Source of the DNA: an uncultured Bacteroidia bacterium
Lineage (GTDB): Bacteria > Bacteroidota > Bacteroidia > JANWVE01
Length of the DNA stretch: 64,000 bases
Assembly: GCA_938028625.1 (NCBI GenBank)
Contig: CALIZB010000003.1
Span: forward strand, 12,103-76,102
Direction: 5' to 3'
Part shown: in pieces, positions 1-64,000 of the stretch
How the letters are laid out: each line of letters begins with the position of its first letter
Position numbering within the stretch: position 1 is the first letter of the stretch
The notes under the pieces: model-generated
What the model saw: only the letters and a program-made list of their open reading frames with translations
Databases searched by the model: none
Told to the model about the DNA's origin: nothing
Position numbers and translations under genes: made by a program

Positions 1-635
1 CCAGAATAAGGGTCTTTTTCACCTTCTCTACGGGTAGTAAAGAAAATACGACTTTCGTCAGCAGTCAGTACGGGTACATAATCTGGAAACTTTCCGTTAA
101 TGTTAGGACCTAAATTTTTTATTTCTACATCAAGCGGGTTAAGTACCAGTTGCTTGCCATTTTCACAATTTCGAATAAGTTGAGCTATCTTTTCTGTACT
201 GATGTATAAACTTTTATCTTTTATTCTTGCGTTATAGGCATTGTGTACTCTTTTGTCATTAAGAGCTTGTTTGTAGTATTTAATAGCTTCATCAAAACGG
301 TTATTTAAATGCATGCCTCTACCCAGTAGATACACAAGTTCTTCTTCGCCGTTAGGTTTTATTTTATGTGCCTGTTCAAAGTATTTTAAGCACTCCTGAG
401 GTCTTACTCCGCGTTCGTGGCATAGTCCTGCCTTAAAGTTAGCCTCAAAAGAAGTAGGATCAATACTTGCGGCGATTTCAAAGTGATGAGCGGCTTCATC
501 AAATAAATCATTGTAGTAAGCTGTTTCTCCATCTTTCATGTGCTTGTGAAAATCTTTCTTGGTTCCAGCCGTCTGAGCATGTACCCAACTTTGAACAGCA
601 ATAAAAAGCAAGAATAAGAAAATGATAGGTTTCAT
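1..635 (-). CDS. Partial CDS: N-terminal part of a secreted TPR + PD40 (TolB-like beta-propeller) protein; the C-terminus lies beyond the window start.
   Basis: Reverse-strand translation from the ATG at 635 gives MKPIIFLFLLFIAVQSWVHAQ (signal peptide), then TPR-like helices, then ...KFPDYVPVLTADESRIFFTTRREGEKDPYS (PD40-like). It resembles the N-terminal half of the OmpA-family protein at 50959..52452. There are no stops in frame as far as position 1. Confidence 0.6.
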   Translation of the reverse strand, partial: MKPIIFLFLLFIAVQSWVHAQTAGTKKDFHKHMKDGETAYYNDLFDEAAHHFEIAASIDPTSFEANFKAGLCHERGVRPQECLKYFEQAHKIKPNGEEELVYLLGRGMHLNNRFDEAIKYYKQALNDKRVHNAYNARIKDKSLYISTEKIAQLIRNCENGKQLVLNPLDVEIKNLGPNINGKFPDYVPVLTADESRIFFTTRREGEKDPYS

Positions 636-783
636 ATGAATTTTTTGCAAAAATAAAGTTTTTTTCTGTATTACAAAAACTTGCCTGTTGCAAATTTGGC
701 GTTATGCCAAAGACAAATTCCATTTGATAGCTATTTTACTTTACTTTGTCATGTTTGTATAAGCAGGTTACAAAAATATAAAA

Positions 784-791
784 TATATTTG
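784..791 (+). promoter_or_regulatory. Bacteroidota sigma-A -7 box (TAnnTTTG: tatatttg) upstream of the M61 peptidase gene.
   Basis: The motif tatatttg lies 23 nt upstream of ATG 815, and a TTG is present about 20-30 nt further upstream. Confidence 0.3.
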
Positions 792-814
792 CAGTAATAA
801 TACAGCACAAGCTT

Positions 815-2632
815 ATGTATACAAAACATTTTTCTTTTCTTTTTTTAGTGCTTTTCAGTACTTTTTTTTCCTTTGGGCAGGAGAAATACCAATGTAGTAT
901 TGACCTAAATGACGTACAAGATAAAAAAATCAAAGTAAGTATCATCACCCCCAAAAATATAAAGGGAAAGTATATTTTTCAGTTTCCTAAAACAGTACCC
1001 GGTACGTATGCAAATTTAGATTATGGCAGGTTTATTAGTAATTTTCAAGCTTTTGATAGTAATAATCAGCCTTTACCTGTAAGCAAAAAAGAACCTAACA
1101 CTTTTATTATTTCAGGAAAGAATTTAAGTAAAGTTACTTATGAAGTAAGTCCTTCATGGGATACTCCCGTAGATAAAAATGCAATCTTTGAACCCGCAGG
1201 TACTAATTTTGAAAAAGATAAATGCTTTATTTTTAATCAAGGGGGAGTATTCGGATATTTGGAAGGCGCTATGATGTTGCCTTATGAAGTTACCATTACG
1301 CACCCTAAACATTTATTCGGAGCGTCAGGAATGGAAGTTGCTCGTAAAGATAGCCTCACTGATATATGGAAAGCCCCAAGCTATGTACGATTAGTAGATA
1401 ACCCAATTATGTATGCACCTTTAGATACTGCTATTCTTAAAGTTGGAAAAACGGAAATTCTTATTTCTTGTTATTCTATGGATAAAAATATCAATGCCAA
1501 AGCGCTTGTGCCTTCCATAGAACCTACTGTAAAAGCGTTACAAGCCTTCTTAAAAGAACTTCCTGTTAATAGATACGCATTTTTGTTTTATTTTAGCCAC
1601 TTGTTTAGTAGTAACTCACGTACAGGTGCATTTGGCGCACTAGAACATTCTTATAGTTCTCTGTATTATTTGCCTATAATGCCAATCTCAGCAGTGGTCA
1701 GACAGGTAAACGACGTAGCTTCACATGAGTTTTTACATATTATTACTCCGCTTAACCTGCACAGCCGAGAGATTCATGAGTTTAACTTTTCCAACCCTAA
1801 AATGTCCCAACATTTATGGCTGTATGAAGGCAGTACAGAGTATTATTCCCACCTCATTCAGTTAAAGGCAAAAATGATAGATTTAGATGACTTTTTCCGT
1901 GAAATACGAGGTAAAATTGAAGCCGCCAACATGATGCCCCGAGATATGAGCATGACAAAAATGAGTGCCAATGTATTAGACGAGAAATATCATAAAGCAT
2001 ACAGACACGTATATGATAAAGGCGCTTTACTTTGTATGGGATTAGATTTAGAAATTATGCGCCTTACACAAGGCAAAATGACCCTCCGTAAAGTAATAGA
2101 ACAACTCTCTAATAAATATGGTGCAGAACGTCCTTTCGAAGACAATAAACTTTTTGGTGAAATTGTTGCACTTACGCACCCTGATGTCAAAAAGTTTATA
2201 GACAAGCACATTTCAGGTACAGAACCCTTAGACTATGCGGCATTATTTAAAACAGTGGGTATTCGTTATGAGAGGCTTGGCAAGATAAGAGTTGCTTCTC
2301 TCGAGGCCAGTGGTATAGAACTCGGCATGCTGAACAGTTCCAAAACCCAGATTACCAAAGACTGCCCTGAATACGGCTTAAAATACGGAGACTTTGTAAA
2401 GTCTATCAATGGGATAGAAATATCTATTTTTACTGCTATGACTATTGGAGAAGAAATTAAATCCAGCGCAGGAAAACCTATTAAAATTGTAGTAGAGCGT
2501 GATGGAAAAACTATTGAAGTAGAAAAGCCACTAAAAGTTGTAGAAGATGATGCTTCTCATGTTTTTGTATTAGAAGATACCAAAGACCCTGTTGTCTTGC
2601 AATGTCGTAAGGTATGGATGACGAATGAATAA
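815..2632 (+). CDS. Peptidase M61 (glycyl aminopeptidase-like) zinc metallopeptidase with a C-terminal PDZ domain.
   Basis: The 605-aa protein has a signal-like N-terminus, an HExxH motif (VASHEFLHII), a downstream EGSTEYY glutamate, and a C-terminal PDZ-like segment (GDFVKSINGIEI). Confidence 0.55.
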   Translation: MYTKHFSFLFLVLFSTFFSFGQEKYQCSIDLNDVQDKKIKVSIITPKNIKGKYIFQFPKTVPGTYANLDYGRFISNFQAFDSNNQPLPVSKKEPNTFIISGKNLSKVTYEVSPSWDTPVDKNAIFEPAGTNFEKDKCFIFNQGGVFGYLEGAMMLPYEVTITHPKHLFGASGMEVARKDSLTDIWKAPSYVRLVDNPIMYAPLDTAILKVGKTEILISCYSMDKNINAKALVPSIEPTVKALQAFLKELPVNRYAFLFYFSHLFSSNSRTGAFGALEHSYSSLYYLPIMPISAVVRQVNDVASHEFLHIITPLNLHSREIHEFNFSNPKMSQHLWLYEGSTEYYSHLIQLKAKMIDLDDFFREIRGKIEAANMMPRDMSMTKMSANVLDEKYHKAYRHVYDKGALLCMGLDLEIMRLTQGKMTLRKVIEQLSNKYGAERPFEDNKLFGEIVALTHPDVKKFIDKHISGTEPLDYAALFKTVGIRYERLGKIRVASLEASGIELGMLNSSKTQITKDCPEYGLKYGDFVKSINGIEISIFTAMTIGEEIKSSAGKPIKIVVERDGKTIEVEKPLKVVEDDASHVFVLEDTKDPVVLQCRKVWMTNE

Positions 2633-2650
2633 AACTACTACGCTTACAGT

Positions 2651-4345
2651 ATGCTGACTGCTATTAAAATTAAGAATTTCAAGGTATTTGAAGAAACAGA
2701 CTGGATACCTATTCAAGGCAATGTTGTATTTATCGGACCTAATAATTCAGGTAAAACCACTATTCTACAAGCTTTGTCTTTATGGCACTATGGCTTACAA
2801 AAATGGATATCGCAAAGAAAAAATAGTAAAGCCGTTAGCGCAGTAGTAATGAATAGAAAAGATTTATATGCTATACCTATTTTACATTCAAGGCATATAT
2901 GGAACAGGTTTTTTACACATAAATCTCAAAAAAATACAAATCAAAAAAGTAAAACTGCACTTTTTAATAACATAGAAATTAGCGTAAAAGGTATCCATGA
3001 GAATAAAGAATGGACTTGTACTCTTGAATTTAGATACAATAGTTCAGAAACTATTTATACAAAACTGATTGAAAAATCATTAGATTATGACGTATTAGAA
3101 AAAATTCAGATTGCTTTTTTACCCCCTATGTCGGGGCTAAAATTGGAAGAGGAAAAGTTATTATTTTCTACCGTAGAAGCAAGAATAGGTGAAGGTAGAA
3201 CTGCCGAAGTACTTGGTAATTTATTTTATCAGGTATGTTATCCTGAGTCTGATGTACTGCGAAAAAATAGAAACCCTGAGGAAGATTGGAAATATATTCA
3301 ACAAACAATCAAAGAATGGTTTAATGTAGAACCTCAAAAACCTGAAATAGACAGCAGAGGTGCTATAAAAATAAAATACATCAATGCTGATAAAATTGAA
3401 ATGGAAATCAATTCAGCAGGTAGAGGTATGCAACAAATTTTACTTTTACTCTCCTATCTAATGCTGAAGCCTAATACAGTATTTTTATTAGATGAACCTG
3501 ACGCACATCTTGAAATTCTTAAGCAAGAACAGATATACAAGTTACTCTCTCATTTAGCAAAAGAAAAAAAATCTCAAATTTTAATAGCTAGTCATTCAGA
3601 GGTAGTCTTAAATCAAGCCGCTTCTAACCAAGATACTGTAATTGCAGTTCTACCTTTTAGCAAACCTGTCGTAATGGAAAAAACTAGCCATATTCTCAAA
3701 TCTCTCAAAACTATTCCGATTAGTGAATACTATTTAGCTCAACTCAGAGGCTGGATTTTATACACAGAAGGTACTACTGACCGGAATATCTTAATAAAAT
3801 TCGCAGAAAAATTAAATCACTCTGTTTTACCTTACTTAAAAAATTGTTTTCACAAACCTTTGAATATCAATGACCCTAATAAAGCTCGTGAACATTTCTC
3901 TGCTTTACAATCCGCATACCCTAAACTGATAGGCATTGCTGTATATGATAACATCTCTAATTCCCTAAATACCATGTCTGGACTTTACGAGGATATGTGG
4001 CGCAAACGTGAAATAGAAAATTATTTTTATAGTCAAGATACTTTATTAAAATGGGCATTAGGTAAGCAAAACGATTTATTCGCTTCTAATAATGAGAAAG
4101 CTATTCAGGACGCATTAGATGATGTATTGACAGGTGCGGCTAAAAAAAACCCAAAAGATGAGTATTGGAATACTTGTAAAGCAAGTGAAGAAATAGAAAA
4201 AATACTAAGAAAATACTATGAAAACCTTAACATATATGGAAATACTTCAAAAAATAATTTTATAGAATTGATAGATTATCAATGTGAATTTGACCCTGAG
4301 ATTACAGAGAAATTAAACTTCATTTATGAACATATACCCAAATAA
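2651..4345 (+). CDS. Fused ABC-type ATPase (AAA_15/AAA_21) plus C-terminal Toprim-like (DUF4435/DUF4276-like) domain. Candidate class-1 OLD-family nuclease or fused PARIS AriAB-like defence protein.
   Basis: Walker A is GPNNSGKTT, Walker B with D-loop is VFLLDEPDAHLE, and the H-loop is IASHSEV. The C-terminal half carries a Toprim-type acidic motif WILYTEGTTDRNIL, similar to CEGKTEQNF of the DUF4276 protein at 18828. It then has AVYDN and REIENYFY. It is a single gene wedged between two peptidase genes with 18-bp and 51-bp spacers. Confidence 0.6.
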   Translation: MLTAIKIKNFKVFEETDWIPIQGNVVFIGPNNSGKTTILQALSLWHYGLQKWISQRKNSKAVSAVVMNRKDLYAIPILHSRHIWNRFFTHKSQKNTNQKSKTALFNNIEISVKGIHENKEWTCTLEFRYNSSETIYTKLIEKSLDYDVLEKIQIAFLPPMSGLKLEEEKLLFSTVEARIGEGRTAEVLGNLFYQVCYPESDVLRKNRNPEEDWKYIQQTIKEWFNVEPQKPEIDSRGAIKIKYINADKIEMEINSAGRGMQQILLLLSYLMLKPNTVFLLDEPDAHLEILKQEQIYKLLSHLAKEKKSQILIASHSEVVLNQAASNQDTVIAVLPFSKPVVMEKTSHILKSLKTIPISEYYLAQLRGWILYTEGTTDRNILIKFAEKLNHSVLPYLKNCFHKPLNINDPNKAREHFSALQSAYPKLIGIAVYDNISNSLNTMSGLYEDMWRKREIENYFYSQDTLLKWALGKQNDLFASNNEKAIQDALDDVLTGAAKKNPKDEYWNTCKASEEIEKILRKYYENLNIYGNTSKNNFIELIDYQCEFDPEITEKLNFIYEHIPK

Positions 4346-4383
4346 AACTCTCAATAAAAGTTTATTCTCAATCATATTGTTTA

Positions 4384-4391
4384 TACCTTTG
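4384..4391 (+). promoter_or_regulatory. TAnnTTTG -7 box (tacctttg) immediately upstream of the DPP-IV gene, implying a very short or absent 5' UTR.
   Basis: The motif ends 5 nt before ATG 4397. Confidence 0.3.
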
Positions 4392-4396
4392 CACTT

Positions 4397-6556
4397 ATGA
4401 AAAAAAATATTCTTTTTATTTATATTTCTCTTTTACTGTACTACGGATATTCTCAAAATGGTAGTAAAGAGATAGTTTTAGAAGATATTTGGTTAAAGTA
4501 CACATTTTATCAAAAACGCCCCAGTGGTATTAATTGGATGAAAAATAGCAAGTATTATTCTGATTTATTAGAAGGAGGCATAATTGCTAAATATGATGTT
4601 ACCACAGGAAACAAGATAGAAGACCTTTACAAAAATGAGGCTAGATTAGAAATTGAAGACTACAACTTTAATGAAGATGAAAGTAAGATATTAGTTAGTA
4701 CAGCATCAGAACGTATCTATCGCCGTTCTTCAAAATACAATTTTCACGTTATTGATGTAAGAACACAAAAAGCAGTCCCTTTATCTAAAAATGGCAAACA
4801 AATGCACGCCACTTTCTCACCCAATAGCCAAATGATTGCTTTTGTAAGAGATAATAACCTGTATATCAAAGACTTAAATACAGATAAGGAAATACAAATT
4901 ACCAAAGATGGCAAATCAAATGAAGTTATCAACGGCAGCGCAGACTGGGTATATGAAGAAGAATTTAGTATGTCCAAAGCATTTCAGTGGTCGCCTGATG
5001 GGCAGAAACTTGCTTTTATCCGTTTTGATGAAAGTAAAGTAAAAGAATTTTCTATGACAAATTGGGGAAAACTTTATCCCGAAGAATATAAATTCAAATA
5101 TCCCAAGGCAGGAGAAGCTAATTCTATTGTAACCGTATGGATTTATGATGTTAAATCTAAAAAACTTTTACAAGTAGATACAGGTAAAGAAACAGATATG
5201 TATATACCCCGAATTTATTGGACAAAAGATAACAGATTAGCTTTTTTACAACTTAATCGCTTACAAAATGAAATAAATTTATTTTTTGTAGATACTAAAA
5301 CAGGAAAATCTACACTCATTTTACAAGAAAAATCTGATACCTACATTGACCTCAACAACACTGATTTTCTGCGCTTTTTAGAGAATGGTAAAGAATTTAT
5401 ATGGGGTTCAGAACGAGATGGGTTCATTCAACTCTATTTATATGATATTCAAGGTAATCTCATTCGCAGAATAACGGACAACAAAGGAGATATTACGGCA
5501 CTTTCTTATATTGATGAAAAAAAACGGCTTATTTACTATATCTCGGCAGAGGTAAGCCCATTAGAAAGGCATCTATTCAGGATTGATTTTGAAGGTAAAA
5601 ATAAAGTTCAACTTTCTACACAAGCAGGTACAAACAGTGTAAACGTCAGTGAGGACGGACAGTATTATATTCTTTTTCATACTGCGTCAGATAGTCCTTT
5701 AAGAGCTACTTTGCATACTTCGGAAGGAGCTATTATTCGCACTTTGGAAGATAATGCAGAACTTCGCAAACGCTTGCAGGAATACAGTTTTTCTCCAAAA
5801 GAATTTTTCAAGTTTACGACTTCACAAAACATAGAACTCAACGGCTGGATGATAAAACCCAAAAATTTTGATGCATCTAAAAAATACCCTGTGATTATGT
5901 TTGTTTATGGCGGACCTGGTAACCAAACCGTAGAGAACATGTATGACAATTTTGACTTTTTCTGGTATCAGACTTTGGCACAAAAAGGTTATGTTATTGT
6001 ATCCGTAGATAACCGCGGTACTGACGGCAGAGGAGCGGCTTTCAAAAAATCCACCTATAAAAATCTTGGCAAATTAGAGTGCGAAGACCAAATAGAAGTA
6101 GCTAAATATTTAGCTTCACAATCTTGGGTAGATAGCAAACGTATAGGTATCTGGGGCTGGAGTTTTGGCGGGTACTTAACCTCATTATGTATGACCAAAG
6201 GCGCGGATTATTTCAAAGCAGGTATTGCTGTTGCGCCTGTAACCAACTGGCGTTACTATGATACTATTTATACAGAACGTTTTTTACAAACTCCCCAACT
6301 TAATCCCATAGGTTATGATGATAATTCTCCTATTACACACGCAGGTAAAATGAAAGGTAAATATCTCATTATTCACGGTACAGCTGATGATAATGTTCAT
6401 TTTCAGAACGCCGTAGATTTTGTAGATGCACTTATTAAAAATAATGTACAGTTTGAAAGTTTTTATTATCCTAACCGAAATCACGGAATTTATGGTGGAA
6501 ACACAAGATATCACCTATACAGAATGATGACTAATTTCTGGATAAAAAACCTATAA
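4397..6556 (+). CDS. Dipeptidyl-peptidase IV (S9B family prolyl oligopeptidase), secreted.
   Basis: The 719-aa protein has a signal peptide and a DPPIV N-terminal propeller region (WSPDGQKLAF). The catalytic serine motif is GIWGWSFGGY, with Asp and His downstream (GTADDNVHF). Confidence 0.85.
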   Translation: MKKNILFIYISLLLYYGYSQNGSKEIVLEDIWLKYTFYQKRPSGINWMKNSKYYSDLLEGGIIAKYDVTTGNKIEDLYKNEARLEIEDYNFNEDESKILVSTASERIYRRSSKYNFHVIDVRTQKAVPLSKNGKQMHATFSPNSQMIAFVRDNNLYIKDLNTDKEIQITKDGKSNEVINGSADWVYEEEFSMSKAFQWSPDGQKLAFIRFDESKVKEFSMTNWGKLYPEEYKFKYPKAGEANSIVTVWIYDVKSKKLLQVDTGKETDMYIPRIYWTKDNRLAFLQLNRLQNEINLFFVDTKTGKSTLILQEKSDTYIDLNNTDFLRFLENGKEFIWGSERDGFIQLYLYDIQGNLIRRITDNKGDITALSYIDEKKRLIYYISAEVSPLERHLFRIDFEGKNKVQLSTQAGTNSVNVSEDGQYYILFHTASDSPLRATLHTSEGAIIRTLEDNAELRKRLQEYSFSPKEFFKFTTSQNIELNGWMIKPKNFDASKKYPVIMFVYGGPGNQTVENMYDNFDFFWYQTLAQKGYVIVSVDNRGTDGRGAAFKKSTYKNLGKLECEDQIEVAKYLASQSWVDSKRIGIWGWSFGGYLTSLCMTKGADYFKAGIAVAPVTNWRYYDTIYTERFLQTPQLNPIGYDDNSPITHAGKMKGKYLIIHGTADDNVHFQNAVDFVDALIKNNVQFESFYYPNRNHGIYGGNTRYHLYRMMTNFWIKNL

Positions 6557-6581
6557 TAACCATAAAAATAAAACTTTTTAC

Positions 6582-7553
6582 ATGATTTCAGTAATTGGTG
6601 GAGGAAGCCTTGCCACAGCCTTAGTAAATATATTAGCACAGCATAGTACAGTACACTGGTGGATGCGAGACCCTAATCAAGCCGAACACATCAGAATACA
6701 CAGACAAAATCCCAAATATCTCCCTGATTTATACATACCAGAAAATATATTTCCTACTCATGAATGGGATAAAATACTTGAAAACACCGAAGTTATGTTT
6801 TTGGTTGTGCCGTCTGCTTTTCTCAAAAGTGTTCTACCTGATACTCTACCTCAAAATATACTGTATGTCAGTGGCATAAAAGGTTTACTATATCCTGAAA
6901 ATCAAACAGTTTCACAATATCTTACGCATAAATACCACGTTCCAGAAAGTCAAATAGTAGTTTTTAGCGGACCTTCGCATGCAGAAGAAATTGCCCAGCA
7001 TCAACTTTCTTATTTGCATATCGCGGGTACAAGTACGATACATTTACAAAAAATACAGAAACTATTAACACAATATTATCTGAAAACGACACTCACCGAA
7101 GATATACTCGGTATAGAATATCTTGGTGCTATTAAAAATATCATGGCATTAGGTATGGGCATCATCAACGGATTAGGTTACGGAGATAACTTCAAAGCTA
7201 CTTTTTTTACCTTTATTATTAAAGAAATACAACAGATATTGCAGTTTTTGTGTCCTGATACAGAGAGAAATATATTAGACAATGTATATCTTGGTGACGT
7301 GCTTGTTACCTGTTATAGTCAGTTCAGTAGAAACCGTATGTTTGGCAACATGATAGGCAAAGGTTATTCTGTAAAATCGGCACAGTTAGAAATGAATATG
7401 GTTGCCGAAGGATATTATGCGTTACAAGGTATTTACAGTCTGTTACAAAGTAAAAAAACAGAGTTTTCTATTGTTGAAATGCTGTACAAGATTATATATG
7501 AATTTGCACCTCCCCGTAAAACTGTACAAAAATGGATAGAAACGCATCTATAA
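6582..7553 (+). CDS. gpsA: NAD(P)H-dependent glycerol-3-phosphate dehydrogenase (divergent GpsA).
   Basis: The N-terminal Rossmann motif is VIGGGSLATAL. Other conserved GpsA matches are GPSHAEE, GAIKNIMALGMGIINGLGYGDN, TCYSQFSRNRMFG and SAQ...VAEGY. Confidence 0.75.
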   Translation: MISVIGGGSLATALVNILAQHSTVHWWMRDPNQAEHIRIHRQNPKYLPDLYIPENIFPTHEWDKILENTEVMFLVVPSAFLKSVLPDTLPQNILYVSGIKGLLYPENQTVSQYLTHKYHVPESQIVVFSGPSHAEEIAQHQLSYLHIAGTSTIHLQKIQKLLTQYYLKTTLTEDILGIEYLGAIKNIMALGMGIINGLGYGDNFKATFFTFIIKEIQQILQFLCPDTERNILDNVYLGDVLVTCYSQFSRNRMFGNMIGKGYSVKSAQLEMNMVAEGYYALQGIYSLLQSKKTEFSIVEMLYKIIYEFAPPRKTVQKWIETHL

Positions 7554-8311
7554 CCCCTAAAATTGCTGTTTTATTGGATAAACTATATGAAAAATATCAT
7601 ACTACTGATTTTATTTTTGATGACCCTATATCTATTCCTCACGCATATACCCAAAGGCAAGATATAGAGATTACAGGTTTTTTTGCCTCTATACTTGCCT
7701 GGGGACAACGCAAAACTATCATAAATAAATGTAAAGAACTTTTTACCCGCATGGACAATGCCCCGTATCAGTTTGTACTACATCATACAAAAAAAGATTA
7801 TAAACACTTGCAAGGATTTAAGCATCGTACTTTTAATGAAATAGATTTACTTCATTTTGTATCGCAATTACAGCAAATTTATCAAGAATATGATAGTTTA
7901 GAACCTTTATTTACAGTAGAACACACAGAGGATAATGTACAATCTGGTTTGGTGAAATTTCATAAAGCATTTTTAAATAATGCACCTTTACGCACACATA
8001 AACATATCAGCACACCCATTAAAAACAGTGCTTGCAAACGAATAAATATGTTTTTGCGATGGATGGTACGTCAAAACAGCTCTATAGACTTTGGATTATG
8101 GACAAAAATACAACCTTCACAATTAGTTTGTCCATTAGATATACATGTACATCGCGCTGCTGTACAATTAAAGCTGATAGATGAAAAAGACGCTTCTACT
8201 TGGAAAACTGCTATAAAACTCACAGAAATTCTTAAAACTTTATCTCCCGATGACCCTGTAAAATATGATTTTGCTCTTTTTGGGTGGAGCAGATATGAAC
8301 TTGAAACATAA
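7532..8311 (+). CDS. TIGR02757 / DUF2400 family protein.
   Basis: The 259-aa protein carries the DPISIPHAY...FFASILAWGQRK signature typical of the Bacteroidota TIGR02757 family. It overlaps the gpsA 3' end by 22 nt. Confidence 0.5.
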   Translation: MDRNASITPKIAVLLDKLYEKYHTTDFIFDDPISIPHAYTQRQDIEITGFFASILAWGQRKTIINKCKELFTRMDNAPYQFVLHHTKKDYKHLQGFKHRTFNEIDLLHFVSQLQQIYQEYDSLEPLFTVEHTEDNVQSGLVKFHKAFLNNAPLRTHKHISTPIKNSACKRINMFLRWMVRQNSSIDFGLWTKIQPSQLVCPLDIHVHRAAVQLKLIDEKDASTWKTAIKLTEILKTLSPDDPVKYDFALFGWSRYELET

Positions 8312-10042
8312 TTACACCTCTTCCCAATATATTTTATCTTTAACAATTACTACTGCTATTGATTTTAATTTTTGAAGGGTTTTAAGTTCTGCGTCTACCG
8401 TTAAATACTTTTTGAGCTGGTTTTTGGCTAATTCCATAATTTTTGATAACCTACTTTCTTCGCTTTGTTTTAGATACTTGATTTCTAACACATATTGATA
8501 CGGTTCTGCGGATAAATCAGAACGTTTTAGAACTTCTAAATCTAGGTATCCTTCATTTTTTACCTCTCGCTCTGAACGAATGTAATAAAATGAAGCATGA
8601 TGTAAATATGCCATCATTAACGCTTTTATGTATTTTTCATCAAATCTTTGATAATCCCGATTAGATAAGTTTTCTAATATACGCTGTATCTCCTTAAAAA
8701 ATAATTCTATATTCCCATACGCGCATGCTTCTACACTCTTTTCTATGCTGTTAGTGTCATATTTGAGTATCGCTTTTTCTTGTATCACTAACGCATAATA
8801 CTGCCAAAATAAACGCCCTATCACAAAATTAGGTATCATAAAATTAGGATAACCAGTCTGAGCATCTATTCCAGATAAAGTTAAATTTCCAAGATAATAT
8901 AAAAAATTGATAAATGCGGTTCTATCAAATGGTTTTTCAAATAAAAATTGATATAACAATGGACAACTAATTTTATCATTTTCTAAAATTTCTTGTAATA
9001 CTTCTATATTCTCTGCATAGTTTGCTACCTCAAACAGCTTCATTAACTTACCATAATCAGGCATAATGTTAGGGTCTAACATCTCTCTCGGATAAGATTG
9101 TTTGTACTTAAAAGCATCTAAAAAATATAAAACCATATCGGGATTATAGAGAGTATGAGTTATTTCTGGATTAAACTTATATCCATTATACCATTTTCTT
9201 AAATCATTCATTATTCTGTCTTTTTGGTTATTATCAATTAAAACTAATTCTAAAAAATCTTTTACTTCATCTTCTACAAAACCAAGCATATCATGAAATA
9301 CCTCATTATTAGACAAGTGTTTTCCAATATTAAATCCGCTGGTAAGACTATCCATGGTCATAGGGGATACTCCTGTAATGAAAAATCTATCTACTATACC
9401 CTGTTGTGTGGCTATTTTTAGAGTTTCATAAAACTTACGAACATACCCATTTTGAGATACAGAACGCTTGAACTCTGCTAAATCACGTACTAATATCTCA
9501 TTCGTAAAATGTTCATATTCATCTATTATTACATATATGGGTGTGCTATCGTTATTTTGTTTTTGCCATGCATCATAATACTCAAAAAAATTATCCATTA
9601 AGTTAGCAGGAGAACTAGATAATAAAATACTCTCAACAATATCAGCACAAAATAAATTATACCGATACATAAAATTTTTGAGAGTATGTTTTAACTTGCT
9701 TAAAAAGTATTTGTAAGTATGTTCTTCTGTTTGTGTGTCAATACCACTGAAATCAAATTTTAATACTCGGTATTGATTAGCTAATGAAGTAGGATTTTTT
9801 CCAATGTAATACTTTGAAAAAATACCTTGAAAGTTGTTCTTTTCTAATATATCATAATAATACTCCAATATAGATACAAAAAGACTTTTTCCAAATCGCC
9901 GAGGTCGTAAAAAAATCACGTATCTTTCTTCCTCTTCAAGTTGTTCTATATACTTTGTTTTATCTACAAAAACATAGTTGTTTTTTGTAAGTTGTGCAAA
10001 ATTACTGATACCATACGGAAATTTTATACGCGGTCTATCCAT
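8312..10042 (-). CDS. Predicted AAA-ATPase (PF09820-like) fused to a C-terminal PD-(D/E)XK nuclease domain (PDDEXK_9-like).
   Basis: The N-terminal signature is YGISNFAQLTKNNYVFVDKTKYI...FLRPRRFGKSLFVSILEYYY. The C-terminal region has E/D/K residues (YVLEIKY). This architecture is common and multi-copy in Bacteroidota. The stop abuts the convergent TIGR02757 gene with zero gap. Confidence 0.7.
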   Translation of the reverse strand: MDRPRIKFPYGISNFAQLTKNNYVFVDKTKYIEQLEEEERYVIFLRPRRFGKSLFVSILEYYYDILEKNNFQGIFSKYYIGKNPTSLANQYRVLKFDFSGIDTQTEEHTYKYFLSKLKHTLKNFMYRYNLFCADIVESILLSSSPANLMDNFFEYYDAWQKQNNDSTPIYVIIDEYEHFTNEILVRDLAEFKRSVSQNGYVRKFYETLKIATQQGIVDRFFITGVSPMTMDSLTSGFNIGKHLSNNEVFHDMLGFVEDEVKDFLELVLIDNNQKDRIMNDLRKWYNGYKFNPEITHTLYNPDMVLYFLDAFKYKQSYPREMLDPNIMPDYGKLMKLFEVANYAENIEVLQEILENDKISCPLLYQFLFEKPFDRTAFINFLYYLGNLTLSGIDAQTGYPNFMIPNFVIGRLFWQYYALVIQEKAILKYDTNSIEKSVEACAYGNIELFFKEIQRILENLSNRDYQRFDEKYIKALMMAYLHHASFYYIRSEREVKNEGYLDLEVLKRSDLSAEPYQYVLEIKYLKQSEESRLSKIMELAKNQLKKYLTVDAELKTLQKLKSIAVVIVKDKIYWEEV

Positions 10043-10153
10043 TGAAACAAAAATAGTAAAATTTAGAAACTATGGAGTAATGAAATTAAAAAGCCGCCAT
10101 TGCTGACGGCTATACATTATTACTTTAGCGTAATGGTTACTTATCTTGTTCTC

Positions 10154-12268
10154 TTACTGTATTAGCACAGGCAAGGTTTTAACTTCATTACCCATTCTTA
10201 CTTTGACAAAGTAAGTACCTTTTTCCTGTACCGCAGGTATAGTAATACTTTGATTACCATGAATAAGATTTATGTTTTGTTGATATACTAATTGTCCAAT
10301 AGTAGAATAAATCTTTACTTCACCGTCTTGTGATTGGGTAGAGAATAAACCGATATTCCAGTTGTCATAGTGCAATACAGGATTAGGATACACCCATGCG
10401 TCATTTTGCTCACCTGAAATAATCACTTCTTTGGCATCACTGAATACAAAAGAACCATCTTTATTGACTACTCTCAAACGATATAAAATGGGACTGTCAT
10501 ACAAATTAGGCTTTTTATCTACAAATTGATACTGTTCTGTACCATTAACAGACACTTCGCCAATGGTTTCAAAAGTATTTCCCCTATCTAAACTTTTTTC
10601 TATAACATAATGTGTAACTTCGGATAAATCTTTGGTTTTCCAGTGTAATACTGCACCGCCTTTTTGGGAATATGCATTAAAATTAAGTTGCTCAACAGGC
10701 AAGGCACATACCACTACTACATTTTGTGTAATGGTATTGGGACAGTTTGTAACAGGGTCTGTAACGGTTAAGGTTACGGTGTAAGTACCTGCACTAGTAT
10801 AAGTATGAGTTTGGGAATTGCTTGCACCAATGCCAAAACCTGGCGCACTGATGTCTCCCCAAGACCACAGGTAAGAAGTCAAAGCATTTCCTTGACAAGA
10901 ACCTCCGATAAGTGTACAAGCAAAACCGCAGGCAACCACTCCAAGCCCGTTACAACTCGTTAATAAAGTAGAAGTACTTGTAAAGTTAATAGGTGTGCCA
11001 CAGGCTACGGGAGAAGCAGGAGAATAGGTGAAGTTTGCGGTGGGTGCATCTTTTACAGTAATCGTAACGGATGCTGTTTGTACGCATGTTCCACTAGTAA
11101 CAGTTACATTATAGGTATGCGTACCTGTAGTAGAAAGCGTTTGAGTTAACGTCTGACCTGTTCCTATTACCGTAGGAGAGGGGCTTTTTGTCCAGGAGTA
11201 AGAAGTTGCACCGCCAGGATATGCTGTTAAGGTAAAAGCTGAATTTTTACATACATTAGAGGGGGCATTTATACTGGCAGGAGGAGGAGTAGCGGTAAAA
11301 TTGAGGGTAGTATTTACAGGGGTAAAGTTACCGCATAAATCTTGAAGAGTATTGCCGTCTGTACCTGTTTTAATAGTAAGCGTATAAGGACTTCCTATGG
11401 TTAAAGCAGGGGTAAAGTTAATAGTAATTTGAGAAGTCTGTGTACCGCATAAAACACCTGAGGCACTGGTTACAGTAAAAGGACCGCCAGGACCTGAAAT
11501 AAGAAAATCTGAACCATTACTGGCTATGGTAGAACATAATACAGCTTCACTCATTTGTAAAGTTAGAGTACCTACCCCACAGGGAGTAACCGTAGAAACA
11601 GGCATAGGAGGAACATTATCAAATATTACAGCAGTAGAAGGGCTAAAATCTAAGGTATAACCGTTCTGGGACTGACTGTAATTGTCTATAACGAGAACAT
11701 AAGTCTGTCCTGCGGTTACGGGTAAAATCGTACTAAATCTTGGTCCTGATGCGGGTTCAGAAGGATTAGTACCTGCGGAACTCAATCCTGTTACGCCGGG
11801 GTCTGCGGAGAAATTACAGCGTACTTCGGGTGCGGCACCTGTTACAATATCTGAACAGTTTTTACCTGTCATGTTATAGAGTGCAAAATCATAATCTTCA
11901 CTCATATTCACGGGGGTAATGTTAAAAGCAAGATTTCCTGAGGTTTGTATGGTAAGAATGTACCATACACTGTTTCTTTCTCTTACTCCCAGACAAGAAC
12001 TGGTAGGCACTTCTTGCTGACTGCCATATCCTGTATAAGAATTAGGCTGATTGTAAATATTTTGACATACAGGAATAGCATTAGGGCAATCTTGCTCAGG
12101 TCCCGTGATAGCTGTTTTAGCAATCTGTGCGGTATTAGGCATGTATTTAGCCGCTTCTTTTTCTGCAATTCTTTTTTGCAGTTCTTCTTTACTGATGCTC
12201 TGTGCAAAGATAGGTTCAGATACTGTAAGCAAGAGCAATAGGCTGGATAGTATAATGACTTTTTTCAT
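10154..12268 (-). CDS. Secreted cell-surface protein with a T9SS type-A C-terminal sorting domain.
   Basis: It has a signal peptide, T/S/G-rich beta-rich repeats, and a C-terminus ...VYPNPVLHYD...GTYFVKVRMGNEVKTLPVLIQ typical of a Por secretion CTD. Confidence 0.7.
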   Translation of the reverse strand: MKKVIILSSLLLLLTVSEPIFAQSISKEELQKRIAEKEAAKYMPNTAQIAKTAITGPEQDCPNAIPVCQNIYNQPNSYTGYGSQQEVPTSSCLGVRERNSVWYILTIQTSGNLAFNITPVNMSEDYDFALYNMTGKNCSDIVTGAAPEVRCNFSADPGVTGLSSAGTNPSEPASGPRFSTILPVTAGQTYVLVIDNYSQSQNGYTLDFSPSTAVIFDNVPPMPVSTVTPCGVGTLTLQMSEAVLCSTIASNGSDFLISGPGGPFTVTSASGVLCGTQTSQITINFTPALTIGSPYTLTIKTGTDGNTLQDLCGNFTPVNTTLNFTATPPPASINAPSNVCKNSAFTLTAYPGGATSYSWTKSPSPTVIGTGQTLTQTLSTTGTHTYNVTVTSGTCVQTASVTITVKDAPTANFTYSPASPVACGTPINFTSTSTLLTSCNGLGVVACGFACTLIGGSCQGNALTSYLWSWGDISAPGFGIGASNSQTHTYTSAGTYTVTLTVTDPVTNCPNTITQNVVVVCALPVEQLNFNAYSQKGGAVLHWKTKDLSEVTHYVIEKSLDRGNTFETIGEVSVNGTEQYQFVDKKPNLYDSPILYRLRVVNKDGSFVFSDAKEVIISGEQNDAWVYPNPVLHYDNWNIGLFSTQSQDGEVKIYSTIGQLVYQQNINLIHGNQSITIPAVQEKGTYFVKVRMGNEVKTLPVLIQ

Positions 12269-12448
12269 AGGTTAAACTTTTTTCAGGTAATGGTTTTATA
12301 TTTCAAAATACAGGTACAAAAGTATTCTGTTATTAAACTGTGTAAAAGGGTGCTACCCCCTCAAAATAAATTTATGGTAAACTTATAGTTACGAATTACG
12401 TTTAATGAAGGTTAAACAGTACTTGGGAGATAGAAAAATGAAATCAGC

Positions 12449-12487
12449 ATAAAAAAACCTGTAAGACTTTTTTAGAGCTTACAGGTT
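12449..12487 (-). terminator. Rho-independent terminator downstream of gyrB.
   Basis: The stem is aacctgtaag / cttacaggtt (10 bp) with a 12-nt loop. On the minus strand it is followed by a T-run. Confidence 0.6.
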
Positions 12488-12507
12488 TCAGAGTTTTCAT
12501 ACAAAGT

Positions 12508-14466
<1,959 letters not shown>

Positions 14467-14697
14467 TCACAAAACAGCCAAATTAAAGTATAACTTTTTA
14501 GCTTTGATAATCAGAAAGATAGAAAAATGATTTTTGAATAATTTTAGCCAATTGCAGATAAAATTTTGACTGATGCCTACAAGTATAGCTGGATTGTCTT
14601 TTTTTAATGTATCACTGCTTTACTAATTTCTGCACATTGCACCCCTTCAATTTTACAAAATAAAGTTAGCATAAGAACTGTCAGAATTTATCACTCT

Positions 14698-15300
14698 CTA
14701 TTGTTGATTTGATAAAAAACGCTGCATATACTTGCCCAATATATCAAATTCTATATTGACTTTGTCCCCTACCTGCAAGGTATGGATATTCGTATGTTCA
14801 TAGGTATAAGGAATAATACACACGGAAAACGTATTTTTTTCTGCACTCACTACGGTTAAAGATATGCCATTAACCGCAATAGAACCTTTTTTTACTACAA
14901 GAGGAATGTATTTTTCATCATATTCAAAAAGATAGGTCCAACTGCCTTGATGAGATTGTATGTCTAATACGGTTGCCATAGTATCTATGTGTCCTTGTAC
15001 AAAATGCCCATCAATACGTTGATTAGCAAGCATACTGCGCTCTATATTTACTTTATGTCCTACGTTCCAATATTGTAAAGTAGTACGAGAGAGTGTTTCT
15101 TCAATAGCTGTTACTTGATAGGTGTTATTTAGAGCATCAATGTTTATTACGGTAAGACAAACACCGTCATGCGCTACGGATTGGTCAATTTTGAGTTCTT
15201 TACTTATATCAGAATACAAGGTAAAAGTCTTGTTTGTACCTTCCGAGAGAATGCCTTTTACTACGGCATAACTTTCAATAATTCCTGTAAACATACACAA
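14698..15300 (-). CDS. ribE: Riboflavin synthase alpha subunit.
   Basis: MFTGIIE...GVCLTV...GHFVQGHID are the duplicated lumazine-binding repeats. The true start is probably the second Met at 15294. Confidence 0.9.
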   Translation of the reverse strand: MCMFTGIIESYAVVKGILSEGTNKTFTLYSDISKELKIDQSVAHDGVCLTVINIDALNNTYQVTAIEETLSRTTLQYWNVGHKVNIERSMLANQRIDGHFVQGHIDTMATVLDIQSHQGSWTYLFEYDEKYIPLVVKKGSIAVNGISLTVVSAEKNTFSVCIIPYTYEHTNIHTLQVGDKVNIEFDILGKYMQRFLSNQQ

Positions 15301-15350
15301 AAGTAGATAATTTGTAACGAAAGTAACACACTTGACGAGGTTTATATGCG

Positions 15351-15358
15351 TATATTTG
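15351..15358 (+). promoter_or_regulatory. TAnnTTTG -7 box (tatatttg) for the tauE-like / MBL-rhodanese operon.
   Basis: The motif lies 18 nt upstream of ATG 15376, in the divergent ribE / tauE intergenic region. Confidence 0.3.
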
Positions 15359-15375
15359 CATTGTAATAATCACTT

Positions 15376-16191
15376 ATGGAGATTTTAGGATACATAATCG
15401 CATTATTTATAGGAGTTTCGCTTGGCTTGACGGGGAGTGGTGGTAGTATTTTAATGTTACCTGTATTAGTCTATCTTTTTGGCGTAGAAATACTTCAAGC
15501 TACTACTTATTCTTTGTTTGTGGTAGGTATTACCAGCATTACAGGGTTAGCAAAGTATATCAAAGAAAAATCTATTCATAGTGCATCAATTATTGCATTT
15601 GGCATACCTTCTTTATTGTTAATAACCATTACACGCAGATACATCACGCCTGAAATACCTGAAAATATATATCTCTCAGACAGCATAATTATCAGCAGAC
15701 ATATTCTGCTGATGACTTTATTTTCATTACTGATGATAATAGCTTCATTAAAGTTTATTCGTAAAAAAGAAAACGATAAGATTGAGGAAAATACTTGCAC
15801 ACGCGCACAAAATTATTTTTTGAAGTTAAGTATAGCAGGAATAGTAGTTGGATTTTTAACAGGGCTTCTAGGTATAGGTGGAGGGTTTTTAATTATTCCT
15901 GCATTAGTTACCTTTGTGCATTTAGATATGAAAAAAGCCATAGGAACTTCTTTATTCTTAATTACTATCAATTCTATAATAGGCTTTTTAAGCGAAAAAC
16001 ATTTTCAGAATATGGACTGGAGGTTATTAGTCAGCATAACGCTTATTTCTATAATAGGAATGATAATAGGAAGTAGTTTGGTCAAAAAAGTAAATACCAA
16101 GCAGTTAAAACTAATTTTTGGTTGGTTTATTTTGAGCATGGGAGTATTTATCATATTCAAAGAAATTATTGTATATTCGTACCATAAATAA
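15376..16191 (+). CDS. TauE/SafE (DUF81) family sulfite/anion exporter membrane protein.
   Basis: The 271-aa polytopic membrane protein has two internal repeats with Gly-rich TM helices (GSGGSILMLP, GIGGGFLIIPAL). Confidence 0.7.
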   Translation: MEILGYIIALFIGVSLGLTGSGGSILMLPVLVYLFGVEILQATTYSLFVVGITSITGLAKYIKEKSIHSASIIAFGIPSLLLITITRRYITPEIPENIYLSDSIIISRHILLMTLFSLLMIIASLKFIRKKENDKIEENTCTRAQNYFLKLSIAGIVVGFLTGLLGIGGGFLIIPALVTFVHLDMKKAIGTSLFLITINSIIGFLSEKHFQNMDWRLLVSITLISIIGMIIGSSLVKKVNTKQLKLIFGWFILSMGVFIIFKEIIVYSYHK

Positions 16192-16200
16192 ACATAGATT

Positions 16201-17613
16201 ATGAACATAGAACAAATATATACGGGCTGTTTAGCTCAAGGCGCTTACTACATCACCTCTGATGGGGAAGCCGCTATCATTGACCCTTTACGGGAAATCA
16301 AGCCTTATTTGGATAGAATTGCCAAAGATGGAGTAAAGTTAAAATACATCTTTGAAACCCACTTTCATGCAGATTTCGTATCAGGACACTTGGATTTGAA
16401 TAAAGCCACAGGTGCGCCCATCGTATACGGACCTACGGCTAAACCCGAATTTGATGCCATTATCGCGACCGATGGACAAGAGTTTAGGATAGGTAAAATT
16501 ACCATAGTAGTTTTACACACGCCAGGGCATACCTTAGAAAGTTCTACTTATCTGCTTAAAGATGAAAATGGCAAACCACATTGTATTTTCTCAGGAGATA
16601 CCTTATTTCTTGGTGATGTCGGTAGGCCTGACCTTGCGCAAAAAGCCGCACACATGACACAAGAAGAACTTGCAGGCTTGCTGTATGATAGCTTGATGAA
16701 CAAAATTATGCCTTTACCTGATGAGATTATTGTTTATCCTGCACACGGCGCAGGTAGCGCGTGCGGCAAAAACATGATGAAAGAAACCGTGGATACTCTA
16801 GGCAATCAAAAAAAGGTAAATTATGCGCTCAAACAACCCAATAAAGAAGCTTTTATTAAAGCTGTTTTAGATGGTTTGCTTCCACCGCCCAAGTACTTTG
16901 GTATGAACGTAGCTATGAATAAACAAGGTTATCAAAATTTTGATACGGTTCTCAAAAAAGGACTTAACCCTATTGACCCAAAAAATTTTGAAAGCATAGT
17001 AGAAGCCACGAATGCACTTATCTTGGATACCCGCCCTGCATCAGAATTTTATCAAGGTTTTATACCTAATAGCATCAATATCGGCTTGAAAGGAGATTTT
17101 GCCCCCTGGGTAGGTGCTATGATTATAGATGTCCAACAACCTATTGCATTAGTTTGTGTACCAGGTACAGAAGAAGAAGCTATTACAAGATTAAGTCGTG
17201 TAGGTTTTGATAATGTAATAGGTTACCTTGATGGTGGTTTTGAAGCATGGAAAAACGCAGGATTAGAAATAGATACCGTTAATAGAATTACCGCCACACA
17301 GTTTGAACAGCAAGTAAATATAAACAAAGACCTTATTATTGATGTGCGCAAACCGTCTGAATACGAAGCAGAACACGTAGAAAATGCAGAAAATAAATCT
17401 CTGGATTTTATAAACGAATGGATAAAAGACCTTAACCCCGATACACATTTTTATATTCACTGTGCAGGCGGATACCGCAGTATGATAGCCGCAAGCATCT
17501 TGCAATCTCGGGGATACAGAAATTTTACTGAAATAGAAGGTGGTTTTAATGCTATAAAAAACACAAAAATTCCTGTAACTAACTTTGTCTGTCAAAGTAA
17601 AAACAAAGTATAA
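16201..17613 (+). CDS. MBL-fold persulfide dioxygenase-like hydrolase fused to rhodanese (sulfurtransferase) domains.
   Basis: The metallo-beta-lactamase motif is HFHADFVSGH, and the C-terminal rhodanese has active-site CAGGYRS. It sits 10 bp after the tauE-like gene, forming a sulfur-handling operon. Confidence 0.8.
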   Translation: MNIEQIYTGCLAQGAYYITSDGEAAIIDPLREIKPYLDRIAKDGVKLKYIFETHFHADFVSGHLDLNKATGAPIVYGPTAKPEFDAIIATDGQEFRIGKITIVVLHTPGHTLESSTYLLKDENGKPHCIFSGDTLFLGDVGRPDLAQKAAHMTQEELAGLLYDSLMNKIMPLPDEIIVYPAHGAGSACGKNMMKETVDTLGNQKKVNYALKQPNKEAFIKAVLDGLLPPPKYFGMNVAMNKQGYQNFDTVLKKGLNPIDPKNFESIVEATNALILDTRPASEFYQGFIPNSINIGLKGDFAPWVGAMIIDVQQPIALVCVPGTEEEAITRLSRVGFDNVIGYLDGGFEAWKNAGLEIDTVNRITATQFEQQVNINKDLIIDVRKPSEYEAEHVENAENKSLDFINEWIKDLNPDTHFYIHCAGGYRSMIAASILQSRGYRNFTEIEGGFNAIKNTKIPVTNFVCQSKNKV

Positions 17614-17618
17614 TGCTC

Positions 17619-17684
17619 AAACCTATAAGGTTTTGTAAAATTAAACAAGTAATTTTGAACTATAAGACCTTATAGGTTTTTAAT
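17619..17684. terminator. Long inverted repeat / bidirectional terminator-like hairpin at the left edge of the ATPase-DUF4276-IS1 insertion.
   Basis: aacctataaggtt at about 17622 and its inverted partner accttataggtt at about 17669 are followed by ttttt. They give a roughly 12-13 bp stem with a roughly 34-nt AT-rich loop. Confidence 0.45.
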
Positions 17685-17718
17685 TTTATGCTAAATTTGC
17701 TTTAAAGACCTTTTATGT

Positions 17719-18831
17719 ATGCCCATAGATAGAATATCCGTATACAATTTTAAGTCTATTCAAGAGCTTGAAAATTTTAGCATTAAACCTATAAATATAC
17801 TCATAGGGGCTAATGGTGCAGGAAAAACAAATTTTATTGAGTTTTTCAAGCTATTACACCACATATATCAAAAACGATTACAATTTTACACTGCTCAGAA
17901 TGGTTATGCAGATAGAATATTATTCATGGGTAGAAAAAAATCTTCATTTTTAGGTGGAGAGATTATTTTTAGACCTGATGCAAAAAGCAATACATCTAAC
18001 ACTTATAAATTCAAAATTGTACCACAGACACATGCAGATAACTTTTATTTCGAGGAAGATTTGGCAGGATATAACATATATGCTATGGGATATAATGAGT
18101 CTTGGGACTATAAAAACGCAGGTGGAGAAGGTAAGTTAGAAAGTGAAATAATACATAACTATGAACTTACACGCATGGATTTTTTGCGAAACTACTTCAA
18201 TACATTCAGAATTTTTCATTTTCATGATACTACCCCTAATTCCCCCCTAAAACAACCTTGTAACATAGAAGATAACGAATATCTCAAAGAAAATGGAAGT
18301 AATCTTTCGGCTTTTTTATATTCTATCAGGCATACTTCTGAGTTTAATATGATACAGTACACCATTCAAAGTATAGCACCATTTTTTGAACGCTTTGAAC
18401 TATACCCCAGTGCCAAAAATGAAAATATGATTTCACTCAATTGGGTACACAAAAATGCTGAAAATTATTTCAATGTACATAGTCTCTCTGATGGCACATT
18501 AAGGTTTATTGCCTTGACTACGTTGCTTTTACAGCCTAATCCACCTAAAACTATCATTATTGATGAACCTGAATTAGGTTTACATCCTACTGCTATTTAC
18601 AAATTAGGAGAAATGATAAAAATGGCATCTACAAAATCTCAGGTTATCGTTTCTACACAATCACCGTATTTGGTAGATATATTTGAACCCGAAGATATTA
18701 TTGTAGTAGAGAGAGAAAATAACCAAAGTATATTTAATCGTTTATCTCGTTTGGAATTGGCAGAATGGTTAGAAAAATACACTATTAGTGAACTTTGGGA
18801 TAAAAACATTATAGGAGGACTTCCCCGATGA
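17719..18831 (+). CDS. AAA_21-type ABC ATPase (an OLD/PARIS AriA-like ATPase component).
   Basis: Walker A is GANGAGKTN, the signature-like motif is LSDGTLRFIAL, and Walker B with D-loop is IIIDEPELGLHP. A Q-for-H H-loop is VIVSTQSP. The stop overlaps the downstream ATG (ATGA), indicating translational coupling. Confidence 0.8.
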   Translation: MPIDRISVYNFKSIQELENFSIKPINILIGANGAGKTNFIEFFKLLHHIYQKRLQFYTAQNGYADRILFMGRKKSSFLGGEIIFRPDAKSNTSNTYKFKIVPQTHADNFYFEEDLAGYNIYAMGYNESWDYKNAGGEGKLESEIIHNYELTRMDFLRNYFNTFRIFHFHDTTPNSPLKQPCNIEDNEYLKENGSNLSAFLYSIRHTSEFNMIQYTIQSIAPFFERFELYPSAKNENMISLNWVHKNAENYFNVHSLSDGTLRFIALTTLLLQPNPPKTIIIDEPELGLHPTAIYKLGEMIKMASTKSQVIVSTQSPYLVDIFEPEDIIVVERENNQSIFNRLSRLELAEWLEKYTISELWDKNIIGGLPR

Positions 18832-19432
18832 ACCCTATTTATGTACTTTGTGAAGGAAAAACAGAGCAAAATTTTGTCAATCAAATTTTGGGAGAGTATT
18901 TGTATAATAAATACCAAATAGAACGTATCTATGGTATTATGGCAAATACAAGCAAAAACGCAAAGGGCGGTAGTTTATCTTATTCTAGGTATAAAAATGA
19001 AGTTCAGGATTTGTTAAAAAGAGAGGAAAATGCCATAATAACTTCTCTGATAGATTATTACAAATTACAGACGGATTTTCCTGATTATACTGCCATACAA
19101 AGCACAAATATTCAGGATAAAGCAGAGAAAGTTTCGCAATTAGAGCAGTCCATAGCAAGAGATATTAAGCATAAACGCTTTTTACCTTATATTCAGTTAC
19201 ATGAATTTGAGGCTTTATTATTCTCTTCTATAAATGGTTTTGATAACCTTGTTGGCTTAGATTTAAAGAAGAAAAAACAGATAGAGAAAATAATAACTTC
19301 ATATCATAATCCTGAATATATCAATGACGGTCAGGATACACACCCGTCAGCAAGGTTAAGCTAACTTATTCAAGGATATAGAAAACTGCTATTTGCAGAG
19401 CAAATTATTAAGCAAAGTGGTATGGATAGTAT

Positions 19433-20181
19433 GGTATTGCTAATTTAGTATAGTTTTTTTTATTTTGCAACTTTATTACTCTAATTCATTTGACTATGAA
19501 GACATGCCCAAAATGTAAATCTATTAATTTCTGTAAAGATGGTATAGTAAAACAAAAACAGCGTTTTAAATGCAAAGATTGTAATTTTCGCTTCACCGTG
19601 CAAGAAGTAGGAAAACCTGCTATCCTTAAAAGAAACGCCTTAACTTTATATCTTGAAGGTTTAGGGTTTCGCTCTATTGGGAGACTTTTGGGTGTCAGTA
19701 ATGTAACAGTTATGAACTGGATAAAATCTTTTGGAGAAAAAATTGATGAATTAAGAAATAATTCAGATATTGAAATTGTGGAGATTGATGAATTGCATAC
19801 CTTTATCGGTTCAAAAAAAAGTATCAATGGATTTGGATTGCTGTTGATAGAAATGGGCATCAATTCATCACTTGTGAAATTGGCAGTAGAGGAACAGAGA
19901 CAGGGGAAAAACTTTGGAAAAGAATTGAAAGTAAAATAAAAGATAAAGTATGTACTGATTATTGGAACGCATATGAAAAATTTGTTCCAAAAGAAAAGCA
20001 CGTACAAAGTAAAAAAGAAACATTTACAGTAGAAGGATATAACAGTCTCTTTCGGCATTTTTTAGCGCGTTTAAGGAGAAAAACAAAATGTTATTCAAAA
20101 TCACTAACAATGCTTCTACATTCTGTAAAATTATTAATGTTCAAATGGAATAACGATTTATCTATACTTTTTTAGCAATAC
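19433..20181 (+). mobile_element. IS1-family insertion sequence (749 bp) with 21-bp imperfect terminal inverted repeats and an 8-bp target-site duplication (gatagtat).
   Basis: IRL is ggtattgctaatttagtatag (19433..19453). IRR is ctatacttttttagcaatacc (20161..20181). The direct repeat gatagtat flanks both ends (19425..19432 and 20182..20189). Inside is an InsA-like zinc-finger/HTH ORF and an InsB-like DDE ORF in the -1 frame. Confidence 0.85.
19490..20172 (+). CDS. insAB: IS1 transposase InsAB', produced by a programmed -1 frameshift at the A8 run 19813..19820. InsA alone is 19490..19939.
   Basis: InsA has the zinc-finger CPKCKS...CKDC and an HTH. The -1 frame reads KKKYQWIWIAVDRNGHQFITCEIGSRGTETGEKLW...HVQSKKETFTVEGYNSLFRHFLARLRRKTKCYSKSLTMLLHSVKLLMFKWNN. 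This aligns with E. coli IS1 InsB (QRWLFYAYD...[39 protein letters not shown]). Confidence 0.8.
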
Positions 20182-20301
20182 CGATAGTATTTTACAGCGT
20201 TGCTGTCGTTTTAGAGAGTGGGTAAAAAAGTTAGTAGAGTATTCTAATAAGAAATTTTGATTGCATTGTGCTAATTTTACCTTGTTTTATCTATCTTAAA
20301 A

Positions 20302-23300
20302 TTACAGTCTATTCGCTAATACGCACACTAACTTATATTTTTTATGCTTGCCATTCTGACCATCACTGGTTTCTACCCAAACAATGTAAATGCCCATTCT
20401 GCATTTTTCGTTTTCTTCATTAGTACCGTCCCAGGTAAAAAAACTCGGTTCTGTGCCAACCAGTTCATTTTCTTTGAGTTTGCGTACTAATCTGCCTTGT
20501 GCATCAAAAATGTAAATGCGTAAAGTAGTAGGTTGATTAAAATTGTAATGTATTTGTAAAAAATCATCTCTGCCATCATTATCGGGGGAGAATACTTTGG
20601 GCGATAAAGAAACGCCTTCATTTTCATTAACTAACACTCTTTGGCTATTTTCATACCCAGGTGTACCAAATCCTGCGGTAGAAGCGGCACTATGCCAATT
20701 ATCTTTACTGTTTGTACGTTGTGAAAAACTTAATCTTTCCAAAGCCACCCCATCTTGGCTGACTAACGTAGGTACATGCCAATCCTTGTAATAGCGTAAA
20801 GTATCTATCCATAGCCCTTGATTGCTTATGATAGCACACCCCCCTTTGCTGTCATCATAAGTAGGAAAAGAACTCATTTTGAATAAAGCATTAGGATTTT
20901 TTACCTTGTATCTTGCTTTGATAAAAGCAATATCAGCACTCATACAAAAATATTGCTGTGGTAAAAGAATACGGCTTTGGTTAGTAATCGTTTTTATATT
21001 ATAGATACTATCTTTATCCATGTCTAATTCTGCAATTTTCCAATTTTTAAGGTCTATGGCTTTATCTGAATTATTGTAAATCTCTACATAATCCGAACCA
21101 TTAGTATAAGGATTAAATAAAATTTCATTGATGATAATATCCCCTGGATGCGCGGTGCGCGGAATAAGTATGGTTAGAGTATCTTTTACGATATTCCCAC
21201 TACAATCTCTTGCACCATTTATAATGAGTTGATAGGCTTGCATACTATCTAATGAGGTAGCTAAATTCAATGTCATTTTTTGTAAATCAGGCGAAGAGAG
21301 TGCTATACTTTGTGGATTTCCAATACCGTTGTTAATGCTATAAAATGCAGTATTTACAGATAAAGCACTGTCTAATGGTTCATTAAATTGAATTTCTAAT
21401 ATAGTTGGACTAATAACTCCAAAAAATGTAATTTTAGGAATTTGTGTATCTGGACTATTAGCGGCTACACTGTTTATTTTACCCGGTGTTCCCCCTGTGA
21501 GTGAATTGCTAGCTCGCCAGTTATCACCACTGCGGCAGGGTGTATTCTCGTCTATCATTTCTAAACTGTATCCGCCATTTTTTTTAACATCATCTTTGTA
21601 CCAATCCAAAGTAAAATTAAGTTTATGAACAATAGCATTTTTTTCGTTCTTTAAAACTAGTACTTCACCATCATTGCTAATGCTCGGAAAACTACTTACA
21701 CCAAGTACTTGTCCATAAGTACTAAATAAAGGCGCATTAGTAGTAGAAGTGAGAATTAAAAAGGAATCAGGTCTAAGCGTGTAATTAGGTAAAGTAGCTG
21801 TATTGTTATCGTTGCTTATTTTCCAACCTGATAGATTAAACGTTTTAGTAGAACGATTTTTGATTTCTATGTATTCCGCATTAGGAAGTCCTACTACGGG
21901 CGTAGGGTCTGCCATGAATTCTGAAATAATTACATCATACAATTGTGCTACACGCGGAAATTCAAAAGTTAAAACTTGATTAGTGAGGTTATTAGAACAG
22001 TCTTTTACATTATTAACAGTAAGTTGATACGTTTTAGTAGTATCAAAAGTAGCTGTAAAAGTAAGTGTAACCGTAGTAAAATTGGCATCTATGTTTATAC
22101 TATTAGGGTTGCCTATTCCAAAATTGACAACATAATTTGAAGGATTAACCGCAGATAGGCTATCTAAAGGTTCATTAAATAAGAGTTCTAATTTGTTTAG
22201 GGTAGTAGGTGTAAGTTGTATTACGTTAGGTGCAGTATTATCGGGGTTAGATGCGTTAACGCTATTAAGTTGTCCAGGTGTGCCGCCTTGCGCGTGTGTA
22301 GAAGCTATCCAATTAGCAAAACCTACACAAGGAAAGTTTGTATCTATCATTTCTAAACTATACCCGCCGTTTTTCTTAACATCATTTTTGTACCAAGTAT
22401 TACTATAAGTCAATTTATGAATAATGTTTCCGTTATTATCTCGCAAGGTTAAAGTTTCTCCTGAATTATTCAGACTTGGGAAGGAAGTTACTCCTAACGT
22501 ACTTCCAAAAGTAGAAAACGTGGCTACATTAGTAGTACTGCATAAAATTAAGCGTTGTCCTGGATTAAGCGTATAACTTGCCAGAGTAGCCGTAGACGTA
22601 TTATCAGATAACTTCCAACCTATTAGGTTAAGTGTTTTTGTAGAACGATTAAATATTTCTAAATATTCAGCATTAGGAAGTCCTACGGGAGGGTCTGGGT
22701 CTGCCATGATTTCTGTAAAAATAACATCATAGAGTTCAGGTACAACATACATAAATGTAGCAGTATTGCTTGTACCAATAGTATTTCCTGCTAAATCTTG
22801 GATATTAAAACAGGTTACGGTATAATTGATGTTAGCAGTAAGCGGAGTAGACAAGGTTAAATGTACTAATTTAGGATTTCCAATGTCTAAATTAGCAGTA
22901 GCAGGTGTGCCTATGCCCCCACTGATAGAATAATTTGTGGGTACATTTGTAGTGCTAGTTTTAAGGTTCTCATTAAATAACAAATCTATTTCTGTGGGGC
23001 TTATAACTGTGGCAGAGAGTAATTCGGGGGGTGTAGTATCTACTACGATGGGTCCTACATATACATCATCAAGGTAAAATTTAGTAGCGTTACTTATAGT
23101 ATATTGACAGTACCAACCCACATAGCTTGTTGAAGTATGGGTATTATCTAATACTGTACCTTGCGAAACAAAAAATGCACCTGTACCTGTGGTATCAGCG
23201 AGGAGTTCCCAATTACCGATATTATCACGAGTTACTTTGAGTTTAACAAGGTTATTTGTTTTAGCTACCGTACCAGGTATACCTGCAATGATACGTGTAC

Positions 23301-23727
23301 GCGTAGTACCTGTTTGTTTATAGAGAGAAATAGTATCCGTACTTCCTGTACTACCCCCTAACTGTACATAATATCCGTTTAATGGCGTTTTAAGGTCTGC
23401 TTGGTCAGAAACAAGGTAAAAACGGCAAAAATTAGATGTGCTGGGTGAAAATGCAAAGCGTATCCAGACATTCCATTCGGTATTATTTATAGCCGTGTTT
23501 GCAGTAGCCAATGAGGAGGAACCTGCCACAGTAGCATTACTTTGTAATTGAAAACTTGTATTAACTTGAAAATTAGCTACATCACCTACCCATGCAGGCG
23601 AGGAGGTAAAGTTCCCATCACTAAAATCATCATATACTTGCGCGTAAATTGAATTTGAATAGAAAAAAAGTAGCAAGAAGACTATACAAATATCTTTCAT
23701 GCTACGAATATATATTTTTTTTGACAA
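20302..23727 (-). CDS. Large secreted protein (1141 aa) with repeated lamin-tail (LTD) domains and a T9SS type-B (gliding-motility CHU_C-like) C-terminal sorting domain.
   Basis: It has a signal peptide, two near-identical LTD modules (LYDVIFTEIMADPDPPVGLPNAEYLEIFNRS... and LYDVIISEFMADPTPVVGLPNAEYIEIKNRS...) and a third degenerate one. The C-terminus is FSPDNDGRDDFLQIHYNF... Confidence 0.7.
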   Translation of the reverse strand: MSKKIYIRSMKDICIVFLLLFFYSNSIYAQVYDDFSDGNFTSSPAWVGDVANFQVNTSFQLQSNATVAGSSSLATANTAINNTEWNVWIRFAFSPSTSNFCRFYLVSDQADLKTPLNGYYVQLGGSTGSTDTISLYKQTGTTRTRIIAGIPGTVAKTNNLVKLKVTRDNIGNWELLADTTGTGAFFVSQGTVLDNTHTSTSYVGWYCQYTISNATKFYLDDVYVGPIVVDTTPPELLSATVISPTEIDLLFNENLKTSTTNVPTNYSISGGIGTPATANLDIGNPKLVHLTLSTPLTANINYTVTCFNIQDLAGNTIGTSNTATFMYVVPELYDVIFTEIMADPDPPVGLPNAEYLEIFNRSTKTLNLIGWKLSDNTSTATLASYTLNPGQRLILCSTTNVATFSTFGSTLGVTSFPSLNNSGETLTLRDNNGNIIHKLTYSNTWYKNDVKKNGGYSLEMIDTNFPCVGFANWIASTHAQGGTPGQLNSVNASNPDNTAPNVIQLTPTTLNKLELLFNEPLDSLSAVNPSNYVVNFGIGNPNSINIDANFTTVTLTFTATFDTTKTYQLTVNNVKDCSNNLTNQVLTFEFPRVAQLYDVIISEFMADPTPVVGLPNAEYIEIKNRSTKTFNLSGWKISNDNNTATLPNYTLRPDSFLILTSTTNAPLFSTYGQVLGVSSFPSISNDGEVLVLKNEKNAIVHKLNFTLDWYKDDVKKNGGYSLEMIDENTPCRSGDNWRASNSLTGGTPGKINSVAANSPDTQIPKITFFGVISPTILEIQFNEPLDSALSVNTAFYSINNGIGNPQSIALSSPDLQKMTLNLATSLDSMQAYQLIINGARDCSGNIVKDTLTILIPRTAHPGDIIINEILFNPYTNGSDYVEIYNNSDKAIDLKNWKIAELDMDKDSIYNIKTITNQSRILLPQQYFCMSADIAFIKARYKVKNPNALFKMSSFPTYDDSKGGCAIISNQGLWIDTLRYYKDWHVPTLVSQDGVALERLSFSQRTNSKDNWHSAASTAGFGTPGYENSQRVLVNENEGVSLSPKVFSPDNDGRDDFLQIHYNFNQPTTLRIYIFDAQGRLVRKLKENELVGTEPSFFTWDGTNEENEKCRMGIYIVWVETSDGQNGKHKKYKLVCVLANRL

Positions 23728-23747
23728 AAGTACAATATTAGATTTTA

Positions 23748-24230
23748 TCAGCCGTTAAGTATCCATTCTAAAAAAGTATTTTTAGGGGTTACAAGTTGCC
23801 ATTGTGAAGCTGATGACTGAAAACAAGCTATACAAGATGTTTTTGCATGAATAGGCTTTTCACGAGGAATTTGTAACAACAAATTAAGCGTATAAGAAAT
23901 AGAATAATTATGACCTACAAGAGCAACTTCATTAAATTTTTCATCTATATTTTGGATAAAAGTTAGATAATTGCTATCAAAAGTGTAGAGTTCATCTTGG
24001 GTAATAATAGTTTTATCAGGATAGTGTTTGAGAAAGATGTTAGCAGTTTGAATTGCTCTATTTGCGGGCGAGGAGAATACTACATCAAGTTTGTCTATTT
24101 TATTTTTGAGTAAATCCGCGTAGATATTCATTTTCCAAGTTCCTTTTTCAGTCAGATTGCGTTCTTTATCGTTTTTGCCAAGTCCTTCTTCGGTTTTTGC
24201 GTGCCTAATTAAGATAAAGCGTTTTGGCAT
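23748..24230 (-). CDS. Histidine phosphatase superfamily protein (SixA-like phosphohistidine phosphatase).
   Basis: LIRHAKTEE is the RHG catalytic motif, and ALVGHNYSI gives the conserved His. The protein is 160 aa. Confidence 0.7.
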   Translation of the reverse strand: MPKRFILIRHAKTEEGLGKNDKERNLTEKGTWKMNIYADLLKNKIDKLDVVFSSPANRAIQTANIFLKHYPDKTIITQDELYTFDSNYLTFIQNIDEKFNEVALVGHNYSISYTLNLLLQIPREKPIHAKTSCIACFQSSASQWQLVTPKNTFLEWILNG

Positions 24231-24233
24231 AAC

Positions 24234-24959
24234 TTATTGATTACTTGAGTTGTTATTTTTGCCGTCCATCGCGCCAAATACTTTTTGCATATCAGGAGTG
24301 GTACGAGCATTTGGGCTTTTGCGTATTTTTTGTTCTTCTTGTGCCATATAAATAAACATTCCCCTGATAGCCATACGAGTAGCATAAGCAGGCAAATCTG
24401 TATCAGCTTTTTTGACTAATGGTATTTTGTTATAGATTTCTGTGATATTTTTCCATTGTTGCGCTGCGCCTACATTCTCCAAAGATGTTTTGACTATGGG
24501 TAAAAAAGCATCATATAAAGGATTAGTACTTGTTTTTCTTAAATACGCAGTAGCGGCACTATCTCCCCCTACAAGTATATTTTTAGCATCATTTAAGGTC
24601 ATTTTTGTAATGGCATCTATAAATATGCCTGCGGCTTTTTTTGAGGCATCTTCAGCGGCGCGGTTAAGGCTTTTTTCAAAGGTATCTACTTTGTCTTTTT
24701 TACCAATTTTAATAAGTTGTTCTTTTACAATTTTAGCTTCATTAGGAAAAGGAATAAATACAAGAGGGTTTTTATAGAAGCCGTCTTTAGCTGAGGCTCT
24801 TTCTGTTGCTTTATTAGCGCCTATTTTAAGGGCATCTTTGAGTGCATTTCCTACTTCTCCTTGGGTAAGATTTTGTAACCATCCAGGTATATTGTTCTGA
24901 CTGTTTCCCAATATAGAAAACATGAACAAAGGTATAAAAACAAATAAGGTTTTTTTCAT
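24234..24959 (-). CDS. DUF4197-like secreted protein.
   Basis: The 241-aa protein has a signal peptide and Lys/Ala-rich helical sequence typical of the Bacteroidota DUF4197 family. No catalytic motifs are evident. Confidence 0.4.
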   Translation of the reverse strand: MKKTLFVFIPLFMFSILGNSQNNIPGWLQNLTQGEVGNALKDALKIGANKATERASAKDGFYKNPLVFIPFPNEAKIVKEQLIKIGKKDKVDTFEKSLNRAAEDASKKAAGIFIDAITKMTLNDAKNILVGGDSAATAYLRKTSTNPLYDAFLPIVKTSLENVGAAQQWKNITEIYNKIPLVKKADTDLPAYATRMAIRGMFIYMAQEEQKIRKSPNARTTPDMQKVFGAMDGKNNNSSNQ

Positions 24960-25084
24960 ATATATGTTAAACTATACCCATACTTTACAAAAATGTTGCC
25001 AAAAGTTTAATGTTACACAATTATGGGTATATATGTCCATAAATATAAAATTTTGTTATCATTACCTGTAAAATTATTTGTTTA

Positions 25085-25620
25085 TTCAGTAATACTTTTT
25101 GGGTTGTTGGGTCATGGAAGCATGCTGTAAGTTTATTCTGTAAAAATAAGTACCTACTGGGTCTGTTTCAATGTTAAGTTTGCCATTTCCTATGTTTCTG
25201 AGGTATAAAAAAGCCGTTCCGTCTACACTTTTATATGTACCATAAGCCCCCTCTAATCCCAATCAGACTTGAATATTTGTATGCTACCATCAGGATTTGT
25301 ACATTTTATTTAGTCAGAGGCTATGCTTGTACTCTCTAATTTGTATTTTTCTGGACTATTTGGAAATTGTACATAAGAAACAGTTTCATAAAATATAAAA
25401 TTTCCTTCTTGGTCTTTGGCAGTAGATTGTACTATTTTGAGAGGTATCACCTTGTTTGGATTATTAGAGTGTGTATACCAAACTTTGAAATGATGTAAAG
25501 AACAAACATAAAGTTTTTCAACGGTATTATTAGAATTTTTACAGGTATATACTTCACAATGTTCAGGTAATTCCATATGGATACTTTGTGTGTATAGATT
25601 AAAAGAAACTGTTAGAGATA
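25085..25620 (-). pseudogene. Decayed remnant of a T9SS cargo gene (C-terminal CTD fragment broken across three frames).
   Basis: Minus-strand frames give IKCTNPDGSIQIFKSDWD* and then EGAYGTYKSVDGTAFLYLRNIGNGKLNIETDPVGTYFYRINLQ..KKYY, a T9SS type-A CTD-like segment. The 88-aa ORF 25310..25576 lies upstream, and there is no intact long ORF. The region 24960..25753 is otherwise gene-free. Confidence 0.4.
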
Positions 25621-25741
25621 TTCTTAATAATAGTTTTTAGTATATTGATGATGTAGCAAAAGTAAGAAAAGCTAAACGAGCATAAGGTTAAGCTTAACAG
25701 ATATAATCTGAATTTTTACAAAGATATAACTATTTTTAGTG

Positions 25742-25749
25742 TAACTTTG
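25742..25749 (+). promoter_or_regulatory. TAnnTTTG -7 box (taactttg) for dnaX, implying an essentially leaderless mRNA.
   Basis: The motif ends 4 nt before ATG 25754. Confidence 0.35.
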
Positions 25750-25753
25750 CCAC

Positions 25754-27457
25754 ATGGATAAATATGTGGTTTCAGCAAGAAAATATCGTCCAAGTACCTT
25801 TGAAAGCGTAATTGGACAGTCACATATTACAAAAACACTACGAAATGCTATTAAAAACAACACATTAGCACACTCTTTTTTATTCTGCGGACCACGCGGC
25901 GTAGGTAAAACAACTTGCGCAAGAATATTAGCCAAAACTATAAATTGCCATAACATCACTCCTGAGATAGAAGCGTGTAACGAATGTAGCAGTTGTATAA
26001 GTTTTAATCAAGGTACAAATCTGAATATCTTTGAATTAGATGCCGCTTCTAATAACAGTGTAGATGATATTAGAACTTTGATTGAACAGACACGTATTCC
26101 ACCCCAAGACGGAAAATACCGTATTTTTATTGTAGACGAAGTACACATGCTTTCTACTGCGGCTTTTAATGCGTTTCTTAAAACTTTGGAAGAGCCTCCT
26201 GCACATGCTGTTTTTATCCTTGCCACTACGGAGAAACATAAAATTCTACCTACTATTTTATCTCGCTGTCAAAAATTTGACTTTAAACGCATAGAAATCA
26301 AGCATATAACAGAACAGTTAGAACGTATTGCAAAAAAAGAAAATATACGCTACGAACCTGAAGCCCTTCATATTATTGCCCAAAAAGCTGATGGGGGTAT
26401 GCGAGACGCACTTAGTATTTTTGACCAACTTGCTAATTTTACAGAACGCAATCTTACTTATAATGCGGTTATTGAAAATCTTCATGTATTAGATTATACT
26501 GTTTTTTTTGAACTTACAGAATATTTACTTTCTCAAAATCATACACAGGCTTTATTGCTTTTTCATCAGACCTTGCAAAATGGTTTTGATGCACACCATT
26601 TTCTTATCGGTTTAATGGCACATTTGAGAGATTTGTTGCTTGCACAATCCGAAGCATCAGCCAAAATTTTAGAAGTAAGCGAACAAGCACAAAAAAAATA
26701 TCTTGAAACTGCTCAAAAAGTGAATACAGAATATATTCTCAACGCACTCAATATTTGCGCACAAACAGAAGCACAATATAAAAACTCCGCACAGCCCCGA
26801 ATGCTTGTAGAATTAGCTATTATTAAACTATGCTACCTAAAAAATGCCGTAGAAACCGCAAAATTACTCCAAAATATAGACCAACTCAAATCTATCGGAT
26901 TTGAGGAAAAAAAAAACTTAACGCAAACGGATAACACTGCTTCTACTGTTACCAAGTCAAGTACCAGAGTAGATTTCAAATCTCTTAAAGACGCTACTAT
27001 TAACCCTAATCCTGAACAAATTAAAGAAGTTTTTTCAAAAACAACTCTAAACTCACATAAAAAGAATACAACCCTTGAATTGCCAGATATACCTTCTAAT
27101 TTGACATTAGAGCAATTATGGGAGTCTTTTAAGCAGTTTATATATCAAAAATACAATAGTGAAAACCTTAAATCTGCAATGGATAGCTCTAAAATAGAGT
27201 ATAAAGAACCTGTTTTAACCTTGTGGTATATTCATGCCCTTAAAAAATGGCTTATTGATGATGACGAAAAATTTAAACTTTTTGAAGCCTATTTCAGAAA
27301 AGGACTAAATAATCCCTCTCTTACTATAAATAGCGAAAAAATTAACATTAATACAGAAGAGGTTCTTACCTCTACCAAGCAAAAAATACAAAACATGATA
27401 CAAAAAAATCCTGATTTAGTGCATTTTATCACAGCACTTGATTTTCAAATAGAGTGA
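25754..27457 (+). CDS. dnaX: DNA polymerase III subunit gamma/tau.
   Basis: The clamp-loader motifs are YRPSTFESVIGQ...FCGPRGVGKTTCARILAK and the zinc module CNECSSC. The SRC-like motif is LSRCQKFDFKRI. Confidence 0.95.
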   Translation: MDKYVVSARKYRPSTFESVIGQSHITKTLRNAIKNNTLAHSFLFCGPRGVGKTTCARILAKTINCHNITPEIEACNECSSCISFNQGTNLNIFELDAASNNSVDDIRTLIEQTRIPPQDGKYRIFIVDEVHMLSTAAFNAFLKTLEEPPAHAVFILATTEKHKILPTILSRCQKFDFKRIEIKHITEQLERIAKKENIRYEPEALHIIAQKADGGMRDALSIFDQLANFTERNLTYNAVIENLHVLDYTVFFELTEYLLSQNHTQALLLFHQTLQNGFDAHHFLIGLMAHLRDLLLAQSEASAKILEVSEQAQKKYLETAQKVNTEYILNALNICAQTEAQYKNSAQPRMLVELAIIKLCYLKNAVETAKLLQNIDQLKSIGFEEKKNLTQTDNTASTVTKSSTRVDFKSLKDATINPNPEQIKEVFSKTTLNSHKKNTTLELPDIPSNLTLEQLWESFKQFIYQKYNSENLKSAMDSSKIEYKEPVLTLWYIHALKKWLIDDDEKFKLFEAYFRKGLNNPSLTINSEKININTEEVLTSTKQKIQNMIQKNPDLVHFITALDFQIE

Positions 27458-27463
27458 TTTCTA

Positions 27464-27823
27464 TCAAGAAAGATGTTTTTTTATTCTCAATATTAGTATT
27501 CCGCTTGCCATGCTGGCAATTACCGCCATAATAAAAAGAATACCATGATCGCTTTGTACAGATATTCCCAAAACAAAAAGATGCAACAGCACCGCATTGA
27601 GCATCAGAAACAAAGACAGCACAGACCCCAAAAATTTATATTTAGGTATCCATAGCAAAATACAGGCTACTAATTCTGCAAAACCTGCACCTAATCTACC
27701 ATAAGGTTCAAGGTGTAAAGCAGAGAATATATATACACTTTCTGGTGCGGCACTGAACTTAAAGAATAAAGTTTGTCCGAGTATAAGCGTAACGATAAGC
27801 CTTAAAATGAAAGAAATAGACAT
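27464..27823 (-). CDS. DoxX-family small membrane protein.
   Basis: The 119-aa protein has four predicted TM helices and resembles DoxX. Confidence 0.45.
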   Translation of the reverse strand: MSISFILRLIVTLILGQTLFFKFSAAPESVYIFSALHLEPYGRLGAGFAELVACILLWIPKYKFLGSVLSLFLMLNAVLLHLFVLGISVQSDHGILFIMAVIASMASGILILRIKKHLS

Positions 27824-28039
27824 ACTTAACTATAAATACGAGAAAAAAGAAACTATAAGGTTTTATTAAGTACTTTTTTAAGTTGATTTTTACACTTTAA
27901 GGATATAATTTTGAATTCTAATGGTGCGTAATATTGTATTACATTCTTTTGTCAAAAAAATGGTTAGAAGATACACCTACTTTTTAGTGTACGAAAATAA
28001 AACACAGATGTTCTACAAGGGTATTTTTTCTGTCTATTG

Positions 28040-28843
28040 ATGAGTATATTTCATAATGCATACAGTCAAGATAAAAAAAAACTTATCCGTCAGAATTTAG
28101 ATGTTCTCGAAAAATATGACCCACAAGGAAGTTATATTGTCAATTATGTGCTCAAACTGCCCGAAAGCTATAATTTATGTGGAGTTAAGATTACTACCAG
28201 TGTTGAGAAAGTAGAAAATTACCTTAACAAAAATACTTTTCAAGAAATGCTCTGGCAACTCTCTACATTAGTACATGAATTTAACCACGAATATACGGGT
28301 AATCCGTATTTGTACATGCAAAAAAATAATATCTGTGATGCAAGCAATAACTACTATGCTTATTTTATAGACACCCATCATACTAATTTAGTTAGGTTAA
28401 GTAAAGTGTTTCCGAGTAAAAAGATATATGACTATATTCAAAAAAACAATCTGGTTACTTTTAGAGTAAATACGTACATTAATGGAAATACAAGTACGCA
28501 GAGTAATGGTATATATGGACTATTAGATGAAATGAATGCCTATCGTGTAGGTGCTATAACACTACTCAATTTGAGTAAGTACTATATAGATAGTCAAGGT
28601 AGTTATGAAAAATGGATTATAGAGTACCTGCAAGAGACACAGTCTAACATGATGACATATTTTGAGTTTAAGTTTTTTATTCTGCGGTATCTTATTTATG
28701 CCCAAAAAAATGAAAAGCAAATTTACAACAACCTTATGGGTAATACACTATTTCTTAAAAGTTTTGTTGCAGTTGAACAGTCTTTTGAAAAAACAGTTAA
28801 TGAGTATATTGCCTTTTACAAAAAAGTTTTTTCAGAACTGTAA
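28040..28843 (+). CDS. Hypothetical cytoplasmic protein with an HExxH zinc-metallopeptidase-like motif.
   Basis: LVHEFNHEYTG (HEFNH), with a later GLLDEMNAY possibly giving the third ligand. It has no signal peptide and I recognise no family. The ORF track starts at TTG 28037; the first ATG is 28040. Confidence 0.4.
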   Translation: MSIFHNAYSQDKKKLIRQNLDVLEKYDPQGSYIVNYVLKLPESYNLCGVKITTSVEKVENYLNKNTFQEMLWQLSTLVHEFNHEYTGNPYLYMQKNNICDASNNYYAYFIDTHHTNLVRLSKVFPSKKIYDYIQKNNLVTFRVNTYINGNTSTQSNGIYGLLDEMNAYRVGAITLLNLSKYYIDSQGSYEKWIIEYLQETQSNMMTYFEFKFFILRYLIYAQKNEKQIYNNLMGNTLFLKSFVAVEQSFEKTVNEYIAFYKKVFSEL

Positions 28844-28846
28844 AAA

Positions 28847-29011
28847 ATGGGTATAGATGTATTTGATGAGTCTAATTCAGAATTTGTTTTTATTAATAAG
28901 AAAGGAACAGTGCTGTTAGAAAAAAACGATGATTATAAGAAACTTGAAAATGAACTGAAAAAAATAGAATATCAAGAAATGATGACTGATATTTTAGCTA
29001 AAGCAAGATAG
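28847..29011 (+). CDS. Small ORF (54 aa) immediately downstream of the HExxH protein, below the ORF-track length cutoff.
   Basis: MGIDVFDESNSEFVFINKKGTVLLEKNDDYKKLENELKKIEYQEMMTDILAKAR. Its ATG lies 4 nt after the preceding stop, and it sits just before the tRNA cluster 3' end. Confidence 0.3.
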   Translation: MGIDVFDESNSEFVFINKKGTVLLEKNDDYKKLENELKKIEYQEMMTDILAKAR

Positions 29012-29057
29012 CAAGTGTGCTGGCTTATTTTTTGAAAAACTGAATAAAATAAAATTG

Positions 29058-29130
29058 AGCGGAAGACGGGATTCGAACCCGCGACATTCACCTTGGCAAG
29101 GTGATGCTCTACCAACTGAGCTACTTCCGC
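29058..29130 (-). tRNA. tRNA-Gly (GCC).
   Basis: The reverse complement is GCGGAAGTAGCTCAGTTGGTAGAGCATCACCTTGCCAAGGTGAATGTCGCGGGTTCGAATCCCGTCTTCCGC plus discriminator T. It gives a cloverleaf with anticodon loop TTGCCAA. No CCA is encoded. Confidence 0.9.
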
Positions 29131-29137
29131 AAGAGTG

Positions 29138-29223
29138 TGCCGCAGGCGGGAATCGAACCCGCACCCGTATTACTACAGACAGGATTTTAAGTCCTGCGCG
29201 TCTACCTGTTCCGCCACCACGGC
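29138..29223 (-). tRNA. tRNA-Leu (TAA), type II with a long variable arm.
   Basis: The reverse complement is GCCGTGGTGGCGGAACAGGTAGACGCGCAGGACTTAAAATCCTGTCTGTAGTAATACGGGTGCGGGTTCGATTCCCGCCTGCGGCA. The anticodon loop is CTTAAAA. Confidence 0.85.
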
Positions 29224-29251
29224 AAATACTCTTAATTCTCAAAGAACTTTG

Positions 29252-29324
29252 AGCAGAAGACGGGATTCGAACCCGCGACATTCACCTTGGCAAGGTGATG
29301 CTCTACCAACTGAGCTACTTCTGC
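29252..29324 (-). tRNA. tRNA-Gly (GCC), a second copy that differs from the first in the acceptor stem (GCAGAAG versus GCGGAAG).
   Basis: The body is identical to the first tRNA-Gly, and the acceptor base change is compensated on both strands of the stem. Confidence 0.9.
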
Positions 29325-29440
29325 ATAAAAAGGACTGCAAATATACTTGTTTTATTTACTTATGTCAAGCATTATTTTAGAATTTTTCTATAAACTACTG
29401 ATAATAAACTCAAAACAAAGTAAAAACCCAGTATATGATT

Positions 29441-29572
29441 GCGTGAGGCATGCAAAGCAAGGGCGCTTAGCCCTGTGCGAAACGTAGTGTAGCACCGAAG
29501 CGTAAGCGTAGTGCGCTGCACGCCGACCTTGCAGGCATGAGCGTAAGCGAAACGCCTTGCAAGGACACGCCC
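29441..29572. other. GC-rich (about 60% GC) structured island in an otherwise roughly 33%-GC region, between the tRNA cluster and hemL. Possible small ncRNA or repeat element.
   Basis: gcgtgaggcatgcaaagcaagggcgcttagccctg...gaagcgtaagcgtagtgcgctgcacgcc...gcaggcatgagcgtaagcgaaacgccttgcaaggacacgc. It has internal repeats (gcgtaagcg twice; aggcatg twice; ccttgcaagg / accttgcagg) and local hairpins (agggc-gctta-gccct). Its termini are gcgtg...cacgc. No ORF is present. Confidence 0.35.
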
Positions 29573-29589
29573 AAAAATAAAGTAAAATA

Positions 29590-30897
29590 TCAGTTTGCTT
29601 TCTTGGTTTCGTGTATTTTTACCAAAGCCTCATAACTGACTTTGATAATTTTCTCAATATCTTCATCACTGATAGCATAACTTACAAACATGGCTTCAAA
29701 CTGACTGGGGGCAAGATAAATACCATTATCAAGATTGTATTGAAAGTACTGAGCAAAAAGTTGAGTATCAGAAGTCATGGCAGTAGTAAGGTCGGTTACG
29801 GGAGTGTTTGTAAAAAATAAAGTGAACATAGAACCCACCTGATTAAACTGATAGTTTAAGCCAAGTTTTTGCAAATTAGACTTTATACCTTCTCCGATAG
29901 CAAGTGCTTTTTTATTGACCTGTTCCAGCAAATGAGGATTATCTGCTAATAAACGAAGAGTAGTATAACCCGCCGCCATAGCAATAGGATTTCCACTTAA
30001 TGTACCTGCTTGATATACTTTTCCGATAGGCGCAACACAGTCCATAATTTCTTTTTTTCCGCCGTAAGCACCTACGGGAAGTCCTCCACCAATAATCTTA
30101 CCAAGTGTGGTCATATCAGGAATAATGTCATAGTACTCTTGCGCTCCACCTAAACTTATTCTAAATCCTGTCATGACTTCATCGAAAATAAGAACAATGC
30201 CTTCTTGTGTGCAGAGTTCTCTTAAACCTTGCAAAAATTGTTTTGAAGCAGGTACACAGCCCATATTGCCCACAATAGGTTCTAAAATGATAGCGGCAAT
30301 TTCATTTTTATTTTCATTTACAGCTCTTTTTACAGCATCTAAATTATTGAAAGGTAAAGAGAGTGTATCTTTAGCTGTACCCTTGGTAACTCCTGCACTG
30401 TTAGGAATACCAAAGGTTAAAGCACCACTGCCAGCGTCTACAAGAAAACTATCGCCATGCCCATGATAACACCCAGCGAATTTGATAATTTTATTGCGCT
30501 GTGTATATCCTCTTGCGGCACGAATGGCACTCATAGTGGCTTCTGTACCTGAATTGACCATACGCACTTTTTCAATAGAGGGCACTAATTCGCAGATAAG
30601 TTTTGCCATTTCAATCTCCATACGGGTAGGTGCACCATAAGAAAATGAATTGATACTTGCTTGATATACTGCTTCTATAACAGGGGGGTAAGCATGTCCA
30701 AGTATCATAGGTCCCCAGGAATTTATTAAGTCTATGTAGATATTTCCATCTTCGTCAAATAAATGTGCACCTTTGGCACGTTTGATAAAAACAGGATTTC
30801 CACCTACACTTTTGAATGCTCTTACAGGAGAATTTACGCCACCTGGAATATATTTTTTGGCTTCTTCAAATAACTCTTGGCTATATTTTCTTTGCAT
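29590..30897 (-). CDS. hemL: Glutamate-1-semialdehyde 2,1-aminomutase.
   Basis: MQRKYSQELFEEAKKYIPGGVNSPVRAF, and the PLP-lysine region is conserved. The ORF-track start at 30960 adds a spurious 21-aa hydrophobic extension. The start is taken as the Met at 30897. Confidence 0.9.
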   Translation of the reverse strand: MQRKYSQELFEEAKKYIPGGVNSPVRAFKSVGGNPVFIKRAKGAHLFDEDGNIYIDLINSWGPMILGHAYPPVIEAVYQASINSFSYGAPTRMEIEMAKLICELVPSIEKVRMVNSGTEATMSAIRAARGYTQRNKIIKFAGCYHGHGDSFLVDAGSGALTFGIPNSAGVTKGTAKDTLSLPFNNLDAVKRAVNENKNEIAAIILEPIVGNMGCVPASKQFLQGLRELCTQEGIVLIFDEVMTGFRISLGGAQEYYDIIPDMTTLGKIIGGGLPVGAYGGKKEIMDCVAPIGKVYQAGTLSGNPIAMAAGYTTLRLLADNPHLLEQVNKKALAIGEGIKSNLQKLGLNYQFNQVGSMFTLFFTNTPVTDLTTAMTSDTQLFAQYFQYNLDNGIYLAPSQFEAMFVSYAISDEDIEKIIKVSYEALVKIHETKKAN

Positions 30898-31001
30898 ACC
30901 ACAAAAGTAAAACAAAAATGAAGAGAAAAAAATCAAAAAGAAACAAGTGCATAACCACAAAGGAGATGCACTTGTACAAGAAAAATATATGAGAAATGTT
31001 T

Positions 31002-32225
31002 TTATTTATTAATGCGAGATGAACCTACGCGAGTCATAGCACAGCGGAAGCCAATAGTAGCAGAACGAGAGGTGTCTTGTTCATGTCTTCTTGCGCCGCA
31101 AGTCATGTAGTAAGCGATATCTTTCCACGAACCACCGCGATATACTTTAGTTTTTTCACCTATTAAAGTAGCACTATTTGCACGGCTAACGTTGGTGAGA
31201 TTTTCAGGTTTTGCAGTAAAGTATTCACCTGAGGTGATGTAGCGGTTATCACCATCCAAACGGTCATTTCTGCGGTGTGGGTTAAGGTCATCAGCATCTT
31301 CATAAGTAAGAATACGGTAGGTATCCTGTACCCATTCTGCTACGTTACCAGACATATTGTATAAACCGTAGTTATTAGGTTCACCCCACTTGGTATTAGT
31401 AGGAATAGTGTACACGTCATCTGTATTACGAGGGGTCCAGTCAGCGGCTTCAGAGTACCAGCCTGCATAATCCCCGCGACCATGATAGAAGTTTGCTCTC
31501 CACTCACCGCGTTTAGGTCTGCGGGTTGTATGACCTTCCCATGGATAAAGTTCATTGTACAAACCACCGCGTGCAGCGTATTCCCATTCTGCTTCAGTAG
31601 GTAAGCGGTATTCAGGATACACTACTCTTTGATAACGTGCTGCATCAGGGTCAGTAACAGTAGGGGGGTTATCTTGTGCTAATTTACCATTTACAATAGT
31701 AGTTCTCCATTTGCAGTATTCTTGGGCTTGTAACCAGGTAACACCTACTACGGGGTAAAGATTATAAGCAGGATGCTGGAAATAAGTTTTGGTGTAAGGA
31801 TCATTGAAAGCTAATTCTCTGTACCAAACCATAGTATCAGGAATGTAGAGTTTAAATTTTTCATCTTCTGCGGGGATACTATCTTTCAGACCATACAAAA
31901 ACTGCTTCCAGTCAAGGTTGGATACTTCACACTCATCCATGTAAAAGGAAGATACAGTTACTTGACGTGGGCGAGCGTCCATATCATAACCAATATCTTG
32001 TTCAGAATTACCCAAGTGCATAGTAGCTCCAGGTATAAATACTAGTCCAGGTCCTGTTTCTTGTTCCTGATATTTTTCTACAGTAAAAGGAGTATCTTCT
32101 CCAAATTTTTGCCCTGTTGCTTGGGATACACGCGTACGGTTATCTTTTTTCTTACCGCATCCCGTTGTCCATACTGCAACACTAAGGATAACAGTAAGGA
32201 TAGCTATATTATTAAGTCTTCTCAT
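31002..32225 (-). CDS. FGE/SUMF1-fold lipoprotein of the GldJ / GldK(PorK) family.
   Basis: The lipobox is VWTTGCGKK. The FGE-sulfatase domain hallmarks are RPRQVTVSSFYMDECEVSN, LPTEAEWEYAARGG, MSGNVAEWVQD and RGGSW. It is 407 aa, shorter than canonical GldK, and is directly downstream of a porP/sprF gene. Confidence 0.6.
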   Translation of the reverse strand: MRRLNNIAILTVILSVAVWTTGCGKKKDNRTRVSQATGQKFGEDTPFTVEKYQEQETGPGLVFIPGATMHLGNSEQDIGYDMDARPRQVTVSSFYMDECEVSNLDWKQFLYGLKDSIPAEDEKFKLYIPDTMVWYRELAFNDPYTKTYFQHPAYNLYPVVGVTWLQAQEYCKWRTTIVNGKLAQDNPPTVTDPDAARYQRVVYPEYRLPTEAEWEYAARGGLYNELYPWEGHTTRRPKRGEWRANFYHGRGDYAGWYSEAADWTPRNTDDVYTIPTNTKWGEPNNYGLYNMSGNVAEWVQDTYRILTYEDADDLNPHRRNDRLDGDNRYITSGEYFTAKPENLTNVSRANSATLIGEKTKVYRGGSWKDIAYYMTCGARRHEQDTSRSATIGFRCAMTRVGSSRINK

Positions 32226-32387
32226 ATTCTTTTGCTTATTTTAAGGTGAGTATAAAATTACTGTTTTTAGAATTTTTATGCAATTTACAACAAAATGATT
32301 AACTATGCAAATTTTTGTATGAATATTTATGCACTTTTTTGAAACAAAAAAACATAAATAACTGAATTTCAATGTTTTATTTTTTTA

Positions 32388-33380
32388 TTAAAATCTTGGG
32401 CAAGGCATTCTACGAAAACGCTTTCCTTTGAGTTTATTCGTTTGTTCTACTTCAATATTAAAGGAGATTTCGTGAGCGCCAAGTCCGTATCCTCTCATGT
32501 TTGAAGTAGTAATATCATAACTGTATCCTACGGTAAACATACCTATTTTTATGCCTGCAAGCAAGATAACTGCATCATTTAATCTGTACCAAGAACCTAA
32601 TAAAAGCATTTTGTAATTACCATAAACACCTACGTCTATTTGTGTGAAAGGACCTTGTTTTCTGTATAAACCGCCGAAACCTATATTGGTTTTCTCATTT
32701 ACAGGGAATAAACCACCAATATTTCCTGTCATACGCATAGGAAGTTTGGCACTCTGTCCGTACAATAAAAGGGACTGATTGGGTTGCGTTAAGTGGTGTG
32801 CACTAAAACCCGCATACAAGTATTTGTTATACCATTCTATACCTCCTGCAAAATCAGTGTAAGTAATGGTTCTGCTTGCGGGTAAATTCTCACCAGAGGG
32901 AAGACTACTATTAAACCCTGTTCTTGGGTCAAGTTGGTTACCAAAAGTTAAGAGATAAAAATCTATGCTTTTTTGTGCAAAACCTGCTTGTCCGCCAAGA
33001 AGCAAATTAGAACCACCAAGATTAAAGTTTGCAGAATAAATAGCATTAAAATCAAGGGACTCCAAGTTTCCTTCTCCTGCACGGTCTACATTTATTATAG
33101 CCCCTACTCCGTGTGTAACGAGTTTATTTACCTGTTTTCCGCCTTTGTGAGAAGAACCAAATATCAAGGTCTGGTCATAAGCCGCACTGAATGTATTGTA
33201 ACTCTTACCTAATCCAGGCCACTGGTTTCGGTAAATCAATGTTCCTCTCGGTCCTGCGCCTGAACCAGCAAAAGCAGGGTTCATATACAATTTAGCGGCA
33301 TAAAACTGCGAAAATTGCGGGTCTTGGGCAAAGGTTTGTAACACAACAAAACAAGCAAAATACAATAATACTTTTTTCAT
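32388..33380 (-). CDS. Type IX secretion system membrane protein, PorP/SprF family.
   Basis: The N-terminus MKKVLLYFACFVVLQTFAQDPQFSQFYAAKLYMNPAFAGS matches the PorP/SprF signature. The 330-aa protein is a predicted beta-barrel. Confidence 0.8.
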   Translation of the reverse strand: MKKVLLYFACFVVLQTFAQDPQFSQFYAAKLYMNPAFAGSGAGPRGTLIYRNQWPGLGKSYNTFSAAYDQTLIFGSSHKGGKQVNKLVTHGVGAIINVDRAGEGNLESLDFNAIYSANFNLGGSNLLLGGQAGFAQKSIDFYLLTFGNQLDPRTGFNSSLPSGENLPASRTITYTDFAGGIEWYNKYLYAGFSAHHLTQPNQSLLLYGQSAKLPMRMTGNIGGLFPVNEKTNIGFGGLYRKQGPFTQIDVGVYGNYKMLLLGSWYRLNDAVILLAGIKIGMFTVGYSYDITTSNMRGYGLGAHEISFNIEVEQTNKLKGKRFRRMPCPRF

Positions 33381-33443
33381 ATTTTTGAATGGTTATGCGA
33401 AAATAGACATAATTTTTTATTTCATCAAGAAAAAAATAATTTT

Positions 33444-33980
33444 TTACGGCGTTAGTTTATACACATCAGGCAAATTCCTGCCAAGATTGGCATAGTCTAA
33501 TCCATAACCGACAATAAAATCATCAGGAATTTGAAAACCCACATAATCTAATTGCATTTCAGGAGATAGCTGGTGCTTGTGAAACAGACAAGCAATTTTA
33601 ATGCTCTTGGGATTGCGGTGTTTCAGATAATTGACCAGTATTTCCATAGTTCTGCCTGTATCTACAATATCTTCTACAATAATCACATCTTTGTTCTCTA
33701 CGGTGGCTACGTCTACACCAAGCATAATAAAAGGCTGATGTTTGGCAGAAATTTCTCCCTTGTAACTGGAAATTTTAACAAATTCAAATTCGCAAGAAAT
33801 GGTAAGATGTTTAGCTAATTCTGCCGCAAAAGGAAAAGCACCATTGAGTACAGGTAATATAAGCGGGGTTGTTCCCTCAAAATCTGTGTTAATTTGATGT
33901 GCCATGTTTTTTATTCTGTTCTGAATAATCTCATGGGACATGAAAAGAGTAAAATTTTTATCTAATATTTGTATGTTCAT
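33444..33980 (-). CDS. hpt: Hypoxanthine-guanine phosphoribosyltransferase.
   Basis: The PRPP-binding motif is VIIVEDIVDTGRTM, and the N-terminal flexible loop is LPVLNGAFPFAAELAKHL. Confidence 0.9.
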   Translation of the reverse strand: MNIQILDKNFTLFMSHEIIQNRIKNMAHQINTDFEGTTPLILPVLNGAFPFAAELAKHLTISCEFEFVKISSYKGEISAKHQPFIMLGVDVATVENKDVIIVEDIVDTGRTMEILVNYLKHRNPKSIKIACLFHKHQLSPEMQLDYVGFQIPDDFIVGYGLDYANLGRNLPDVYKLTP

Positions 33981-33985
33981 AATGC

Positions 33986-35944
33986 TTATGAGTGTAAAGA
34001 TTTCAACGTTTTTTCTGCCTGTTCGCGAGCATCAGCTTCAAAAGTAAGCGAAATAAGATTAGCTACGGACTTTAAAAAAGTATGGTCTTCCTGTTCCCAA
34101 TGGGTAATACGCCCTACCTGCTCACAACATATAACGCCAATAGTTTTACCTCTCAAACGAATGGGATAGTCTAACATAGAATAGATATTAAACGGTTTAA
34201 GATAATTTTCTGTAAATTCTGCGGTCTGACTGTCTGTGCGGGCATCATCAGCAATAATAGCATCCTGATAAAACAAACAACGAAAATAATTTGGATAATC
34301 TTTGGCAAAAAGTTCTAAACCCGATTCGTGTTGATTATTCCAATACAAATCTAAACAAGTAATTTTTTCATTGTCTTCCGAGAGTTTCCAAATACTAACA
34401 CGCTCTACATTCATTGCTTTTGCAGTTTTCTCAGTAAAGATATTAAAAACTTTATCCAGACTTTTTAGTTCAGTATAGTTATTGAGAGTAAGTTCAGATA
34501 AAGTATGATTATATATCGCTAATTTTTGTTCTTTTTGATGTAAAATACCATTTAACATGTGTAAGCTCTCTTGTGCGGACTGCAATTCTTCCAAACTTTG
34601 ACGTAATTCTTCATCTTGTGCTATGAGTTCTTCATTCAGACATTTGAGTTCCTGCATCATTTTTTTATTAGTTTCGTTCTCTATGCTTAATACCAATAAA
34701 TCTGCGATGGATTTAGCAAAATAGCGTTCTTCGGGTTCAAAAGTACGCTCTATATTACCGTTTTGCTCATAACAAATACAACCTGAAAAATTACCATCTA
34801 CAAAAAAAGGTACAGCAATGACAGAGATTATACCCATCTGTTTGTAATAAGTATCCGCTAAAGTACGAGTATGAATATGCTTGTAAATATTACTCACAAT
34901 AAGTGTATCTTCTGTATGCAGTACCTGAAAAAACTGAGGGTGTTCAGAAGCAGAGAGAGTATATTTGATAAACAAGTGAGATTGTACATCTTGACTGTAT
35001 AAAACTTCAAGATGTAGTTCTTGCCGCTCAACTTCATACTTCCATATAGAACACTGAGAAATATTTAATTCCTGGCAGGCAATTTTAGAAAGGTATTGTT
35101 GTGCTTGTTTTTTAGTTTCTACTTTTGGTAAAATATTTTTTGTGAAATTATAGAGTACTCGCTGAAACCTGTTGACTAACTCATTTTTACGTAATAAACG
35201 TTCTGTCTGAACACGCATAAATTCTTGCGTAGTACGAAGTTGTTCAAGGTTTTGGGAGAGTTCTTCATTACTGGTTATTAGTTCCTCTGTTTTTACCTGT
35301 AATTCCCGCTCTATAGTTTTCTGATGCGATATATCTCTGAATATAGCAATAAGGTATTCTATTTCCTGTTTGCTATTATATATGGGTGCAGAAATTACTT
35401 CTAAAGGAATACGTTTGTTGTTCTTGAAAATATCTATATTGGTTACGTGGCTTTTTTTGCCTTTGGCGGCAAGGGTCATTGGGAGTTGTTCATAGGGATA
35501 AGGTTCATTACTGTATTCTACATAAAGCGGATACTCTTGTTTGTCTTGTTCAATAATTCCTTTACCCAACAGCCCTACTGCAATATCATTGGCAAGAAAA
35601 GTTTTTCTATCTACCGTCTGGATAAGTACCCCCACAGAAAGTTGATTAAAAAACTCTATAAGAAGTTGTTTTTCAATATGCTCCGTTCTTTGAGAGATGA
35701 TATACACATAATTTTGAGCTAATCTCTTTTTTTGAACAGTCAGAAGCTCATTTTTGCCTGTAACGTATTCACTTTTGTCTTGTATGCATTTTGTAATTAT
35801 TTGCTGAATATCGTGGTCAGAAACAAGCAAAGAACCTTTTACAAACAACAAATTGCCCTTTTTGTCTGTAAAAACTACTTTGGCAGTGAAGTTGTTCAGC
35901 AGAGCATCTATAAGTTCTACATATTCGTTTACACTGATATTCAT
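33986..35944 (-). CDS. Cytoplasmic sensor-like protein with PAS and two GAF domains plus coiled coils. No recognisable output domain.
   Basis: The GAF-like segments are VIAVPFFVDGNFSGCICYEQ and YPIRLRGKTIGVICCEQVGRI. Long heptad-like segments are ELIAQDEELRQSLEELQSAQE. There is no HATPase, GGDEF or HTH. Confidence 0.5.
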   Translation of the reverse strand: MNISVNEYVELIDALLNNFTAKVVFTDKKGNLLFVKGSLLVSDHDIQQIITKCIQDKSEYVTGKNELLTVQKKRLAQNYVYIISQRTEHIEKQLLIEFFNQLSVGVLIQTVDRKTFLANDIAVGLLGKGIIEQDKQEYPLYVEYSNEPYPYEQLPMTLAAKGKKSHVTNIDIFKNNKRIPLEVISAPIYNSKQEIEYLIAIFRDISHQKTIERELQVKTEELITSNEELSQNLEQLRTTQEFMRVQTERLLRKNELVNRFQRVLYNFTKNILPKVETKKQAQQYLSKIACQELNISQCSIWKYEVERQELHLEVLYSQDVQSHLFIKYTLSASEHPQFFQVLHTEDTLIVSNIYKHIHTRTLADTYYKQMGIISVIAVPFFVDGNFSGCICYEQNGNIERTFEPEERYFAKSIADLLVLSIENETNKKMMQELKCLNEELIAQDEELRQSLEELQSAQESLHMLNGILHQKEQKLAIYNHTLSELTLNNYTELKSLDKVFNIFTEKTAKAMNVERVSIWKLSEDNEKITCLDLYWNNQHESGLELFAKDYPNYFRCLFYQDAIIADDARTDSQTAEFTENYLKPFNIYSMLDYPIRLRGKTIGVICCEQVGRITHWEQEDHTFLKSVANLISLTFEADAREQAEKTLKSLHS

Positions 35945-35974
35945 AGGGTATTAGATGTTTTTTACTTTGTTTTT

Positions 35975-36544
35975 TTAGTCTTTGTCGTCGTCATCGTCGT
36001 CATCATCTTTGTCAGAACCTTCTGCTTCGGGCAGAAGTTTTGTTGCACCGTCCATCTTTCCTTTGGTGTATACGCCTGATGTCATATAAATGATTTTTCC
36101 TTGTGGGTCTAAAACATAGAAATAAGGGGTTTCTTTATCAGTCATATTCAGTTCATCTTTATATTTACCTAATCCACCTTGATACACTAATACATATTTA
36201 TGCAATTCAGGGTCAAGCTCTTTTTTGAGTTTATCTTCTATCTTATCCCCAGCGGCTTGTTTGATACCCCCTATCATAATAACAAAATATACTTGGGCTT
36301 CATATTCAGGTTCATGAATAAAAGTACTGAATGCAGGTTGTAACCAGGTTTCTAATTCCTGTTTAGATTTTTGGGAGTATCCTATGCCCAACACAGTATA
36401 TTTACCTTTGGTACTTGTCGGTAGAGTGATATTTTTATTATCTAATGTAGTACCGCTTAATACAGGAAAAGACTTACCTACCTGCGCTATACTAAAAAAA
36501 GGGATTAAATTCAGCAAAGCAATAAACCAATATAGTATTTTCAT
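35975..36544 (-). CDS. Secreted hypothetical protein with a poly-aspartate C-terminal tail.
   Basis: The signal peptide is MKILYWFIALLNLIPFFSIAQ. The C-terminus is EAEGSDKDDDDDDDDKD. No family is recognised. The ORF-track start at 36568 adds 8 aa. Confidence 0.5.
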   Translation of the reverse strand: MKILYWFIALLNLIPFFSIAQVGKSFPVLSGTTLDNKNITLPTSTKGKYTVLGIGYSQKSKQELETWLQPAFSTFIHEPEYEAQVYFVIMIGGIKQAAGDKIEDKLKKELDPELHKYVLVYQGGLGKYKDELNMTDKETPYFYVLDPQGKIIYMTSGVYTKGKMDGATKLLPEAEGSDKDDDDDDDDKD

Positions 36545-36624
36545 AATTGTGGAACAAATATAGTACATTTTTTACGAAAAAGCCATGCCAGAGTTTAAAT
36601 GATTGTAAAATAACCGAAAAAAAG

Positions 36625-36655
36625 CCGTACACTTGTACACGGCTTTTAAGGATAA
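36625..36655 (-). terminator. Weak hairpin terminator between the frameshifted small gene and the poly-D protein gene.
   Basis: The stem is agccgt / acggct with loop acacttgtac, flanked by an A-run and a T-run (aaaaaagccgtacacttgtacacggctttt). Confidence 0.3.
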
Positions 36656-36703
36656 AGAATTGTAATTTATTTTTAAGAAATTTATACTCAAATATAGTAG
36701 GGT

Positions 36704-37080
36704 TTATGCACCTGTATTTTCATCTTTTTTCTCTTCGGTATTTTCTTTTTTCTGTTCTTTCTCTGTAACATGACTCATGGCTTGTTTGGATAACTCTTTG
36801 GAAAGTTCCGCAATAAATTTATCTCTTACAGGTTTTACCACTTCTTCAGGTAAACCATTTTCATCAGCAATAGGCTGAATTTCTTGCTTGAATATATCAC
36901 GGCACTGGTCTTTAATAACTCCCTCTAATTCTTCACCTGTAAGTTTTGACGTTTCTTTATCTAATTTTACTTCTTTGTTTTTTTGGATACAATCTTTTAC
37001 TCTTTTGCCAATGTAGGCAAGGTGATAGGTCTGCCAATCATAGGGGCTTTACCAAAACATTTATACAATTTTTCTATCAT
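36704..37080 (-). pseudogene. Small acidic/Lys-rich protein gene (about 124 aa) interrupted by a frameshift at a G4/C4 homopolymer (37044..37047).
   Basis: Frame A reads MIEKLYKCFGKAPMIGRPITLPTLAKE*. Frame B continues ...YDWQTYHLAYIGKRVKDCIQKNKEVKLDKETSKLTGEELEGVIKDQCRDIFKQEIQPIADENGLPEEVVKPVRDKFIAELSKELSKQAMSHVTEKEQKKENTEEKKDENTGA*. Adding one C to the CCCC run joins the two frames into a single ORF. Frame B has no start codon of its own. Confidence 0.5.
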
Positions 37081-37137
37081 AATGAGATAAGGTTAATATT
37101 TTGCAAAGATAAGTTTTTTTTTAACGTAAAAATATGT

Positions 37138-38694
37138 TTATTTAAAAATAACATCTTTTTTTTGAGGTCTTAATTTTTCTTGCCATTTAAAGTCTTTCAA
37201 AATAGCATTTTCATTATTTATTTCTTTGGGTGGATAAAATATACCATCAGGTTGATTAAAAAACTTTATGGTGGCAGGGCGATTTTCTTTGAAATAAAAA
37301 TCAGCTTCGCTGCATAAAATATAGTTCATTCCGTTTAAAGTTTTATCTTCTTTGAATACATAGTACAGGCTTTCACTGTTACCTGAAACAAACATACGCT
37401 CAATAGCATTATCTCTCAGTTTTACCTGTATTTGTCTGCCTTTGAGCTGATTATACCGAATAGTATCTTCTTGTTGTATCATAAATCCTTTTTGTAGTAC
37501 AGTGATAGAGTCTAATTGCTTGTTTTTAATGTAAGCTATGATATTTTTACCTGTTATTTGGTTCTTCTCTGACCAAAGTATAGGGTTCTGAATAAAGTAA
37601 AATACAGAATCATCACGATTGTACAGTAAAGTATCCGCTACAGCCTGAAAATCTTTTTTGAACAGTTTTGCATTCCTATAAGCATAAATATAGCGTTTTT
37701 TAAGACTGTCCTGTTTGGCTAATAATGTATCTGCGGTAATGTAAAGTGTATCTTTTTCTATCCTGTACATAGTGTAGGCTTTTTGGGTAACATACGTGTA
37801 TTTATGAAAGTCATCTACTCTTGCATATTGCCCAAAAATATGGATACTGCTGTCTTTATTCAATACATGTACATTTCTAAATGCTTCTCCAAGATTATCA
37901 AGTTTGGAAAAATAAACAGAGTCCCCTTTTATGATATATTCTTTATCCTGCATAATCACGTTATTATACAAACTTCCTTTACGCTGTGCTGTCATATAAG
38001 AACCTTTGTAACATACAATATCACTACTGTCATTAAAAATATGTGTTTTTGTGTTAAAATTAGCAATTTGGGTATCTGTATTATAGTCCAATGCGTCTGT
38101 TTGTACTCTATAATCGGGGGCGTAGAGCTTTACGTTATCTCTAAACTCTGCCCAACGAGTTTCGGTATTATAGATAGCATACCTTGAAGTAAGACTATCA
38201 TTAGCATTTACAATTTTACCTTGTTCAAAATATTTACCTGTTTTTGTATTTACATCATATTGAAGGTGCGGTGTGTACAAATGTGTAGAACCGTCATACA
38301 TAATTACATTACCGAGTACGTCAGCAATTTTAGTATTAGCGTCGTACTGCAATTTATCTCCTGTAATAGTTACTTTTCCTGAAACAATGCGGATATTACT
38401 ATATGCTTCAATAAAATTGCGGTCTATGTATTGATAAGCAGAGTCACAAAAAATAGCCGTAGTATCTTGGTGTATGCGTACATCTCCTATCAGTTTTCGG
38501 ATACTTTCTGTGGTTTTGATAAATTCTAATGTATTGGAATGGTCTATGTACACTTTATTGGGTACTTCTTCAGAATTCTGAGCAAAAGAATTTCCGATAT
38601 AAAACAATACTGCAATCCACAGTGTCAAACCGTACTTATTCAAATCTACTTTTCTTTTGAGTAACAATGCCATTATCCAATGAAATAAATACAA
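37138..38694 (-). CDS. OstA-like (LptD N-terminal-like) periplasmic beta-jellyroll repeat protein.
   Basis: The 518-aa protein has a signal-like N-terminus and repeated OstA-type strands (GDVRIHQDTTAIFCDSAYQY...GNVIMYDGSTHLYTPHLQYD...). Confidence is moderate only. Confidence 0.45.
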   Translation of the reverse strand: MYLFHWIMALLLKRKVDLNKYGLTLWIAVLFYIGNSFAQNSEEVPNKVYIDHSNTLEFIKTTESIRKLIGDVRIHQDTTAIFCDSAYQYIDRNFIEAYSNIRIVSGKVTITGDKLQYDANTKIADVLGNVIMYDGSTHLYTPHLQYDVNTKTGKYFEQGKIVNANDSLTSRYAIYNTETRWAEFRDNVKLYAPDYRVQTDALDYNTDTQIANFNTKTHIFNDSSDIVCYKGSYMTAQRKGSLYNNVIMQDKEYIIKGDSVYFSKLDNLGEAFRNVHVLNKDSSIHIFGQYARVDDFHKYTYVTQKAYTMYRIEKDTLYITADTLLAKQDSLKKRYIYAYRNAKLFKKDFQAVADTLLYNRDDSVFYFIQNPILWSEKNQITGKNIIAYIKNKQLDSITVLQKGFMIQQEDTIRYNQLKGRQIQVKLRDNAIERMFVSGNSESLYYVFKEDKTLNGMNYILCSEADFYFKENRPATIKFFNQPDGIFYPPKEINNENAILKDFKWQEKLRPQKKDVIFK

Positions 38695-38876
38695 AAGTAA
38701 AGTGTATATTCTGTATTACCAAAAAAGACAACTGTACTAAAATTTCTCAATACAATTATACTCCGTCTTACAGTTACAGGCATTCAACAAATTGTTGCTT
38801 ACAGACAATATACAATAAAAAAGCGGATACCTGTAAAGAGTATCCGCTCAGATATTTACACATAAAGACTGTTATT

Positions 38877-41126
38877 TTACTGCTTCATGATTTTATAAGT
38901 TTCGGAATATTGTTTTCCATCATAAAAACGAAGCATATAAAATCCTGTACTAAATTCGCTGATATTTACAGGAATAGAATATCTACCTGAAGTACTACCG
39001 ATATTGACTTTTTTCACTACTTTTCCATACATATCTAAAATTTCAAGATCTCCGTTCGTTTGTGTTGGGAAGTACATATCCAATTTTACTTCATCTTGTG
39101 CAGGATTAGGATACACACCTAAAATTGTGCTGTTAATATGCGTAGGAGCATAATCTATTTCAATGGGATTACCATAAGTATAACTACCATCTTTGGTTTT
39201 AGCATACACACGATAGAAAGTTTTACCTGGTATAGGTTGTGCATCTACAGATAAGTATGTATTTGCACCATTATAGGCTTGCTCATTTACAGGAAAATAA
39301 GTAGTTCCATCAGTAGAGCGTTCTACATAAAAAGTTTGTACATTCATTTCACCTGCTTCCCATTGTAAGTATACTTTATCATTTTGTAGGTTGCCTTTAA
39401 AGTTTATTATTTGTAAAGGTAGATTTAAACACACACTACAGCCTGATGGAGTAAAACGCCATGCTTCATTGGTAGTAGAAGGCCAAGCAGGAATAGCATT
39501 CCTGTTTGGTGCTGCGGGTACTACAGCTTGAGTACCATTATAGTTATGAAGCCCACAAATAGCATAATTATTGTTCCAACTAGGGCAGGAAGGCTTGTTA
39601 CCAATATGAACCTCTATTACATTATTTTGTTCAAATAAACGAATCTGTGTTCTTGCTAAAAGTGAATCACAAGCCGTGCTATACATAGGTACATTATCCC
39701 ATTTTACAGTAAATATACGATTAGGTGCGGTACCTGTGGCATTCGTTCTGATAGTACCTCCTACACTCGGATTCATATCCATCCATACACCAAGTATAGC
39801 ATTACGGGGTGCTTCTGTGGTATTAGGAATGTTCATAGTAATTACCCATCCAGAGGTAGCAGAAGGACTTGCATTGCCTGCAGGCATATTGGTAGCAGAA
39901 CAACTGGGAGAGTCAAAAATAATATAACCATTAGCAGAAATAAGCCCTTGGTTTATATTTGTTTGACCATCATAACAGAAAGGAAAACTGGTAGGAATAT
40001 ACGCAGAACTGAATACGTCGTCAGTGGTAAGGCCAGGTACCGCAGTACCTGTTGTCCAACTTTCAGGTGCATAGGTAATAGAAGATACTGTATATCCCCC
40101 CAAGCCCATATTACAACTTGTAAATCCCCCTGATGGCGCAGTAATACTTAAATTAGAATATGCATTACACGCAGGTGAAGCATAAGAGTCTAATACTAAA
40201 TAGTACGTTTGCCCAGCTACAACATTAGCACACATAGTTTTACTGCCTGTACTACTTTGTGCATACGCTACGCAAGTACCACAGCTAGGACAACCTTGGT
40301 AGAGCATTAAACCTGTCCATGTTCCTCCCGAAGTAAGCGTAATAGTAATATCACCCGATGTAGTAGGGGTAAATACCCATACTCTATCCTCACCTGTATA
40401 GTAATTAGAACTACCACATACCACAGAGTTAATAGATGTTTGGTCGTTTCCTTGCCCGCAGGTTGTTCCTGCACCAGAAGAGTAAGGTAAAGAAGCAATA
40501 TTGATAACTCCTGTACCTAACGCGCATGGGACAGGGGGTGCAGAGGTAACTTGGATATTATCAATAGCGCCAGGAGGCTGTGTTCCAATAGAACCATCAT
40601 TACGCCATGAGAATACCAAACGCATGGTAGTACCAGCAGCCGAACAAGGTAAAGTAAAATTTGCTAATTGGTATGTACTTTGTAAATTTAAGTTTCCACC
40701 AATTTGTCCTGTCGTGAGCATTGTTCCTGCCACAGGGGTAGTTGTAGTGGGAACTAAAAACACTTGGAGATAGTCACAACAGCCTTCGCCTTGTGCTTTC
40801 CATCTAAAAGAAAGTTGTATGTTAGTTTCTCCCGCAGGAAAAGCAATATCCCTATAAAAATGCACCACAGAAGAAGCGGCAATATCATAATTATAGGTTG
40901 TACCACCTGTATTAGAGATGTAGGCGTGCCTTGCGCCAGCAAAAGGGGCACCTACTGCCCCCACATACCATTGGTTAGTACCGCCATTAACTACCGTCCA
41001 GCCGTTAGCACCAAAAGTAGCTCCACTTTCAAATCCTCCGTTGGTAGTAGAATTAACTAATGTAGTTTGAGCATAGCCCAGTACAAAAGTGAACAAAAGA
41101 CAAGATAAGAGTATATGTTTTTTCAT
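38877..41126 (-). CDS. Secreted T9SS cargo protein with a type-A C-terminal sorting domain.
   Basis: It has a signal peptide and T/G/S-rich beta domains. The C-terminus is ...YPNPAQDEVKLDMYF...GFYMLRFYDGKQYSETYKIMKQ. Confidence 0.7.
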   Translation of the reverse strand: MKKHILLSCLLFTFVLGYAQTTLVNSTTNGGFESGATFGANGWTVVNGGTNQWYVGAVGAPFAGARHAYISNTGGTTYNYDIAASSVVHFYRDIAFPAGETNIQLSFRWKAQGEGCCDYLQVFLVPTTTTPVAGTMLTTGQIGGNLNLQSTYQLANFTLPCSAAGTTMRLVFSWRNDGSIGTQPPGAIDNIQVTSAPPVPCALGTGVINIASLPYSSGAGTTCGQGNDQTSINSVVCGSSNYYTGEDRVWVFTPTTSGDITITLTSGGTWTGLMLYQGCPSCGTCVAYAQSSTGSKTMCANVVAGQTYYLVLDSYASPACNAYSNLSITAPSGGFTSCNMGLGGYTVSSITYAPESWTTGTAVPGLTTDDVFSSAYIPTSFPFCYDGQTNINQGLISANGYIIFDSPSCSATNMPAGNASPSATSGWVITMNIPNTTEAPRNAILGVWMDMNPSVGGTIRTNATGTAPNRIFTVKWDNVPMYSTACDSLLARTQIRLFEQNNVIEVHIGNKPSCPSWNNNYAICGLHNYNGTQAVVPAAPNRNAIPAWPSTTNEAWRFTPSGCSVCLNLPLQIINFKGNLQNDKVYLQWEAGEMNVQTFYVERSTDGTTYFPVNEQAYNGANTYLSVDAQPIPGKTFYRVYAKTKDGSYTYGNPIEIDYAPTHINSTILGVYPNPAQDEVKLDMYFPTQTNGDLEILDMYGKVVKKVNIGSTSGRYSIPVNISEFSTGFYMLRFYDGKQYSETYKIMKQ

Positions 41127-41182
41127 AGATAGTTTGGATATAAGATTTCTTGTAAATAAAAATGTTAATATAAGTTTCAGAT

Positions 41183-41551
41183 TTATTGTTTGATAAACTC
41201 GTCTTTACACATAGACTCCACGTCAGCAAAATTTGACCATTTATGGAATATCTCGGCAGAAGGTGTAATCGCTTTAATAGCATTTTCAATAGCGGCGTTA
41301 TCTGCTTGAACATTGCGGTCAACATGCAACAACCATAGTTTTTGACTGTGGCACACTTTCATAAAGGTTACCCCATTTACCTGATTTAAAGCAGATTTAT
41401 ATGTATTCATTTGTTCAGGTGCGTAATTAAGTACTCCAAGAACAAGTTCTTCCGTGTTTGTCCCTTTGACAAACGTAGGCTGATAGCTGGTTTGTGCTTG
41501 TACAGCAAAACTAACCAACAAGATAGCAAATAAACATAATAAGTATTTCAT
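41183..41551 (-). CDS. Small secreted hypothetical protein (122 aa).
   Basis: The signal peptide is MKYLLCLFAILLVSFAVQAQ. No motif is recognised. Confidence 0.4.
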   Translation of the reverse strand: MKYLLCLFAILLVSFAVQAQTSYQPTFVKGTNTEELVLGVLNYAPEQMNTYKSALNQVNGVTFMKVCHSQKLWLLHVDRNVQADNAAIENAIKAITPSAEIFHKWSNFADVESMCKDEFIKQ

Positions 41552-41647
41552 AATTTACTAATGATAAAGTTATGCAAAGATAAAAAGTTTTTTTCAATTA
41601 TACAAAGAAAATGTATATCCTTATTTTGGGTTTTTTGTAAAAAATAT

Positions 41648-41677
41648 AAAAACCCACGTCAGTGTGGGTTTTTTGTG
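41648..41677 (-). terminator. Rho-independent (bidirectional) terminator after pdhA.
   Basis: aaaaacccacgtcagtgtgggtttttt is a perfect 8-bp stem with a 5-nt loop, an A-run on one side and a T-run on the other. Confidence 0.7.
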
Positions 41678-41697
41678 TGTAAAAAGTAAAAGTTATT

Positions 41698-42720
41698 TTA
41701 ATAATGTATATATGGATAGTTTGGTTCAGCGTACACATCTTTATAGAGTTCATCAGGAGTAGGAAAAGGAGACTCATCAGCAAATTTTACGCTTTCTTCT
41801 ACTATTTGATTTACTTTTTGCTCTATAGCTTCACACTGGGCTTCGGTAGCACCTGCTTCAATAGCCTCACGCTTTAGGTCCATGACAGGGTCAAGATTTT
41901 TAAACTGTTCCAACTCTTCTTTGGTGCGGTATTTAGCGGGGTCAGACATAGAATGCCCACGATAACGGTAGGTTTTAATTTCTAAAAAAGCAGGCCCATG
42001 TCCTTCTCTTGCTAATTGTACATATTTTTTTGTAGCTTCATACACATCACGAGTTTCCATACCATTAACCTGTTCAGAAGGCATATCATAAGCTAAACCC
42101 AGTTTATATATATCTGTAACATTAGAGGTGCGTTCTACAGAAGTTCCCATAGCATAGAGGTTATTTTCACAAATGAAGATAACAGGAAGTTTCCATAACA
42201 TAGCCATATTAAAAGCCTCGTGTAATGCGCCCTGGCGTACTGCGCCATCACCCATAAAACACACGCATACACTATCTTCCTTCATGTACTTAATTTTGAA
42301 GGCAATGCCTGCGCCAAGAGGAATTTGACCACCTACAATGCCATGTCCGCCCATAAAACGGTGCTCTTTGGAAAAAAGATGCATAGAACCACCTTTACCT
42401 TTGGAACAACCTGTAATTTTACCATACAATTCTGCCATAATGCTATTAGCAGACATACCTTTAGCTAAGGCCTGCCCGTGTTCACGATAAGCAGAAATCA
42501 TATAATCATCAGGGCGAAGTGCCGCAGCTACACCTACTGCTACCGCTTCCTGACCGATATACAAATGGCAGAATCCTCTGATTTTTTGCTGGGTCTGATA
42601 AATAAAACCTGCTTTTTCCTCAAATTTGCGCATCAGAAGCGCCTGTTCATACCAGTTGAGTAAAAGTTCTGCGGTATATTCTGTTTTATTTTCTTTTTTA
42701 CTTTGTGCTTTTTTAGCCAT
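41698..42720 (-). CDS. pdhA: Pyruvate dehydrogenase (acetyl-transferring) E1 component alpha subunit.
   Basis: The TPP-binding motifs are GQEAVAVG, YREHG and GDGAVRQGALHEAFNMAMLWKLPVIFICENNLYAMGT. The R..HS phosphorylation-loop equivalent is YRYRGHSMSD. Confidence 0.9.
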   Translation of the reverse strand: MAKKAQSKKENKTEYTAELLLNWYEQALLMRKFEEKAGFIYQTQQKIRGFCHLYIGQEAVAVGVAAALRPDDYMISAYREHGQALAKGMSANSIMAELYGKITGCSKGKGGSMHLFSKEHRFMGGHGIVGGQIPLGAGIAFKIKYMKEDSVCVCFMGDGAVRQGALHEAFNMAMLWKLPVIFICENNLYAMGTSVERTSNVTDIYKLGLAYDMPSEQVNGMETRDVYEATKKYVQLAREGHGPAFLEIKTYRYRGHSMSDPAKYRTKEELEQFKNLDPVMDLKREAIEAGATEAQCEAIEQKVNQIVEESVKFADESPFPTPDELYKDVYAEPNYPYIHY

Positions 42721-42824
42721 AGTACAAAGCTATAAAAAACCTGACCAAAACTCAAAAATTCTATCTAAAAAATCTTACTTTTATCTTGTTTATCTCTTAC
42801 AATCAATATAATACAATTTTTATT

Positions 42825-43121
42825 TTAATAAATTTCTACATCATATACAAGTTCTGTATTTACATATTGATTTATTTTTTCTTTAATCTCTTTTTTTCTG
42901 TAATACAATTCATTTCTCCAACAGCTGTTATTCATTTTTACATACAAGATTTTTTCCTTGAAAAACATATTTGTAGTATGATTGGCGGCACTTTCTCCTA
43001 CTATATTCTTCCATTCGGATATAATCAACTGGCGGTACATTTCTACATCTAACTTGCTTTCTTTAAGAAAAGAATGTATAGAATCAGATAGAGATATTTC
43101 TCCAAGAATACGGTTTTTCAT
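42825..43121 (-). CDS. DUF721-family small protein (the recF-associated gene).
   Basis: It is 98 aa. The start overlaps the recF stop by 4 nt, and the conserved W..I.G.....T position matches the classic recF-DUF721 arrangement. Confidence 0.55.
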   Translation of the reverse strand: MKNRILGEISLSDSIHSFLKESKLDVEMYRQLIISEWKNIVGESAANHTTNMFFKEKILYVKMNNSCWRNELYYRKKEIKEKINQYVNTELVYDVEIY

Positions 43122-44185
43122 AATTCAATAGATTGATAAGTAAAATTAGGTTTTAGTTCATTTAAACGGCTTTTTTGAGTATCTGTGATGAATATCTGTC
43201 CTTTGAGAGTATTAAGAAAAGTAAAAAGTTGAGTTAATCTTTGAGTATCTAATTTATCACAAATATCATCAAGGAGTAAAATGGGATTAGTTTTTTTTTG
43301 TTGTGCAAGATACGAATATTGTGCTAACTTTATAGATAAAGCAAACGTTTTTTGTTGTCCCTGTGAAGCAAAGCTCTTGACTGATAAGCCATTAATTTTA
43401 AACACAATTTCATCTTTGTGTACCCCTGATAAAGTTCTGCCTGCGGCTATATCCCTAGAATGGTGTTGAGATAAATAAGCCCTAAAATTTTCTTTATGAT
43501 GAGAAATATAACTCAATGAAGGACGCTCTACATGATTACAAATTTGATAATACACTTCCTCAAAAAATGATGTAAAAGTTTGGAAAAAGCTATCTCTGTA
43601 TGTATTTATGAGTTCTCCGTATCTTTCTAATAAACTATCATAAACACCTAACAAATCTGTTGAGTAAGTTTGTACATTTTCTTGTATTTGTTTGAGAAGT
43701 GCATTTCTTTGTTTTAAAGTTTTTTGATATTGACTTAACGCATTTAAGTATTCGGGGTGTAGTTGGCACAAAACAAGGTCAAAACTTCGTTTTTTCTCTT
43801 CATTACTTTCTATGAGTGCATATACATCATAAGGTGCAAAAAAAAGCATGCTAATTCTACCAATATGGCTACCCATATTTTTAACTAACTCTTGATTTAC
43901 CCATAATTTCTTTCCCATATGCACATGATATGCATAGCGTACAGAGTGTATGTCCGAGTCTGAACATTCTGCTTGTACAGTTGTGTACTCTTTGCCATAC
44001 ATTATGTTTTCTTTATCTAAATGCTGAAAGTAGCTTTTTGTAAATCCTAAACAATAGATAGCATCTAATATATTAGTTTTACCTGTACCATTTAGCCCCG
44101 ATATAAAGTTAATATCAGAGCTAAATGTAAAAAACTTGTCTAAATGATTTCTGAACTGTTCTAATTTTAGCGTTTTAATATACAC
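43118..44185 (-). CDS. recF: DNA replication and repair protein RecF.
   Basis: MYIKTLKLEQFRNH...FISGLNGTGKTNILDAIY is the Walker A motif. The SMC-like signature/Walker B is ILLLDDICDKLD. The protein is 355 aa. Confidence 0.9.
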   Translation of the reverse strand: MYIKTLKLEQFRNHLDKFFTFSSDINFISGLNGTGKTNILDAIYCLGFTKSYFQHLDKENIMYGKEYTTVQAECSDSDIHSVRYAYHVHMGKKLWVNQELVKNMGSHIGRISMLFFAPYDVYALIESNEEKKRSFDLVLCQLHPEYLNALSQYQKTLKQRNALLKQIQENVQTYSTDLLGVYDSLLERYGELINTYRDSFFQTFTSFFEEVYYQICNHVERPSLSYISHHKENFRAYLSQHHSRDIAAGRTLSGVHKDEIVFKINGLSVKSFASQGQQKTFALSIKLAQYSYLAQQKKTNPILLLDDICDKLDTQRLTQLFTFLNTLKGQIFITDTQKSRLNELKPNFTYQSIEL

Positions 44186-44201
44186 ACCACAAAAGTAAGA
44201 A

Positions 44202-44693
44202 TTACTCCGCGGTTAAGACTACTTCTGTATTGATTTCACCTTTTCCGTTTTTGTCATAAAAGCGTGCTTTGAAAAGATATTTTTTACCTGATTCCATAGG
44301 GTTACCCGTAGTAAAATACGCATCTAATATTTCAGCGTCTTCTGCGGAATACTCCCCTTTTAAGATATCCACAGCGTCTAACAAAGATTTACCTGTGGCT
44401 ACATCAATAATATACATATCCACACCAGGACTTACTTTACCACTGCTTAATTTCTTATATCCTTTTACTCCTGTTACTACAATAGCAAACTTATACTTGC
44501 CAAGCGGTACAGTATTTTTCCTGATTTTAGTCTTAGTTTCCACGTCCATAAGGTAATACTCCCCAACATTCAAACCTTTGTACTTGATTTTTAGCCCTGT
44601 AACAAGGTCTTTGGCACTACCTGACTGCGCAGAAACAGAATTTGAAAATGCGGATAACACACAAAGGGTTATCCATAAAACTATTTTGTTCAT
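44202..44693 (-). CDS. Secreted hypothetical protein (163 aa).
   Basis: The signal peptide is MNKIVLWITLCVLSAFSNSVSAQ. No motif is recognised. Confidence 0.4.
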   Translation of the reverse strand: MNKIVLWITLCVLSAFSNSVSAQSGSAKDLVTGLKIKYKGLNVGEYYLMDVETKTKIRKNTVPLGKYKFAIVVTGVKGYKKLSSGKVSPGVDMYIIDVATGKSLLDAVDILKGEYSAEDAEILDAYFTTGNPMESGKKYLFKARFYDKNGKGEINTEVVLTAE

Positions 44694-44792
44694 ACTTGCA
44701 AGTATGCCTTAAACACCTGAGTAAAACACTCTGAATATTGATTGACTTATGTTTTTATTTTGTAAAAATCGGCTAAAAGTTGGTAAAAGTAT

Positions 44793-44800
44793 TACTTTTG
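44793..44800 (+). promoter_or_regulatory. TAnnTTTG -7 box (tacttttg) for aroA. It lies inside the ORF-track 5' extension, which argues for the ATG 44807 start.
   Basis: The motif ends 6 nt before ATG 44807. Confidence 0.35.
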
Positions 44801-44806
44801 TATAGA

Positions 44807-46123
44807 ATGGACGTTTATCAGTTATATCCTAAAAGCCTCAGGGAAATTACTCTAACCTTACCCTGTTCCAAAAGCATAGTCAACAGAGTTATTCCGCTTT
44901 CTGTATATTTTAATGTACCCTTGCAGATAACTAATGTTACCTTAAACACTGATATTGAAACTTGCCTGAACAGTATTGCTAAAATGGGGTTTTTTGTAAA
45001 ATACAATCCTGAAACAAACACTTTGAAGATAGACAGGCAGTTAGACGTAAAAAAAGAAAAAATACATTTAGATGTAGGTCCTTCGGGTACTACTTTGAGG
45101 TTTATGACAGCATTAGCCCCTTTTTTAGGTTCAAAAATTCATATAGATGGTGATGAGACCCTAAAAAAACGCCCTATTCAAGATTTATTAGAGGTTTTAG
45201 AACAACAACTCGGGGTACAGGTTCAGTATCATGAAAAACACGGACATTTACCATTTACGCTTATTCCTACTTTGGATTTTCCAAAAACTAAACATCTCAC
45301 TGTAAAAGCCGATAAAAGTAGTCAGTTTGCTTCTGCACTATTGATGATTTTACCTTATTTAGGTCAAGGTGCTACCTTAACCTTGTGTCCTCCTGTATAT
45401 TCTTATTCTTACATTGAACTTACTTTACAAGTTATGCAAGAACTCGGCTTTGAAATACAAAAAAAAGATAATTACACTTATGAGTACGTAGGCAGACAAA
45501 TACCTGAAAAACAGATTTTCTATCATACAGAAGCAGACTGGTCTGCGGCTACTTTTTGGTATGGATATACGGCTTTATCAGGCAGAAAAACTACTTTAAT
45601 CGGACTTAATCCAAACAGCGTACAGGGAGAACGCAGTATTAAGCAAATTATGCAAAAAATGGGAATTCATTCTGAATTTAACACAAGCAATGAACTGGAA
45701 ATTCTTCCTGCACAAAGTCCTTTACAAGCCACAGACGCAGATTTAACCTTATTACCTGACGCTACTCCTATGTTAGCCGTATTATGTGCGTTTGCACAAG
45801 GTAAAAGCACATTTACAGGTTTGCAAACCCTGATATACAAAGAAACTGACCGCATACAGGCATTAGTGCAGGAACTTAAAAAAATGAACGTTAATGTAGA
45901 ATACGCTTCTAATAGCTTAACTATTTACGGCACACAACCTCAAAATGCTGTTATAGAAACCTATCAGGACCATAGAATAGCTATGGCTTTTGCTATGGCA
46001 GGAGTAAAAATACCCTATCTTTCCATACTTGAACCAAAGTGTGTAGAAAAATCTTATCCGAAATTTTGGGAACATTACAAACAAACAGGTATGCTTATTT
46101 TACACCGAAGAACTGTAATATAA
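44807..46123 (+). CDS. aroA: 3-phosphoshikimate 1-carboxyvinyltransferase (EPSP synthase).
   Basis: LDVGPSGTTLRFMTALAP is the EPSPS P-loop-like motif. DHRIAMAFAMAG is the conserved C-terminal motif. The ORF-track TTG start at 44780 is rejected. Confidence 0.85.
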   Translation: MDVYQLYPKSLREITLTLPCSKSIVNRVIPLSVYFNVPLQITNVTLNTDIETCLNSIAKMGFFVKYNPETNTLKIDRQLDVKKEKIHLDVGPSGTTLRFMTALAPFLGSKIHIDGDETLKKRPIQDLLEVLEQQLGVQVQYHEKHGHLPFTLIPTLDFPKTKHLTVKADKSSQFASALLMILPYLGQGATLTLCPPVYSYSYIELTLQVMQELGFEIQKKDNYTYEYVGRQIPEKQIFYHTEADWSAATFWYGYTALSGRKTTLIGLNPNSVQGERSIKQIMQKMGIHSEFNTSNELEILPAQSPLQATDADLTLLPDATPMLAVLCAFAQGKSTFTGLQTLIYKETDRIQALVQELKKMNVNVEYASNSLTIYGTQPQNAVIETYQDHRIAMAFAMAGVKIPYLSILEPKCVEKSYPKFWEHYKQTGMLILHRRTVI

Positions 46124-46226
46124 GCGTATTTATTGGTTAGCAACAAGATTAGTGATTAGCAGAATAACGAAGTAATCATGTGCTCAGCATGTCAAAATGA
46201 CCCCCTTATTTATTTCAAAAATTTCC

Positions 46227-46234
46227 TACATTTG
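46227..46234 (+). promoter_or_regulatory. TAnnTTTG -7 box (tacatttg) for the TPR-CHAT gene.
   Basis: The motif ends 5 nt before the GTG start at 46240. Confidence 0.3.
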
Positions 46235-46239
46235 CACTT

Positions 46240-49176
46240 GTGAAAGTATTTTTTATCGCCTTTTTACTTTACTTTACCTTATTTTGCACAGCGCAAACTT
46301 GGCAAAGTGCCTATGATAGCTGTAAAAAATATCAAGACTTACAACAATATAAAAAAGCCATTGAGTGGGGAGATAAAGCCTTAGAACTATATGAAAAACA
46401 AGTTTTAATGAAAGATACGAATTATAGTAATATTTTGAATAGACAAATTGAAAATTGTTATTATAGTGGTTTATACAAAAAAGGAGAGCTATATGCTAAA
46501 AAAGATAGTATTTGGTCAAAAAGCTATATTCAAGATTTAAGTAGATATTCTATTTCTTGCAATAATTTAGCATTGTTATACGAAGTTCAGGGTCATTACA
46601 CTGAAGCGGAGGCTCTCTTTAAAGAAACGAAAAGTATTTTAGAAAAAACACTAGGCAAAGAACATATTCAATATGCTACTACTTGCAATAATTTAGCAGT
46701 CTTATACAAAGAACAAGGTCGTTTCACTGAAGCCGAAGTTCTCTTTAAAGAAATCAAAAATACTCTACAAAAAGTACTCAGCAAAGAACATGTTGAGTAC
46801 GCTACCGCTTGCAATAATTTAGCTAATATGTACATATCTCAAGATCGTTATAATGAAGCCGAACCTTTGTATAAAGAAGCCAGAGCAATTCTAGAAAAAG
46901 TACTTAATAAAAAACATCCAGATTATGCTTCATCTTGCAATAATTTAGCCACATTGTATCACTCTCAAAGACGTTATAGTGAAGCCGAACCTTTGTATAA
47001 AGAAGCCAAGGCGATAAGAGAAAAAGTACTGGGCAAAGAACACCCCGATTATGCAGTTTCTTGCAATAATTTAGCCAATTTATACAAAGCTCAAGGTCGT
47101 TATAGTGAAGCCGAACTTTTGTATAAAGAAGCCAAAGCAATTTATGAAAAGATACTTGGCAAAAAACACCCTGATTATGCTAATTTATGCAATAATTTAG
47201 CTATTCTATACAAATCTCAAAGACTTTATAGTGAAGCTGAGATACTATACAAAGAGTCCAAAACGATTTATGAGAAAATACTTGGTACAGAACACCCAAA
47301 CTATGCAACTTGTTGTAACAATCTAGCAGAATTATACAAGGAACAAGGTCGTTATAGTAAAGCTGAGTCTCTTTTCAAGGAAGCAAAGGCTATTCGCGAA
47401 AAAATGCTTGGCAAAGAAAGCCCAAACTATGCGGCTTCTTGCAACAATTTAGCAGAATTATACAAAGAACAAGGTCGTTATGATGAAGCTGAAGCGCTAT
47501 GTAAAGAGTCTAAAACGATTTATGAAAAAATACTCGGTAGAGATCATCCTTCTTATGCTTTATCTTGCAGAAATTTAGCCCGTTTATACCATAAACAAGG
47601 TTTATACTATAGTGCAGAACCTTTATACATAGAGTCCATTCAAGTTAAGCAAAAAGAAATAGAAAAAAATTTCAAAGGGCTATCCGAAGCAGAAAAAGAA
47701 AAATATATAAAAGCAAACATAGAAGGTTTTTTTACTGATTTTCAATGTTTTGTGAGCAAACGTTATTTAGAAAATCCTTTTGTGGCAGGTTATGCCTATA
47801 ATCTTGCCATATTTACCAAAGGACTTATTCTAGAAAGTACTCAAAAAATTAAGAACCGTATTCTTAATAGCAAAGATGAAAATCTTAAAAATCTTTACCT
47901 TGAATGGAAACAAACCAAAGATAAATATGCTAAATTCCAAAATCTAACCATACAACAAAGATTACAGAAAAAAATCAATTTAGATAGTATAGAAAAACGT
48001 GCTAATGAATTAGAAAAAGAACTCGCTTCCAAAAGTGAAGATTTTGCGCATGTATTTATTTCAAAATCTGTTACTTGGCAAGATATACAATCTAAACTTG
48101 AACAAGACCAAGCCGCAATAGAAGTTATCAGAGTAGAATTAAACACAGATGATTATTTTTACATGATATTCTTTCTTAAAAAAGAAAGTAATTGCCCAAA
48201 AATGATAGTCCTGCAGAGTGATAGTTTAGAAAAAGAATATCTCATCAACTATAGAAGAAGTACTCGGCATAAACTATACGATCCTTACAGTTATAACGTC
48301 TTTTGGAAAAAAATTAAAGAAAAACTCAAAGATATAAAAACAGTGTATTTTTCTCCTGACGGGATATATCATCAAATTAACTTGCTTACCTTGCAAAACC
48401 CAGAAACGAAAAAATATGTATTTGATGAGATACAAATTATTAACGTAACCAATACCAAAGATATACTACAAAAACCTAAGAAACACTCTAAAAATAGTCA
48501 TCTAATAGGTAATCCTACGTTTAACTTAGGTATAGACACCAAAGGCAATGAAAAACCTGAAGAGTTCCATAGTATATCAAACTTATCCCAATTGCCAGGT
48601 GCAGAGAATGAAGTAAAACAAGTGGCTAACTATCTACCCAATTCTAAGCTTATTACAGGTAAAGAAGCTACCGAAGAATATGTAAAATACCTCAAAAATC
48701 CACGTATTTTGCATGTAGCCACACATGGGTACTTCAAAAAAGGACAATACCAAAGTAGTACTCAAGCTATGTTAAATGGGGGTTTGCTATTCGCAGGAGT
48801 AGTAGACTATGACCGTATGGAAATTCGTCCTTTTGATAAAGAAGACGGCAAACTTACGGCATTTGAAGTGATGAATATGGAATTAGACAGCACAGAGTTA
48901 GTAGTTTTATCTGCCTGCGAAACAGGTTTAGGAAAAGCAAGTAAAGAAGGAGTATATGGGTTACAACGAGCTTTTAAGGTAGCAGGTGCAGAGTGTATCA
49001 TTATGAGTTTATGGAAGGTAAATGATGAAGCTACGCAGTTACTGATGACTAAATTTTATGAAAATTGGCAGAAAAAAGGCATGAGTAAGCGTGTTGCTTT
49101 TGAAACTGCCCAAAAAGAAATTAGAAAACAATATAAAGAACCGTATTATTGGGGCGCTTTTGTGATGATTGAGTAA
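46240..49176 (+). CDS. Secreted TPR-repeat protein with a C-terminal CHAT (caspase-like) peptidase domain.
   Basis: The signal peptide is MKVFFIAFLLYFTLFCTAQ. It has about nine TPR_12-type repeats (CNNLAxLYKxQGRYSEAEPLYKEAKAIxEKxLGKEHPDYAxS). The CHAT catalytic dyad context is RILHVATHGYF (His) and LVVLSACETGLG (Cys). Confidence 0.8.
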   Translation: MKVFFIAFLLYFTLFCTAQTWQSAYDSCKKYQDLQQYKKAIEWGDKALELYEKQVLMKDTNYSNILNRQIENCYYSGLYKKGELYAKKDSIWSKSYIQDLSRYSISCNNLALLYEVQGHYTEAEALFKETKSILEKTLGKEHIQYATTCNNLAVLYKEQGRFTEAEVLFKEIKNTLQKVLSKEHVEYATACNNLANMYISQDRYNEAEPLYKEARAILEKVLNKKHPDYASSCNNLATLYHSQRRYSEAEPLYKEAKAIREKVLGKEHPDYAVSCNNLANLYKAQGRYSEAELLYKEAKAIYEKILGKKHPDYANLCNNLAILYKSQRLYSEAEILYKESKTIYEKILGTEHPNYATCCNNLAELYKEQGRYSKAESLFKEAKAIREKMLGKESPNYAASCNNLAELYKEQGRYDEAEALCKESKTIYEKILGRDHPSYALSCRNLARLYHKQGLYYSAEPLYIESIQVKQKEIEKNFKGLSEAEKEKYIKANIEGFFTDFQCFVSKRYLENPFVAGYAYNLAIFTKGLILESTQKIKNRILNSKDENLKNLYLEWKQTKDKYAKFQNLTIQQRLQKKINLDSIEKRANELEKELASKSEDFAHVFISKSVTWQDIQSKLEQDQAAIEVIRVELNTDDYFYMIFFLKKESNCPKMIVLQSDSLEKEYLINYRRSTRHKLYDPYSYNVFWKKIKEKLKDIKTVYFSPDGIYHQINLLTLQNPETKKYVFDEIQIINVTNTKDILQKPKKHSKNSHLIGNPTFNLGIDTKGNEKPEEFHSISNLSQLPGAENEVKQVANYLPNSKLITGKEATEEYVKYLKNPRILHVATHGYFKKGQYQSSTQAMLNGGLLFAGVVDYDRMEIRPFDKEDGKLTAFEVMNMELDSTELVVLSACETGLGKASKEGVYGLQRAFKVAGAECIIMSLWKVNDEATQLLMTKFYENWQKKGMSKRVAFETAQKEIRKQYKEPYYWGAFVMIE
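46555..47650 (+). repeat. Tandem, roughly 126-bp coding repeats (TPR units) inside the TPR-CHAT gene.
   Basis: The nucleotide-level periodicity is tgcaataatttagc...gaagccgaa(c/g)ctttgtataaagaagcc, repeated about 9 times. Confidence 0.8.
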
Positions 49177-49355
49177 CACGGTCATTGAGTAGCCTGTAAG
49201 GCGTACCGAAATGACCGTATAGTATCCCAAAATGACCGTACATACAGCGGTGGCTTCGGTACGCTTCGCTACTCAGCCACCTTATGCAAATTAGTCATTG
49301 AGTGGTTCGGCAAGCTCACTAACCAAGCTCACTAATCGTAAGGCATGCCTAAGTG
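49177..49355. other. GC-enriched structured repeat island immediately 3' of the TPR-CHAT gene. Candidate ncRNA, terminator complex or small repeat element.
   Basis: cacggtcattgag...gaaatgaccgtatag...aaaatgaccgtacat gives inverted and direct copies of atgaccgt. The hairpin is ggtggct-N19-agccacc. A direct repeat gtcattgagt occurs twice, and the tandem caagctcactaa occurs twice. aaggcatgc is shared with the island at 29441. Confidence 0.35.
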
Positions 49356-49426
49356 AATATGTGCATATCTTAAACATAAATCAGTAAAAGTCTATGCAGT
49401 AATTCTATATTTCTTACTTTTTACTG

Positions 49427-49434
49427 TATTTTTG
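49427..49434 (+). promoter_or_regulatory. TAnnTTTG -7 box (tatttttg) for plsC.
   Basis: The motif ends 7 nt before ATG 49442. Confidence 0.3.
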
Positions 49435-49441
49435 TGGCATA

Positions 49442-50173
49442 ATGAAATTATTAAAAAAACTTTGGGCAATTTGGTATGTATTCATTTTTTTGTTTATTTT
49501 TTTTACCTTGATTTTTCCCTTTCAAGCACTGTTTATTCAAAGAAAGAAGTGGCATCCGTATGCAAATTTTATGAATAGTATATGGGCATTTATTGTATGC
49601 CCATTAGCAGGACACTGGATATTTGTTAAGAACAAAAAAAATTTCAAAAAAAGCAAGCGCCCTTACCTTATAGTAGCTAATCATAGCTCATACATAGATA
49701 TTCCCATTCTTATGTGGAGCATTCCCTTTGATGCACGATACATAGGTAAAGCTGAACTCAGTAAAGTTCCTGCTTTCGGATATATGTTTCGCAAATTACA
49801 TATTCCTGTCAATAGAAGTAGTAAAATAGACAGTTATCGTGCTTTCAAAAAAGCAAGCGAATTTTTAGAAAAAGGTACTTCCGTAGTTATCTTCCCCGAA
49901 GGTACTATTCCTGACACTCCCAATCAATTAGGAGAATTTAAAAATGGTGTTTTTGCATTAGCAATACAACACAAAGTACCTATTCTGCCCATTAGTATTA
50001 AAGGTAGTCGTTATGCGTTTGAAGACCCCACAATATTCCGTGCTATGCCGAGAAAAATTACTGTAATTATACATGAACCTGTCATAATTACTAATCAAAC
50101 AGAACAAGAACTTAAATCACAAGTTTACCAACTTTTATCTAAAACAGTATTTGAACATGAATGTAAAACCTAA
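49442..50173 (+). CDS. plsC: 1-acyl-sn-glycerol-3-phosphate acyltransferase.
   Basis: The HX4D motif is VANHSSYIDIPIL and the FPEGT motif is present. There is an N-terminal TM helix. Confidence 0.85.
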   Translation: MKLLKKLWAIWYVFIFLFIFFTLIFPFQALFIQRKKWHPYANFMNSIWAFIVCPLAGHWIFVKNKKNFKKSKRPYLIVANHSSYIDIPILMWSIPFDARYIGKAELSKVPAFGYMFRKLHIPVNRSSKIDSYRAFKKASEFLEKGTSVVIFPEGTIPDTPNQLGEFKNGVFALAIQHKVPILPISIKGSRYAFEDPTIFRAMPRKITVIIHEPVIITNQTEQELKSQVYQLLSKTVFEHECKT

Positions 50174-50921
50174 AAAGCATCTTGGACAGCACTTTTTACG
50201 AGATTTATCCATAGCTAAACGCATAGCAGACACACTTACATATACGCATCTACCCGTGTTAGAAATAGGCGCAGGTACAGGAATATTAACACAATTCTTA
50301 ATAGAAAAAAACCTCTCTTTGCATGTTGTAGAAATAGATACAGAGTCTATTCAATACCTTAAAAAAAACTTTTCTGAAAATAGTTTTACTTTGTACGAAC
50401 AGGACTTTTTAAACTTAAATCTCAACTCTCTTCCCTCACCTATAACATGGATAGGAAACCTGCCGTACAATATCAGTTCGCAGATATTTTTTAAATTATG
50501 GGAAAACTATGAGCAAGTTCCCGAAGCGGTTTTTATGGTACAAAAAGAAGTAGCCCTCCGTATAGCGGGCAAGCCTAATTCCAAAGAATATGGTATTTTA
50601 AGTGTGTTGTTACAATTAGATTATGATATTTGTTATCAATTTACTGTACCTCCGCATGTATTTAATCCGCCACCAAAAGTACAATCAGGCGTTATTCACT
50701 TGATAAAAAAAGAAAATGTACCTACATATGACCGAAAAAAACTGTTACAATTGGTAAAAACCGCTTTTAATCAAAGGCGGAAAACCCTTAAAAACAGCAT
50801 AAAACCTTTGTTTAATGGTGAAATTGATATTACAGTACAGAACAGAAACATATTGGAATGCCGTGCAGAACAGTTATCCGCCAAAGAGTTTTTATTATTA
50901 CTTGATGCCATACAAAAATGA
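50151..50921 (+). CDS. rsmA: 16S rRNA (adenine1518/1519-N6)-dimethyltransferase.
   Basis: KKHLGQHFL and the SAM motif LEIGAGTGILT. The catalytic motif is NLPYNISS. Confidence 0.9.
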   Translation: MNMNVKPKKHLGQHFLRDLSIAKRIADTLTYTHLPVLEIGAGTGILTQFLIEKNLSLHVVEIDTESIQYLKKNFSENSFTLYEQDFLNLNLNSLPSPITWIGNLPYNISSQIFFKLWENYEQVPEAVFMVQKEVALRIAGKPNSKEYGILSVLLQLDYDICYQFTVPPHVFNPPPKVQSGVIHLIKKENVPTYDRKKLLQLVKTAFNQRRKTLKNSIKPLFNGEIDITVQNRNILECRAEQLSAKEFLLLLDAIQK

Positions 50922-50958
50922 GCATGAATTTTGAGAGAAAAATAGTACTTTTGCATCA

Positions 50959-52452
50959 ATGAAATATTTTAGCGTATTCATATTTTTAACTTTGTATCTG
51001 ACTTCACAAGCACAGCAACTGCATTCTATTGGTAATCCTGTGAATAGTATGCACACAGAATATGCCCCTGCCATCAGTCCTGATGATAAAACTATTATTT
51101 TTCAAAGTAGCAGACAGGGCGGTGTGTATAAACTGTATGAGTCTAAATATGACGAAAAAACAAAAAAATGGTCAGAACCGAAGTATCTTTCTAATATCAA
51201 TAATTTTTTTGAGAGTAAAACTTATATATTCGGACCTTGTCTGAGTTATGATGGCAATTATCTCTATTTCTGCACAGATGAAAAAGGTATGGGTGCTATG
51301 GATATATGGGTTTCCCGCAGAAAAGGTAAAGAATGGACAACCCCTTCTAATCTCGGCTATCCCATCAATACAGATGGCTACGATGGTTTTCCTGCTGTAT
51401 CTGCTGACGGCAAGGCACTATATTTTATGCGAGATAATAAAAACAATACTAATCGTACTAATTCAGGGTTAGAATGCTATGATTTATATGTATCCTACAA
51501 ACAACCTAATGGCGCCTGGGGCGAACCCGAAAAACTTCCTGCACCTGTCAATATGGGCTGTGAACGCATTCCCCGCATTATGCCTGATGGAAAAACATTG
51601 TATTTCTCTTCATATAGACCAGGGGGAAAAGGTGATTTAGATATTTACAAGTCTGTTCTCGGTCCTGATGGCAAGTGGAGTAACCCGCAACCGCTTAATT
51701 TTATGAACACAAATACGGCAGATAATACAGGTTCTATTAACGGTGCATGCGATAGAATGTATATTGCGTCTAAACAAATGAATAACTGGGACATTTTTTA
51801 TGTAGATATACCTCCCGAGTATCGTCCTGCTACAACAAATATCGTAGTAGAAGGTACAATTACTGATACCACTACCCAAAAACCCATTGCCGCAAAAATT
51901 CAGGTAGCAGATTTAGAAACCAAAGAAATACTTATAGAACAAGAAAATAACAGTTATGATGGTACTTATATGGTAGTTGTTCCCACAGGTAAAGACTATG
52001 AAATTACCGTTTCTGCCAAAGGATACTTTTTTAATTCTATGGAAATCAATGCCAAAGAAATAACTACTTACAAAGAGATAGATAAAGATATTAAATTAGA
52101 AAAACTAAAAAAAGATAAATCCATTCCTTTGAAAAATATCTACTTTGATTTTGACTCCTACAAACTAAAACCTGAGTCTTATATTGAATTGGATAAAGTA
52201 GTCCGTCTTATGCAAGAAAACCCCGAAATTAGCATTGAACTCAGCGCACACACAGATGACAGGGGCAAAGATGACTATAACATGACCCTCTCTAATAACC
52301 GTGCAAAATCTGCCGCAGAATATATTTTTAGCAAAGGGATAGACAAAACCCGCATTGTATCCAAGGGGTACGGAGAAACAAAACCTCTTGTACCTAACTC
52401 TACTGATGAAAACCGAGCAATAAACCGAAGAGTTGAATTCAAAATACTGTAA
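50959..52452 (+). CDS. OmpA-family outer-membrane protein with N-terminal PD40/TolB-like repeats and a carboxypeptidase-regulatory-like domain.
   Basis: It has a signal peptide and PD40-like repeats (SPDDKTIIFQSSRQGG, SADGKALYFMRD, MPDGKTLYFSSYRPGG). The OmpA C-terminus is NRAKSAAEY...NRRVEFKIL. Confidence 0.8.
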   Translation: MKYFSVFIFLTLYLTSQAQQLHSIGNPVNSMHTEYAPAISPDDKTIIFQSSRQGGVYKLYESKYDEKTKKWSEPKYLSNINNFFESKTYIFGPCLSYDGNYLYFCTDEKGMGAMDIWVSRRKGKEWTTPSNLGYPINTDGYDGFPAVSADGKALYFMRDNKNNTNRTNSGLECYDLYVSYKQPNGAWGEPEKLPAPVNMGCERIPRIMPDGKTLYFSSYRPGGKGDLDIYKSVLGPDGKWSNPQPLNFMNTNTADNTGSINGACDRMYIASKQMNNWDIFYVDIPPEYRPATTNIVVEGTITDTTTQKPIAAKIQVADLETKEILIEQENNSYDGTYMVVVPTGKDYEITVSAKGYFFNSMEINAKEITTYKEIDKDIKLEKLKKDKSIPLKNIYFDFDSYKLKPESYIELDKVVRLMQENPEISIELSAHTDDRGKDDYNMTLSNNRAKSAAEYIFSKGIDKTRIVSKGYGETKPLVPNSTDENRAINRRVEFKIL

Positions 52453-52469
52453 AAAACCTATTTCCCATT

Positions 52470-54278
52470 ATGAAAACTAGTCTTAAAGTTTTATTTTTTC
52501 TTTTTGTAATCATAACAGGGCTTACGTCCTGCAACAAGGCTAAAAAAATACAAAAAGGAGAATATCAGACCACACAGACAGAACCTTCCTTCGGGGATTG
52601 GGTAATTATGGGAATTATCACTGAACCCGACAACTTAAACCCTTTTATGGGTATTTCTGCCTATTCTATGTACATATACCCGCTTTTGTATCAATCCTTA
52701 ACAGTTATAGATAATATATCTACCAAAGAAAAACCTTTAATTGCTGAAAATTTGCCCTTAGTTTCCGAAGATGGACTACGCTACACTTATCAAATACGCT
52801 CCGATGCAACTTGGGATAATGGAAGTCCCATATTAGCCGAAGATATTGCATTTACTCTAAAAATAATACTCCATCCGTACACAAATACAGCCGTAATAAA
52901 ACCATATTATAATAATATCAACAACATAGAACTATACCCTGATAATCCGAGAAAAATTACATTTATTCTTAAAGAAAAGTACATACTTTCATCTTATAGT
53001 ATAGGCTCTATGTCTATACTGCCGCGATATATCTATGACAAAGAAAACCTAATGGAAAAGTTCAGTTTGCAGGAAGTAATCAATGGAAAAGAAACACTCA
53101 AAAACAACTCTGATTTTATGAAATTTGCTGAAAGTTTTAATGCCCCTTCACGTTTGAGAGATCCCGAGTATTTAAGAGGTTCAGGAGCATATTTGTTAGA
53201 AAAATGGGAAACACAACAGCAATTAGTACTTAAAAGAAAAACTCACTGGTGGGGATATAAGCACAGTAAAGAATTATCTGCATTTGAAGCCTATCCTGAT
53301 AAAATTATCTACAAAATTACGAATACAGTTAATACAGCTATTACTGAAATGAAAGCAGGTAATATTGATGCGGTATTTGGTATTCCCCCTAAGGATTTTG
53401 AGGAAGTAAAAGAAAATGATATTATGAAGCGCCATTTTAATTTTTATACCAATACACAGTATGCTTTTATGTATATTGGATTAAACAATTTGCCTAAAAG
53501 CAATACCAACCCTGCACTGGGGGACATAAAAGTACGCCGTGCCTTAGCTTATCTTACTGATGTAGACAAAATCCTGGATAAAATTTATTATGGGTATGGA
53601 ACACGCATAGCCAATATCGGGCTGACCAACAACAAAGAAATGTACAATCCTGAATTTAAACCTGTTCCATACAGTTTTGAAAAAGCACAGCAACTTTTAG
53701 ATGAAGCCGGTTGGAAAGACACCAACAATGACGGTATCAGGGATAAAGTAATTAACGGAAAAAAGTATGATTTGAACTTGGATTTCATTACCGTAGCAGG
53801 TAGTGTTACTACACAAAATATGGCTTTAATGATACAACAAAGCGCTAAACCCGCAGGGGTAAAAATAAATTTAATCAGTCAAGAAGGTAATGTATTTATT
53901 CAGCGGTTAAGAAACCGTGATTTTGATATGTATATCTCTGCATGGAGCGTACCTCCTACACCTTTTGATGCACATCAGATTTTTCATTCTAAAAGCATTG
54001 ATGTAAGCAGTAATTTTGTGGGATTTAGCAATTCCGAAGCGGATAAACTCATAGAGCAAATTCGTGTAGAACTTGACCCTGAGAAACGTAAAAAACTTTA
54101 TTACGAATTACAAAAAATTATTTATGAACAACAACCCTACATATTTTTATGGCAACCCAAAGAAAGAATAATTATTCATAAACGTTATCAAAATCAGGTA
54201 GTGTTTGATAATAACCCAGGTATTGCCCCCAATATGTTTTGGACTCCCAAAGAATATGTTAAGTACAAAGAGAAGTAG
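52470..54278 (+). CDS. ABC transporter substrate-binding lipoprotein, family 5 (oligopeptide/nickel type).
   Basis: The lipobox is LTSCNK. At 602 aa it fits the SBP_bac_5 size and topology. There is no adjacent permease or ATPase in the window. Confidence 0.6.
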   Translation: MKTSLKVLFFLFVIITGLTSCNKAKKIQKGEYQTTQTEPSFGDWVIMGIITEPDNLNPFMGISAYSMYIYPLLYQSLTVIDNISTKEKPLIAENLPLVSEDGLRYTYQIRSDATWDNGSPILAEDIAFTLKIILHPYTNTAVIKPYYNNINNIELYPDNPRKITFILKEKYILSSYSIGSMSILPRYIYDKENLMEKFSLQEVINGKETLKNNSDFMKFAESFNAPSRLRDPEYLRGSGAYLLEKWETQQQLVLKRKTHWWGYKHSKELSAFEAYPDKIIYKITNTVNTAITEMKAGNIDAVFGIPPKDFEEVKENDIMKRHFNFYTNTQYAFMYIGLNNLPKSNTNPALGDIKVRRALAYLTDVDKILDKIYYGYGTRIANIGLTNNKEMYNPEFKPVPYSFEKAQQLLDEAGWKDTNNDGIRDKVINGKKYDLNLDFITVAGSVTTQNMALMIQQSAKPAGVKINLISQEGNVFIQRLRNRDFDMYISAWSVPPTPFDAHQIFHSKSIDVSSNFVGFSNSEADKLIEQIRVELDPEKRKKLYYELQKIIYEQQPYIFLWQPKERIIIHKRYQNQVVFDNNPGIAPNMFWTPKEYVKYKEK

Positions 54279-54400
54279 GAAACAAAAATAGGTTCTACAT
54301 AATTTTACATGCAATTTTTTCCGAATAAGAATAATATTCTGCGTGCAAAGTTGTGTTTATCGGTATGCGTTTAAACATTTATATTTTGAGATATATGCCT

Positions 54401-55048
54401 TTACAAACAGCGACATTTAGATTTCAATACACTTACTTTTTGCCGAAGCTGTTTTTTATCTGGAAATATCCCATAAAACTTAGAAGCCTTTAAATACTCT
54501 TCCTTTATCAATTTTAGACCTTGTTTTTTAGGGTAAGTCTTATATGCTATGTATTCTTTGATAATAGTTTCATAGTCAGATAAAAGTAACCCCTGAATAT
54601 CTAACAAAAAAATCAAAAACAGTGAAGTCGCAAAGTTTATATGCTGATAATTCTCTTTCAAAGCATGGATACATTTTTTATCATCTGTACAAAAAACAAA
54701 GTACTTACCTTCCTTCTCCATTCTTTTACTGATTTGTGCAATAGCATCTGCTTCTCCAATATCTACATTTTTAATAGTTTTTAGCTGACAAAATATAAGT
54801 TCATCTCGGGTATTGCATAAACTGATAGAATATCTTTTTTGTTCTATCCACTCGATATATTGTTGAGTACGTTCCTTAAAGTGTTCTTCATGGAGATTAA
54901 ATGTATTCAATTCTGTAAAGATACATTCAGGAATAACTATCTGACCAGATATCAGTTGCAGTTTTTGTATCAGGTCTATAGAAGATATTCTTGCCGCAAT
55001 ATTAAAAACAGTATTATCCAATACAAGCACTATATCTTGTTTTTGCAT
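54401..55048 (-). CDS. PIN-domain protein (predicted RNase) with a roughly 80-aa C-terminal extension.
   Basis: The four PIN acidic positions are D11 in VLVLDNTVF, E in IPECIFTEL, D in DIGEADAIAQ and D in FVFCTDDKK. The start codon overlaps the stop of the upstream TIR-like gene (55048). Confidence 0.6.
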   Translation of the reverse strand: MQKQDIVLVLDNTVFNIAARISSIDLIQKLQLISGQIVIPECIFTELNTFNLHEEHFKERTQQYIEWIEQKRYSISLCNTRDELIFCQLKTIKNVDIGEADAIAQISKRMEKEGKYFVFCTDDKKCIHALKENYQHINFATSLFLIFLLDIQGLLLSDYETIIKEYIAYKTYPKKQGLKLIKEEYLKASKFYGIFPDKKQLRQKVSVLKSKCRCL

Positions 55049-55632
55049 TATTTTTTATCTGACAGCAAAGATGCGAGCACTACCAAACCTACACCTATAC
55101 CCAAAATAGCCAGAATTCCATTTAACATATCTTTTTCCTCTTCTTTACGTTTGAGTTCCTGTTTCTGTTTGTTTTTACGTGCCTCTTCAATAGCTTTATC
55201 CCATTTTTCAAATTCTTTGCTGAATACCTGCTGTATAATTCTTTCAAGAATTTTTTCTGTATTTTCTTGGTGTGGATTACAGTAAATTTCTGTAAAATGT
55301 TCTGTCATTGAACCTGTAAGGTTTTTCTGAGTACTGTAAACCACTATAATTCTGCTTTTATCCAGCAATTTTTGATAAGCAAACTCTATCTCTTCTTTGA
55401 CCACATTGCTTAGTTTATCAGTGAGGGCGAACATAATGACGTAATCAGCCTGTAAAATTCTGTTTTTTGTGTTTTGTGAAATATGTGCAATAGAGTCATA
55501 ACGGTCAGGCAGATAGGCAGTAAAGCCATTTGTTACTGCTATACTGTGAAGGCGGAGGGCAAGGGTCTGTTCATCAGGATTTTTAGGGTTATAGGTAATA
55601 AAAAGCGTTTTGTTCATGGTGCAAAAAGACAC
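55048..55632 (-). CDS. TIR-like (DUF1863/MTH538-type; alternatively nucleoside 2-deoxyribosyltransferase-like) Rossmannoid domain protein with a C-terminal transmembrane anchor.
   Basis: The TIR-like N-terminal strand is LFITYNPKNPDEQTLALRLHSIAVTNGFTAYLPD. The conserved S..V..EIE.A motif (SNVVKEEIEFAYQ) supplies a candidate catalytic Glu. A coiled, charged linker follows. The C-terminal TM helix is ILAILGIGVGLVVLASLL. It starts 5 nt after the PorU-like stop. Confidence 0.5.
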   Translation of the reverse strand: MSFCTMNKTLFITYNPKNPDEQTLALRLHSIAVTNGFTAYLPDRYDSIAHISQNTKNRILQADYVIMFALTDKLSNVVKEEIEFAYQKLLDKSRIIVVYSTQKNLTGSMTEHFTEIYCNPHQENTEKILERIIQQVFSKEFEKWDKAIEEARKNKQKQELKRKEEEKDMLNGILAILGIGVGLVVLASLLSDKK

Positions 55633-55636
55633 TATT

Positions 55637-58600
55637 CTAACGTATAATTACTAATTTTTGATATTGAGAAACAGGCTTTTTGTCTTTACTTGTACGAATT
55701 TGCAGTTTATAGATATAAGTACCTCTGCCAATTCTATCCCCAAAATCATCTAAACCGTCCCATTGAATACTACGTACCTGTGTACCTTCTGAAATTACAT
55801 CTTGCTGAATGGTTTTTATGAGGCGTCCTGAAATAGTGTAAATTTGTACAGTAACTTCTAAAAGCTCACCTGGTCTGTTGTGTTCAAACCAAAATTCTGT
55901 ATGTGTAGAGAAAGGATTAGGATAATTTAACACATTAGCCAAAGCTAATTCAGCGCTTTTAGCAACAATAAATTCGGTAACGGCTTCATTAGAATTATTG
56001 AATACGTCCCATGCTTTTACTCTCATTGAATATCTGCCTTCATTGAGTTTTTCCATTTGATAATTTACTTTTCCACTCTGATAACTATTGAGTTCATAAG
56101 TAAAGTACTCGTTCAATATACGATTATCTTTGGAATTTTCATTTAATCTTCCTGTAATGTCGTGTCCTACACTTGTGCCTACGGTATTGATGCCATTTTC
56201 ATCATAAATTTTGGCAATAAGAATAGGTGTATCATCTACTATGCCTCCACGAATAAAATTTTCATCATTCATAAAAAGTTCAATTTTAGGTCCTTGATTA
56301 TCCACAGGCGGATTTGGATTTACTCCACCTACCACAATATCTATATTATATCCCCCACCATCTTGTTTAACTTGTCCATTTTCAAAATAAAGGGATATTT
56401 TTCCTTTGCCAAAAGTGTAATCAATATCTTTGGGAACAACAAATTCAAAGGCAAATTTTCCTGCATTTACAGAGGCTTTGCCCTGAAAAATAATATTTTT
56501 GTAAGACTTGTACGTACGGGGTTCTACTATGGTAGTCTGTGTGGCAGGTTTGTCAAAAACAGTAGAATACAGTGTACCGTTATAGTTCGTATTCAGACTA
56601 CCGTCGTTGTTGCGTACCTCTCCTTCAATACGGATTTTAGTAAGAGCTCTGAGGGTATCTAAGGTAACTGCGGTATTTAAACCTGTAACTTTGAGTACAG
56701 AGGCTTTTTTTTCAGGGTAGTTTAACTTCATAGCAGGGTCACCGAGTAAAGCAAAAGCCGTAGAATTTAGCCCTGACAAGTTCATACTATTCATATAGAT
56801 TTCACCTATGGTATAATGGCTACCGTTGCTCATCGTATCAAAAACAGATTTAGCGAAATTTTTATTTAATATTTCGTTAGCACTGGCGTACACCAGTCGT
56901 GTAGTTGTAAATAAAGCAATAGCCCCACCATCAGATTTTTTGAATACCTCTATGCCAATAGAAGTTTTTTCAGGGTCATCAAAACGCCCAAATTCGCAAG
57001 TAGCCGTAACCATAAGTGGCATTTTTACAGGATTTGTAAAAGCACTGAGGTCTGGCATATTGAACAGGCGTTCATGTCCTATACCTTCTTCATTACCGTG
57101 TCCTGCATAATTTAATATAAGTGTACCTTGCGTAAAAGCTTCTATTACTTTTTGTTTTACGTCAGGTCTGCGCTTACCTACCGCAGTAGATACCACAGGA
57201 TAGGAATCGCTATACAGTTTATTTACATTGTATTGTGGATAGTTAGTTTCTATAATATCTGTAACAGCTTCCATCTGATTAAAATGGGCAATTTCAGGTG
57301 GACTTACTAAGCCTTCATAATACATATCGTCTGCAAGTAAAGTAACGGTATTTCTCCATTTTCCTAAACCTTCTGGATTAGTCTTATAGCGGATTACTTT
57401 ATCTACCATACCATTGGCTTCAGAAAGGTTGCGTGCAGGAAATCTGCCAACACCTATATCCATTTCATCAACGATACTGCTTTCTAATTTACCATCAACA
57501 TCATCTAATGCTCCTATAAACTGGTCAAAACCAATGGAATATACAGGACTGAGCGAATTTGAGCTTTGGTAAGTAGGAATCATACAACCATTTATCTTGG
57601 GACTATAGCCTGCTGCACCCATAATGAGTACATTTTTAGGTATTATCACTCCCCTATCGTAGTGCATTTTAAGAAAATCACGTATAGCTACTACATCGGC
57701 TTTTCCTGATGCAAATTCTGTATAAATCTGACGCACAGGTACTACGGCAACGGTCATATTATCATACTCTCTGTGAAACTGGGCTAATCGCTCTGCGGCA
57801 GGTATCAGGCTTTCATGAGTAATAATAAAAAACTCTGCGCTGTTCATACCATGTAAATTTTGATTAGCTACTTTACCTAATAACATAGGACTTTGTGTGC
57901 CATTACTATTAAATCCTACAATCCATTTGCGGTTAGAAGCATCTACCTTGAATTGTGCAGTAGTACCTGAAAGCGTGTAAGGAATAGATTGTATATTAAA
58001 AATATCGGTTACGTCCCAAAAAGTAGCATCAGTAGCATTTTCTACGGTATATTGATGAATGTTACCTGATGCAATATTACTTAACTGTGTCATCAAGACA
58101 TAATTTTCGTTGAGATTAGCATTTTTAATATAATTGATGCGGATAAAGTTCGTCCATACATCACAAGCGCCGTTTTTTGCAAAATTAACAGTATATTGTA
58201 ATTCAGGTGTAGTAACGGTATTACTGTTTATAGTAAGTGTAGCATTGAATATACTAGCATAGTCCGCTACATAGCTCGGATTGTACGGGGTAAGGTTGCG
58301 TATTACGTTGTTGCTTCCTGCAGAGAATGTCATTGTTCCCCCACCTCCGCGATATGCCATTTCAATATAAGCAGTAAGGTTAGTATTAGGTGCAAGGTTA
58401 GTAGTATTAAGCATGTAAGAGTAAGAATTTTGTCCTACAAAGTTTTCACCAAACATGGTTTTACCTGATTTTATCAGGCTGTACTGGTCTTTTTCAAAAA
58501 AGGTATAGGCATTATAGGTGCTGAATGTATGCGTAGCAGGGGCAGTAATAGCTGTGGTTGTAGGAATACGCAATCCATTTCCAGGAATATCTGCCGTAAT

Positions 58601-59479
58601 AAAGTAAAAGGTAGTATCAGAATAAATGTTAAAACGGTGAGTAATCTGTGTAGCACTGGCTACTAACTCATGCGGACTTTGTCCGTAAAACAAAATATAA
58701 TCTTCGGGATTAAATACATTATCACTTTCACCTACCACAATAATAGGATTTTCTTTCAAGTCATCGGGGGGAGTAGTATTTGCAAGTGTGGGAAGCATGC
58801 TGCCACCATTTCCGAATATCCGTATTTGCTTAGGATTAAGAGAACTTACAGGAAAACCCAAACTTTGTAAATCGTTGTAAGTAAGTTTATAAACACCGTT
58901 TTTAGTAACACCAATCTTTGCCCAATATCCTGATGAAAGTACACTATTGGTAGCATAAGAACGTATTCCCGTAGTGCGCATGGCAGGATTAGAATTATTT
59001 TTAAGAGTATAACTTACTTCAAGATGAGTTAATTTGTAGTATTGTCCATTTTCATATTTGAGTGGGTAGATGCGTAATGTAGCTACTTTTTCTTTGCGAA
59101 TAAAGCCATATTGCTGAATTTGCACAATAGCCGTTTGATTGAGAAAAACGTCATTAGGTTTGAGAGCGGTATATTCATTAGCGTTAGAGAGAACCTGATA
59201 TTCAGAATGTATGACTTGTATCTGTTCAATTTCTTGATTATTAGGAATTTTTATTTGATGTATTAAATAAGGCGCCCATTGTTCCATAGCATCAGGAAAT
59301 TCATGGGCATTGGAAGCGTTTGCAAGGTAAGGTATTTTTTTATTCTCCTGCATGTTCAGATAGGTATACCCTAACCACTTTGGATTAAGCACAAAAGTTT
59401 GTTGTGCAAACAAATCTATCTTATGATAACTAATACCTATGAGCAGAAAAGCTAAATAAAAATATCTTTTGTATAGCAT
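55637..59479 (-). CDS. Peptidase C25 (gingipain-like) family protein with a T9SS CTD. Candidate T9SS sortase PorU.
   Basis: It is 1280 aa with a signal peptide. The C25 catalytic His context is NYAGHGNEEGIGHE and the Cys context is MVTATCEFGRFDDPE. The C-terminal T9SS CTD-like region is GTYIYKLQIRT...KLVIIR. Size and architecture match flavobacterial PorU, but no porV is adjacent. Confidence 0.55.
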   Translation of the reverse strand: MLYKRYFYLAFLLIGISYHKIDLFAQQTFVLNPKWLGYTYLNMQENKKIPYLANASNAHEFPDAMEQWAPYLIHQIKIPNNQEIEQIQVIHSEYQVLSNANEYTALKPNDVFLNQTAIVQIQQYGFIRKEKVATLRIYPLKYENGQYYKLTHLEVSYTLKNNSNPAMRTTGIRSYATNSVLSSGYWAKIGVTKNGVYKLTYNDLQSLGFPVSSLNPKQIRIFGNGGSMLPTLANTTPPDDLKENPIIVVGESDNVFNPEDYILFYGQSPHELVASATQITHRFNIYSDTTFYFITADIPGNGLRIPTTTAITAPATHTFSTYNAYTFFEKDQYSLIKSGKTMFGENFVGQNSYSYMLNTTNLAPNTNLTAYIEMAYRGGGGTMTFSAGSNNVIRNLTPYNPSYVADYASIFNATLTINSNTVTTPELQYTVNFAKNGACDVWTNFIRINYIKNANLNENYVLMTQLSNIASGNIHQYTVENATDATFWDVTDIFNIQSIPYTLSGTTAQFKVDASNRKWIVGFNSNGTQSPMLLGKVANQNLHGMNSAEFFIITHESLIPAAERLAQFHREYDNMTVAVVPVRQIYTEFASGKADVVAIRDFLKMHYDRGVIIPKNVLIMGAAGYSPKINGCMIPTYQSSNSLSPVYSIGFDQFIGALDDVDGKLESSIVDEMDIGVGRFPARNLSEANGMVDKVIRYKTNPEGLGKWRNTVTLLADDMYYEGLVSPPEIAHFNQMEAVTDIIETNYPQYNVNKLYSDSYPVVSTAVGKRRPDVKQKVIEAFTQGTLILNYAGHGNEEGIGHERLFNMPDLSAFTNPVKMPLMVTATCEFGRFDDPEKTSIGIEVFKKSDGGAIALFTTTRLVYASANEILNKNFAKSVFDTMSNGSHYTIGEIYMNSMNLSGLNSTAFALLGDPAMKLNYPEKKASVLKVTGLNTAVTLDTLRALTKIRIEGEVRNNDGSLNTNYNGTLYSTVFDKPATQTTIVEPRTYKSYKNIIFQGKASVNAGKFAFEFVVPKDIDYTFGKGKISLYFENGQVKQDGGGYNIDIVVGGVNPNPPVDNQGPKIELFMNDENFIRGGIVDDTPILIAKIYDENGINTVGTSVGHDITGRLNENSKDNRILNEYFTYELNSYQSGKVNYQMEKLNEGRYSMRVKAWDVFNNSNEAVTEFIVAKSAELALANVLNYPNPFSTHTEFWFEHNRPGELLEVTVQIYTISGRLIKTIQQDVISEGTQVRSIQWDGLDDFGDRIGRGTYIYKLQIRTSKDKKPVSQYQKLVIIR

Positions 59480-59567
59480 ATTTTGAGTACTCTAACACAA
59501 AGATACGAAAAAAAGTGTAATTAAGGCAAGGTAAAAAGAAATGTACCGAAGTTTATGAATTAGCAAA

Positions 59568-60593
59568 TTAGTTATTTTGCTTTCTGACAATTTCTGACAG
59601 CACTTCTAAAAACGCATTTTCTCTTCGTTCTTTGGGATAATTTTGTATAATGTATTCTCTTGCCTTCTGTGGTGTATAATCAGGATTTTTGACAGCTTTG
59701 CGAATAATAGGTGCAATATCCTGCGGATTTCGGGAATCAATGATATACCCTGCATCACCAATAGCTTCGGGTATTCCTCCGCGCTTTGTACCTACGGGAA
59801 TACAACCACAAAGCATAGCTTCGCAAACTGCATTGGGAAGTCCTTCCCGTACAGAAAGCTGTGCATATACACTATGGCTTTGACACAGTTCTATAATTTT
59901 TTCAGGAGGTAAAGTCGGAATGAGAGTAACGTTGTCTGATTTTATCTGTGTAAGATATTCGTACATATTTTCTTTTACACCTGCAATAGTAAACGGAATA
60001 TCTGGCAAAAGTTTAGCTACTTCTATAAGTACATCAATACCTTTGATTTTCATGCGCTTGCATGTATCTGTAACGCTTATGGTAAGTACTGCTTTTTTTT
60101 GTATAAGAAAATTAGGTTTCCATTTTTCGCTGTCAAATCCGAAGGGAATATGTTTTACAATAGCTTTTGTGTCAGGAACATGCGTATAAAGGTCTTGTAT
60201 CAGGGCTTGAGAAACAGAGAATACGTAAGACGCGTATTTTAAGGTAAATTTTGCACAATAACCGCGTATTTTATACAAAAAAACGCCATAGTCGTATTCT
60301 TTTTCTGCGGCTACGTCATAGCCAGCTATCACGGTTATTCGTTTTTTATGGAATATTCGGGCGAACAAAGTGGGCAAAAAACCGTGATAATCTGCAAACC
60401 ATATAAAAACTACTTTACATTGCCATATATGCCATAAAATCCATAGAAACAGTTTTATCTGATATACAAGATGTCCTTTACCAGATACAGCGGCATAATG
60501 AAAACTTTTAACGGTGTATTGTTTATTGAGAAACTCTTCATCTGTACAGACAAAGGTACTGTTCACAGGTTTAATAAACAGAATTTCAGCCAT
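59568..60593 (-). CDS. Glycosyltransferase family 4 (GT-B fold).
   Basis: The donor-binding motif is EGLPNAVCEAMLCGCIPVGT...GIPE. The protein is 341 aa. Confidence 0.7.
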   Translation of the reverse strand: MAEILFIKPVNSTFVCTDEEFLNKQYTVKSFHYAAVSGKGHLVYQIKLFLWILWHIWQCKVVFIWFADYHGFLPTLFARIFHKKRITVIAGYDVAAEKEYDYGVFLYKIRGYCAKFTLKYASYVFSVSQALIQDLYTHVPDTKAIVKHIPFGFDSEKWKPNFLIQKKAVLTISVTDTCKRMKIKGIDVLIEVAKLLPDIPFTIAGVKENMYEYLTQIKSDNVTLIPTLPPEKIIELCQSHSVYAQLSVREGLPNAVCEAMLCGCIPVGTKRGGIPEAIGDAGYIIDSRNPQDIAPIIRKAVKNPDYTPQKAREYIIQNYPKERRENAFLEVLSEIVRKQNN

Positions 60594-60595
60594 TT

Positions 60596-61657
60596 TTAGG
60601 AGATAATTAACATAGCATCACCATAAGCTAAAAACCTATATTTTTCTTTGAGCGCTATTTGATAGGCTTCTGTAATAAGTTCATAGCCTCCGAAAGCACA
60701 AGCCATCATATACATAGTAGAACAACTATCGTGAAAGTTTGTAAAGAATGCATTACATACCCTAAAATCATAAGGAGGGAAGAAAAAGCGGTTTGTCCAG
60801 CCATTATCTATTGCTTGCAAGTTATAAGATGCAGATACAGATGACTCTATGGCACGCAAGGTAGAACAGCCCACAGCACAGATGCGTTTTTTATTTTTCT
60901 TGGCGGTGTTTACTGTTTCTGCCAGTTTTTCGCTAATAAAATAGTTTTCTGAATCCATTTTATGTTTGGTAAGGTCTTCCACTTCTACTTCTGCAAAGCA
61001 CCCCCTACCAAGATACAATGTAACAAAATCCTGATTTACCCCTTGTAGTTCAAGGCGTTTCATAATTTCCTTAGTAAAATGCAATCCTGCTGCTGGGGAG
61101 GCTACTGAACCTAAAGGTTCTTCTTTGGCAAAGATAGTCTGATAGGTTTCTCTGTCCAACTGCTCTGCTTCGCGTTTTTCGGTGATATAATCAGGTAAAG
61201 GCATTAACCCTAGTCTGTCAATTTTTTTATAGAATACCTCGTCATCACCTTCGTACAAAAAACGAATTGTTCTGCCGCGTGAAGTAGTGTTATCCACCAC
61301 TTCGGCTACTAATTCACCGTTTCCAAAATAGAGTTTATTACCTACACGTATCTTGCGCGCGGGGTCTACGAGGACGTCCCACAGACGGTATTCCTTATTG
61401 AGTTCACGCAATAAAAACACTTCAATTTTAGCCTGTGTTTTTTCTTTTGTGCCATAAAGTTTTGCGGGAAAAACTCGGGTATTGTTATAGATTATCACAT
61501 CTCCTTCACCAAAATAATCTAATATGTCTTTGAAGGTTTTGTGTTCTATTTCTTTAGTAGTACGGTTAACAACCATGAGTTTTGACGTTCCTCGTTCTTC
61601 TAACGGATAATATGCAATTTTATTTTTGGGAAGGTCAAAGTAAAACTGGGATAGCTT
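60596..61657 (-). CDS. queA: S-adenosylmethionine:tRNA ribosyltransferase-isomerase.
   Basis: [30 protein letters not shown] matches the QueA N-terminus, and the C-terminal GGYE..A motif region is conserved. The ORF-track start at 61717 adds 20 spurious residues. Confidence 0.85.
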
Positions 61658-61784
61658 CATAATAAAAAGTGCTATGTAATAGCTTACAAATATACAGTGT
61701 TTTATTATGTATAGCAAATTTTATGTTGTAACAGATTGGTTTTGAGTAAGTTTTTCTGAAAAAATATATGTATAAAGTACTTTT

Positions 61785-62480
61785 TTACTGAGCAAACTCT
61801 GTCAGTTGTGAGTAACTATTCAGTGTTCCCTTATCATCATAGTTTTCACTTTTGACCATATCTACCCCTTTGGCTATCCAAGATACTGTTTTATATTTTT
61901 TGGTCATCCCCATAGTTTTCACTTCGGAAGTGTAGCTCATTTTATAGGCTTCAAAAGTTCCTGCGGGAACAGTTACTTTTTCTATGGCTTCTACTTTCCT
62001 ACCCGTTATTTTCATATTAAAAGACATAATTTTCATGCCGTTCATATAGCTTTCTGAACCAAAATTAATATCTTTCAAAGTCTGCCCTGCTATGGCATTA
62101 ACAGGAAAGTCAAAATTATCTCCTGAAAACTTTACTTCTATATTGGTATTGGGAGGCATATCGTTCATACCTTGTCCTGAAAATGCGCGGCTGTCTATCA
62201 TGAGGTTTGTACCATCGCACATTACTTTGGATTTGAATTTGTTGATACTTTTGTTTTTTCCGTCAAGAACCTCATTGTCTAATTCAGCTGTATACTGACT
62301 GCTGTTGTTTTCTACGGAGAGCATTTTTTGCTTTACAGTGGTAGTCAGTTTGTTTTTTCCGTTAAAATGCTGTGTAGTAAAAGATACTCCCTGCTTGAAA
62401 GGGTACAAATCCTGACAGTTCTGACCAAATATAAAAGACCAGGACAGAATACTGATTAAAATACTAATAATAAGTTTCAT
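61785..62480 (-). CDS. Secreted hypothetical protein (231 aa).
   Basis: It has a signal peptide and no recognised motif. Confidence 0.4.
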   Translation of the reverse strand: MKLIISILISILSWSFIFGQNCQDLYPFKQGVSFTTQHFNGKNKLTTTVKQKMLSVENNSSQYTAELDNEVLDGKNKSINKFKSKVMCDGTNLMIDSRAFSGQGMNDMPPNTNIEVKFSGDNFDFPVNAIAGQTLKDINFGSESYMNGMKIMSFNMKITGRKVEAIEKVTVPAGTFEAYKMSYTSEVKTMGMTKKYKTVSWIAKGVDMVKSENYDDKGTLNSYSQLTEFAQ

Positions 62481-62595
62481 AATGCAGTTAGATTATGATG
62501 CAAAGGTAACAGCTTTTATGTTGTATGCACATACTGTCAAAATTTTTTTAAGGCATAAACTTTGTCTAAATAATTTGTTTAGTTTTACATCAGTT

Positions 62596-63438
62596 ATGCA
62601 AGCAGGATTTGATATAGGAAGTACGCTTATTAAGGTGGTCTGGCAAGAAGACGGTCAGTGGCAGTTTGACAGCACAGCCCACCAGCCTTTGGATATTTTA
62701 TTACGTAATTTACAAAGAAAGCAGGTTTCCCGTCTGCATATTACAGGAATTGGCTTAAACCATGTTCCGCTCATCAAAGGATTTGAACTGCGCAAAAGAA
62801 AAGGTGATGCCATAATGGCAGAACTTTTAAATCAAGTGGCAGGCGTAAATTACTTATTGGCACAGCAGAATAAATCTCATGTTCAGGATTATCTGCTCGT
62901 TTCCATAGGCACAGGTACATCTTACACACGGGTACGAGGTGCAAGTGTGCGTAAATTTCCGTTAGGAAATGCTTTGGCAGGAGGCTTTTTATACGGTATG
63001 AGCAAATTTATGGGTTATGCTAACTATAATGATTTTTTAAACATTGCCAAAGAAGGCAAGTTAGAGAATGTAGAACTCTTACTCAAAGATAAAATAGCTG
63101 AAACCGCTTTAAAACCCGAAGGAAATTTATTAGTAGCTCATTTAGCCAAAGCACAAACAGATACCCCGAAATCTGATGTGCAAATAGGTTTTTTGAATAT
63201 GATTGCTATCGGAGTAGTTCGTGATATTTTGCTTATAGACCTAATTCCTGAATTTTCAGGTATTAAGCAGATAGTATGCATAGGTTCTAATACGGAAAGT
63301 GACAGTCCGCTCAGAACGCTTCTTATGCAATACAAAGACTTTATGCAGAAAGAACTTGTTTTTATACAGCATGGTGCTTATGCCAATGCACTCGGAGCAT
63401 ACCATTTGGACTGGAACTCTATGGAAAAAATAAATTAA
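62596..63438 (+). CDS. coaW: Type II pantothenate kinase (CoaW / Fumble-type).
   Basis: It aligns motif-by-motif with staphylococcal CoaW: GFDIGSTLIKVV (GIDAGGTLIKIV), VSIGTGTSYTRV (ANVGTGTSLHY), GNALAGGFLYGM and QHGAYANALGAYHL (ENGAFSGAIGALYL). The ORF-track start at 62482 adds a non-homologous extension. Confidence 0.75.
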   Translation: MQAGFDIGSTLIKVVWQEDGQWQFDSTAHQPLDILLRNLQRKQVSRLHITGIGLNHVPLIKGFELRKRKGDAIMAELLNQVAGVNYLLAQQNKSHVQDYLLVSIGTGTSYTRVRGASVRKFPLGNALAGGFLYGMSKFMGYANYNDFLNIAKEGKLENVELLLKDKIAETALKPEGNLLVAHLAKAQTDTPKSDVQIGFLNMIAIGVVRDILLIDLIPEFSGIKQIVCIGSNTESDSPLRTLLMQYKDFMQKELVFIQHGAYANALGAYHLDWNSMEKIN

Positions 63439-63440
63439 TT

Positions 63441-64000
63441 TTAATTTTTCTTCTGACCAATTACTGCCTGATAAAATTCTATCGTTTTTTGAGTAATGGC
63501 TTGCCAATCATAGCATTTTTTTACGGTTTGTAAAGCGTTTTGAGCGAGTTTTTGTTTTAGTTCTTGATTCTCAAAACAGCGTTTAATCTGCGTAATAAAC
63601 TCTCCTGGTGTATTAGCAATAAGAATATCCTGTTCAGGCATAACCTGAATGCCTTCCGCACCTATACTGGTACTTATGATTACTTTTTGCATAGCCATGC
63701 CTTCAATGATTTTAATGCGCATACCTCCTCCGCTAAGTAATGGAACGAGCATAATCTCAAAAGACTGCATAAAATCACGGGCAGAGGGCACATTTCCATA
63801 CACCAATACATTACTTTCATCATGCAGATTAAGTATCTCCTGCGGGGGATTTTTACCCCCGATATACAGTTTTACATCAGGAATTTCTTGTTTTAATTGT
63901 GTAAATACTTTATGATAAAACCACAATACGGCTTCTACATTCGGCATCCAGTCCAAACTGCCAAACAAGAAAAGAGAATTAGGCAGAGTTTCTATTTGAG
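63441..64000 (-). CDS. Glycosyltransferase family 1 (GT-B), C-terminal part. The N-terminus lies beyond the window end.
   Basis: It has the GT1 C-terminal domain with the E...E donor-binding region. The frame stays open upstream of the TTG called by the ORF track, all the way to position 64000. Confidence 0.6.
   Translation of the reverse strand, partial: QIETLPNSLFLFGSLDWMPNVEAVLWFYHKVFTQLKQEIPDVKLYIGGKNPPQEILNLHDESNVLVYGNVPSARDFMQSFEIMLVPLLSGGGMRIKIIEGMAMQKVIISTSIGAEGIQVMPEQDILIANTPGEFITQIKRCFENQELKQKLAQNALQTVKKCYDWQAITQKTIEFYQAVIGQKKN

Follow-up and report, generated by a model that had tools for sequence, protein, structure and literature searches.

A single-chain ABC ATPase and predicted Toprim protein, probably of the OLD/PARIS group, in an uncultured Bacteroidia bacterium

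A single open reading frame, flanked by two peptidase genes, encodes an N-terminal ABC ATPase fused to a C-terminal domain with a predicted Toprim fold. It lies in a 64,000-nucleotide stretch of DNA from an uncultured Bacteroidia bacterium, hereafter the window. We propose that the protein is probably a single-chain conflict nuclease of the OLD/PARIS group, gated by ATP and acting in phage or mobile-element conflict. The proposal draws on domain architecture, on fold and on the almost complete conservation seen at the two putative active sites. Family-wide context makes an antiphage role plausible; nothing in the window demonstrates that role.

The pairing of an ABC ATPase with a Toprim domain is among the most widely reused modules of prokaryotic immunity, and recurs in OLD, Gabija, PARIS and retron effectors. 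The protein described here falls in a branch of the OLD/PARIS kind that had not been annotated before. This branch comprises about a thousand sequence clusters found across Bacteroidota, other bacterial phyla and one methanogen. The copy in the window is stand-alone, has the class 1 layout and is stably inherited.

Two domains and their putative active sites

The N-terminal half is recognised by both general and defence-specific models. Pfam returns AAA_21 (2.6e-21), AAA_15 (8.4e-17) and SMC_N (2e-12), and the PADLOC defence ATPase models that match are NsnB (6.7e-26), mad3, AbiLi, GajA, AriAB (3e-13) and Old (9.4e-11), together with HEC-01A/HEC-02A. The ATPase sequence also matches Ts OLD (6P74). 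An insertion that is beta-rich with a short helical part occupies approximately residues 60-225. A reading made earlier from the sequence alone (the sequence-only reading) had described complete ABC motifs in this half, and translation and Pfam bear this out from Walker A through signature, Walker B and D-loop to H-loop (Table 1; residue conservation counted over 172 distinct aligned family members). With the full catalytic motif set in place, ATP hydrolysis by an ATP-sandwich dimer is probable.

Table 1. Features of the gene and its flanks, in window coordinates
Feature	Position	Strand	Details
Open reading frame	2651..4345	+	564 aa, ATG start; predicted fused OLD-type ABC ATPase and AriB/OLD-type Toprim nuclease
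N-terminal ABC ATPase domain	2651..3640	+	residues 1-330; OLD-ABC/AAA_15-AAA_21 type
Walker A / P-loop GPNNSGKT (K35)	2735..2758	+	from translation; G29, N31, G34, K35 invariant, 172/172
ABC signature-like SAGRGMQQ	3413..3436	+	from translation; G257, G259, Q262 172/172; R258 171/172
Walker B VFLLDE and D-loop PDAHLE, VFLLDEPDAHLE	3479..3514	+	D281, E282, H286, L287, E288 172/172
H-loop ASHSE (H315)	3587..3601	+	from translation; H315, S316 172/172
Predicted Toprim core	3746..4030	+	residues 366-460; strands 368-372, 400-403, 427-432, 445-449, helices between
EGTTD	3767..3781	+	E373 at end of strand 1, D377 four residues on; both 172/172
D433	3947..3949	+	end of strand 3, Toprim DxD position; single invariant Asp, 172/172
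REIENY	4007..4024	+	after strand 4; E454 172/172; E456, N457, Y458 171/172
C-terminal helical domain	4031..4342	+	residues 461-564; helices in model; carries K510, K534
K510	4178-4180	+	167/172
K534	4250-4252	+	172/172
Candidate -7 element TATATTTG	784..791	+	Bacteroidota type; motif scan; 31 nt upstream of M61 start
Candidate -7 element TACCTTTG	4384..4391	+	13 nt upstream of DPP-IV, within the 51-nt gap

The C-terminal half is modelled as a Toprim fold. In a full-length structure model (pLDDT 89), the best whole-chain Foldseek match is Ts OLD 6P74 (E=2.5e-15, 636 columns), and the alignments of Ts OLD, GajA and the retron Eco8 OLD each extend across both domains, about 630-660 columns. Ts OLD, PtuA, GajA and SMC dominate the top 50 whole-chain matches, among which AriA does not occur. 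Searched in isolation, the C-terminal domain gives marginal E-values (0.02-0.25). In the model its fold is closest to AriB, to which 177 of 229 residues of the C-terminal part align, so the helical domain would be partly common with AriB. The Toprim fold that the sequence-only reading had anticipated is thus what the model places in this half.

Sequence profiles recognise the two halves unequally. AAA_15 and AAA_21 detect the ATPase, as had been expected, but the C-terminal half of the window protein is missed by DUF4435, DUF4276, OLD-like_TOPRIM (PF20469) and every PADLOC Toprim model, and Pfam and PADLOC searches with the isolated domain return nothing relevant. Some relatives come closer: among 26 of their C-terminal domains, four match PADLOC AriAB (9e-5), four match AriB (6e-4) and two match OLD-like_TOPRIM faintly (E about 0.07), a model that P2 Old, our positive control, matches at 1.2e-17. 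The hhalign alignment to P2 Old (E=3.8e-4) stays collinear from the signature region as far as the EG motif of the Toprim domain, and sets EGTTD in register with the start of the P2 Old Toprim domain. The 26-sequence C-terminal profile, run against PDB sequences, returned only Cullin-5, a spurious match in the helical part. The link of the C-terminal half to Toprim is therefore one of modelled structure and of the faint matches of some relatives only.

Residues 368-381 carry the motif WILYTEGTTDRNIL, within which the E and D of the EGxxD acidic motif noted from the sequence alone prove invariant across the 172 members; EGTTD is no chance feature. Its E373/D377 pair has the same spacing as E377/D381 in the E-x3-D of Ts OLD (PMC7049728) and E26/D30 in AriB (PMC11464382); in OLD nucleases these two positions supply metal A and metal B ligands. 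At D433 the canonical Toprim DxD is cut down to one Asp in the family: across the 172 members the second acid at +2 is absent and the residue there is hydrophobic, while +3 is acidic in 106 of 172 and Ser in the window protein. W450 is likewise invariant (172/172). By order and spacing, E454 and E456 are candidate ligands of a second metal site (compare Ts OLD S478/E480, of the S/T-x-E pattern of OLD nucleases, and AriB E122), and K510 and K534 are candidate counterparts of the catalytic Bp OLD K562 and Ts OLD R487. With the reduction of DxD to a single Asp as one exception, the putative catalytic residues hardly vary among the 172 members.

The window holds a second ATPase module, and the sequence-only reading was right that it exists: an AAA_21 ATPase (17719-18831) followed by a DUF4276 protein (18828-19364; 9.6e-36). 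DUF4276 has been reported as Toprim (PMC12065111). The suggested closeness of EGTTD to the DUF4276 motif could not be confirmed: when the C-terminal profile was compared by hhalign with the window DUF4276 protein, no similarity was detectable, and the likeness of the motifs is therefore one at the level of the Toprim superfamily only.

Locus and family

The gene sits in a tight, co-oriented run of three. An M61 peptidase gene ends at 2632, 18 nt before the open reading frame, and DPP-IV starts at 4397, 51 nt after it; the position and both gaps are exactly as first described. The surroundings are housekeeping genes, with no defence-related gene adjoining the open reading frame, no permease or membrane partner near it, and no satellite or prophage context at the locus. 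Its codon usage falls in the middle of the range of the window and its GC is only slightly low, so that the gene is compositionally ameliorated and host-like.

For transcription we scanned for TAnnTTTG, which we take to be the consensus of the Bacteroidota -7 promoter element. Upstream of M61, TATATTTG is likely, from its sequence and position, to be the promoter of a transcript spanning M61 and the 2651..4345 gene. The scan finds no such element on the + strand from 1204 to 4384, and the 18-nt gap has no room for one; co-transcription with the M61 peptidase gene is probable. The second candidate, TACCTTTG, suggests that DPP-IV could have transcription of its own. With 40 sites where 35 are expected, a search for sigma-70 promoters told us nothing useful, and the + strand yielded no terminator.

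An ortholog with 73% identity occupies the same slot, in the order M61 / gene / DPP-IV / GPDH / DUF2400, and its flanking genes are 73-84% identical to those of the window. The divergence of this relative is approximately genus-level. The sequence-only reading had taken the wedge between the peptidases for a small accessory insertion, an idea that the shared slot, the host-like composition and the lack of room for a promoter in the 18-nt gap leave unsupported. When representative genomes were searched with DPP-IV, the relatives found had at most 55% identity and no shared synteny, and in 80 other Bacteroidota genomes the gene is not near DPP-IV, the single locus tested.

Among 1.84 billion proteins, the wider family counts 1,050 representatives when clustered at 50% identity. 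Its occurrence among phyla is patchy, and members from Bacteroidota, Planctomycetota and Methanospirillum are about 40% identical to one another. The mean column identity of the family is 48%, a conservation unusually high for a defence gene. Public databases label its members only "AAA family ATPase". The putative nuclease half is recognised neither by current Pfam nor by defence-system HMMs; defence-system finders probably miss the family, for which a dedicated profile is the remedy.

Most family copies are isolated single genes with unrelated neighbours and no conserved partner; among distinct members on contigs, seven of eight contexts are isolated among metabolic genes. Restriction-modification (R-M) genes are the recurring company, and a minority of copies lie within Mod/Res operons. 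Mod/Res homologs occur in 16 of 93 family loci and in none of 80 control loci (p=2.7e-5), Mod and/or Res adjoin the family gene in several gene orders, and placement between mod and res is repeated. Family loci are recurrently linked to other defence genes too, and full-length members lie close to methyltransferases on two phage contigs. A tblastn search with the C-terminal domain found no match among catalogued phages and plasmids. The 93 family loci show no recurrent UvrD-like cluster; the recurring helicase-like partner is the ResIII of R-M systems.

Two apparent partners were set aside. An upstream neighbour of about 1,150 aa in four loci is the methionine synthase MetH, reflecting synteny of related organisms. 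In one relative (P0023, locus L005), a 577-aa AAA_15/SMC_N protein two genes upstream had suggested a paralog, and hence twin ATPases flanking an S9 peptidase; this protein looks RecN-like and is unrelated beyond the P-loop region. The adjacency to peptidases was judged coincidental.

Proposed function and its alternatives

Under the conflict-nuclease reading, the ABC ATPase would serve as sensor and gate. Its trigger could be a protein of phage or mobile-element origin, or could arise when a partner restriction system is interfered with. Once triggered, the ATPase would license the Toprim domain, a putative metal-dependent nuclease with a helical subdomain and an invariant lysine, to cut nucleic acid. 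The target might be DNA, nicked as by class 1 OLD, or tRNA, cleaved as by AriB. Infection would thereby be halted, possibly at the cell's cost.

The points counted against a conflict nuclease are of two kinds. One concerns the C-terminal domain: the missing Toprim HMM match, the single Asp and the marginal Foldseek E-values of the isolated domain. The other concerns the gene: housekeeping surroundings, fixed position, ameliorated composition, no tblastn match in phages or plasmids, and high conservation.

An alternative, which we consider unlikely, is a domesticated housekeeping ATPase-nickase of OLD-like type, working in the cell's own DNA repair, replication or chromosome handling. The OLD family is not always defensive: the archaeal OLD-family protein Cran1 is a cell-cycle protein (PMC12796447) and sets the precedent. 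The stable slot common to the 73%-identical ortholog, host-like codon usage, probable co-transcription with M61, the mostly metabolic contexts elsewhere, the absence from catalogued phages and plasmids and the high family conservation all suit such a role. A housekeeping protein would sit less easily with a family so small and patchy, whose identity of about 40% between phyla far apart, and with an archaeon, looks like horizontal spread, or with the gene's absence near DPP-IV in the other Bacteroidota, a comparison confined to that one locus. The recurrent linkage to Mod/Res and other defence genes in multiple orders and the two phage-borne copies also speak for conflict.

That linkage invites a further reading, which we consider quite unlikely: that the family is a separate, unnamed OLD-type class, a fused AriA-AriB-like guard of R-M. 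Such a guard would sense anti-restriction or the failure of Mod/Res and respond by Toprim cleavage, possibly of tRNA, while being stand-alone and vertically inherited in lineages like that of the window. The single-Asp site and canonical signature would make it a mechanistic variant of PARIS and class 1 OLD.

Toprim domains need not be nucleases; that of RecR is a nucleic-acid-binding or regulatory module. The domain studied here could likewise bind nucleic acid or regulate, leaving the activity to the ATPase, as is reported for E. coli YbjD, whose Toprim domain can be dispensed with (PMC13261556). The missing second acidic residue of DxD and the lack of a match to any nuclease Toprim HMM fit this idea. 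We nonetheless think it very unlikely: E373, D377, D433, E454, E456, K510 and K534 are kept in 167-172 of 172 members, a pattern typical of active sites and not of binding surfaces, and four of the five residues at the AriB metal site have candidate counterparts in the same order and at matching spacing.

Some observations would suit a common ABC-transporter ATPase, or one of peptide metabolism, that serves the flanking peptidases: the peptidase genes are co-oriented and tightly spaced, JGI names of relatives include 'ABC-type ... transport system ATPase', and an S9 peptidase lies beside relative P0023. This reading is very improbable and is in effect refuted by the fold, together with the absence of any conserved peptidase or permease gene among the neighbours. 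No membrane partner lies nearby, the best structural matches are OLD, GajA, PtuA and SMC heads and not transporter NBDs, the C-terminal half is modelled as Toprim, peptidase adjacency is not kept across the family, and with NCBIfam transporter models the protein reaches 25-37 bits, far short of their cut-offs of 130-830.

The copy in the window is itself an ordinary find: single, well integrated, and with nothing at the locus that points to activity. Its interest lies in the family, where repeated insertion between mod and res offers a testable lead on cooperation between OLD-type sensors and restriction.

Comparison with known OLD-type systems

OLD family nucleases reportedly join an ABC ATPase to a Toprim domain (Aravind 1998; Schiltz 2019/2020), and the window protein has the family's N-terminal feature, an ABC ATPase in which the Walker A Lys, the Walker B acid and the H-loop are all present. 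The sequence-only reading had placed it as class-1 OLD or fused AriAB-like; architecture and fold uphold this placement, while the HMMs for the Toprim half lend it no support.

AbiLi/AbiLii and HEC-01 (AAA_21 with DUF4276, the arrangement of the second module in the window) share the pairing of ATPase and Toprim superfamily, but they are two-gene systems, and their Toprim-like RloB and DUF4276 proteins have no detectable similarity to the C-terminal domain described here. Retron OLD (class 3) is accompanied by an adjacent RT and ncRNA. Both are absent at the window locus, where the peptidase neighbours and gaps of 18 and 51 nt leave no room for them. Gabija GajA (class 2 OLD) acts with the UvrD/PcrA/Rep-like helicase GajB, and no such helicase adjoins this gene or its homologs at the family loci examined; the GajA sequence match to the window protein is confined to the ATPase.

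Class 1 OLD, exemplified by P2 Old, Thermus scotoductus OLD and Vibrio cholerae OLD, shares the layout: a single gene without helicase, RT or fixed partner, as here. The class is defined by having no conserved partner (PMC10568477, PMC12392090), and the locus in the window, a single gene with M61 and DPP-IV as neighbours, is of this kind. Several features differ. P2 Old matches OLD-like_TOPRIM, which the window protein does not. In class 1 OLDs the ABC signature is degenerate, and Walker B, the Q-loop and the D-loop contain variant residues (PMC7049728), whereas neither the signature-like SxGRGxQQ nor the canonical D-E of Walker B varies in this family. The class 1 DxD stands against the family's single D. 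Ts OLD has no sizeable C-terminal helical subdomain and uses a loop Arg (PMC7049728), where the family has the subdomain and an invariant Lys.

PARIS is closest in the modelled fold of the putative nuclease domain. AriAB and AriB alone among defence HMMs match several of the family's C-terminal domains, and AriB E26, D30, D88 and E122 are matched in order and spacing by E373, D377, D433 and E454/E456, four of the pentad; E90, the second acid of the AriB D-x-E, has no counterpart in the family. The ABC ATPase and Toprim domain share one chain in fused AriAB as in the window protein, fused AriAB being an occasional form of PARIS (PMC11464382). The PARIS logic of backing up restriction systems would also fit the family's recurrent placement in R-M operons. 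Against this, the AriB domain of PARIS is Pfam DUF4435, and the C-terminal half of the window protein matches neither DUF4435 nor AriB nor AriAB. The mechanisms must also part at activation. In PARIS, an AriA hexamer senses Ocr-like triggers and frees AriB from the ATPase to cleave tRNA-Lys; release is impossible in the fused chain of the window protein, so activation must be conformational, and a naturally fused AriAB-like protein offers a model for how an ATPase gates a nuclease without releasing it.

Domain architecture and active-site conservation

The gene under study lies between two peptidase genes. The stop of its upstream neighbour, which carries Peptidase_M61_N and Peptidase_M61 domains, falls 18 nt before it, and a DPPIV_N/Peptidase_S9 gene (DPP-IV) begins 51 nt past it, exactly the gene positions and gaps given by the sequence-only reading. 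HMM searches bore out the proposed ATPase half (Pfam AAA_21, 2.6e-21; AAA_15, 8.4e-17; SMC_N, 2e-12), and the translation places every claimed ABC motif within it (GPNNSGKT, SAGRGMQQ, VFLLDEPDAHLE and ASHSE). Residues 368-381 form the motif WILYTEGTTDRNIL.

A word-indexed search found full-length relatives (564-623 aa, 38-73% identity) in Bacteroidota, Planctomycetota, Chloroherpetonaceae, Fibrobacterota and Methanospirillum; public databases call them nothing more specific than "AAA family ATPase" or "ATP-binding protein". In an exhaustive search of 1.84 billion proteins with a C-terminal profile, 1,050 representatives passed E<=1e-3, of which 676 reached <=1e-10 and 235 reached <=1e-30. All complete proteins among the best 150 matches are 546-615 aa long with the domain C-terminal, and the shorter matches look like contig-end fragments.

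Both putative active sites are under near-absolute purifying selection across 172 distinct full-length members (the family alignment A2 plus ORFs from fetched loci). K35, D281, E282, G257, G259, Q262, H286 and H315 of the ATPase site are invariant, and R258 is kept in 171. Class 1 OLDs have a degenerate ABC signature and variable Walker B, Q-loop and D-loop residues (PMC7049728), whereas in this family the Walker B D-E is canonical and the signature-like motif invariant. In the Toprim site, E373, D377, D433, W450, E454 and K534 occur in 172/172 members, E456, N457 and Y458 in 171/172, and K510 in 167/172.

E373 after strand 1 and D433 after strand 3 occupy the positions of the Glu and DxD of Toprim enzymes. 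The E-x3-D pair agrees with published ligands of Ts OLD (E377/D431/D433, D381/S478/E480, R487; PMC7049728) and residues of AriB (E26, D30, D88, E90, E122; PMC11464382), and the E-to-D distance is 60 residues versus 62 in AriB. The second acid of the OLD DxD or AriB DxE has no counterpart in the family: position +2 from D433 is hydrophobic, and just 106 of the 172 members have an acidic residue at +3, where the window protein has Ser. Judging by order along the chain, E454/E456 and the lysines may be counterparts of known ligands.

Sequence and structure of the C-terminal half

Residues 323-564 alone matched no relevant Pfam family, no PADLOC model and, in NCBIfam, only ATPase families below threshold; the window protein fails the OLD-like_TOPRIM and DUF4435 models by which its Toprim half was to be recognised. 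Searched against PDB sequences, the alignment A3 profile, made from 26 diverse C-terminal domains, found only Cullin-5, a match we judged spurious. Scanned singly, two of the 26 grazed OLD-like_TOPRIM (E about 0.07), four matched the PADLOC fused AriAB model (best 9e-5) and four its AriB model (best 6e-4), the only PADLOC models matched by more than one domain. The full-length family profile aligned weakly to phage P2 Old (hhalign, E=3.8e-4, probability 36%). This alignment is collinear from signature motif through Walker B and H-loop to the first Toprim strand, setting family LYLEGsTDl against LLVEGKTETN; OLD-like_TOPRIM covers residues 389-455 of P2 Old itself.

An AlphaFold2 model of the full-length protein, built from the 104-sequence A2, has a mean pLDDT of 89, and the C-terminal domain modelled alone reaches pLDDT 90.9 and pTM 0.87. 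In the prediction, strands 368-372, 400-403, 427-432 and 445-449 alternate with helices before a helical subdomain. The top whole-chain Foldseek match in the PDB was the Thermus scotoductus class 1 OLD nuclease (Ts OLD; 6P74, E=2.5e-15). Aligned spans were about 630-660 columns with Ts OLD, GajA and the retron Eco8 OLD nuclease, and only about 400 with PtuA and SMC heads. Comparison of the C-terminal domain scored 7.8 against the Burkholderia class 2 OLD C-terminal region, 7.1 against PH0156, 7.0 against Ts OLD, 6.6 against retron Ec67, 6.0 against retron Eco8 OLD and 5.5 against GajA. These structure comparisons uphold the Toprim fold claimed from sequence; as modelled, the domain is of OLD/AriB type, closest to AriB.

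The window locus and family neighbourhoods

P0002, a 73%-identical ortholog, has the same M61, gene, DPP-IV, GPDH, DUF2400 arrangement; its gene start overlaps the M61 stop, and its flanking genes are 73-84% identical to those of the window. This arrangement is consistent with the genes having been inherited together vertically, at about the level of a genus. The 80 DPP-IV loci of representative genomes, all <=56% identical, share none of the window's neighbours, so the synteny is lineage-specific. Codon usage ranks the gene 10th of 26 long ORFs by distance from the window mean, and its GC is 31.2% versus 34.7% for the window. Nothing measurable speaks in favour of the small accessory insertion proposed by the sequence-only reading; an insertion, if there was one, would be an old event.

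TAnnTTTG is a Bacteroidota-type promoter consensus, and the two elements tabulated below are consistent with Bacteroidota -7 promoter boxes with very short leaders. Because no such element was found just upstream of the gene on the + strand, nor any + strand terminator-like site, it is probably co-transcribed with M61.

The locally variable spot is the AAA-ATPase_like/PDDEXK_9 gene after DUF2400, not the gene under study; in L001, the relative with 73% identity, an SBP_bac_5 gene on the opposite strand takes its place. The AAA-ATPase_like/PDDEXK_9 protein has no PADLOC match.

Elsewhere in the window, overlapping ATPase and DUF4276 genes form a candidate two-gene defence module. The DUF4276 ORF ends at profile position 149/192 (184/230 of HEC-01B), its C-terminus apparently truncated, and the InsA-like ORF about 125 nt downstream suggests that the truncation was IS-mediated.

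Across the family, six homologs (P0023, P0037, P0060, P0063, P0081, P0108) stand isolated among unrelated housekeeping genes. The P0018 gene overlaps an N6_N4 methyltransferase gene (Mod) upstream and a ResIII/RE_endonuc gene (Res) downstream, in an operon beside a RES toxin. To counter selection bias, we fetched 80 metagenome loci by C-terminal profile and assigned every flanking ORF to a cluster. Apart from shared synteny, just two neighbours recurred, an N6_N4 methyltransferase cluster (12 loci) and a ResIII cluster (8 loci), identities confirmed with Pfam. Gene orders, with X the family member, were Mod-X-Res (L003/L004, L097), Res-X-YhcG nuclease-Mod (L141), Mod-X-...-AAA_21 ATPase-...-Res (L143), Mod-X (L130, L142, L163, L174), Res-X (L118) and HsdM-...-X (L176). 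Homologs of these Mod/Res proteins occur at 16/93 family loci (677 kb) versus 0/80 control DPP-IV loci, which span 1,047 kb (p=2.7e-5, Fisher test). In this comparison the queries were drawn from family loci, the controls come from other taxa, and the set includes a few duplicate loci.

Two IMG/VR viral contigs carry full-length members. One member is flanked by genes for a phage tail protein and a C5 methyltransferase; the other has terminase gpA, a TET-associated glycosyltransferase and an N6_N4 methyltransferase in its vicinity. In catalogued phage and plasmid collections, tblastn found no match. The family has conflict-system associations. Class 1 OLD genes are described as isolated (PMC10568477, PMC12392090) and OLD-ABC/Toprim modules as recruited to R-M-like systems (PMC12839542); the family's mostly solitary genes and substantial R-M-embedded minority match both descriptions.

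Three family loci hold further features. In L003, the RES toxin gene, its 97-aa neighbour (probably the antitoxin) and the Mod-X-Res operon make a small defence island adjoining dnaG. In L143, the second ATPase and the 219-aa ORF sit between Mod and Res, placing two OLD-ABC-type modules in one restriction operon. The L159 copy is probably a family gene decayed inside an R-M operon, since its tblastn match is accompanied only by short ORFs of 87-236 aa and no full-length one.

Coordinates of features in the window and in family loci
Source	Position	Strand	Feature
Window	784-791	+	TAnnTTTG element TATATTTG, 31 nt upstream of M61 start codon
Window	2651..4345	+	Gene under study, ATG start, 564 aa
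Window	4384-4391	+	TAnnTTTG element TACCTTTG, 13 nt upstream of DPP-IV start codon
Window	8312-10042	-	576-aa protein, AAA-ATPase_like (PF09820, 2.7e-49) and PDDEXK_9 nuclease (PF08011)
Window	17719-18831	+	AAA_21/AAA_15 ATPase, PADLOC HEC-01A 1.5e-131
Window	18828-19364	+	DUF4276 protein, HEC-01B 8.6e-58
Window	19490-19939	+	InsA-like zinc-ribbon/HTH ORF (IS-type)
L003	2986-4087		RES-domain toxin gene and 97-aa ORF, immediately upstream of P0018's operon
L095	6987-8729		Full-length member, 580 aa (IMG/VR)
L096	2130-3857		Full-length member, 575 aa (IMG/VR)
L143	4011-10647		R-M operon with family member, second AAA_21/AAA_15 ATPase (363 aa) and 219-aa downstream ORF
L159	749-8527		tblastn match to family gene (5001-5663) between N6_N4 methyltransferase and ResIII genes

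Proposed mechanism and relation to known systems

We are highly confident of the architecture itself, an OLD-type ABC ATPase joined to an AriB/OLD-type Toprim fold. On balance, we favour an ATPase-gated Toprim nuclease that acts against an invading element. The ATPase would dimerise around ATP and serve as sensor or gate. The Toprim domain would be a metal-dependent nuclease; unlike AriB, which PARIS sets free, it stays tethered in the fused chain, so that its licensing would be conformational. The outcome would be interference with the invader, possibly abortive. The greater structural closeness of the model to AriB hints at an RNA or tRNA substrate; analogy with class 1 OLD suggests DNA nicking.

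A domesticated housekeeping role, weighed with both the conserved slot in P0002 and the Mod/Res neighbours elsewhere, is unlikely. That the Toprim domain is non-catalytic, considering both the missing second acid and the invariant E373 and D433, we hold improbable. A transporter or peptidase-linked role, for all the peptidase genes on either side, is scarcely credible.

The architecture and likely role of an ATPase-gated nuclease are those expected for the superfamily, and the window copy is locally unremarkable; useful leads are offered by a subfamily that had gone unrecognised, together with its R-M linkage. Under the context-based scheme the window gene is a class 1 OLD, since one gene encodes both ATPase and Toprim. 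In domain comparisons PARIS AriB comes closest to its nuclease half, and for this reason the gene also fits the fused AriAB reported occasionally. Since it fails the OLD-like_TOPRIM and DUF4435 models and lacks a full DxD, we place it as an unannotated member, or subfamily, of a known kind, neither a member of either named family nor categorically new.

Follow-up and report, generated by a model that had tools for sequence, protein, structure and literature searches.

In the window, a stretch of 64,000 nucleotides from an uncultured Bacteroidia bacterium (contig CALIZB010000003.1), a two-gene module is flanked by a TauE/MBL-rhodanese pair on one side and by a large secreted-protein gene on the other. 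It comprises an ABC-type ATPase gene and a DUF4276-type nuclease gene, the latter carrying a nonsense codon and an IS1-family insertion sequence (IS). The features are given below, together with the state of the same sites in other assemblies of the species, namely L001 (Logan ERR9287890), L009 and L010 (ENA ERZ6863697). An earlier note placed the module at 17719-20259; the start is confirmed, while the end is one base short, as the stop codon occupies 20258-20260.

17719..18831, + strand: HEC-01A, ABC-type ATPase (AAA_21/AAA_15), 370 aa, intact frame (PADLOC and Pfam)
18828..19364, + strand: HEC-01B/DUF4276 Toprim-nuclease gene, codons 1-178 and premature stop (translation; the start overlaps the ATPase stop in ATGA)
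19016..19020, + strand: A5 run in DUF4276 codons 63-65, in frame in the window; A6 in L009 and L010
19362..19364, + strand: nonsense codon TAA, codon 179, ancestral CAA (Gln); position 19362 is C in L010 and T in L001
19365..19432, + strand: in-frame continuation after TAA, codons 180-201 and the first two bases of codon 202 (conserved Y184, K186 and G190; raises the HMM score)
19425-19432 and 20183-20190: left and right copies of the 8-bp target-site duplication GATAGTAT (single copy in the empty site, L010 1884-1891)
19433..20182, + strand: IS1-family insertion sequence, 750 bp (transposase HMM, inverted repeats, target duplication)
19433-19453 and 20162-20182: terminal repeats IRL and IRR of the IS
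19496..19939: insA, within the IS
19813-19820: -1 frameshift site, an A8 run between insA and insB'
20173-20175: stop of the fused InsAB', inside IRR
20191..20260, + strand: 3' remnant of the DUF4276 gene, from the last base of codon 202 through codon 224 to TGA (homologue alignment and family HMM)

The ATPase gene and its disrupted partner

The ATPase matches the PADLOC model PDLC04175 (HEC-01A) with an E-value of 1.5e-131 and 436.8 bits, its residues 2-369 covering positions 5-362 of the 363 in the profile and hence the full length; Pfam AAA_21 is matched with E 1.2e-33. The Walker A motif GANGAGKT, the signature LSDGT, the Walker B motif IIIDEPELGLH and the TQS H-loop are conserved among 32 homologues, and with its 370 aa the protein belongs to the same length class as these (approximately 366-384 aa). 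Its TGA overlaps the ATG of the DUF4276 gene in ATGA, CGATGAAC, at 18828-18831. The earlier description of an ATPase at 17719..18831, coupled in this way to a gene with an EGxTE motif, is correct in both coordinates and motif.

The nuclease gene begins with MNPIYVLCEGKTEQ and runs to the TAA at 19362-19364, after which the same frame goes on as LIQGYRKLLFAEQIIKQSGMDS. Codons 1-178 contain the family-invariant residues E9, G10 and E13 (EGxTE), D76 and H125-E126-F127-E128, and public data annotate this fragment as a 178-aa protein (P0001). Behind the IS, the frame resumes with ILQRCCRFREWVKKLVEYSNKKF and ends in the TGA at 20258-20260. This remnant encodes (I)LQRCCRFREWVKKLVEYSNKKF with the family-invariant C206, F209 and W212, and reaches 17.1 bits on its own against the family HMM. 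With the IS removed and the TAA read through, a 224-aa protein is obtained that matches the family from end to end, in good accordance with what the earlier note had expected of such a reconstruction. Its match to PF14103 has an E-value of 1.7e-46 and 159.4 bits (cut-off 30.2) and spans positions 1-191 of 192, and residues 1-219 align to positions 12-226 of 230 in the PADLOC model PDLC04188 (HEC-01B; E 5.4e-72). In 119 of the 120 best homologues the length is 212-244 aa, covering 94-99% of the reconstruction; the sole short form among them is the window's own 178-aa product.

That the frame continues beyond the in-frame TAA at 19362, as had been claimed, is borne out by the 45 residues that follow it. 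They retain the invariant residues and score 37.8 bits alone against an HMM of the intact homologues, whereas none of 500 shuffles exceeds 10 bits, so that the match is more than chance. The homologues carry K, N, Q, G or S in the column of codon 179. Recoding or read-through of the TAA was rejected as an explanation, because TAA is the normal stop of 33 of the 42 long ORFs in the window.

For the fold we rely on P0002, which is the closest of the intact homologues (49% identity) and whose AF2 model (pLDDT 94.1) predicts a Toprim fold with the conserved Glu and acidic metal ligands and an OLD-like helical domain. The link of DUF4276 to OLD, GajA and AriB is by fold comparison only, and searching the sequences of the PDB with the DUF4276 profile returned nothing meaningful. 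According to this model, the TAA would remove the last three helices, approximately 20% of the fold including the terminal helix, and with them the invariant K186, C206, F209 and W212, while the metal-binding acidic residues E9, E13, D76, E126 and E128 are kept in the 178-aa product. In BpOLD, the terminal helix is packed against the Toprim sheet, and deletion or truncation of the helical domain abolishes nuclease activity, nicking and cleavage alike; K562 in helix alpha5H is required for processive cleavage, and nicking of DNA persists when K562 or a single metal site is mutated (PMC6755086). Judged by helix order in the model of the 49%-identical homologue, K186 is the putative counterpart of K562. 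Residue conservation and the analogy to BpOLD suggest that the 178-aa product is most likely inactive; residual nicking is possible because all Toprim metal ligands are still encoded.

The insertion sequence and the alleles of the species

The terminal inverted repeats of the IS, GGTATTGCTAA-N3-AGTATAG, are identical at 18 of 21 positions, with two matches in the window against zero expected. The InsAB' fusion across the A8 run matches the IS1 transposase model NF033558 over all of its positions (1-199 of 199; E 8.9e-63, 211.8 bits, cut-off 100), and Pfam DDE_Tnp_IS1 is matched with E 1.3e-18. IS1 elements are expected to duplicate 8-9 bp of their target. Here, the insertion splits codon 202 of the nuclease gene, the frame resumes precisely after the 8-bp duplication, and GATAGTAT is present once in L010, which corroborates the IS1-family interruption with target duplication reported earlier. 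The element thus shares with the IS1 family its 750 bp, inverted repeats starting with GGT, the insA/insB' -1 frameshift on an A run, the transposase stop inside the right repeat, the 8-bp duplication and the full-length transposase match. It differs in being only approximately 70% identical at the nucleotide level to its nearest annotated relatives, IS1-family transposase genes on Tenacibaculum plasmids. A scan of genome contigs with the left end of the IS did not recover the window's own genome, but found the identical terminus at four unrelated junctions elsewhere (contigs L005-L008, from MAGs labelled Roseobacteraceae and Rickettsiales). They establish where the element ends, but say nothing of its copy number in the source genome.

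L001 differs from the window by 4 SNPs in 4066 bp and has the same T at 19362. It ends exactly at the IS junction 19432 and its other end, 15367, abuts the polymorphic site 15366, which is what a branching of filled and empty alleles at this point would produce. L010 is 99.5% identical to the window, carries one copy of GATAGTAT and no IS, and reads CAA (Gln) at codon 179. The comparison with an uninterrupted strain, which the earlier note had called for, is thereby provided as far as the empty site and the Gln codon are concerned, but L010 is not intact either: the A6 run, shared with L009, causes a +1 frameshift that leads to an 85-aa product according to alignment and gene calls. The two contigs come from separate assemblies and have SNPs at 18246 and 19116 in common, to which A6 is linked. 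Removal of one A from L010 restores a 224-aa ORF which differs from the window reconstruction by D97N and Q179 only. Since L010 combines CAA, a frameshift of its own and an empty IS site, the nuclease gene was knocked out on no fewer than two independent occasions within one species. An allele with A5, CAA and no IS was not found in any collection searched, and the ancestral state is therefore represented by the reconstruction; when metagenome contigs were scanned with the ATPase, all matches were relatives at 35-39% identity, none of them an intact allele of the species. Phase variation at the A5/A6 run was rejected as unlikely in view of the very short tract.

The reading frame of the ATPase is intact in 4 of 4 known alleles, and to this extent its earlier description as intact holds. 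Its polymorphism, however, suggests relaxed constraint on the whole module: six non-synonymous SNPs stand against two synonymous ones, compared to 3:17 in the flanking genes (Fisher p = 0.0048, from 28 SNPs pooled over three comparators), and the L010 protein carries D320V and I327F, both at conserved columns. Alternatively, the contrast could reflect diversifying selection on a sensor.

Among related loci, the ATPase gene lies immediately upstream of DUF4276 in L002, L003 and L004, and likewise in 79 of 79 assessable metagenomic loci from the ATPase scan. Natural ATPase-nuclease fusions also occur in the family, e.g., P0162 with 592 aa. A fragmented DUF4276 beside a full-length ATPase match was seen in 9 of 75 assessable metagenomic HEC-01 loci (approximately 12%), in a survey picked on good ATPase matches, which is biased to intact ATPases and includes redundant and low-coverage contigs. 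Phage records searched with the ATPase gave one weak match (26.7% identity) and no evidence of phage carriage.

Loss of the nuclease gene and its possible explanations

We consider the locus very probably a copy of HEC-01, a candidate anti-phage system of two genes, that has recently become a pseudogene locus in a Cytophagia-like member of the Bacteroidota. The ancestor would have encoded a 370-aa HEC-01A co-translated with a 224-aa HEC-01B nuclease, the latter built from an OLD-type Toprim core and a helical domain. By analogy to PARIS, OLD and Gabija, the ATPase may have sensed infection and licensed the Toprim nuclease for nucleic-acid cleavage and abortive infection. In the window, a C-to-T exchange has turned Gln179 from CAA to TAA and the 750-bp IS1-family element sits in codon 202, and the sister haplotype has lost the same nuclease gene via the +1 frameshift in the A5 run. 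The two lesions in the nuclease gene, along with a sister allele that has its own frameshift, bear out the notion of a decaying defence locus. The ATPase frame is intact, but its non-synonymous to synonymous ratio is roughly neutral. The module in its entirety has probably lost its function and drifts.

Loss of the nuclease might also have been adaptive, a self-toxic or costly Toprim effector being selected against while the ATPase was kept, possibly in an effector-independent role; we regard this as unlikely. All three lesions (nonsense, IS and +1 frameshift), found in two haplotypes approximately 0.4% diverged, fall into the 675-bp nuclease gene and none into the 1113-bp ATPase gene, and across approximately 13 kb of alignment there is no indel or IS besides them. 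The probability of this by length, (675/1788)^3, is approximately 0.05, a value resting on three events. The 9 of 75 metagenomic loci with a fragmented DUF4276 point in the same direction, with the selection on good ATPase matches and the redundant and low-coverage contigs weighing against them. However, disruptive lesions show only in dispensable DNA, and thus their clustering in a dispensable gene is expected anyway, while the 6:2 of the ATPase looks neutral and includes the L010 changes D320V and I327F in conserved columns, which makes it less likely that a function has been kept. That repeated disarming of the Toprim effector signals selection against a self-toxic nuclease, or an effector-independent role of the ATPase, appears to us rather more doubtful still.

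Quite improbable is the view that the TAA at 19362 is the genuine stop of a working 178-aa nuclease and that the IS sits harmlessly in a 3' non-coding remnant. The 178-aa product keeps every acidic Toprim residue and scores 219.9 bits against the family HMM, and the nicking by BpOLD mutants in K562 or a single metal site speaks in its favour. Yet the truncation of BpOLD that abolishes nicking and cleavage affects the helical domain, three predicted helices would be missing here, and the best 120 homologues contain no other short form, the rest measuring 212-244 aa. Moreover, Y184, K186, C206, F209 and W212 are still encoded in sequence that shows no additional decay, and CAA stands at this codon in a 99.5%-identical allele, so that the stop is very recent and not an established gene end. 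We give hardly any credence to the lesions being artefacts, with position 19362 miscalled and a repeated IS acting as the point of a chimeric join, even though the source is apparently a metagenome-derived assembly, a kind in which repeats do give rise to such joins. The separately assembled L001, which has four other differences but is not necessarily a separate sample, also has T at 19362; this contig ends exactly at 19432, with its other end abutting the polymorphic 15366. In addition, a perfect duplication flanks the IS, is single in L010, and is followed precisely by the resumed frame.

Understood as a recent pseudogenisation, the locus provides a base-pair-resolution record, with an empty-site control, of the loss of a candidate defence module in a wild Bacteroidota population. 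It is a small, clean example of rapid defence-gene turnover with limited significance, and it carries a hint that the nuclease is lost before the ATPase. For annotation it calls for caution, as the public 178-aa DUF4276 protein and the 85-aa ORF are pseudogene fragments.

Comparison with known systems

A resemblance to PARIS/OLD two-component systems was proposed earlier, but the proper family of the module is the PADLOC candidate system HEC-01, not PARIS or OLD. The PARIS effector AriB is a DUF4435 protein, whereas DUF4276 is the sole Pfam family of the reconstruction, and the AriB model is absent from the PADLOC matches of the reconstructed protein. AriA has approximately 55 kDa, compared to 370 aa for the window ATPase, and the trigger and tRNA target are not known for HEC-01. 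In the OLD family (classes 1-2) and in Gabija GajA, ATPase and Toprim are fused, whereas the window has two ORFs with their own starts and stops; a Pfam Toprim_OLD match is absent from the proteins of the module. A fused version of the module was also thought to be present in the window. The protein concerned, with 564 aa at 2651..4345, has NsnB, AriA and AriAB as best PADLOC matches, and we rejected it as an ATPase-DUF4276 fusion: it shows no DUF4276 similarity, its C-terminal 244 aa having no Pfam match at E<=1 and an hhalign probability of 0.3%.

With the Mad3-Mad4 pair of MADS the module shares an ABC ATPase and a DUF4276 partner, DUF4276 being a Toprim member and Mad4 homologue (PMC12065111), as well as weak matches to mad3 models (PADLOC 4.8e-25). 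The window ATPase nevertheless reaches only 105.2 bits against NCBIfam MAD3, where the cut-off is 420, and neither a methyltransferase nor other MADS genes were found beside the module.

HEC-01, the Hma-embedded candidate 01, is defined as an ABC ATPase with a TOPRIM protein (Payne et al., bioRxiv 10.1101/2024.01.29.577857), and with one representative, E. coli was protected from one phage or more (bioRxiv 10.1101/2024.09.26.614923); an antiviral role of the system is weakly established. It is a known candidate family, and the module reveals no new mechanism or family. The window copy differs in that its HEC-01B is a pseudogene, with the TAA at codon 179 and the IS in codon 202 in place of two intact genes, and in that no Hma/MADS system surrounds it. 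As for the shared features, the HMMs of protein A and, for the reconstruction, of protein B are matched, both proteins have HEC-01 as their full-length best match, the genes are adjacent and overlap on the same strand, and the domain content is identical.

Structure and lesions of the gene pair

The earlier note described an ATPase gene that overlaps a DUF4276 gene, an in-frame TAA at 19362 and an insertion with an 8-bp duplication, and all of these features are seen in the sequence as described:

ATPase ORF, 17719..18831: 370 aa; its TGA stop shares bases with the start ATG of the following ORF (CGATGAAC)
DUF4276 ORF, first part: begins MNPIYVLCEGKTEQ; 178 codons, then TAA at 19362-19364
Inserted element, starting at 19433: 750 bp; inverted repeats at its ends, GGTATTGCTAA-N3-AGTATAG, 18/21 identical
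insA within the element, 19496..19939: 147 aa, followed by an ORF in the -1 frame
Direct repeat around the element, 19425-19432 and 20183-20190: GATAGTAT in both copies

The DUF4276 frame remains open past the TAA (LIQGYRKLLFAEQIIKQSGMDS) as far as 19432, and joining 19432 to 20191 restores it (…GMDS-I-LQRCCRFREWVKKLVEYSNKKF) up to a TGA at 20258-20260. Recoding of the TAA at 19362 is not indicated, since TAA is an ordinary stop that terminates 33 out of 42 long ORFs in the window.

The inverted-repeat pattern of the element occurs at two sites in the window, both of them element ends, where none is expected. Fused over the A8 run (19813-19820), insA and the -1 ORF match the NCBIfam IS1-family transposase end to end (E 8.9e-63, 211.8 bits with a cut-off of 100) as well as Pfam DDE_Tnp_IS1, which upholds the earlier IS1-family call; the fused frame stops at 20173-20175, within the right inverted repeat. 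The left terminus, from GGTATTGC, recurs at the ends of contigs from other MAGs (L005-L008), where it adjoins four unrelated flanks, and thus the boundary is confirmed and the element is repeated elsewhere. In the plasmid collection, the annotated genes closest to it are Tenacibaculum IS1-family transposase genes (~70% nucleotide identity). The MAGs (SRP290908) are labelled Roseobacteraceae and Rickettsiales, and the flanks beside the left end have 33-44% GC; the element may span many taxa, or these bins may hold Bacteroidota contigs.

The end of the DUF4276 gene in homologues and sister alleles

A 224-aa protein was reconstructed by cutting out the IS and one duplicate copy, with codon 179 set to X. 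Its alignment to the Pfam DUF4276 HMM, proposed in the earlier note, covers nearly the full profile in a single stretch (positions 1-191 of 192, E 1.7e-46, 159.4 bits, cut-off 30.2). Among the 120 best homologues, 119 are 212-244 aa long and cover 94-99% of the query, and the sole 178-aa form is the window's own product. In alignments of 28 and 61 sequences, columns 3' of the stop and 3' of the IS hold invariant or nearly invariant family residues that are still encoded in the window, namely Y184, K186, G190, C206, F209 and W212. An HMM made from 60 intact homologues assigns 219.9 bits to the first 178 residues and 271.6 bits to the full reconstruction; the last 45 residues alone reach 37.8 bits, compared to 10.0 bits for the best of 500 shuffles. 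On homologue lengths, conserved post-stop residues and the score of the C-terminal 45 residues, the TAA is rejected as the true gene end, and the gene continues past it as had been claimed.

At 90% identity, the window ATPase falls in a cluster with four members, whose contigs were used for comparison. One of them, L010 (ENA ERZ6863697, 5257 bp), aligns to 17566-19432 and 20183-23556 with 99.5-99.6% identity. Both alignments overlap by 8 bases, with one copy of GATAGTAT and the IS absent, and thus L010 represents the empty site. Its base at 19362 is C, so the ancestral codon 179 was CAA (Gln). The comparison with an uninterrupted strain envisaged earlier therefore succeeds for the empty site and the CAA codon, but the L010 gene is not intact: the A run at 19016-19020 is A5 in the window vs A6 in L010, a +1 frameshift with an 85-aa product. 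When one A is removed, the L010 gene becomes a 224-aa ORF that differs from the window reconstruction only in D97N and Q179. The 66-kb syntenic contig L009 (ERZ6864144), with 99.8% identity, shares the extra A with L010 and stops short of the TAA site. In public gene calls, the 85-aa product of these A6 alleles from separate assemblies is an unannotated ORF.

The Logan contig L001 (ERR9287890) shows 4 differences from the window in 4066 positions and carries the TAA. One of its ends is precisely 19432, the final base 5' of the IS, and the other, 15367, abuts 15366, a position polymorphic between the window and L009; hence the contig ends resemble branch points in a mixed population. IS-filled and IS-free alleles would then co-occur in this sample. 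Combined, the L010, L009 and L001 comparisons exclude a sequencing or assembly artefact as the source of the lesions. At least two independent inactivation routes exist in one species, nonsense plus IS in the window haplotype and a separate frameshift in its sister, and the earlier reading as a decaying locus holds. SNPs 18035 and 16302 are common to both haplotype groups, a pattern suggestive of recombination or homoplasy.

Consequences for nuclease and ATPase

A PDB sequence search with DUF4276 gave no detectable entry. The closest intact homologue, P0002 (49% identity), was modelled from a 61-sequence alignment (mean pLDDT 94.1, pTM 0.90) and exhibits a Toprim core and, C-terminal to it, a helical domain. 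The window stop corresponds to residue ~175 of this model, with loss of helices 183-194, 196-202 and 204-219; the IS position falls in the 196-202 helix and cuts off the terminal helix. The BpOLD helical domain contributes a metal-B ligand and, from its fifth helix, K562; the terminal amphipathic helix lies against the Toprim sheet, and nicking and cleavage are both abolished without the domain (PMC6755086). An invariant K186 at the start of the fifth helix in the modelled DUF4276 helical region may be the counterpart of K562. The 178-aa product retains E9, E13, D76, E126 and E128 and is most likely without normal folding or action.

The ATPase had been called intact, which is true of its frame in all four alleles, its length relative to homologues (>7,999 matches at E<=1e-20, mostly Bacteroidota) and its conserved Walker A, signature, Walker B and H-loop motifs, but not of its polymorphism. 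The four alleles differ at 8 SNP sites, 6 non-synonymous and 2 synonymous, vs 3 and 17 in the flanking genes (PKD/T9SS protein, TauE, MBL-rhodanese, 1141-aa protein; region 9719-23556; Fisher p = 0.0048). Of the six replacements, four lie at variable columns and two, D320V and I327F of L010, at conserved ones, where the window allele has the consensus residue. Our reading of this pattern is that constraint is relaxed across the module as a whole; for so few sites, diversifying selection on a sensor protein is a possible alternative. The nuclease gene (675 bp) took all three disruptive events and the ATPase gene (1113 bp) none, with a chance by length of ~0.05; the loss may have been neutral or selected.

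Related loci and known systems

The host is an uncultured Bacteroidota: its GyrB is 70-72% identical to that of Cytophagia-type Bacteroidota (e.g. Flexibacter, Flammeovirgaceae and Cyclobacteriaceae) and 97% only to metagenomic proteins, and T9SS sorting domains occur in the window. TauE/MBL-rhodanese genes on one side and a large secreted-protein gene on the other flank the module, with no obvious defence island in its gene context. The MBL-rhodanese gene and the ATPase start are 105 bp apart; a 19-nt inverted repeat (17619-17637 / 17661-17679, 89% complementary, 23-nt spacer, AAACCTATAAGGTTT motif) lies between them and could act as terminator for the upstream gene or as the module's operator.

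The pairing is kept in three other loci (L002-L004). In L004 (3.26-Mb genome; 6665..9189), the intact pair is followed by an overlapping 364-aa protein without Pfam match, a 467-aa AAA+ (AAA_2/ClpB-like) protein and an ISL3 transposase, and the region may be a larger defence cluster. Across 80 metagenomic loci of ATPase relatives, DUF4276 lies directly downstream on the same strand in 79 out of 79 with downstream sequence (66 single intact ORFs, 4 cut by contig ends, 9 fragmented). The nine fragmented or internally deleted genes beside full-length ATPase matches (L035, L037, L038, L050, L056, L071, L083, L085, L088; mostly human gut) could reflect recurrent effector loss or assembly error; at 9 of 75 assessable loci, the 12% disruption rate is a hint only, as the survey is skewed to intact ATPases and includes redundant and low-coverage contigs.

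In the Logan protein P0162 (592 aa), a HEC-01A-like ATPase with 59% identity to that of the window is naturally joined to DUF4276 in one chain, and thus split and fused forms interconvert in this family. The fused version claimed within the window did not withstand analysis, as its candidate, at 2651..4345, lacks DUF4276 similarity in any test run. It is listed here with other features of the window:

2651..4345 (+): 564-aa protein with N-terminal AAA_21/AAA_15 ABC ATPase; 240-aa C-terminal region without Pfam match
8312..10042 (-): 576-aa protein with AAA-ATPase_like (PF09820) and PD-(D/E)XK nuclease PDDEXK_9 domains, no PADLOC match
29058-29324 (-): three clustered tRNA genes (Rfam RF00005, 58-75 bits)

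Best PADLOC matches of the 564-aa protein are NsnB, AriA and, weakly, AriAB, of which the last (residues 273-492) runs on into the C-terminal part; the protein may be a PARIS-like merger or a different ATPase-effector fusion. Its 90% cluster includes a 505-aa variant (P0128).

The ancestral module would have worked as other ABC-ATPase/Toprim defences do, with an ATPase that senses infection and controls a metal-dependent nuclease, whose damage to DNA or RNA would abort the infection; the present alleles would be null. DUF4276 is placed in the Toprim superfamily and tied to Mad4 (PMC12065111), its fold is related to OLD, GajA and AriB, and it is listed among the partners of AAA_15/21 defence ATPases (PMC11464382). 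The ATPase matches Pfam AAA_21 (1.2e-33) and AAA_15, and PADLOC HEC-01A along its full length (E 1.5e-131); the reconstruction matches HEC-01B (E 5.4e-72). The AriA, Mad3, AbiLi, NsnB, Old and GajA models score much weaker in PADLOC, and the module differs from MADS Mad3 with an NCBIfam MAD3 score of only 105 bits vs a cut-off of 420. The ATPase and DUF4276 identities of the earlier note thus stand, and its PARIS/OLD likeness is refined to HEC-01. This published candidate system of ABC ATPase and TOPRIM protein was found embedded in Hma/MADS systems and failed to protect E. coli when first assayed (bioRxiv 10.1101/2024.01.29.577857); a cold-seep representative was later protective against at least one coliphage (bioRxiv 10.1101/2024.09.26.614923). 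The locus is a new, pseudogenised member of HEC-01, itself an already known candidate family.

Follow-up and report, generated by a model that had tools for sequence, protein, structure and literature searches.

The locus examined here, at positions 19433..20182 of a 64-kb stretch of Bacteroidota DNA (64,000 nucleotides, hereafter the window), raises the question of whether an insertion sequence (IS) whose transposase gene is split between two reading frames at a run of eight adenines (A8) is a functional element expressed through recoding or a broken one, and of what its insertion meant for the candidate defense gene beside it. The reading that we favor overall, and regard as very probable, is that of a complete IS1-family element, recoded on the A8 tract and located inside a HEC-01B gene.

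Boundaries, coding content, and family of the element

The element occupies 750 bp on the forward strand (19433..20182), its boundaries coinciding with the limits of homology to a second copy (L064) and with the end of a contig in a third assembly (L065), and its G+C content is 30.1% compared with 34.7% for the window. The left inverted repeat (IRL, forward strand, 19433..19453; 21 bp, GGTATTGCTAATTTAGTATAG) starts with GGnnnTG, and its exact 21-mer is also terminal in relatives; the right one (IRR, forward strand, 20162..20182; 21 bp, CTATACTTTTTTAGCAATACC) holds the transposase stop codon TAG (20173-20175). The first-pass annotation had described these repeats as complementary save for a central TTT/AAA block, and this description proved accurate, with 18/21 positions complementary and the three mismatches confined to that block. 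The same TTT/AAA asymmetry was observed in the inverted repeats of an 18-copy sister element. The end of the element, previously placed at 20181, had to be corrected: the last base of IRR is 20182, and the element therefore measures 750 bp and ends at that position.

The 8-bp target-site duplication (TSD) proposed earlier for both ends was recovered as an exact repeat, GATAGTAT, at 19425..19432 and 20183..20190, and it is exactly 8 bp long, as the ninth base is mismatched on either side. An 18/21 inverted repeat taken alone is unremarkable in a 64-kb AT-rich window: with a spacing of 600-1500 bp, one was observed in the window and zero to one in each of three shuffles. The exact flanking 8-bp repeat has a chance probability of P ~3e-5, and the termini coincide exactly with the L064 homology boundaries and with the contig break in L065, so that the repeat pattern is not the coincidence that the first-pass annotation had allowed for. 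The terminal 21-mer is, moreover, kept in relatives that are only ~69% identical overall.

According to ISfinder, IS1-family elements are about 740-1180 bp long and have terminal inverted repeats beginning with GGnnnTG. The element described here, with its 750 bp, its 18/21 inverted repeats, and its GGTATTG ends (GGTGATG in Escherichia coli IS1A), agrees with these features, and its exact 8-bp GATAGTAT duplication falls within the 8-9 bp typical of the family. A scan of the element for sigma-70-type promoters and terminators, which is ill-suited to Bacteroidota promoters, returned nothing above shuffle expectation. We also observed a T8 run directly after IRL (19450-19461) that is complementary at 11/12 positions to the A8 site and its flank (19813-19824; ATAGTTTTTTTT and AAAAAAAAGTAT, respectively). 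Because the T8 run is absent from the sister elements examined, this complementarity is probably due to chance.

Two overlapping frames account for the coding content. The frame-0 open reading frame (forward strand, 19496..19939; ATG at 19496, TAA at 19937-19939) encodes a 147-aa presumed InsA-like regulator, identical to the database protein P0080, which comprises a four-Cys zinc finger, a helix–turn–helix (HTH), the motif of the first catalytic Asp (EIDE), and a tail of 39 aa read out of frame. The -1 frame lacks its own start codon and stays open between 19792 and the TAG within IRR (20173-20175). Profile matches and alignment assign to its stretch at 19819..20175 (forward strand) residues 109-226 of the transposase plus the stop, including D155 and E180 of the DDE triad. 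The re-reading of a single A, that is, a -1 shift, joins both parts into a 226-aa fused protein. The positions given in the first-pass annotation for the A8 tract (19813-19820) and for the end of the frame-0 frame (19939) were both right.

The fused protein matched the NF033558 transpos_IS1 model with 211.8 bits (cut-off 100) along residues 4-196 and model positions 1-199/199, thus spanning the junction, and PF03400 (DDE_Tnp_IS1) with 68.1 bits (cut-off 24.1), in accordance with the complete IS1-family element originally proposed. NF050000 (IS1_IS1595_Zn) scored 30.9 bits (cut-off 28), and HTH_23 gave a borderline match to the frame-0 protein (24.9 bits, cut-off 24.6). The order expected for IS1, an N-terminal four-Cys zinc finger followed by an HTH, was observed, and in a nine-sequence alignment including E. 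coli IS1A InsAB' the residues C4, C7, C26, C29, D98, D155, E180, and R187 were invariant. From their positions in this alignment, D98, D155, and E180 presumably constitute the catalytic DDE triad, with R187 located seven residues after the Glu. Affiliations to other families were considered and discarded, since the scores of IS1595 (NF033547, 37.2 bits, cut-off 75), IS6 (NF033587, 45.4 bits, cut-off 125), and ISL3 were all far under the respective cut-offs. On sequence grounds, membership in the IS1 family, and within it in the ISCaa4/ISMac16-like clade with a 226-aa transposase, was confirmed. The closest database protein of any kind (P0001) is 75% identical. Under ISfinder naming practice, a best match at this level would earn a new IS name, so the element deserves a new name and does not represent a new kind of element.

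The interrupted HEC-01B gene and other copies of the element

With ~71% identity to Cytophagales proteins, among them that of Flexibacter flexilis, and 97% identity to a JGI protein, the GyrB encoded in the window indicates that the host is an uncultured Cytophagales-like member of the Bacteroidota. Downstream of the IS, in convergent orientation, lies an intact gene (20302-23727) whose domain matches (LTD/Big_5/CHU_C) are those of a type IX secretion substrate, and for which an exact-sequence look-up returned no match. A tRNA cluster, Gly(GCC)-Leu(TAA)-Gly(GCC), was also detected on the minus strand at 29057-29324 of the window.

The genes upstream of the element form a pair that corresponds to HEC-01, a candidate defense system in PADLOC. 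The first is an intact HEC-01A ATPase gene (AAA_15/AAA_21; forward strand, 17719..18831), the partner of HEC-01B, whose product matched PDLC04175 with 436.8 bits along profile positions 5-362/363. The second is a truncated DUF4276/HEC-01B reading frame of 178 aa (forward strand, 18828..19364), closed by a premature in-frame TAA at 19362-19364. The system is recognized by adjacent HEC-01A and HEC-01B genes that are both full length, and HEC-01B reaches full length here only after in-silico repair.

The location of this stop 68 nt upstream of the IS, together with the end-to-end match of the 178-aa frame to a 168-position PADLOC profile, could suggest that the IS landed in an intergenic spacer and hit no gene, and this interpretation was ruled out by in-silico excision of the IS. 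When position 19432 was joined to 20191, thereby removing the IS and one TSD copy, the same frame continued past the TAA as LIQGYRKLLFAEQIIKQSGMDSI up to the insertion point and as LQRCCRFREWVKKLVEYSNKKF from there to the stop, restoring the C-terminal 45 codons and a repaired protein of 224 aa. The restored part, delimited by excision and alignment, consists of a remnant with codons 180-202, in frame between the TAA and the IS (forward strand, 19365..19432), and of a 3' remnant with codons 202-224 and a TGA at 20258-20260 (forward strand, 20191..20260). Matches to DUF4276 increased from 124 bits in the truncated frame to 159 bits in the repaired protein (positions 1-191/192), and those to the HEC-01B profile PDLC04188 from 194 to 240 bits (positions 12-226/230). 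The 45-aa tail alone was recognized with E=4e-5 (Pfam) and 1.4e-8 (PADLOC). All 119 other homologues listed are 212-244 aa long, and family-invariant residues are found on both sides of the insertion, namely Y184 and K186 before it and C206, F209, and W212 after it. Excision thus restores a full-length DUF4276/HEC-01B gene, and the IS does interrupt the candidate defense gene. By inserting after codon 202, it removed the conserved C-terminal C-x2-F-x2-W motif from the product.

The gene is accordingly damaged twice, by a nonsense mutation at codon 179 and by the IS that follows codon 202. Homologues carry K, N, G, or S at the position of codon 179, so that a single-base change from AAA is a plausible origin of the stop. 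The remnant contains no further stops or frameshifts, and this otherwise clean state together with the perfect TSD makes both lesions look recent, in line with the earlier interpretation of the intact direct repeat as a sign of recent insertion. It had further been proposed that the insertion helps to date the inactivation of the neighboring defense gene. The disruption of this gene by the IS stands, but the dating does not, since, given the independent TAA 68 nt upstream, the gene need not have been inactivated by the IS, which alone provides no date for that loss. For annotation purposes, the 178-aa DUF4276 frame is best marked as a HEC-01B gene that has been disrupted, and the locus offers a clean, recent case in which insertion of a mobile element disabled part of a candidate anti-phage system.

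The search for further copies suggested by the first-pass annotation found one copy within the 64-kb window and a second one (L064) from another sample and at another locus, which is 98.9% identical over exactly 19433-20182 and has different flanks. The frame-0 protein is on record from two contigs only. The same element is hence present at more than one genomic site, as expected of a mobile IS1 element. The eight differences between L064 and the window copy comprise three in the 5' leader, three synonymous ones in frame 0, and two synonymous ones in the -1 part. All five coding differences are therefore synonymous in the fused reading and the two fused proteins are identical, as would be expected if the fused reading were under purifying selection. 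No TSD was detected in the flanks of L064. This could reflect a chimera, the contig being short, or recombination of the copy, a process that swapped flanks suggest for the 18 copies of the sister element as well. L065, in the third assembly, matches window positions 15828-19432 with 99.9% identity and breaks off directly at the left edge of IRL, as is typical of a repeat-induced contig break. The unoccupied allele would be diagnosed by GTGGTATGGATAGTATTTTACAGCG, and a search of JGI metagenome contigs for an empty site, using a 29-nt pattern across the reconstructed pre-insertion junction, found no match. An exact search with the 21-nt IRL retrieved nine contigs, all of them carrying relatives ~66-69% identical and none the same element. 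Taken as a whole, the element is very probably transposition-competent and probably still mobile, judging from its sequence and that of its copies.

Beside L064, positions 1-642 of its contig (minus strand) contain a reading frame that remains open up to the IS boundary and matches an N6_N4 DNA methylase profile only from position 137/221 onward, which looks like a 5'-truncated gene. As this frame is an apparent truncated methylase, both known copies sit in defense-type genes, which fits the notion of defense islands as IS sinks, and two cases prove nothing. Among related elements, 8-bp flanks recur between copies located on the same contigs of the metagenome-assembled genome (MAG) MFD03726.bin.1.151: the sequence to the right of L007 is found again to the left of L009, and the right flanks of L010 and L019 are reverse complements of each other. 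These shared flanks suggest IS-mediated inversions or recombination, or else misassembly.

The A8 tract as a putative recoding site

The A8 tract (forward strand, 19813..19820) is read in frame 0 as TCA AAA AAA AGT, which places an A_AAA_AAA heptamer in phase. Its conservation was assessed in 49 related copies, taken from metagenomes and species-representative genomes. Of these, 43/49 require a -1 shift at exactly this tract, and 41 of the 43 present an in-phase A_AAA_AAA or A_AAA_AAG, the other two reading GAT AAA AAA ACT (T_AAA_AAA). Four copies are in frame (three with A9 and one with A7), and the remaining two have other offsets. In-frame A9 versions occur in L001 and L042/43, and genuine single-ORF relatives reading IGSKKNYCW exist as well; the clade can thus do without the frameshift. 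The conserved Lys-Lys pair in the motif G-x-K-K-N-Y-C-W is specified by the tract, through codons that would naturally become a long A-run in AT-rich hosts. The tract length was observed to vary among A7, A8, and A9 in L001, L042, L043, L003, L070, L073, and L074, being either in frame or in need of a -1 shift, and this variation is consistent with heritable toggling by replication slippage.

The most informative relatives are those present in many copies or on finished replicons. One MAG contains 18 copies of a sister element (~72% amino acid identity), all 750 bp long and all with A8, of which 13 are flanked by perfect 8-bp AT-rich TSDs at distinct sites; elements with A8 therefore transpose. 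The same arrangement was found on finished replicons of cultured isolates that belong to two domains of life, namely a plasmid of Methylobacter sp. YRD-M1 (TCT AAA AAA ACT) and pMETHO01 of Methanomethylovorans hollandica (AAC AAA AAA AAT), on each of which RefSeq annotates a single 683-nt "IS1 family transposase" CDS. As 683 nt is not a multiple of three, this CDS denotes a joined, frameshifted product. The retention of the A-tract in multi-copy, TSD-flanked relatives supports the earlier proposal of A8 as a -1 site, and we favor, from these comparisons, a programmed site over a lesion; both the occurrence and the efficiency of recoding are what we infer from them. The first-pass annotation had also singled out A8, rather than A6C, as worth noting. 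The run is real, but in the compared sequences it appears as the norm for this IS1 clade and not as an oddity of one copy, and it is not homologous to A6C. In practical terms, the two reading frames should be annotated jointly as one programmed-frameshift IS1 transposase.

The mechanism that we propose starts with transcription from the left end, which would yield one mRNA. Its ordinary translation would produce the 147-aa zinc-finger/HTH protein, which, by analogy with IS1 InsA, may bind the inverted repeats and restrain transposition as a repressor. A minority of ribosomes would slip by -1 on A_AAA_AAA (tcA AAA AAA Agt), and/or the polymerase would add an A on the A8 run, and either the slip or the extra A would lead to the 226-aa DDE transposase (D98, D155, E180). 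This enzyme is predicted to recognize the 21-bp GGTATTG... termini and to insert the element via an 8-bp staggered cut, with a preference for AT-rich DNA.

A frameshift-stimulating hairpin 3' of A8 was considered and rejected, as neither type of folding supported it. The single-sequence fold of the region downstream was no better than shuffles (z=0.36), and the RNAalifold consensus hairpin of 13 relatives was weak (-5.3 kcal/mol), distant from the tract (~19 nt), and devoid of compensatory pairs. Separately, we computed the third-codon-position entropy from the copy in the window and the homologous positions of 16 distinct related elements, and the first 13 codons after the slip site (19822-19860) showed 0.47-0.53 bits, about half of the 0.8-1.15 bits observed elsewhere; this low synonymous variability could reflect dual-frame coding or an unrecognized stimulatory element. 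In the 227-aa P0068 (ISMba2, Methanosarcina barkeri), the frame-0 reading NISGSGLLLIELG appears briefly before the transposase frame is resumed, which is an artefact of annotation or else the result of two frameshifts that compensate each other.

The rival explanation that survives best is that the fusion arises mainly through transcriptional slippage, with the polymerase inserting an extra A on the A8 run and the ribosomal -1 shift playing a minor part. Slippage on runs of A8-10 has been documented to join orfA to orfB in IS elements, whose homologues carry A8 or A9 variants of one and the same site (PMC1088944), and both the length variation at this site among the relatives compared here (A8, A9, and A7) and the failure of folding to find a conserved downstream stimulatory structure agree with this explanation. 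However, what the relatives conserve is the phase in which the tract is read (NNA AAA AAA) and not a length of at least eight, given that shift-requiring relatives include A7 versions (TCA AAA AAA GCA, with an in-phase A_AAA_AAG, TCT AAA AAA ACT, and GAT AAA AAA ACT) and that the ISCaa4 site reads AAAAAAG (PMC3196728). In addition, E. coli IS1 frameshifts without an established stimulator (PMC4066793). We therefore lean away from a predominantly transcriptional origin while treating it as a serious possibility. The codon phase and the A7/AAAAAAG variants point to ribosomal -1 frameshifting, and ribosomal and transcriptional slippage are not mutually exclusive; both mechanisms may contribute. 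A recoding site located inside the catalytic core and kept from Bacteroidota to Methanosarcinales would offer a convenient natural test system for ribosomal versus transcriptional slippage in Bacteroidota and archaea.

A more elaborate reading, which we consider rather unlikely, holds that the Lys-Lys-Asn/Lys codons directly after the first catalytic Asp were co-opted as a recoding site independently of A6C and serve as a two-level rheostat. Replication slippage would toggle the element between an in-frame A9 state (constitutive transposase) and a -1 A8 state (attenuated), and ribosomal or transcriptional slippage would set a low basal level in the latter. On this view, the 147-aa product, whose out-of-frame tail (GFGLLLIEMG...) is hydrophobic and conserved, would be a selected regulator and not a by-product. 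Such a reading agrees with the reduced synonymous variability of the first 13 codons after the site.

It seems very improbable that an ancestral in-frame A9 lost one base to become the A8 run and that the copy, thereby inactivated, is dead and decaying. The in-frame A9 and single-ORF IGSKKNYCW relatives do provide a conceivable ancestor, and the element is apparently low-copy. However, the same -1 state is found in 43/49 copies, including the 18-copy family with fresh TSDs, neither half of the transposase gene carries any other lesion, and RefSeq treats the arrangement as a translated CDS. The L064 copy has diverged by 8 nt and nevertheless keeps the A8 tract and an identical 226-aa fusion, with 5/5 coding changes synonymous, which renders a dead element unlikely. 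Still less probable is a homopolymer sequencing or assembly error hiding a true A9 element with one uninterrupted frame. Homopolymer length errors are common, and many of the related MAGs (MFD series) may derive from long-read data. However, the independent L064 assembly (Logan SRR12989705) has the same 147-aa frame-0 product, A8, and fused protein, which rules such an error out, and the frame arrangement is shared by assemblies of short reads (UBA7960 and the k99 and k141 contigs) as well as by finished replicons of isolates.

Comparison with known systems

The phenomenon has already been recognized, both in the literature on ISCaa4 (PMC3196728) and in RefSeq annotation. ISCaa4, from the Bacteroidota member 'Candidatus Amoebophilus asiaticus', is an IS1-family element with two ORFs and a predicted -1 frameshift at AAAAAAG that leads to a 226-aa transposase, and its closest relatives are found in the Methanosarcinaceae (Schmitz-Esser et al. 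2011, PMC3196728). The element described here resembles it in its Bacteroidota host, in its overlapping ORFs, predicted to be fused by a -1 shift into a 226-aa DDE transposase, in its A-rich slippery site, and in having its nearest relatives in the same bacterial/archaeal clade, a likeness that refers to the published description of ISCaa4. The two differ in that ISCaa4 combines AAAAAAG with a predicted hairpin 5 nt downstream, whereas the present site consists of an A8 run preceding a G, has A_AAA_AAA as its in-phase heptamer, and lacks a supported hairpin.

The best named matches are ISMac16 (58% identical) and ISMba2 (51%). Together with the transposases of the Methylobacter and Methanomethylovorans plasmids, these Methanosarcina elements encode proteins of 226-227 aa that are 51-61% identical to the one studied here, and they share with it GGCATTG.../GGTATTG... 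termini, an 8-bp TSD (L076), and the codon position of the A-tract, and a -1 shift is needed in some of them too. They differ from it in their identity of at most 61%, and some are genuine single ORFs (NKKYCW) without a long A-run. IS elements with transcriptional slippage on A8-A10 (PMC1088944) are likewise similar in the location of the A-run at the orfA/orfB junction and in the length variants among homologues. IS1-family elements are unmentioned in the text of Baranov et al. (2005, PMC1088944), and compared with the elements treated there, the conserved codon phase of the present site fits ribosomal frameshifting at least as well.

The most distant comparison is that with E. coli IS1A InsAB', to which the fused protein is 26% identical over 219 aa (E=5e-22). 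Both elements (768 bp in IS1A) encode a zinc finger, an HTH, and a DDE domain, have GGnnnTG termini, place the transposase stop inside IRR, and lack a start codon for the second frame, and the -1 slip on a run of A that joins the frames in IS1A is proposed for the present element too. The first-pass annotation had assigned an InsB-like DDE domain to the -1 frame, and its homology to IS1 was upheld in this alignment; its placement entirely in that frame was not, because D98 is already contained in the frame-0 product, and the split therefore lies inside the catalytic domain and not between InsA-like and InsB-like domains. In E. coli, the slip (A6C) follows residue 85, at a point that separates the HTH from the catalytic domain and aligns to residue ~78 of the present protein. 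Here, in contrast, the slip would occur after residue 108, aligned to E. coli residue ~119, which is 3' of the first catalytic Asp and ~30 codons past the A6C position. Judging from this alignment, the two slip sites are not homologous, and the frame-0 product differs accordingly, consisting of 147 aa here, with a piece of the catalytic core and the 39-aa out-of-frame tail, versus 91 aa in E. coli IS1.

Follow-up and report, generated by a model that had tools for sequence, protein, structure and literature searches.

The TPR-CHAT gene and its product

The window analysed here (i.e., the whole 64,000-nt stretch of DNA from an uncultured Bacteroidia bacterium) carries a gene for a 978-aa TPR-CHAT protein (46240–49176, + strand; GTG start, TAA stop), with recF, aroA, plsC, rsmA and an OmpA-like gene as its neighbours and a repeat-rich island of hairpins directly behind its stop codon. 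The GC content of the gene (0.325) equals that of its neighbours. The ORF, its TPR and CHAT domains and its motifs were all recovered as given in a preliminary description of the locus, and Pfam assigned the repeat region to TPR_10 (3e-110, in nine stretches) and TPR_12 (4.6e-82). Together with TRF and an alignment of the units, this delineates nine 42-aa TPR_10/TPR_12 units (residues 101–478; 46540–47673, + strand), in keeping with the earlier count of about nine. These units had been called near-identical, which is not the case: their identity is 40–79% at the amino-acid level (mean 59%) and 67% at the nucleotide level, and TRF reports 8.3 copies of 126 bp with 73% matches.

The C-terminal part (residues 685–977; 48292–49170, + strand) is a CHAT domain (PF12770, caspase-hemoglobinase fold, clan CD), which Pfam detected with an E-value of 5.6e-58 (197 bits vs. 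a cut-off of 24) over profile positions 8–287 of 289, i.e., the whole domain. The dyad proposed earlier corresponds to His829 in the HVATHGYF motif (nt 48724–48726) and Cys893 in the LSACETG motif (nt 48916–48918), and both residues are invariant in all 39 homologues aligned (29–70% identical) and likewise in a second alignment of 28 sequences. Moreover, an AF2 model of residues 480–978 (pLDDT 79, pTM 0.82) returned Csx29/TPR-CHAT as the best Foldseek match (E 7e-13, TM about 0.45) and the periplasmic TPR-CHAT domain of DdvA as the second-best family (E 1.9e-8), followed by separase, SAVED-CHAT and gingipain, with MALT1 also matched; judged by these model matches, the predicted fold of the domain is caspase-like.

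The N-terminus (residues 1–18, MKVFFIAFLLYFTLFCTA; 46240–46293, + strand) is signal-like by hydropathy, with Lys2 followed by a hydrophobic core at residues 3–15 and a mean Kyte-Doolittle value of 2.5 over 11 residues. This upholds the Sec signal of the preliminary description as far as the character of the segment is concerned, while the cleavage site before QTW (i.e., MKVFFIAFLLYFTLFCTA|QT) is a putative one: CTA|Q of this protein corresponds to (F/S)AQ|(T/S)W in close homologues, and the nearest homologues show a conserved ...AQ(T/S)WQSAYDSC after the hydrophobic stretch. A hydrophobic N-terminus is present in 32 of the 39 sampled homologues. Hydropathy and conservation hence suggest that the protein is exported.

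More than 7,600 relatives with the same architecture were found at E ≤ 1e-10, most of them with a signal-like N-terminus, and the nearest are 61–67% identical. Domain order, dyad and length range are those of stand-alone bacterial TPR-CHAT proteins (PF12770 with TPR_10/TPR_12), with no substantial difference, and the protein is an ordinary member of this very large family of exported TPR-CHAT proteases. Many of these relatives are named only 'CHAT domain-containing protein'.

Presence and absence of the TPR-CHAT gene among relatives

A blastn comparison with the closest relative (L015) revealed that the segment from 46130 to 49369, comprising the CHAT gene with its promoter region as well as the hairpin island, is present here and absent there, the relative having 90 bp at this position. 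The flanks match closely on either side, with window 42000–46129 corresponding to L015 1708–5838 at 92.4% and window 49370–52464 to L015 5929–9023 at 92.9%. Downstream, homology with the CHAT-less relatives resumes at 49419–50173 (+ strand), i.e., the plsC-like acyltransferase gene (49442–50173) and a short conserved stretch upstream of it. Four related lineages lack the CHAT gene at this place (L015, L012/L013/L014, L062 and L016), and since aroA directly adjoins plsC in all four, the CHAT gene is a lineage-specific accessory gene showing presence/absence polymorphism among close relatives. Gain here and loss in L015 each require three events. A PlsC search of the genome contigs returned relatives at ≤41% identity only.

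Upstream of the CHAT gene, a possible degenerate copy of the empty-site sequence of L015 (referred to as U0; 46142–46181, + strand) was identified, which aligns weakly with L015 5839–5895 (local alignment z = 4.1, a value that 5 of 1000 dinucleotide shuffles also attained) and received a negative bit score, i.e., no recognition, from the hairpin covariance model described below.

The hairpin doublet downstream of the stop codon

The island had been described as an unusual structured stretch of deviating base composition, and all the repeats named for it are indeed present after the stop codon. ACGGTCATT/AATGACCGT forms two inverted pairs, GTCATTGAGT occurs twice, CAAGCTCACTAA occurs twice in tandem, and GGTGGCT is mirrored by AGCCACC. 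Across the window, AATGACCGT was observed five times vs. 0.36 expected; the copies at 14135 and 31260 fall within coding sequence and have no relation to the island. The GC content of 49125–49349 is 0.45–0.49 vs. 0.347 for the whole window, a moderate enrichment that ranks as the 11th highest 120-nt GC peak. Compared with its shuffles, the island also folds better (z = –2.3 for the + and –3.2 for the – strand). It is thus real and repeat-rich, but not unique, being an inverted pair of a hairpin motif that recurs elsewhere.

Hairpin copy 1 (49177–49219, + strand; 39.9 bits and E 7e-10 with covariance model R1, pattern match at 49186–49210) has a 9-bp outer stem (ACGGTCATT/AATGACCGT), the loop strands GAGTA and GTACCGA, and the inner stem GCC/GGC, with a fold energy of about –18.6 kcal/mol. 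Copy 2 lies inverted at 49246–49284 (– strand; 28.5 bits, E 2.3e-6, pattern match at 49255–49275 on the – strand) and reads on the + strand as a 7-bp outer stem (GGTGGCT/AGCCACC) and then TCGGTAC, GCTTCGC and TACTC, with a fold energy of about –14.5 kcal/mol. The GAGTAG-GCC...GGC core of copy 1 (49187–49204) thereby has its inverted counterpart at 49255–49275, and the GTAG ends of the two units face outside (copy 1 up to about 49218, copy 2 from about 49249). Each unit is laid out as an outer stem, T-GAGTAG, a GC-rich stem-loop, CGTAYCGA-A and the closing outer stem. In the spacer, the repeat search located an extra copy of the 3′ arm AATGACCGT (49231–49239, + strand), with an analogous extra half-unit in L062. 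The doublet is followed by a tail (49294–49356, + strand) in which TRF and repeat comparison revealed GTCATTGAGT and GTAAGGCRTRCCKAARTGA from copy 1, a tandem 13-nt repeat (49311–49335) and the 10-bp palindrome AGGCATGCCT (49341–49350). This tail may represent a degenerate third unit whose loop has expanded, its similarity to copy 1 being weak (z = 2.3) and its bit score with the covariance model negative, without recognition.

The pattern TGAGTAG-N(3-30)-CGTAYCGAA occurs exactly twice in the 64 kb, once on each strand with a distance of 45 nt, where none is expected. From unrelated contigs of 37–69% GC, 38 distinct copies were gathered, and covariance model R1 was built solely from such metagenome and viral contig copies, with the window sequence excluded. 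After both island copies, its next best match in the window scored 9.3 bits. At the inner-stem pair 17–37 the copies carry CG (19), GC (10), AU (6) or UA (3) and are never unpaired, and the covariation score of 0.389 (vs. 0.102 in shuffles) was reached by none of 500 shuffles. Both hairpins therefore belong to a widespread family with covarying stems. Since the seed copies were fetched with patterns that fix the loop sequences, the first of which was derived from copy 1, the invariance of the loops and the match of copy 1 are in part circular, which does not apply to copy 2, the stem covariation or the L062 doublet.

That L062 doublet (approximately 100 nt) is located 3′ of a different gene at a different locus, on a contig that starts inside the element, and aligns with window 49187–49288 over its positions 1–100 (z = 10.1, reached by none of 1000 shuffles); the doublet thus occurs in a relative as well, at another locus. 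In addition, the empty site of L015 retains a decayed copy (5848–5890; 16.8 bits with the covariance model, 3e-13 with nhmmer) that is orthologous to copy 1. The preliminary description had named a conserved terminator without further copies as an outcome that would count against it. Inside the window blastn-short indeed found no others, but outside it the L062 doublet and the decayed L015 copy contradict this, and a plain U-tract terminator is ruled out, as no U-tract follows the last island helix.

The family was not recognised by the resources searched. The suggested Rfam check over the island matched no family: at the gathering score, Rfam 15 yielded no match anywhere in the window; a threshold of E ≤ 10 brought up only noise in 49100–49500, and four loci carrying canonical hairpin copies gave no match at E ≤ 1. 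Canonical hairpins gave no full-length match with BLAST against plasmids and GenBank phages, and a full-text literature search for motif strings retrieved only chance primer matches. We also considered a family of approximately 150-nt GC-rich elements (TTTTTGGGCGTGTCCTTG...CCGCATGCCTCACGCA; window 29436–29577, with many copies in L002–L004), in which the island was not filed: a nhmmer profile of 10 of its copies found no island match at E ≤ 10, and pairwise comparisons were inconsistent (z = 0.8 to 3.7). The blocks common to both probably represent the hairpin core of the island in diverged form. Finally, 19 of 43 motif copies end a co-oriented ORF of at least 80 codons at the TGA or TAG of the motif (17% expected); since the ORF translations are mostly low-complexity wrong-frame products, a role of the motif as stop-codon supplier for the upstream gene was rejected as an artefact of GC-rich DNA.

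A probable accessory protease beside a proposed REP/REPIN-like doublet

We favour, with some reserve, a joint explanation in which an exported accessory TPR-CHAT protease lies beside a separate REP/REPIN-like palindrome doublet. The product of 46240–49176 would then be an exported cysteine protease, probably periplasmic or envelope-associated. Behind a Sec-type signal at the N-terminus, nine TPR units of the kinesin-light-chain type would serve to bind a partner protein or a substrate, followed by a helical linker and by the caspase-fold CHAT domain, in which His829 and Cys893 form the putative protease centre. Domain structure, dyad and fold are established for this protein; its export, its proteolytic activity and its target are inferred. 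The 180 nt after the stop codon would be a small palindromic element present as an inverted doublet ('GTAG ends outside'), with a degenerate tail behind it. If this doublet is a REP/REPIN-like miniature mobile palindrome that landed 3′ of the gene, the transcript would gain two stable 3′ stem-loops, which might protect its 3′ end or cause transcription to pause or terminate ahead of the plsC promoter. How the hairpins move, and what they may do to the mRNA, is part of this proposal.

Among known elements, the doublet most resembles GTAG-tagged REPs, which carry GTAG beside a GC-rich hairpin and form inverted dimers with the GTAG ends outside (Di Nocera et al. 2013, PMC3733652). As in these REPs and REPINs, GTAG directly precedes a GC-rich stem-loop (5′ side), the units form an inverted dimer with outward GTAG ends and approximately 30 bp between them (20–100 bp in the class), the island lies 3′ of a coding region, stem changes are complementary, and copies occasionally occur inside genes. 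In contrast to these REPs, GTAG is here part of an internal loop that a second, outer helix closes off, the hairpin is succeeded by a conserved CGTAYCGAA strand, and the loop strands of the motif are conserved across phyla whereas the stems are free. GTAG repeats have been reported in Proteobacteria, Cyanobacteria, Chloroflexi and the PVC superphylum, but not in Bacteroidetes (PMC3733652), and GAGTAG, TCGAAACC, CGTATCGA and CGTACCGA were not found in the supplementary text of that study. Against a REP identity, no tyrosine (RAYT/IS200-type) or other transposase is present among the 46 ORFs of the 64-kb window, and the motif occupies one locus only within it, so that the high copy number that defines REPs was not seen there. 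Members of classical REP families are copied in full within a genome.

Loops conserved across very different organisms with variable stems, as seen here, are what a functional RNA or ssDNA motif would be expected to show, and the island might accordingly consist of two functional units rather than selfish palindromes (e.g., a protein-binding 3′-UTR element, a processing site, a small ribozyme or a recognition hairpin for an HUH enzyme). Contigs of 37–69% GC share GAGTA, GTAYCGA and the closing GGTT/AACC while both stems covary freely, the better-than-shuffled folding of the island agrees with this, and virus-like contigs carry several copies each, as known small ribozymes and phage RNA motifs also recur several times per contig. 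Nevertheless, the lack of any Rfam family, even at the relaxed thresholds given above, the side-by-side occurrence of both orientations and the part that the search patterns had in the loop invariance speak against it, as do the stem mismatches, in which G-U-compatible ones are no commoner on either strand (G-T vs. C-A, 14 vs. 12); this lack of strand preference fits a palindrome acting at the DNA level. Checked by eye against the consensus forms, the core presumably is neither a hammerhead, a k-turn nor a sarcin-ricin motif, and none of group II domain 5, a CRISPR repeat or attC seems to fit it. We regard this functional-element explanation as rather unlikely. An undescribed cross-phylum motif, seen so far in a Bacteroidia genome, GC-rich bacterial contigs and virus-like contigs, and serving as substrate hairpin of a widely transferred HUH/tyrosine transposase or as a structured RNA that is catalytic or binds a protein partner, is a tentative candidate of the same rank.

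A mobile cassette uniting the CHAT gene and the hairpins, with the hairpins or U0/U1 as integron attC-like recombination sites, appears unlikely. It would account for the CHAT gene being present or absent as a unit, for a hairpin that begins 1 nt past the stop codon, and for the empty-site sequence found weakly upstream (z = 4.1) and strongly immediately downstream, which suggests that the gene is bracketed by direct repeats. However, U0 escapes the covariance model, homologous CHAT genes at L002, L003 and L005 lack such a hairpin downstream, and the L062 doublet stands behind an unrelated gene without any CHAT gene. Integron attC sites read 5′-RYYYAAC ... GTTRRRY-3′ in their inverse-core and core sites and have an integrase nearby. 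Whichever way it is oriented, the motif carries GTT on the 5′ side and AAC on the 3′ side, the reverse of attC R″/R′, and the window holds no integrase or recombinase, so an attC identity was rejected. Highly improbable is a cis-regulatory leader or attenuator of the plsC-like gene acting through alternative pairings. Overlapping helices can indeed be drawn (49178–86/49210–18, 49201–17/49248–64 and 49249–55/49275–81), and the island lies upstream of plsC, but relatives with 82–93% identical plsC do without the island and keep only the last approximately 25–70 nt before the start codon, a conserved promoter-like stretch lies downstream of the island, and the last helix has no U-tract.

For the protein itself, a role as anti-phage defence effector or sensor (Craspase-like, gasdermin-activating or DdvA-like) is quite unlikely, even though the gene is accessory and variable and the fold comes nearest to Csx29 and then to DdvA, which has been proposed as a periplasmic sensor of phage signals (PMC11506125). 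The earlier comparison with Craspase holds at the level of the fold, Csx29 being the best Foldseek match and its dyad motifs aligning with those of the 978-aa protein; in contrast, sequence similarity is marginal (E 0.1), the protein has a signal-like N-terminus where Csx29 is cytoplasmic, and the type III-E context is absent, with no Cas7-11/gRAMP, Csx30/31 or CRISPR array beside the gene. No cas family was detected in any window ORF of at least 110 aa across the 64 kb, and PADLOC gave no match, in agreement with the stand-alone nature assigned to the gene before. Like DdvA, an anti-sigma factor of Myxococcus (PDB 8ROT; PMC11506125), the protein is a putatively extracytoplasmic TPR-CHAT with a canonical His-Cys dyad, but DdvA has a cytoplasmic zinc anti-sigma domain (ZASD), a transmembrane helix and a partner ECF sigma factor of its own. 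Here the ZASD and transmembrane parts are lacking, the 18-residue signal-like segment leads directly into the TPR region, and no sigma factor gene adjoins, so a DdvA-type anti-sigma identity was discarded. Likewise, no cas, gasdermin, ECF sigma or anti-sigma module adjoins the gene and no defence partner lies within about 10 kb of it, the only defence-like system found (HEC-01, 17719–19361) being 27 kb away. The family is huge, and its neighbours in the other genomes examined are mostly ordinary metabolic or unannotated genes.

Taken as an accessory protease beside a REP/REPIN-like doublet, the locus adds little on the side of the TPR-CHAT protein, which is one more of a huge, uncharacterised exported family, although its presence and absence between 92% identical flanks offers a natural pair for probing the role of an exported caspase-like protease. 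The hairpin promises more, being a motif with invariant internal-loop strands and free, covarying stems that recurs in virus-like contigs and in organisms of 35–69% GC, and such islands explain spurious small ORFs and contig breaks at these sites. As a REP variant, it would extend the GTAG type to the Bacteroidia and to an architecture of two helices; as a functional RNA or ssDNA motif, it would be new.

The TPR-CHAT protein and its family

The ORF at 46240..49176 on the forward strand starts with GTG and encodes a protein of 978 aa, in which Pfam recognized TPR_10 in nine stretches (3e-110), TPR_12 (4.6e-82) and, over its full length, the CHAT domain (residues 685–977; 5.6e-58), bearing out the TPR array and C-terminal CHAT domain of the preliminary description. 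The nine TPR units of 42 aa (residues 101–478) had been called near-identical, but are only similar, with pairwise identities of 40–79% (mean 59%). Both dyad motifs quoted earlier were present, and His829 (in THG) and Cys893 (in SACxTG) were invariant across 39 aligned homologues (29–70% identical), with a second alignment in agreement. The N-terminus, MKVFFIAFLLYFTLFCTA|QT, has one lysine followed by a hydrophobic core of 13 residues. Since a comparable N-terminus was found in 32 of the 39 homologues, and a conserved AQ(T/S)WQSAYDSC comes after it in the nearest ones, export is predicted to be a conserved family trait, and the protein itself is probably exported.

In a search of a large protein collection that scored 8,000 candidates, more than 7,600 proteins reached E≤1e-10, and nearly all of the best 120 matches listed carried both TPR and CHAT domains. 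Among the matches listed, the nearest relatives were 61–67% identical "CHAT domain-containing proteins" from uncultured Bacteroidia, and some contigs carried several paralogues. By sequence, similarity to solved structures was marginal (E 0.1 for Csx29), but the dyad motifs did align. When an AlphaFold2 model of residues 480–978 (pLDDT 79, pTM 0.82) was used for fold comparison, the best match was Csx29, the TPR-CHAT protein of Craspase (E 7e-13, TM about 0.45), followed by the Myxococcus anti-sigma factor DdvA (E 1.9e-8) and then by separase, SAVED-CHAT, gingipain and MALT1. The TPR-CHAT domain of DdvA has been described as the only characterised periplasmic one, and was proposed to sense a protein signal and cleave in trans (PMC11506125).

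The Craspase analogy drawn in the preliminary description thus holds by fold, but not by sequence or by partners, as those of Csx29 have no counterpart beside the CHAT gene; likewise, the cytoplasmic and transmembrane parts of DdvA are both missing from the 978-aa protein. It should be classed neither with Craspase nor with DdvA-type anti-sigma factors. The flanking genes encode RecF, a 163-aa secreted-looking protein, AroA, a PlsC-like protein, RsmA, an OmpA/PorE-like protein and SBP_bac_5, and no cas gene, transposase or integrase was present among the 46 window ORFs of at least 110 aa. PADLOC returned no match for the protein. With these parts and partners missing, it stands alone: a caspase-fold protease, probably exported and probably active, whose TPR module serves recognition. 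We regard it as an ordinary, new member of a large known family.

An inverted hairpin doublet downstream of the CHAT gene

All short repeats listed in the preliminary description were present after the CHAT stop codon. The base composition, said to be unlike that of the surroundings, is indeed GC-enriched (0.45–0.49 at 49125–49349 vs. 0.347 window-wide), but only moderately so, this peak ranking 11th for its size within the window. Where the CHAT gene is absent from the related contig L015, the remaining 90 bp hold a clear homologue of the 48 nt that follow the CHAT stop codon (nhmmer, 3e-13 and 1.5e-12). Both share the pattern TTGAGTAGCC-N7-CGTACCGAAA, and a scan of JGI metagenomes for it retrieved six contigs from unrelated organisms (50–69% GC). 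All six read GGTTGAGTAGCCCG(A/G)AGGGCGTACCGAAACC, and in several another copy lies close by or is nested. A generalised pattern gave 43 matches on 38 virus-like contigs, and a looser one added a few variants with other outer stems; a single chance-type match without hairpin (L023) exemplifies the noise.

The hairpin unit has an outer stem (usually ..GGTT/AACC.., extended to 7–10 bp) that encloses, in order, GAGTA, an inner stem-loop and GTAYCGA before the closing strand. The inner stem-loop is GC-rich, starts G...C, and is otherwise free in sequence, with stems of 4–8 bp and T-rich loops. In an alignment of 38 distinct copies, for which visible stems were required (5 of the 43 being dropped), inner-stem pair 17–37 was CG in 19, GC in 10, AU in 6 and UA in 3 copies and never unpaired; pairs 18–36 and 19–35 covaried similarly, as did the unfiltered pairs 20–34 and 21–33. 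Overall, 86% of cells were paired, vs. 35–48% with partner columns slid, and the covariation score of 0.389 (0.102 in shuffles) was reached by none of 500 shuffles. Stem mismatches compatible with G-U pairing on one strand or the other were equally common (14 vs. 12), so that nothing points to either strand as the transcribed one.

A covariance model built from the collected copies alone (CM R1) and run unfiltered over the whole window found copy 1 at 49177–49219 on the forward strand (39.9 bits, E 7e-10) and copy 2 at 49246–49284 on the reverse strand (28.5 bits, E 2.3e-6), with the next best match at 9.3 bits. As the first pattern was derived from copy 1, the match there is circular in part, whereas copy 2 is independent of that origin. 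The plain pattern TGAGTAG-N(3-30)-CGTAYCGAA occurs at just these two sites, and shuffles gave no match. The outer stems, i.e., a perfect 9 bp in copy 1 (ACGGTCATT/AATGACCGT; –18.6 kcal/mol) and 7 bp in copy 2 (GGTGGCT/AGCCACC; –14.5 kcal/mol), are exactly the inverted repeats noted earlier. Pieces of copy 1 recur in the tail at 49294–49356, together with a 13-mer repeated in tandem and a palindrome, AGGCATGCCT; the tail was not recognised by CM R1, and is possibly a third, degenerate unit.

The doublet also occurs elsewhere. In L062, a contig of another relative, CM R1 found two copies right where the contig begins, downstream of an E1 dehydrogenase gene, and positions 1–100 of this contig align with window 49187–49288 over the whole doublet, i.e., copy, extra half-unit and inverted copy (z = 10.1, a score that none of 1000 shuffles reached). 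At the matching place an ordinary terminator is all that the window has, so related genomes carry the same composite of about 100 nt at different loci. In L062 the contig break falls within the doublet, as happens at repeats, and in the copy at the L015 empty site neither stem survives (16.8 bits with CM R1). Such dispersal and decay are marks of an inserting, decaying element rather than of a locus-specific regulator. In contigs L018 (1620–1690), L019 (1560–1625) and L132, units are nested in another unit's terminal loop in the same or opposite orientation, which suggests that the element inserts into its own loop. L020 (7246–7310) and L021 (GC 0.67–0.69) carry a canonical hairpin and a minimal version, GGTTTCGACAGGCTCAACC, within a 609-codon ORF of an unrelated high-GC organism, recalling the in-frame palindromic insertions (RPEs) of Rickettsia. 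Short 'GGTTGAG...TCGAAACC' hairpins may be a common source of annotated pseudo-peptides, e.g., LVEPVET/VSTGSTS.

GTAG-tagged REPs have been described as GTAG beside a GC-rich hairpin, forming inverted dimers with GTAG outside, in Proteobacteria, Cyanobacteria, Chloroflexi and the PVC group, but not in Bacteroidetes (PMC3733652). The island units share the GTAG beside a GC-rich hairpin, the inverted arrangement with GTAG ends outward and 30 bp between units, and the location, with the doublet downstream of a coding region and other copies within genes (L020 and L021). Compared by description, the two-helix layout and conserved CGTAYCGAA strand differ from the described families. No Rfam 15 family matched the hairpin, nor was the motif found in the literature that could be searched. 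Our explanation of the island, called unusual earlier, is that two inverted units form a doublet of an unannotated hairpin element, which is widespread and whose function we infer; overall, what the preliminary description observed was confirmed, while its interpretation was partly supported.

A REP/REPIN-like miniature palindromic element is the best-supported reading of the doublet. By family resemblance, a RAYT-type HUH transposase would act on the hairpin in single-stranded DNA; the 64-kb window contains no gene for one. Locally, the CHAT transcript would end in two stable stem-loops that precede the conserved start region of plsC; a terminator scan found no U-tract terminator at the island. 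The loop strands, whose sequences in the hairpin set were fixed by the search patterns, are kept across phyla while the stems vary freely, which speaks against a simple REP and makes a functional RNA or ssDNA motif the main rival, albeit an improbable one. An attenuator for plsC is unlikely, because relatives manage without the island. That the CHAT gene and hairpins form one cassette is weakly supported by a degenerate repeat upstream of the gene (z 4.1), but two observations contradict it: the doublet occurs without CHAT in L062, and CHAT homologues occur without the doublet.

Other features in the window

Beside a tRNA cluster (29058–29324) lies a GC-rich (0.60) repeat of about 150 nt at 29436–29577 on the reverse strand, TTTTTGGGCGTGTCCTTG...hairpin...GCATGCCTCACGCA, which has no Rfam match and is 83% identical to copies with which many intergenic regions are filled in related Bacteroidia MAGs (about 8–10 pieces for every 15 kb in L003; L002 and L004 as well). 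Its middle holds a diverged TCGGTRC...CTAC core, and a 5′-end fragment adjoins the L062 hairpin doublet (about 158–176).

An AAA_21/AAA_15 ATPase and a DUF4276 protein (17719–18828 and 18828–19361, forward strand) strongly matched the PADLOC candidate system HEC-01 (HEC-01A 1.5e-131, HEC-01B 8.6e-58); the pair lies 27 kb from the CHAT gene, with no evident link. A stand-alone AAA_21/AAA_15 ATPase (2651–4342, forward) had weak NsnB/AriA/GajA-like PADLOC matches, and a stand-alone AAA-ATPase_like and PDDEXK_9 nuclease-type protein (8315–10042, reverse) had none. The window encodes a second clan-CD protease of caspase fold, a 1280-aa Peptidase_C25 (gingipain-type) protein at 55640–59479 on the reverse strand (1.6e-92). 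Genes related to the T9SS lie elsewhere in it, for PorP/SprF (32391–33380) and for Por_Secre_tail cargo (10157–12268 and 38880–41126).

Between recF and aroA, a 163-aa protein with a signal-like N-terminus (44202–44693, reverse) had no match in Pfam, NCBIfam or PADLOC. Its counterparts measure 152 aa in L015 and 167 aa in L062, and a third related contig, L012, is without the counterpart of about 480 bp (window 44273–44753), with recF also called shorter there (295 aa).

The Bacteroidetes –7 promoter box is TAnnTTTG, which TACATTTG at 46228–46235 and TATTTTTG at 49429–49436 fit by eye. Since these promoter-like boxes end 4–5 nt before the CHAT GTG and plsC ATG, both genes may have very short 5′ leaders or none. 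The plsC box is conserved in L012, L015, L016 and L062 as TATCTTTG or TATTTTTG.

Presence and absence of the CHAT gene among relatives

Relatives were found via PlsC-like protein matches at ≥90% identity, and their contigs were then compared. L015 is 92.4% identical to the window over 42000–46129 and 92.9% over 49370–52464, while window 46130–49369 (3,240 bp) is replaced by 90 bp, so that aroA directly precedes plsC there. L012, L013 and L014 (about 77–83% identical) and L062 (about 82–84%) likewise have aroA directly before plsC, without the CHAT gene, and in L016 plsC is preceded by another, different gene. Of the contigs compared, just two, the window and an ENA contig identical to it, carry the CHAT gene between aroA and plsC, making it a presence/absence polymorphism among related genomes.

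The GC content of the CHAT gene (0.325) is the same as that of its neighbours, so the gene was not recently imported from a distant donor. The gene may have been gained in the lineage of the window, or gained in an ancestor shared with L015 and then lost there; each history takes three events with the hairpins counted, the outgroups being without the gene. The CHAT gene is ordinary, yet informative as a recent gain or loss.
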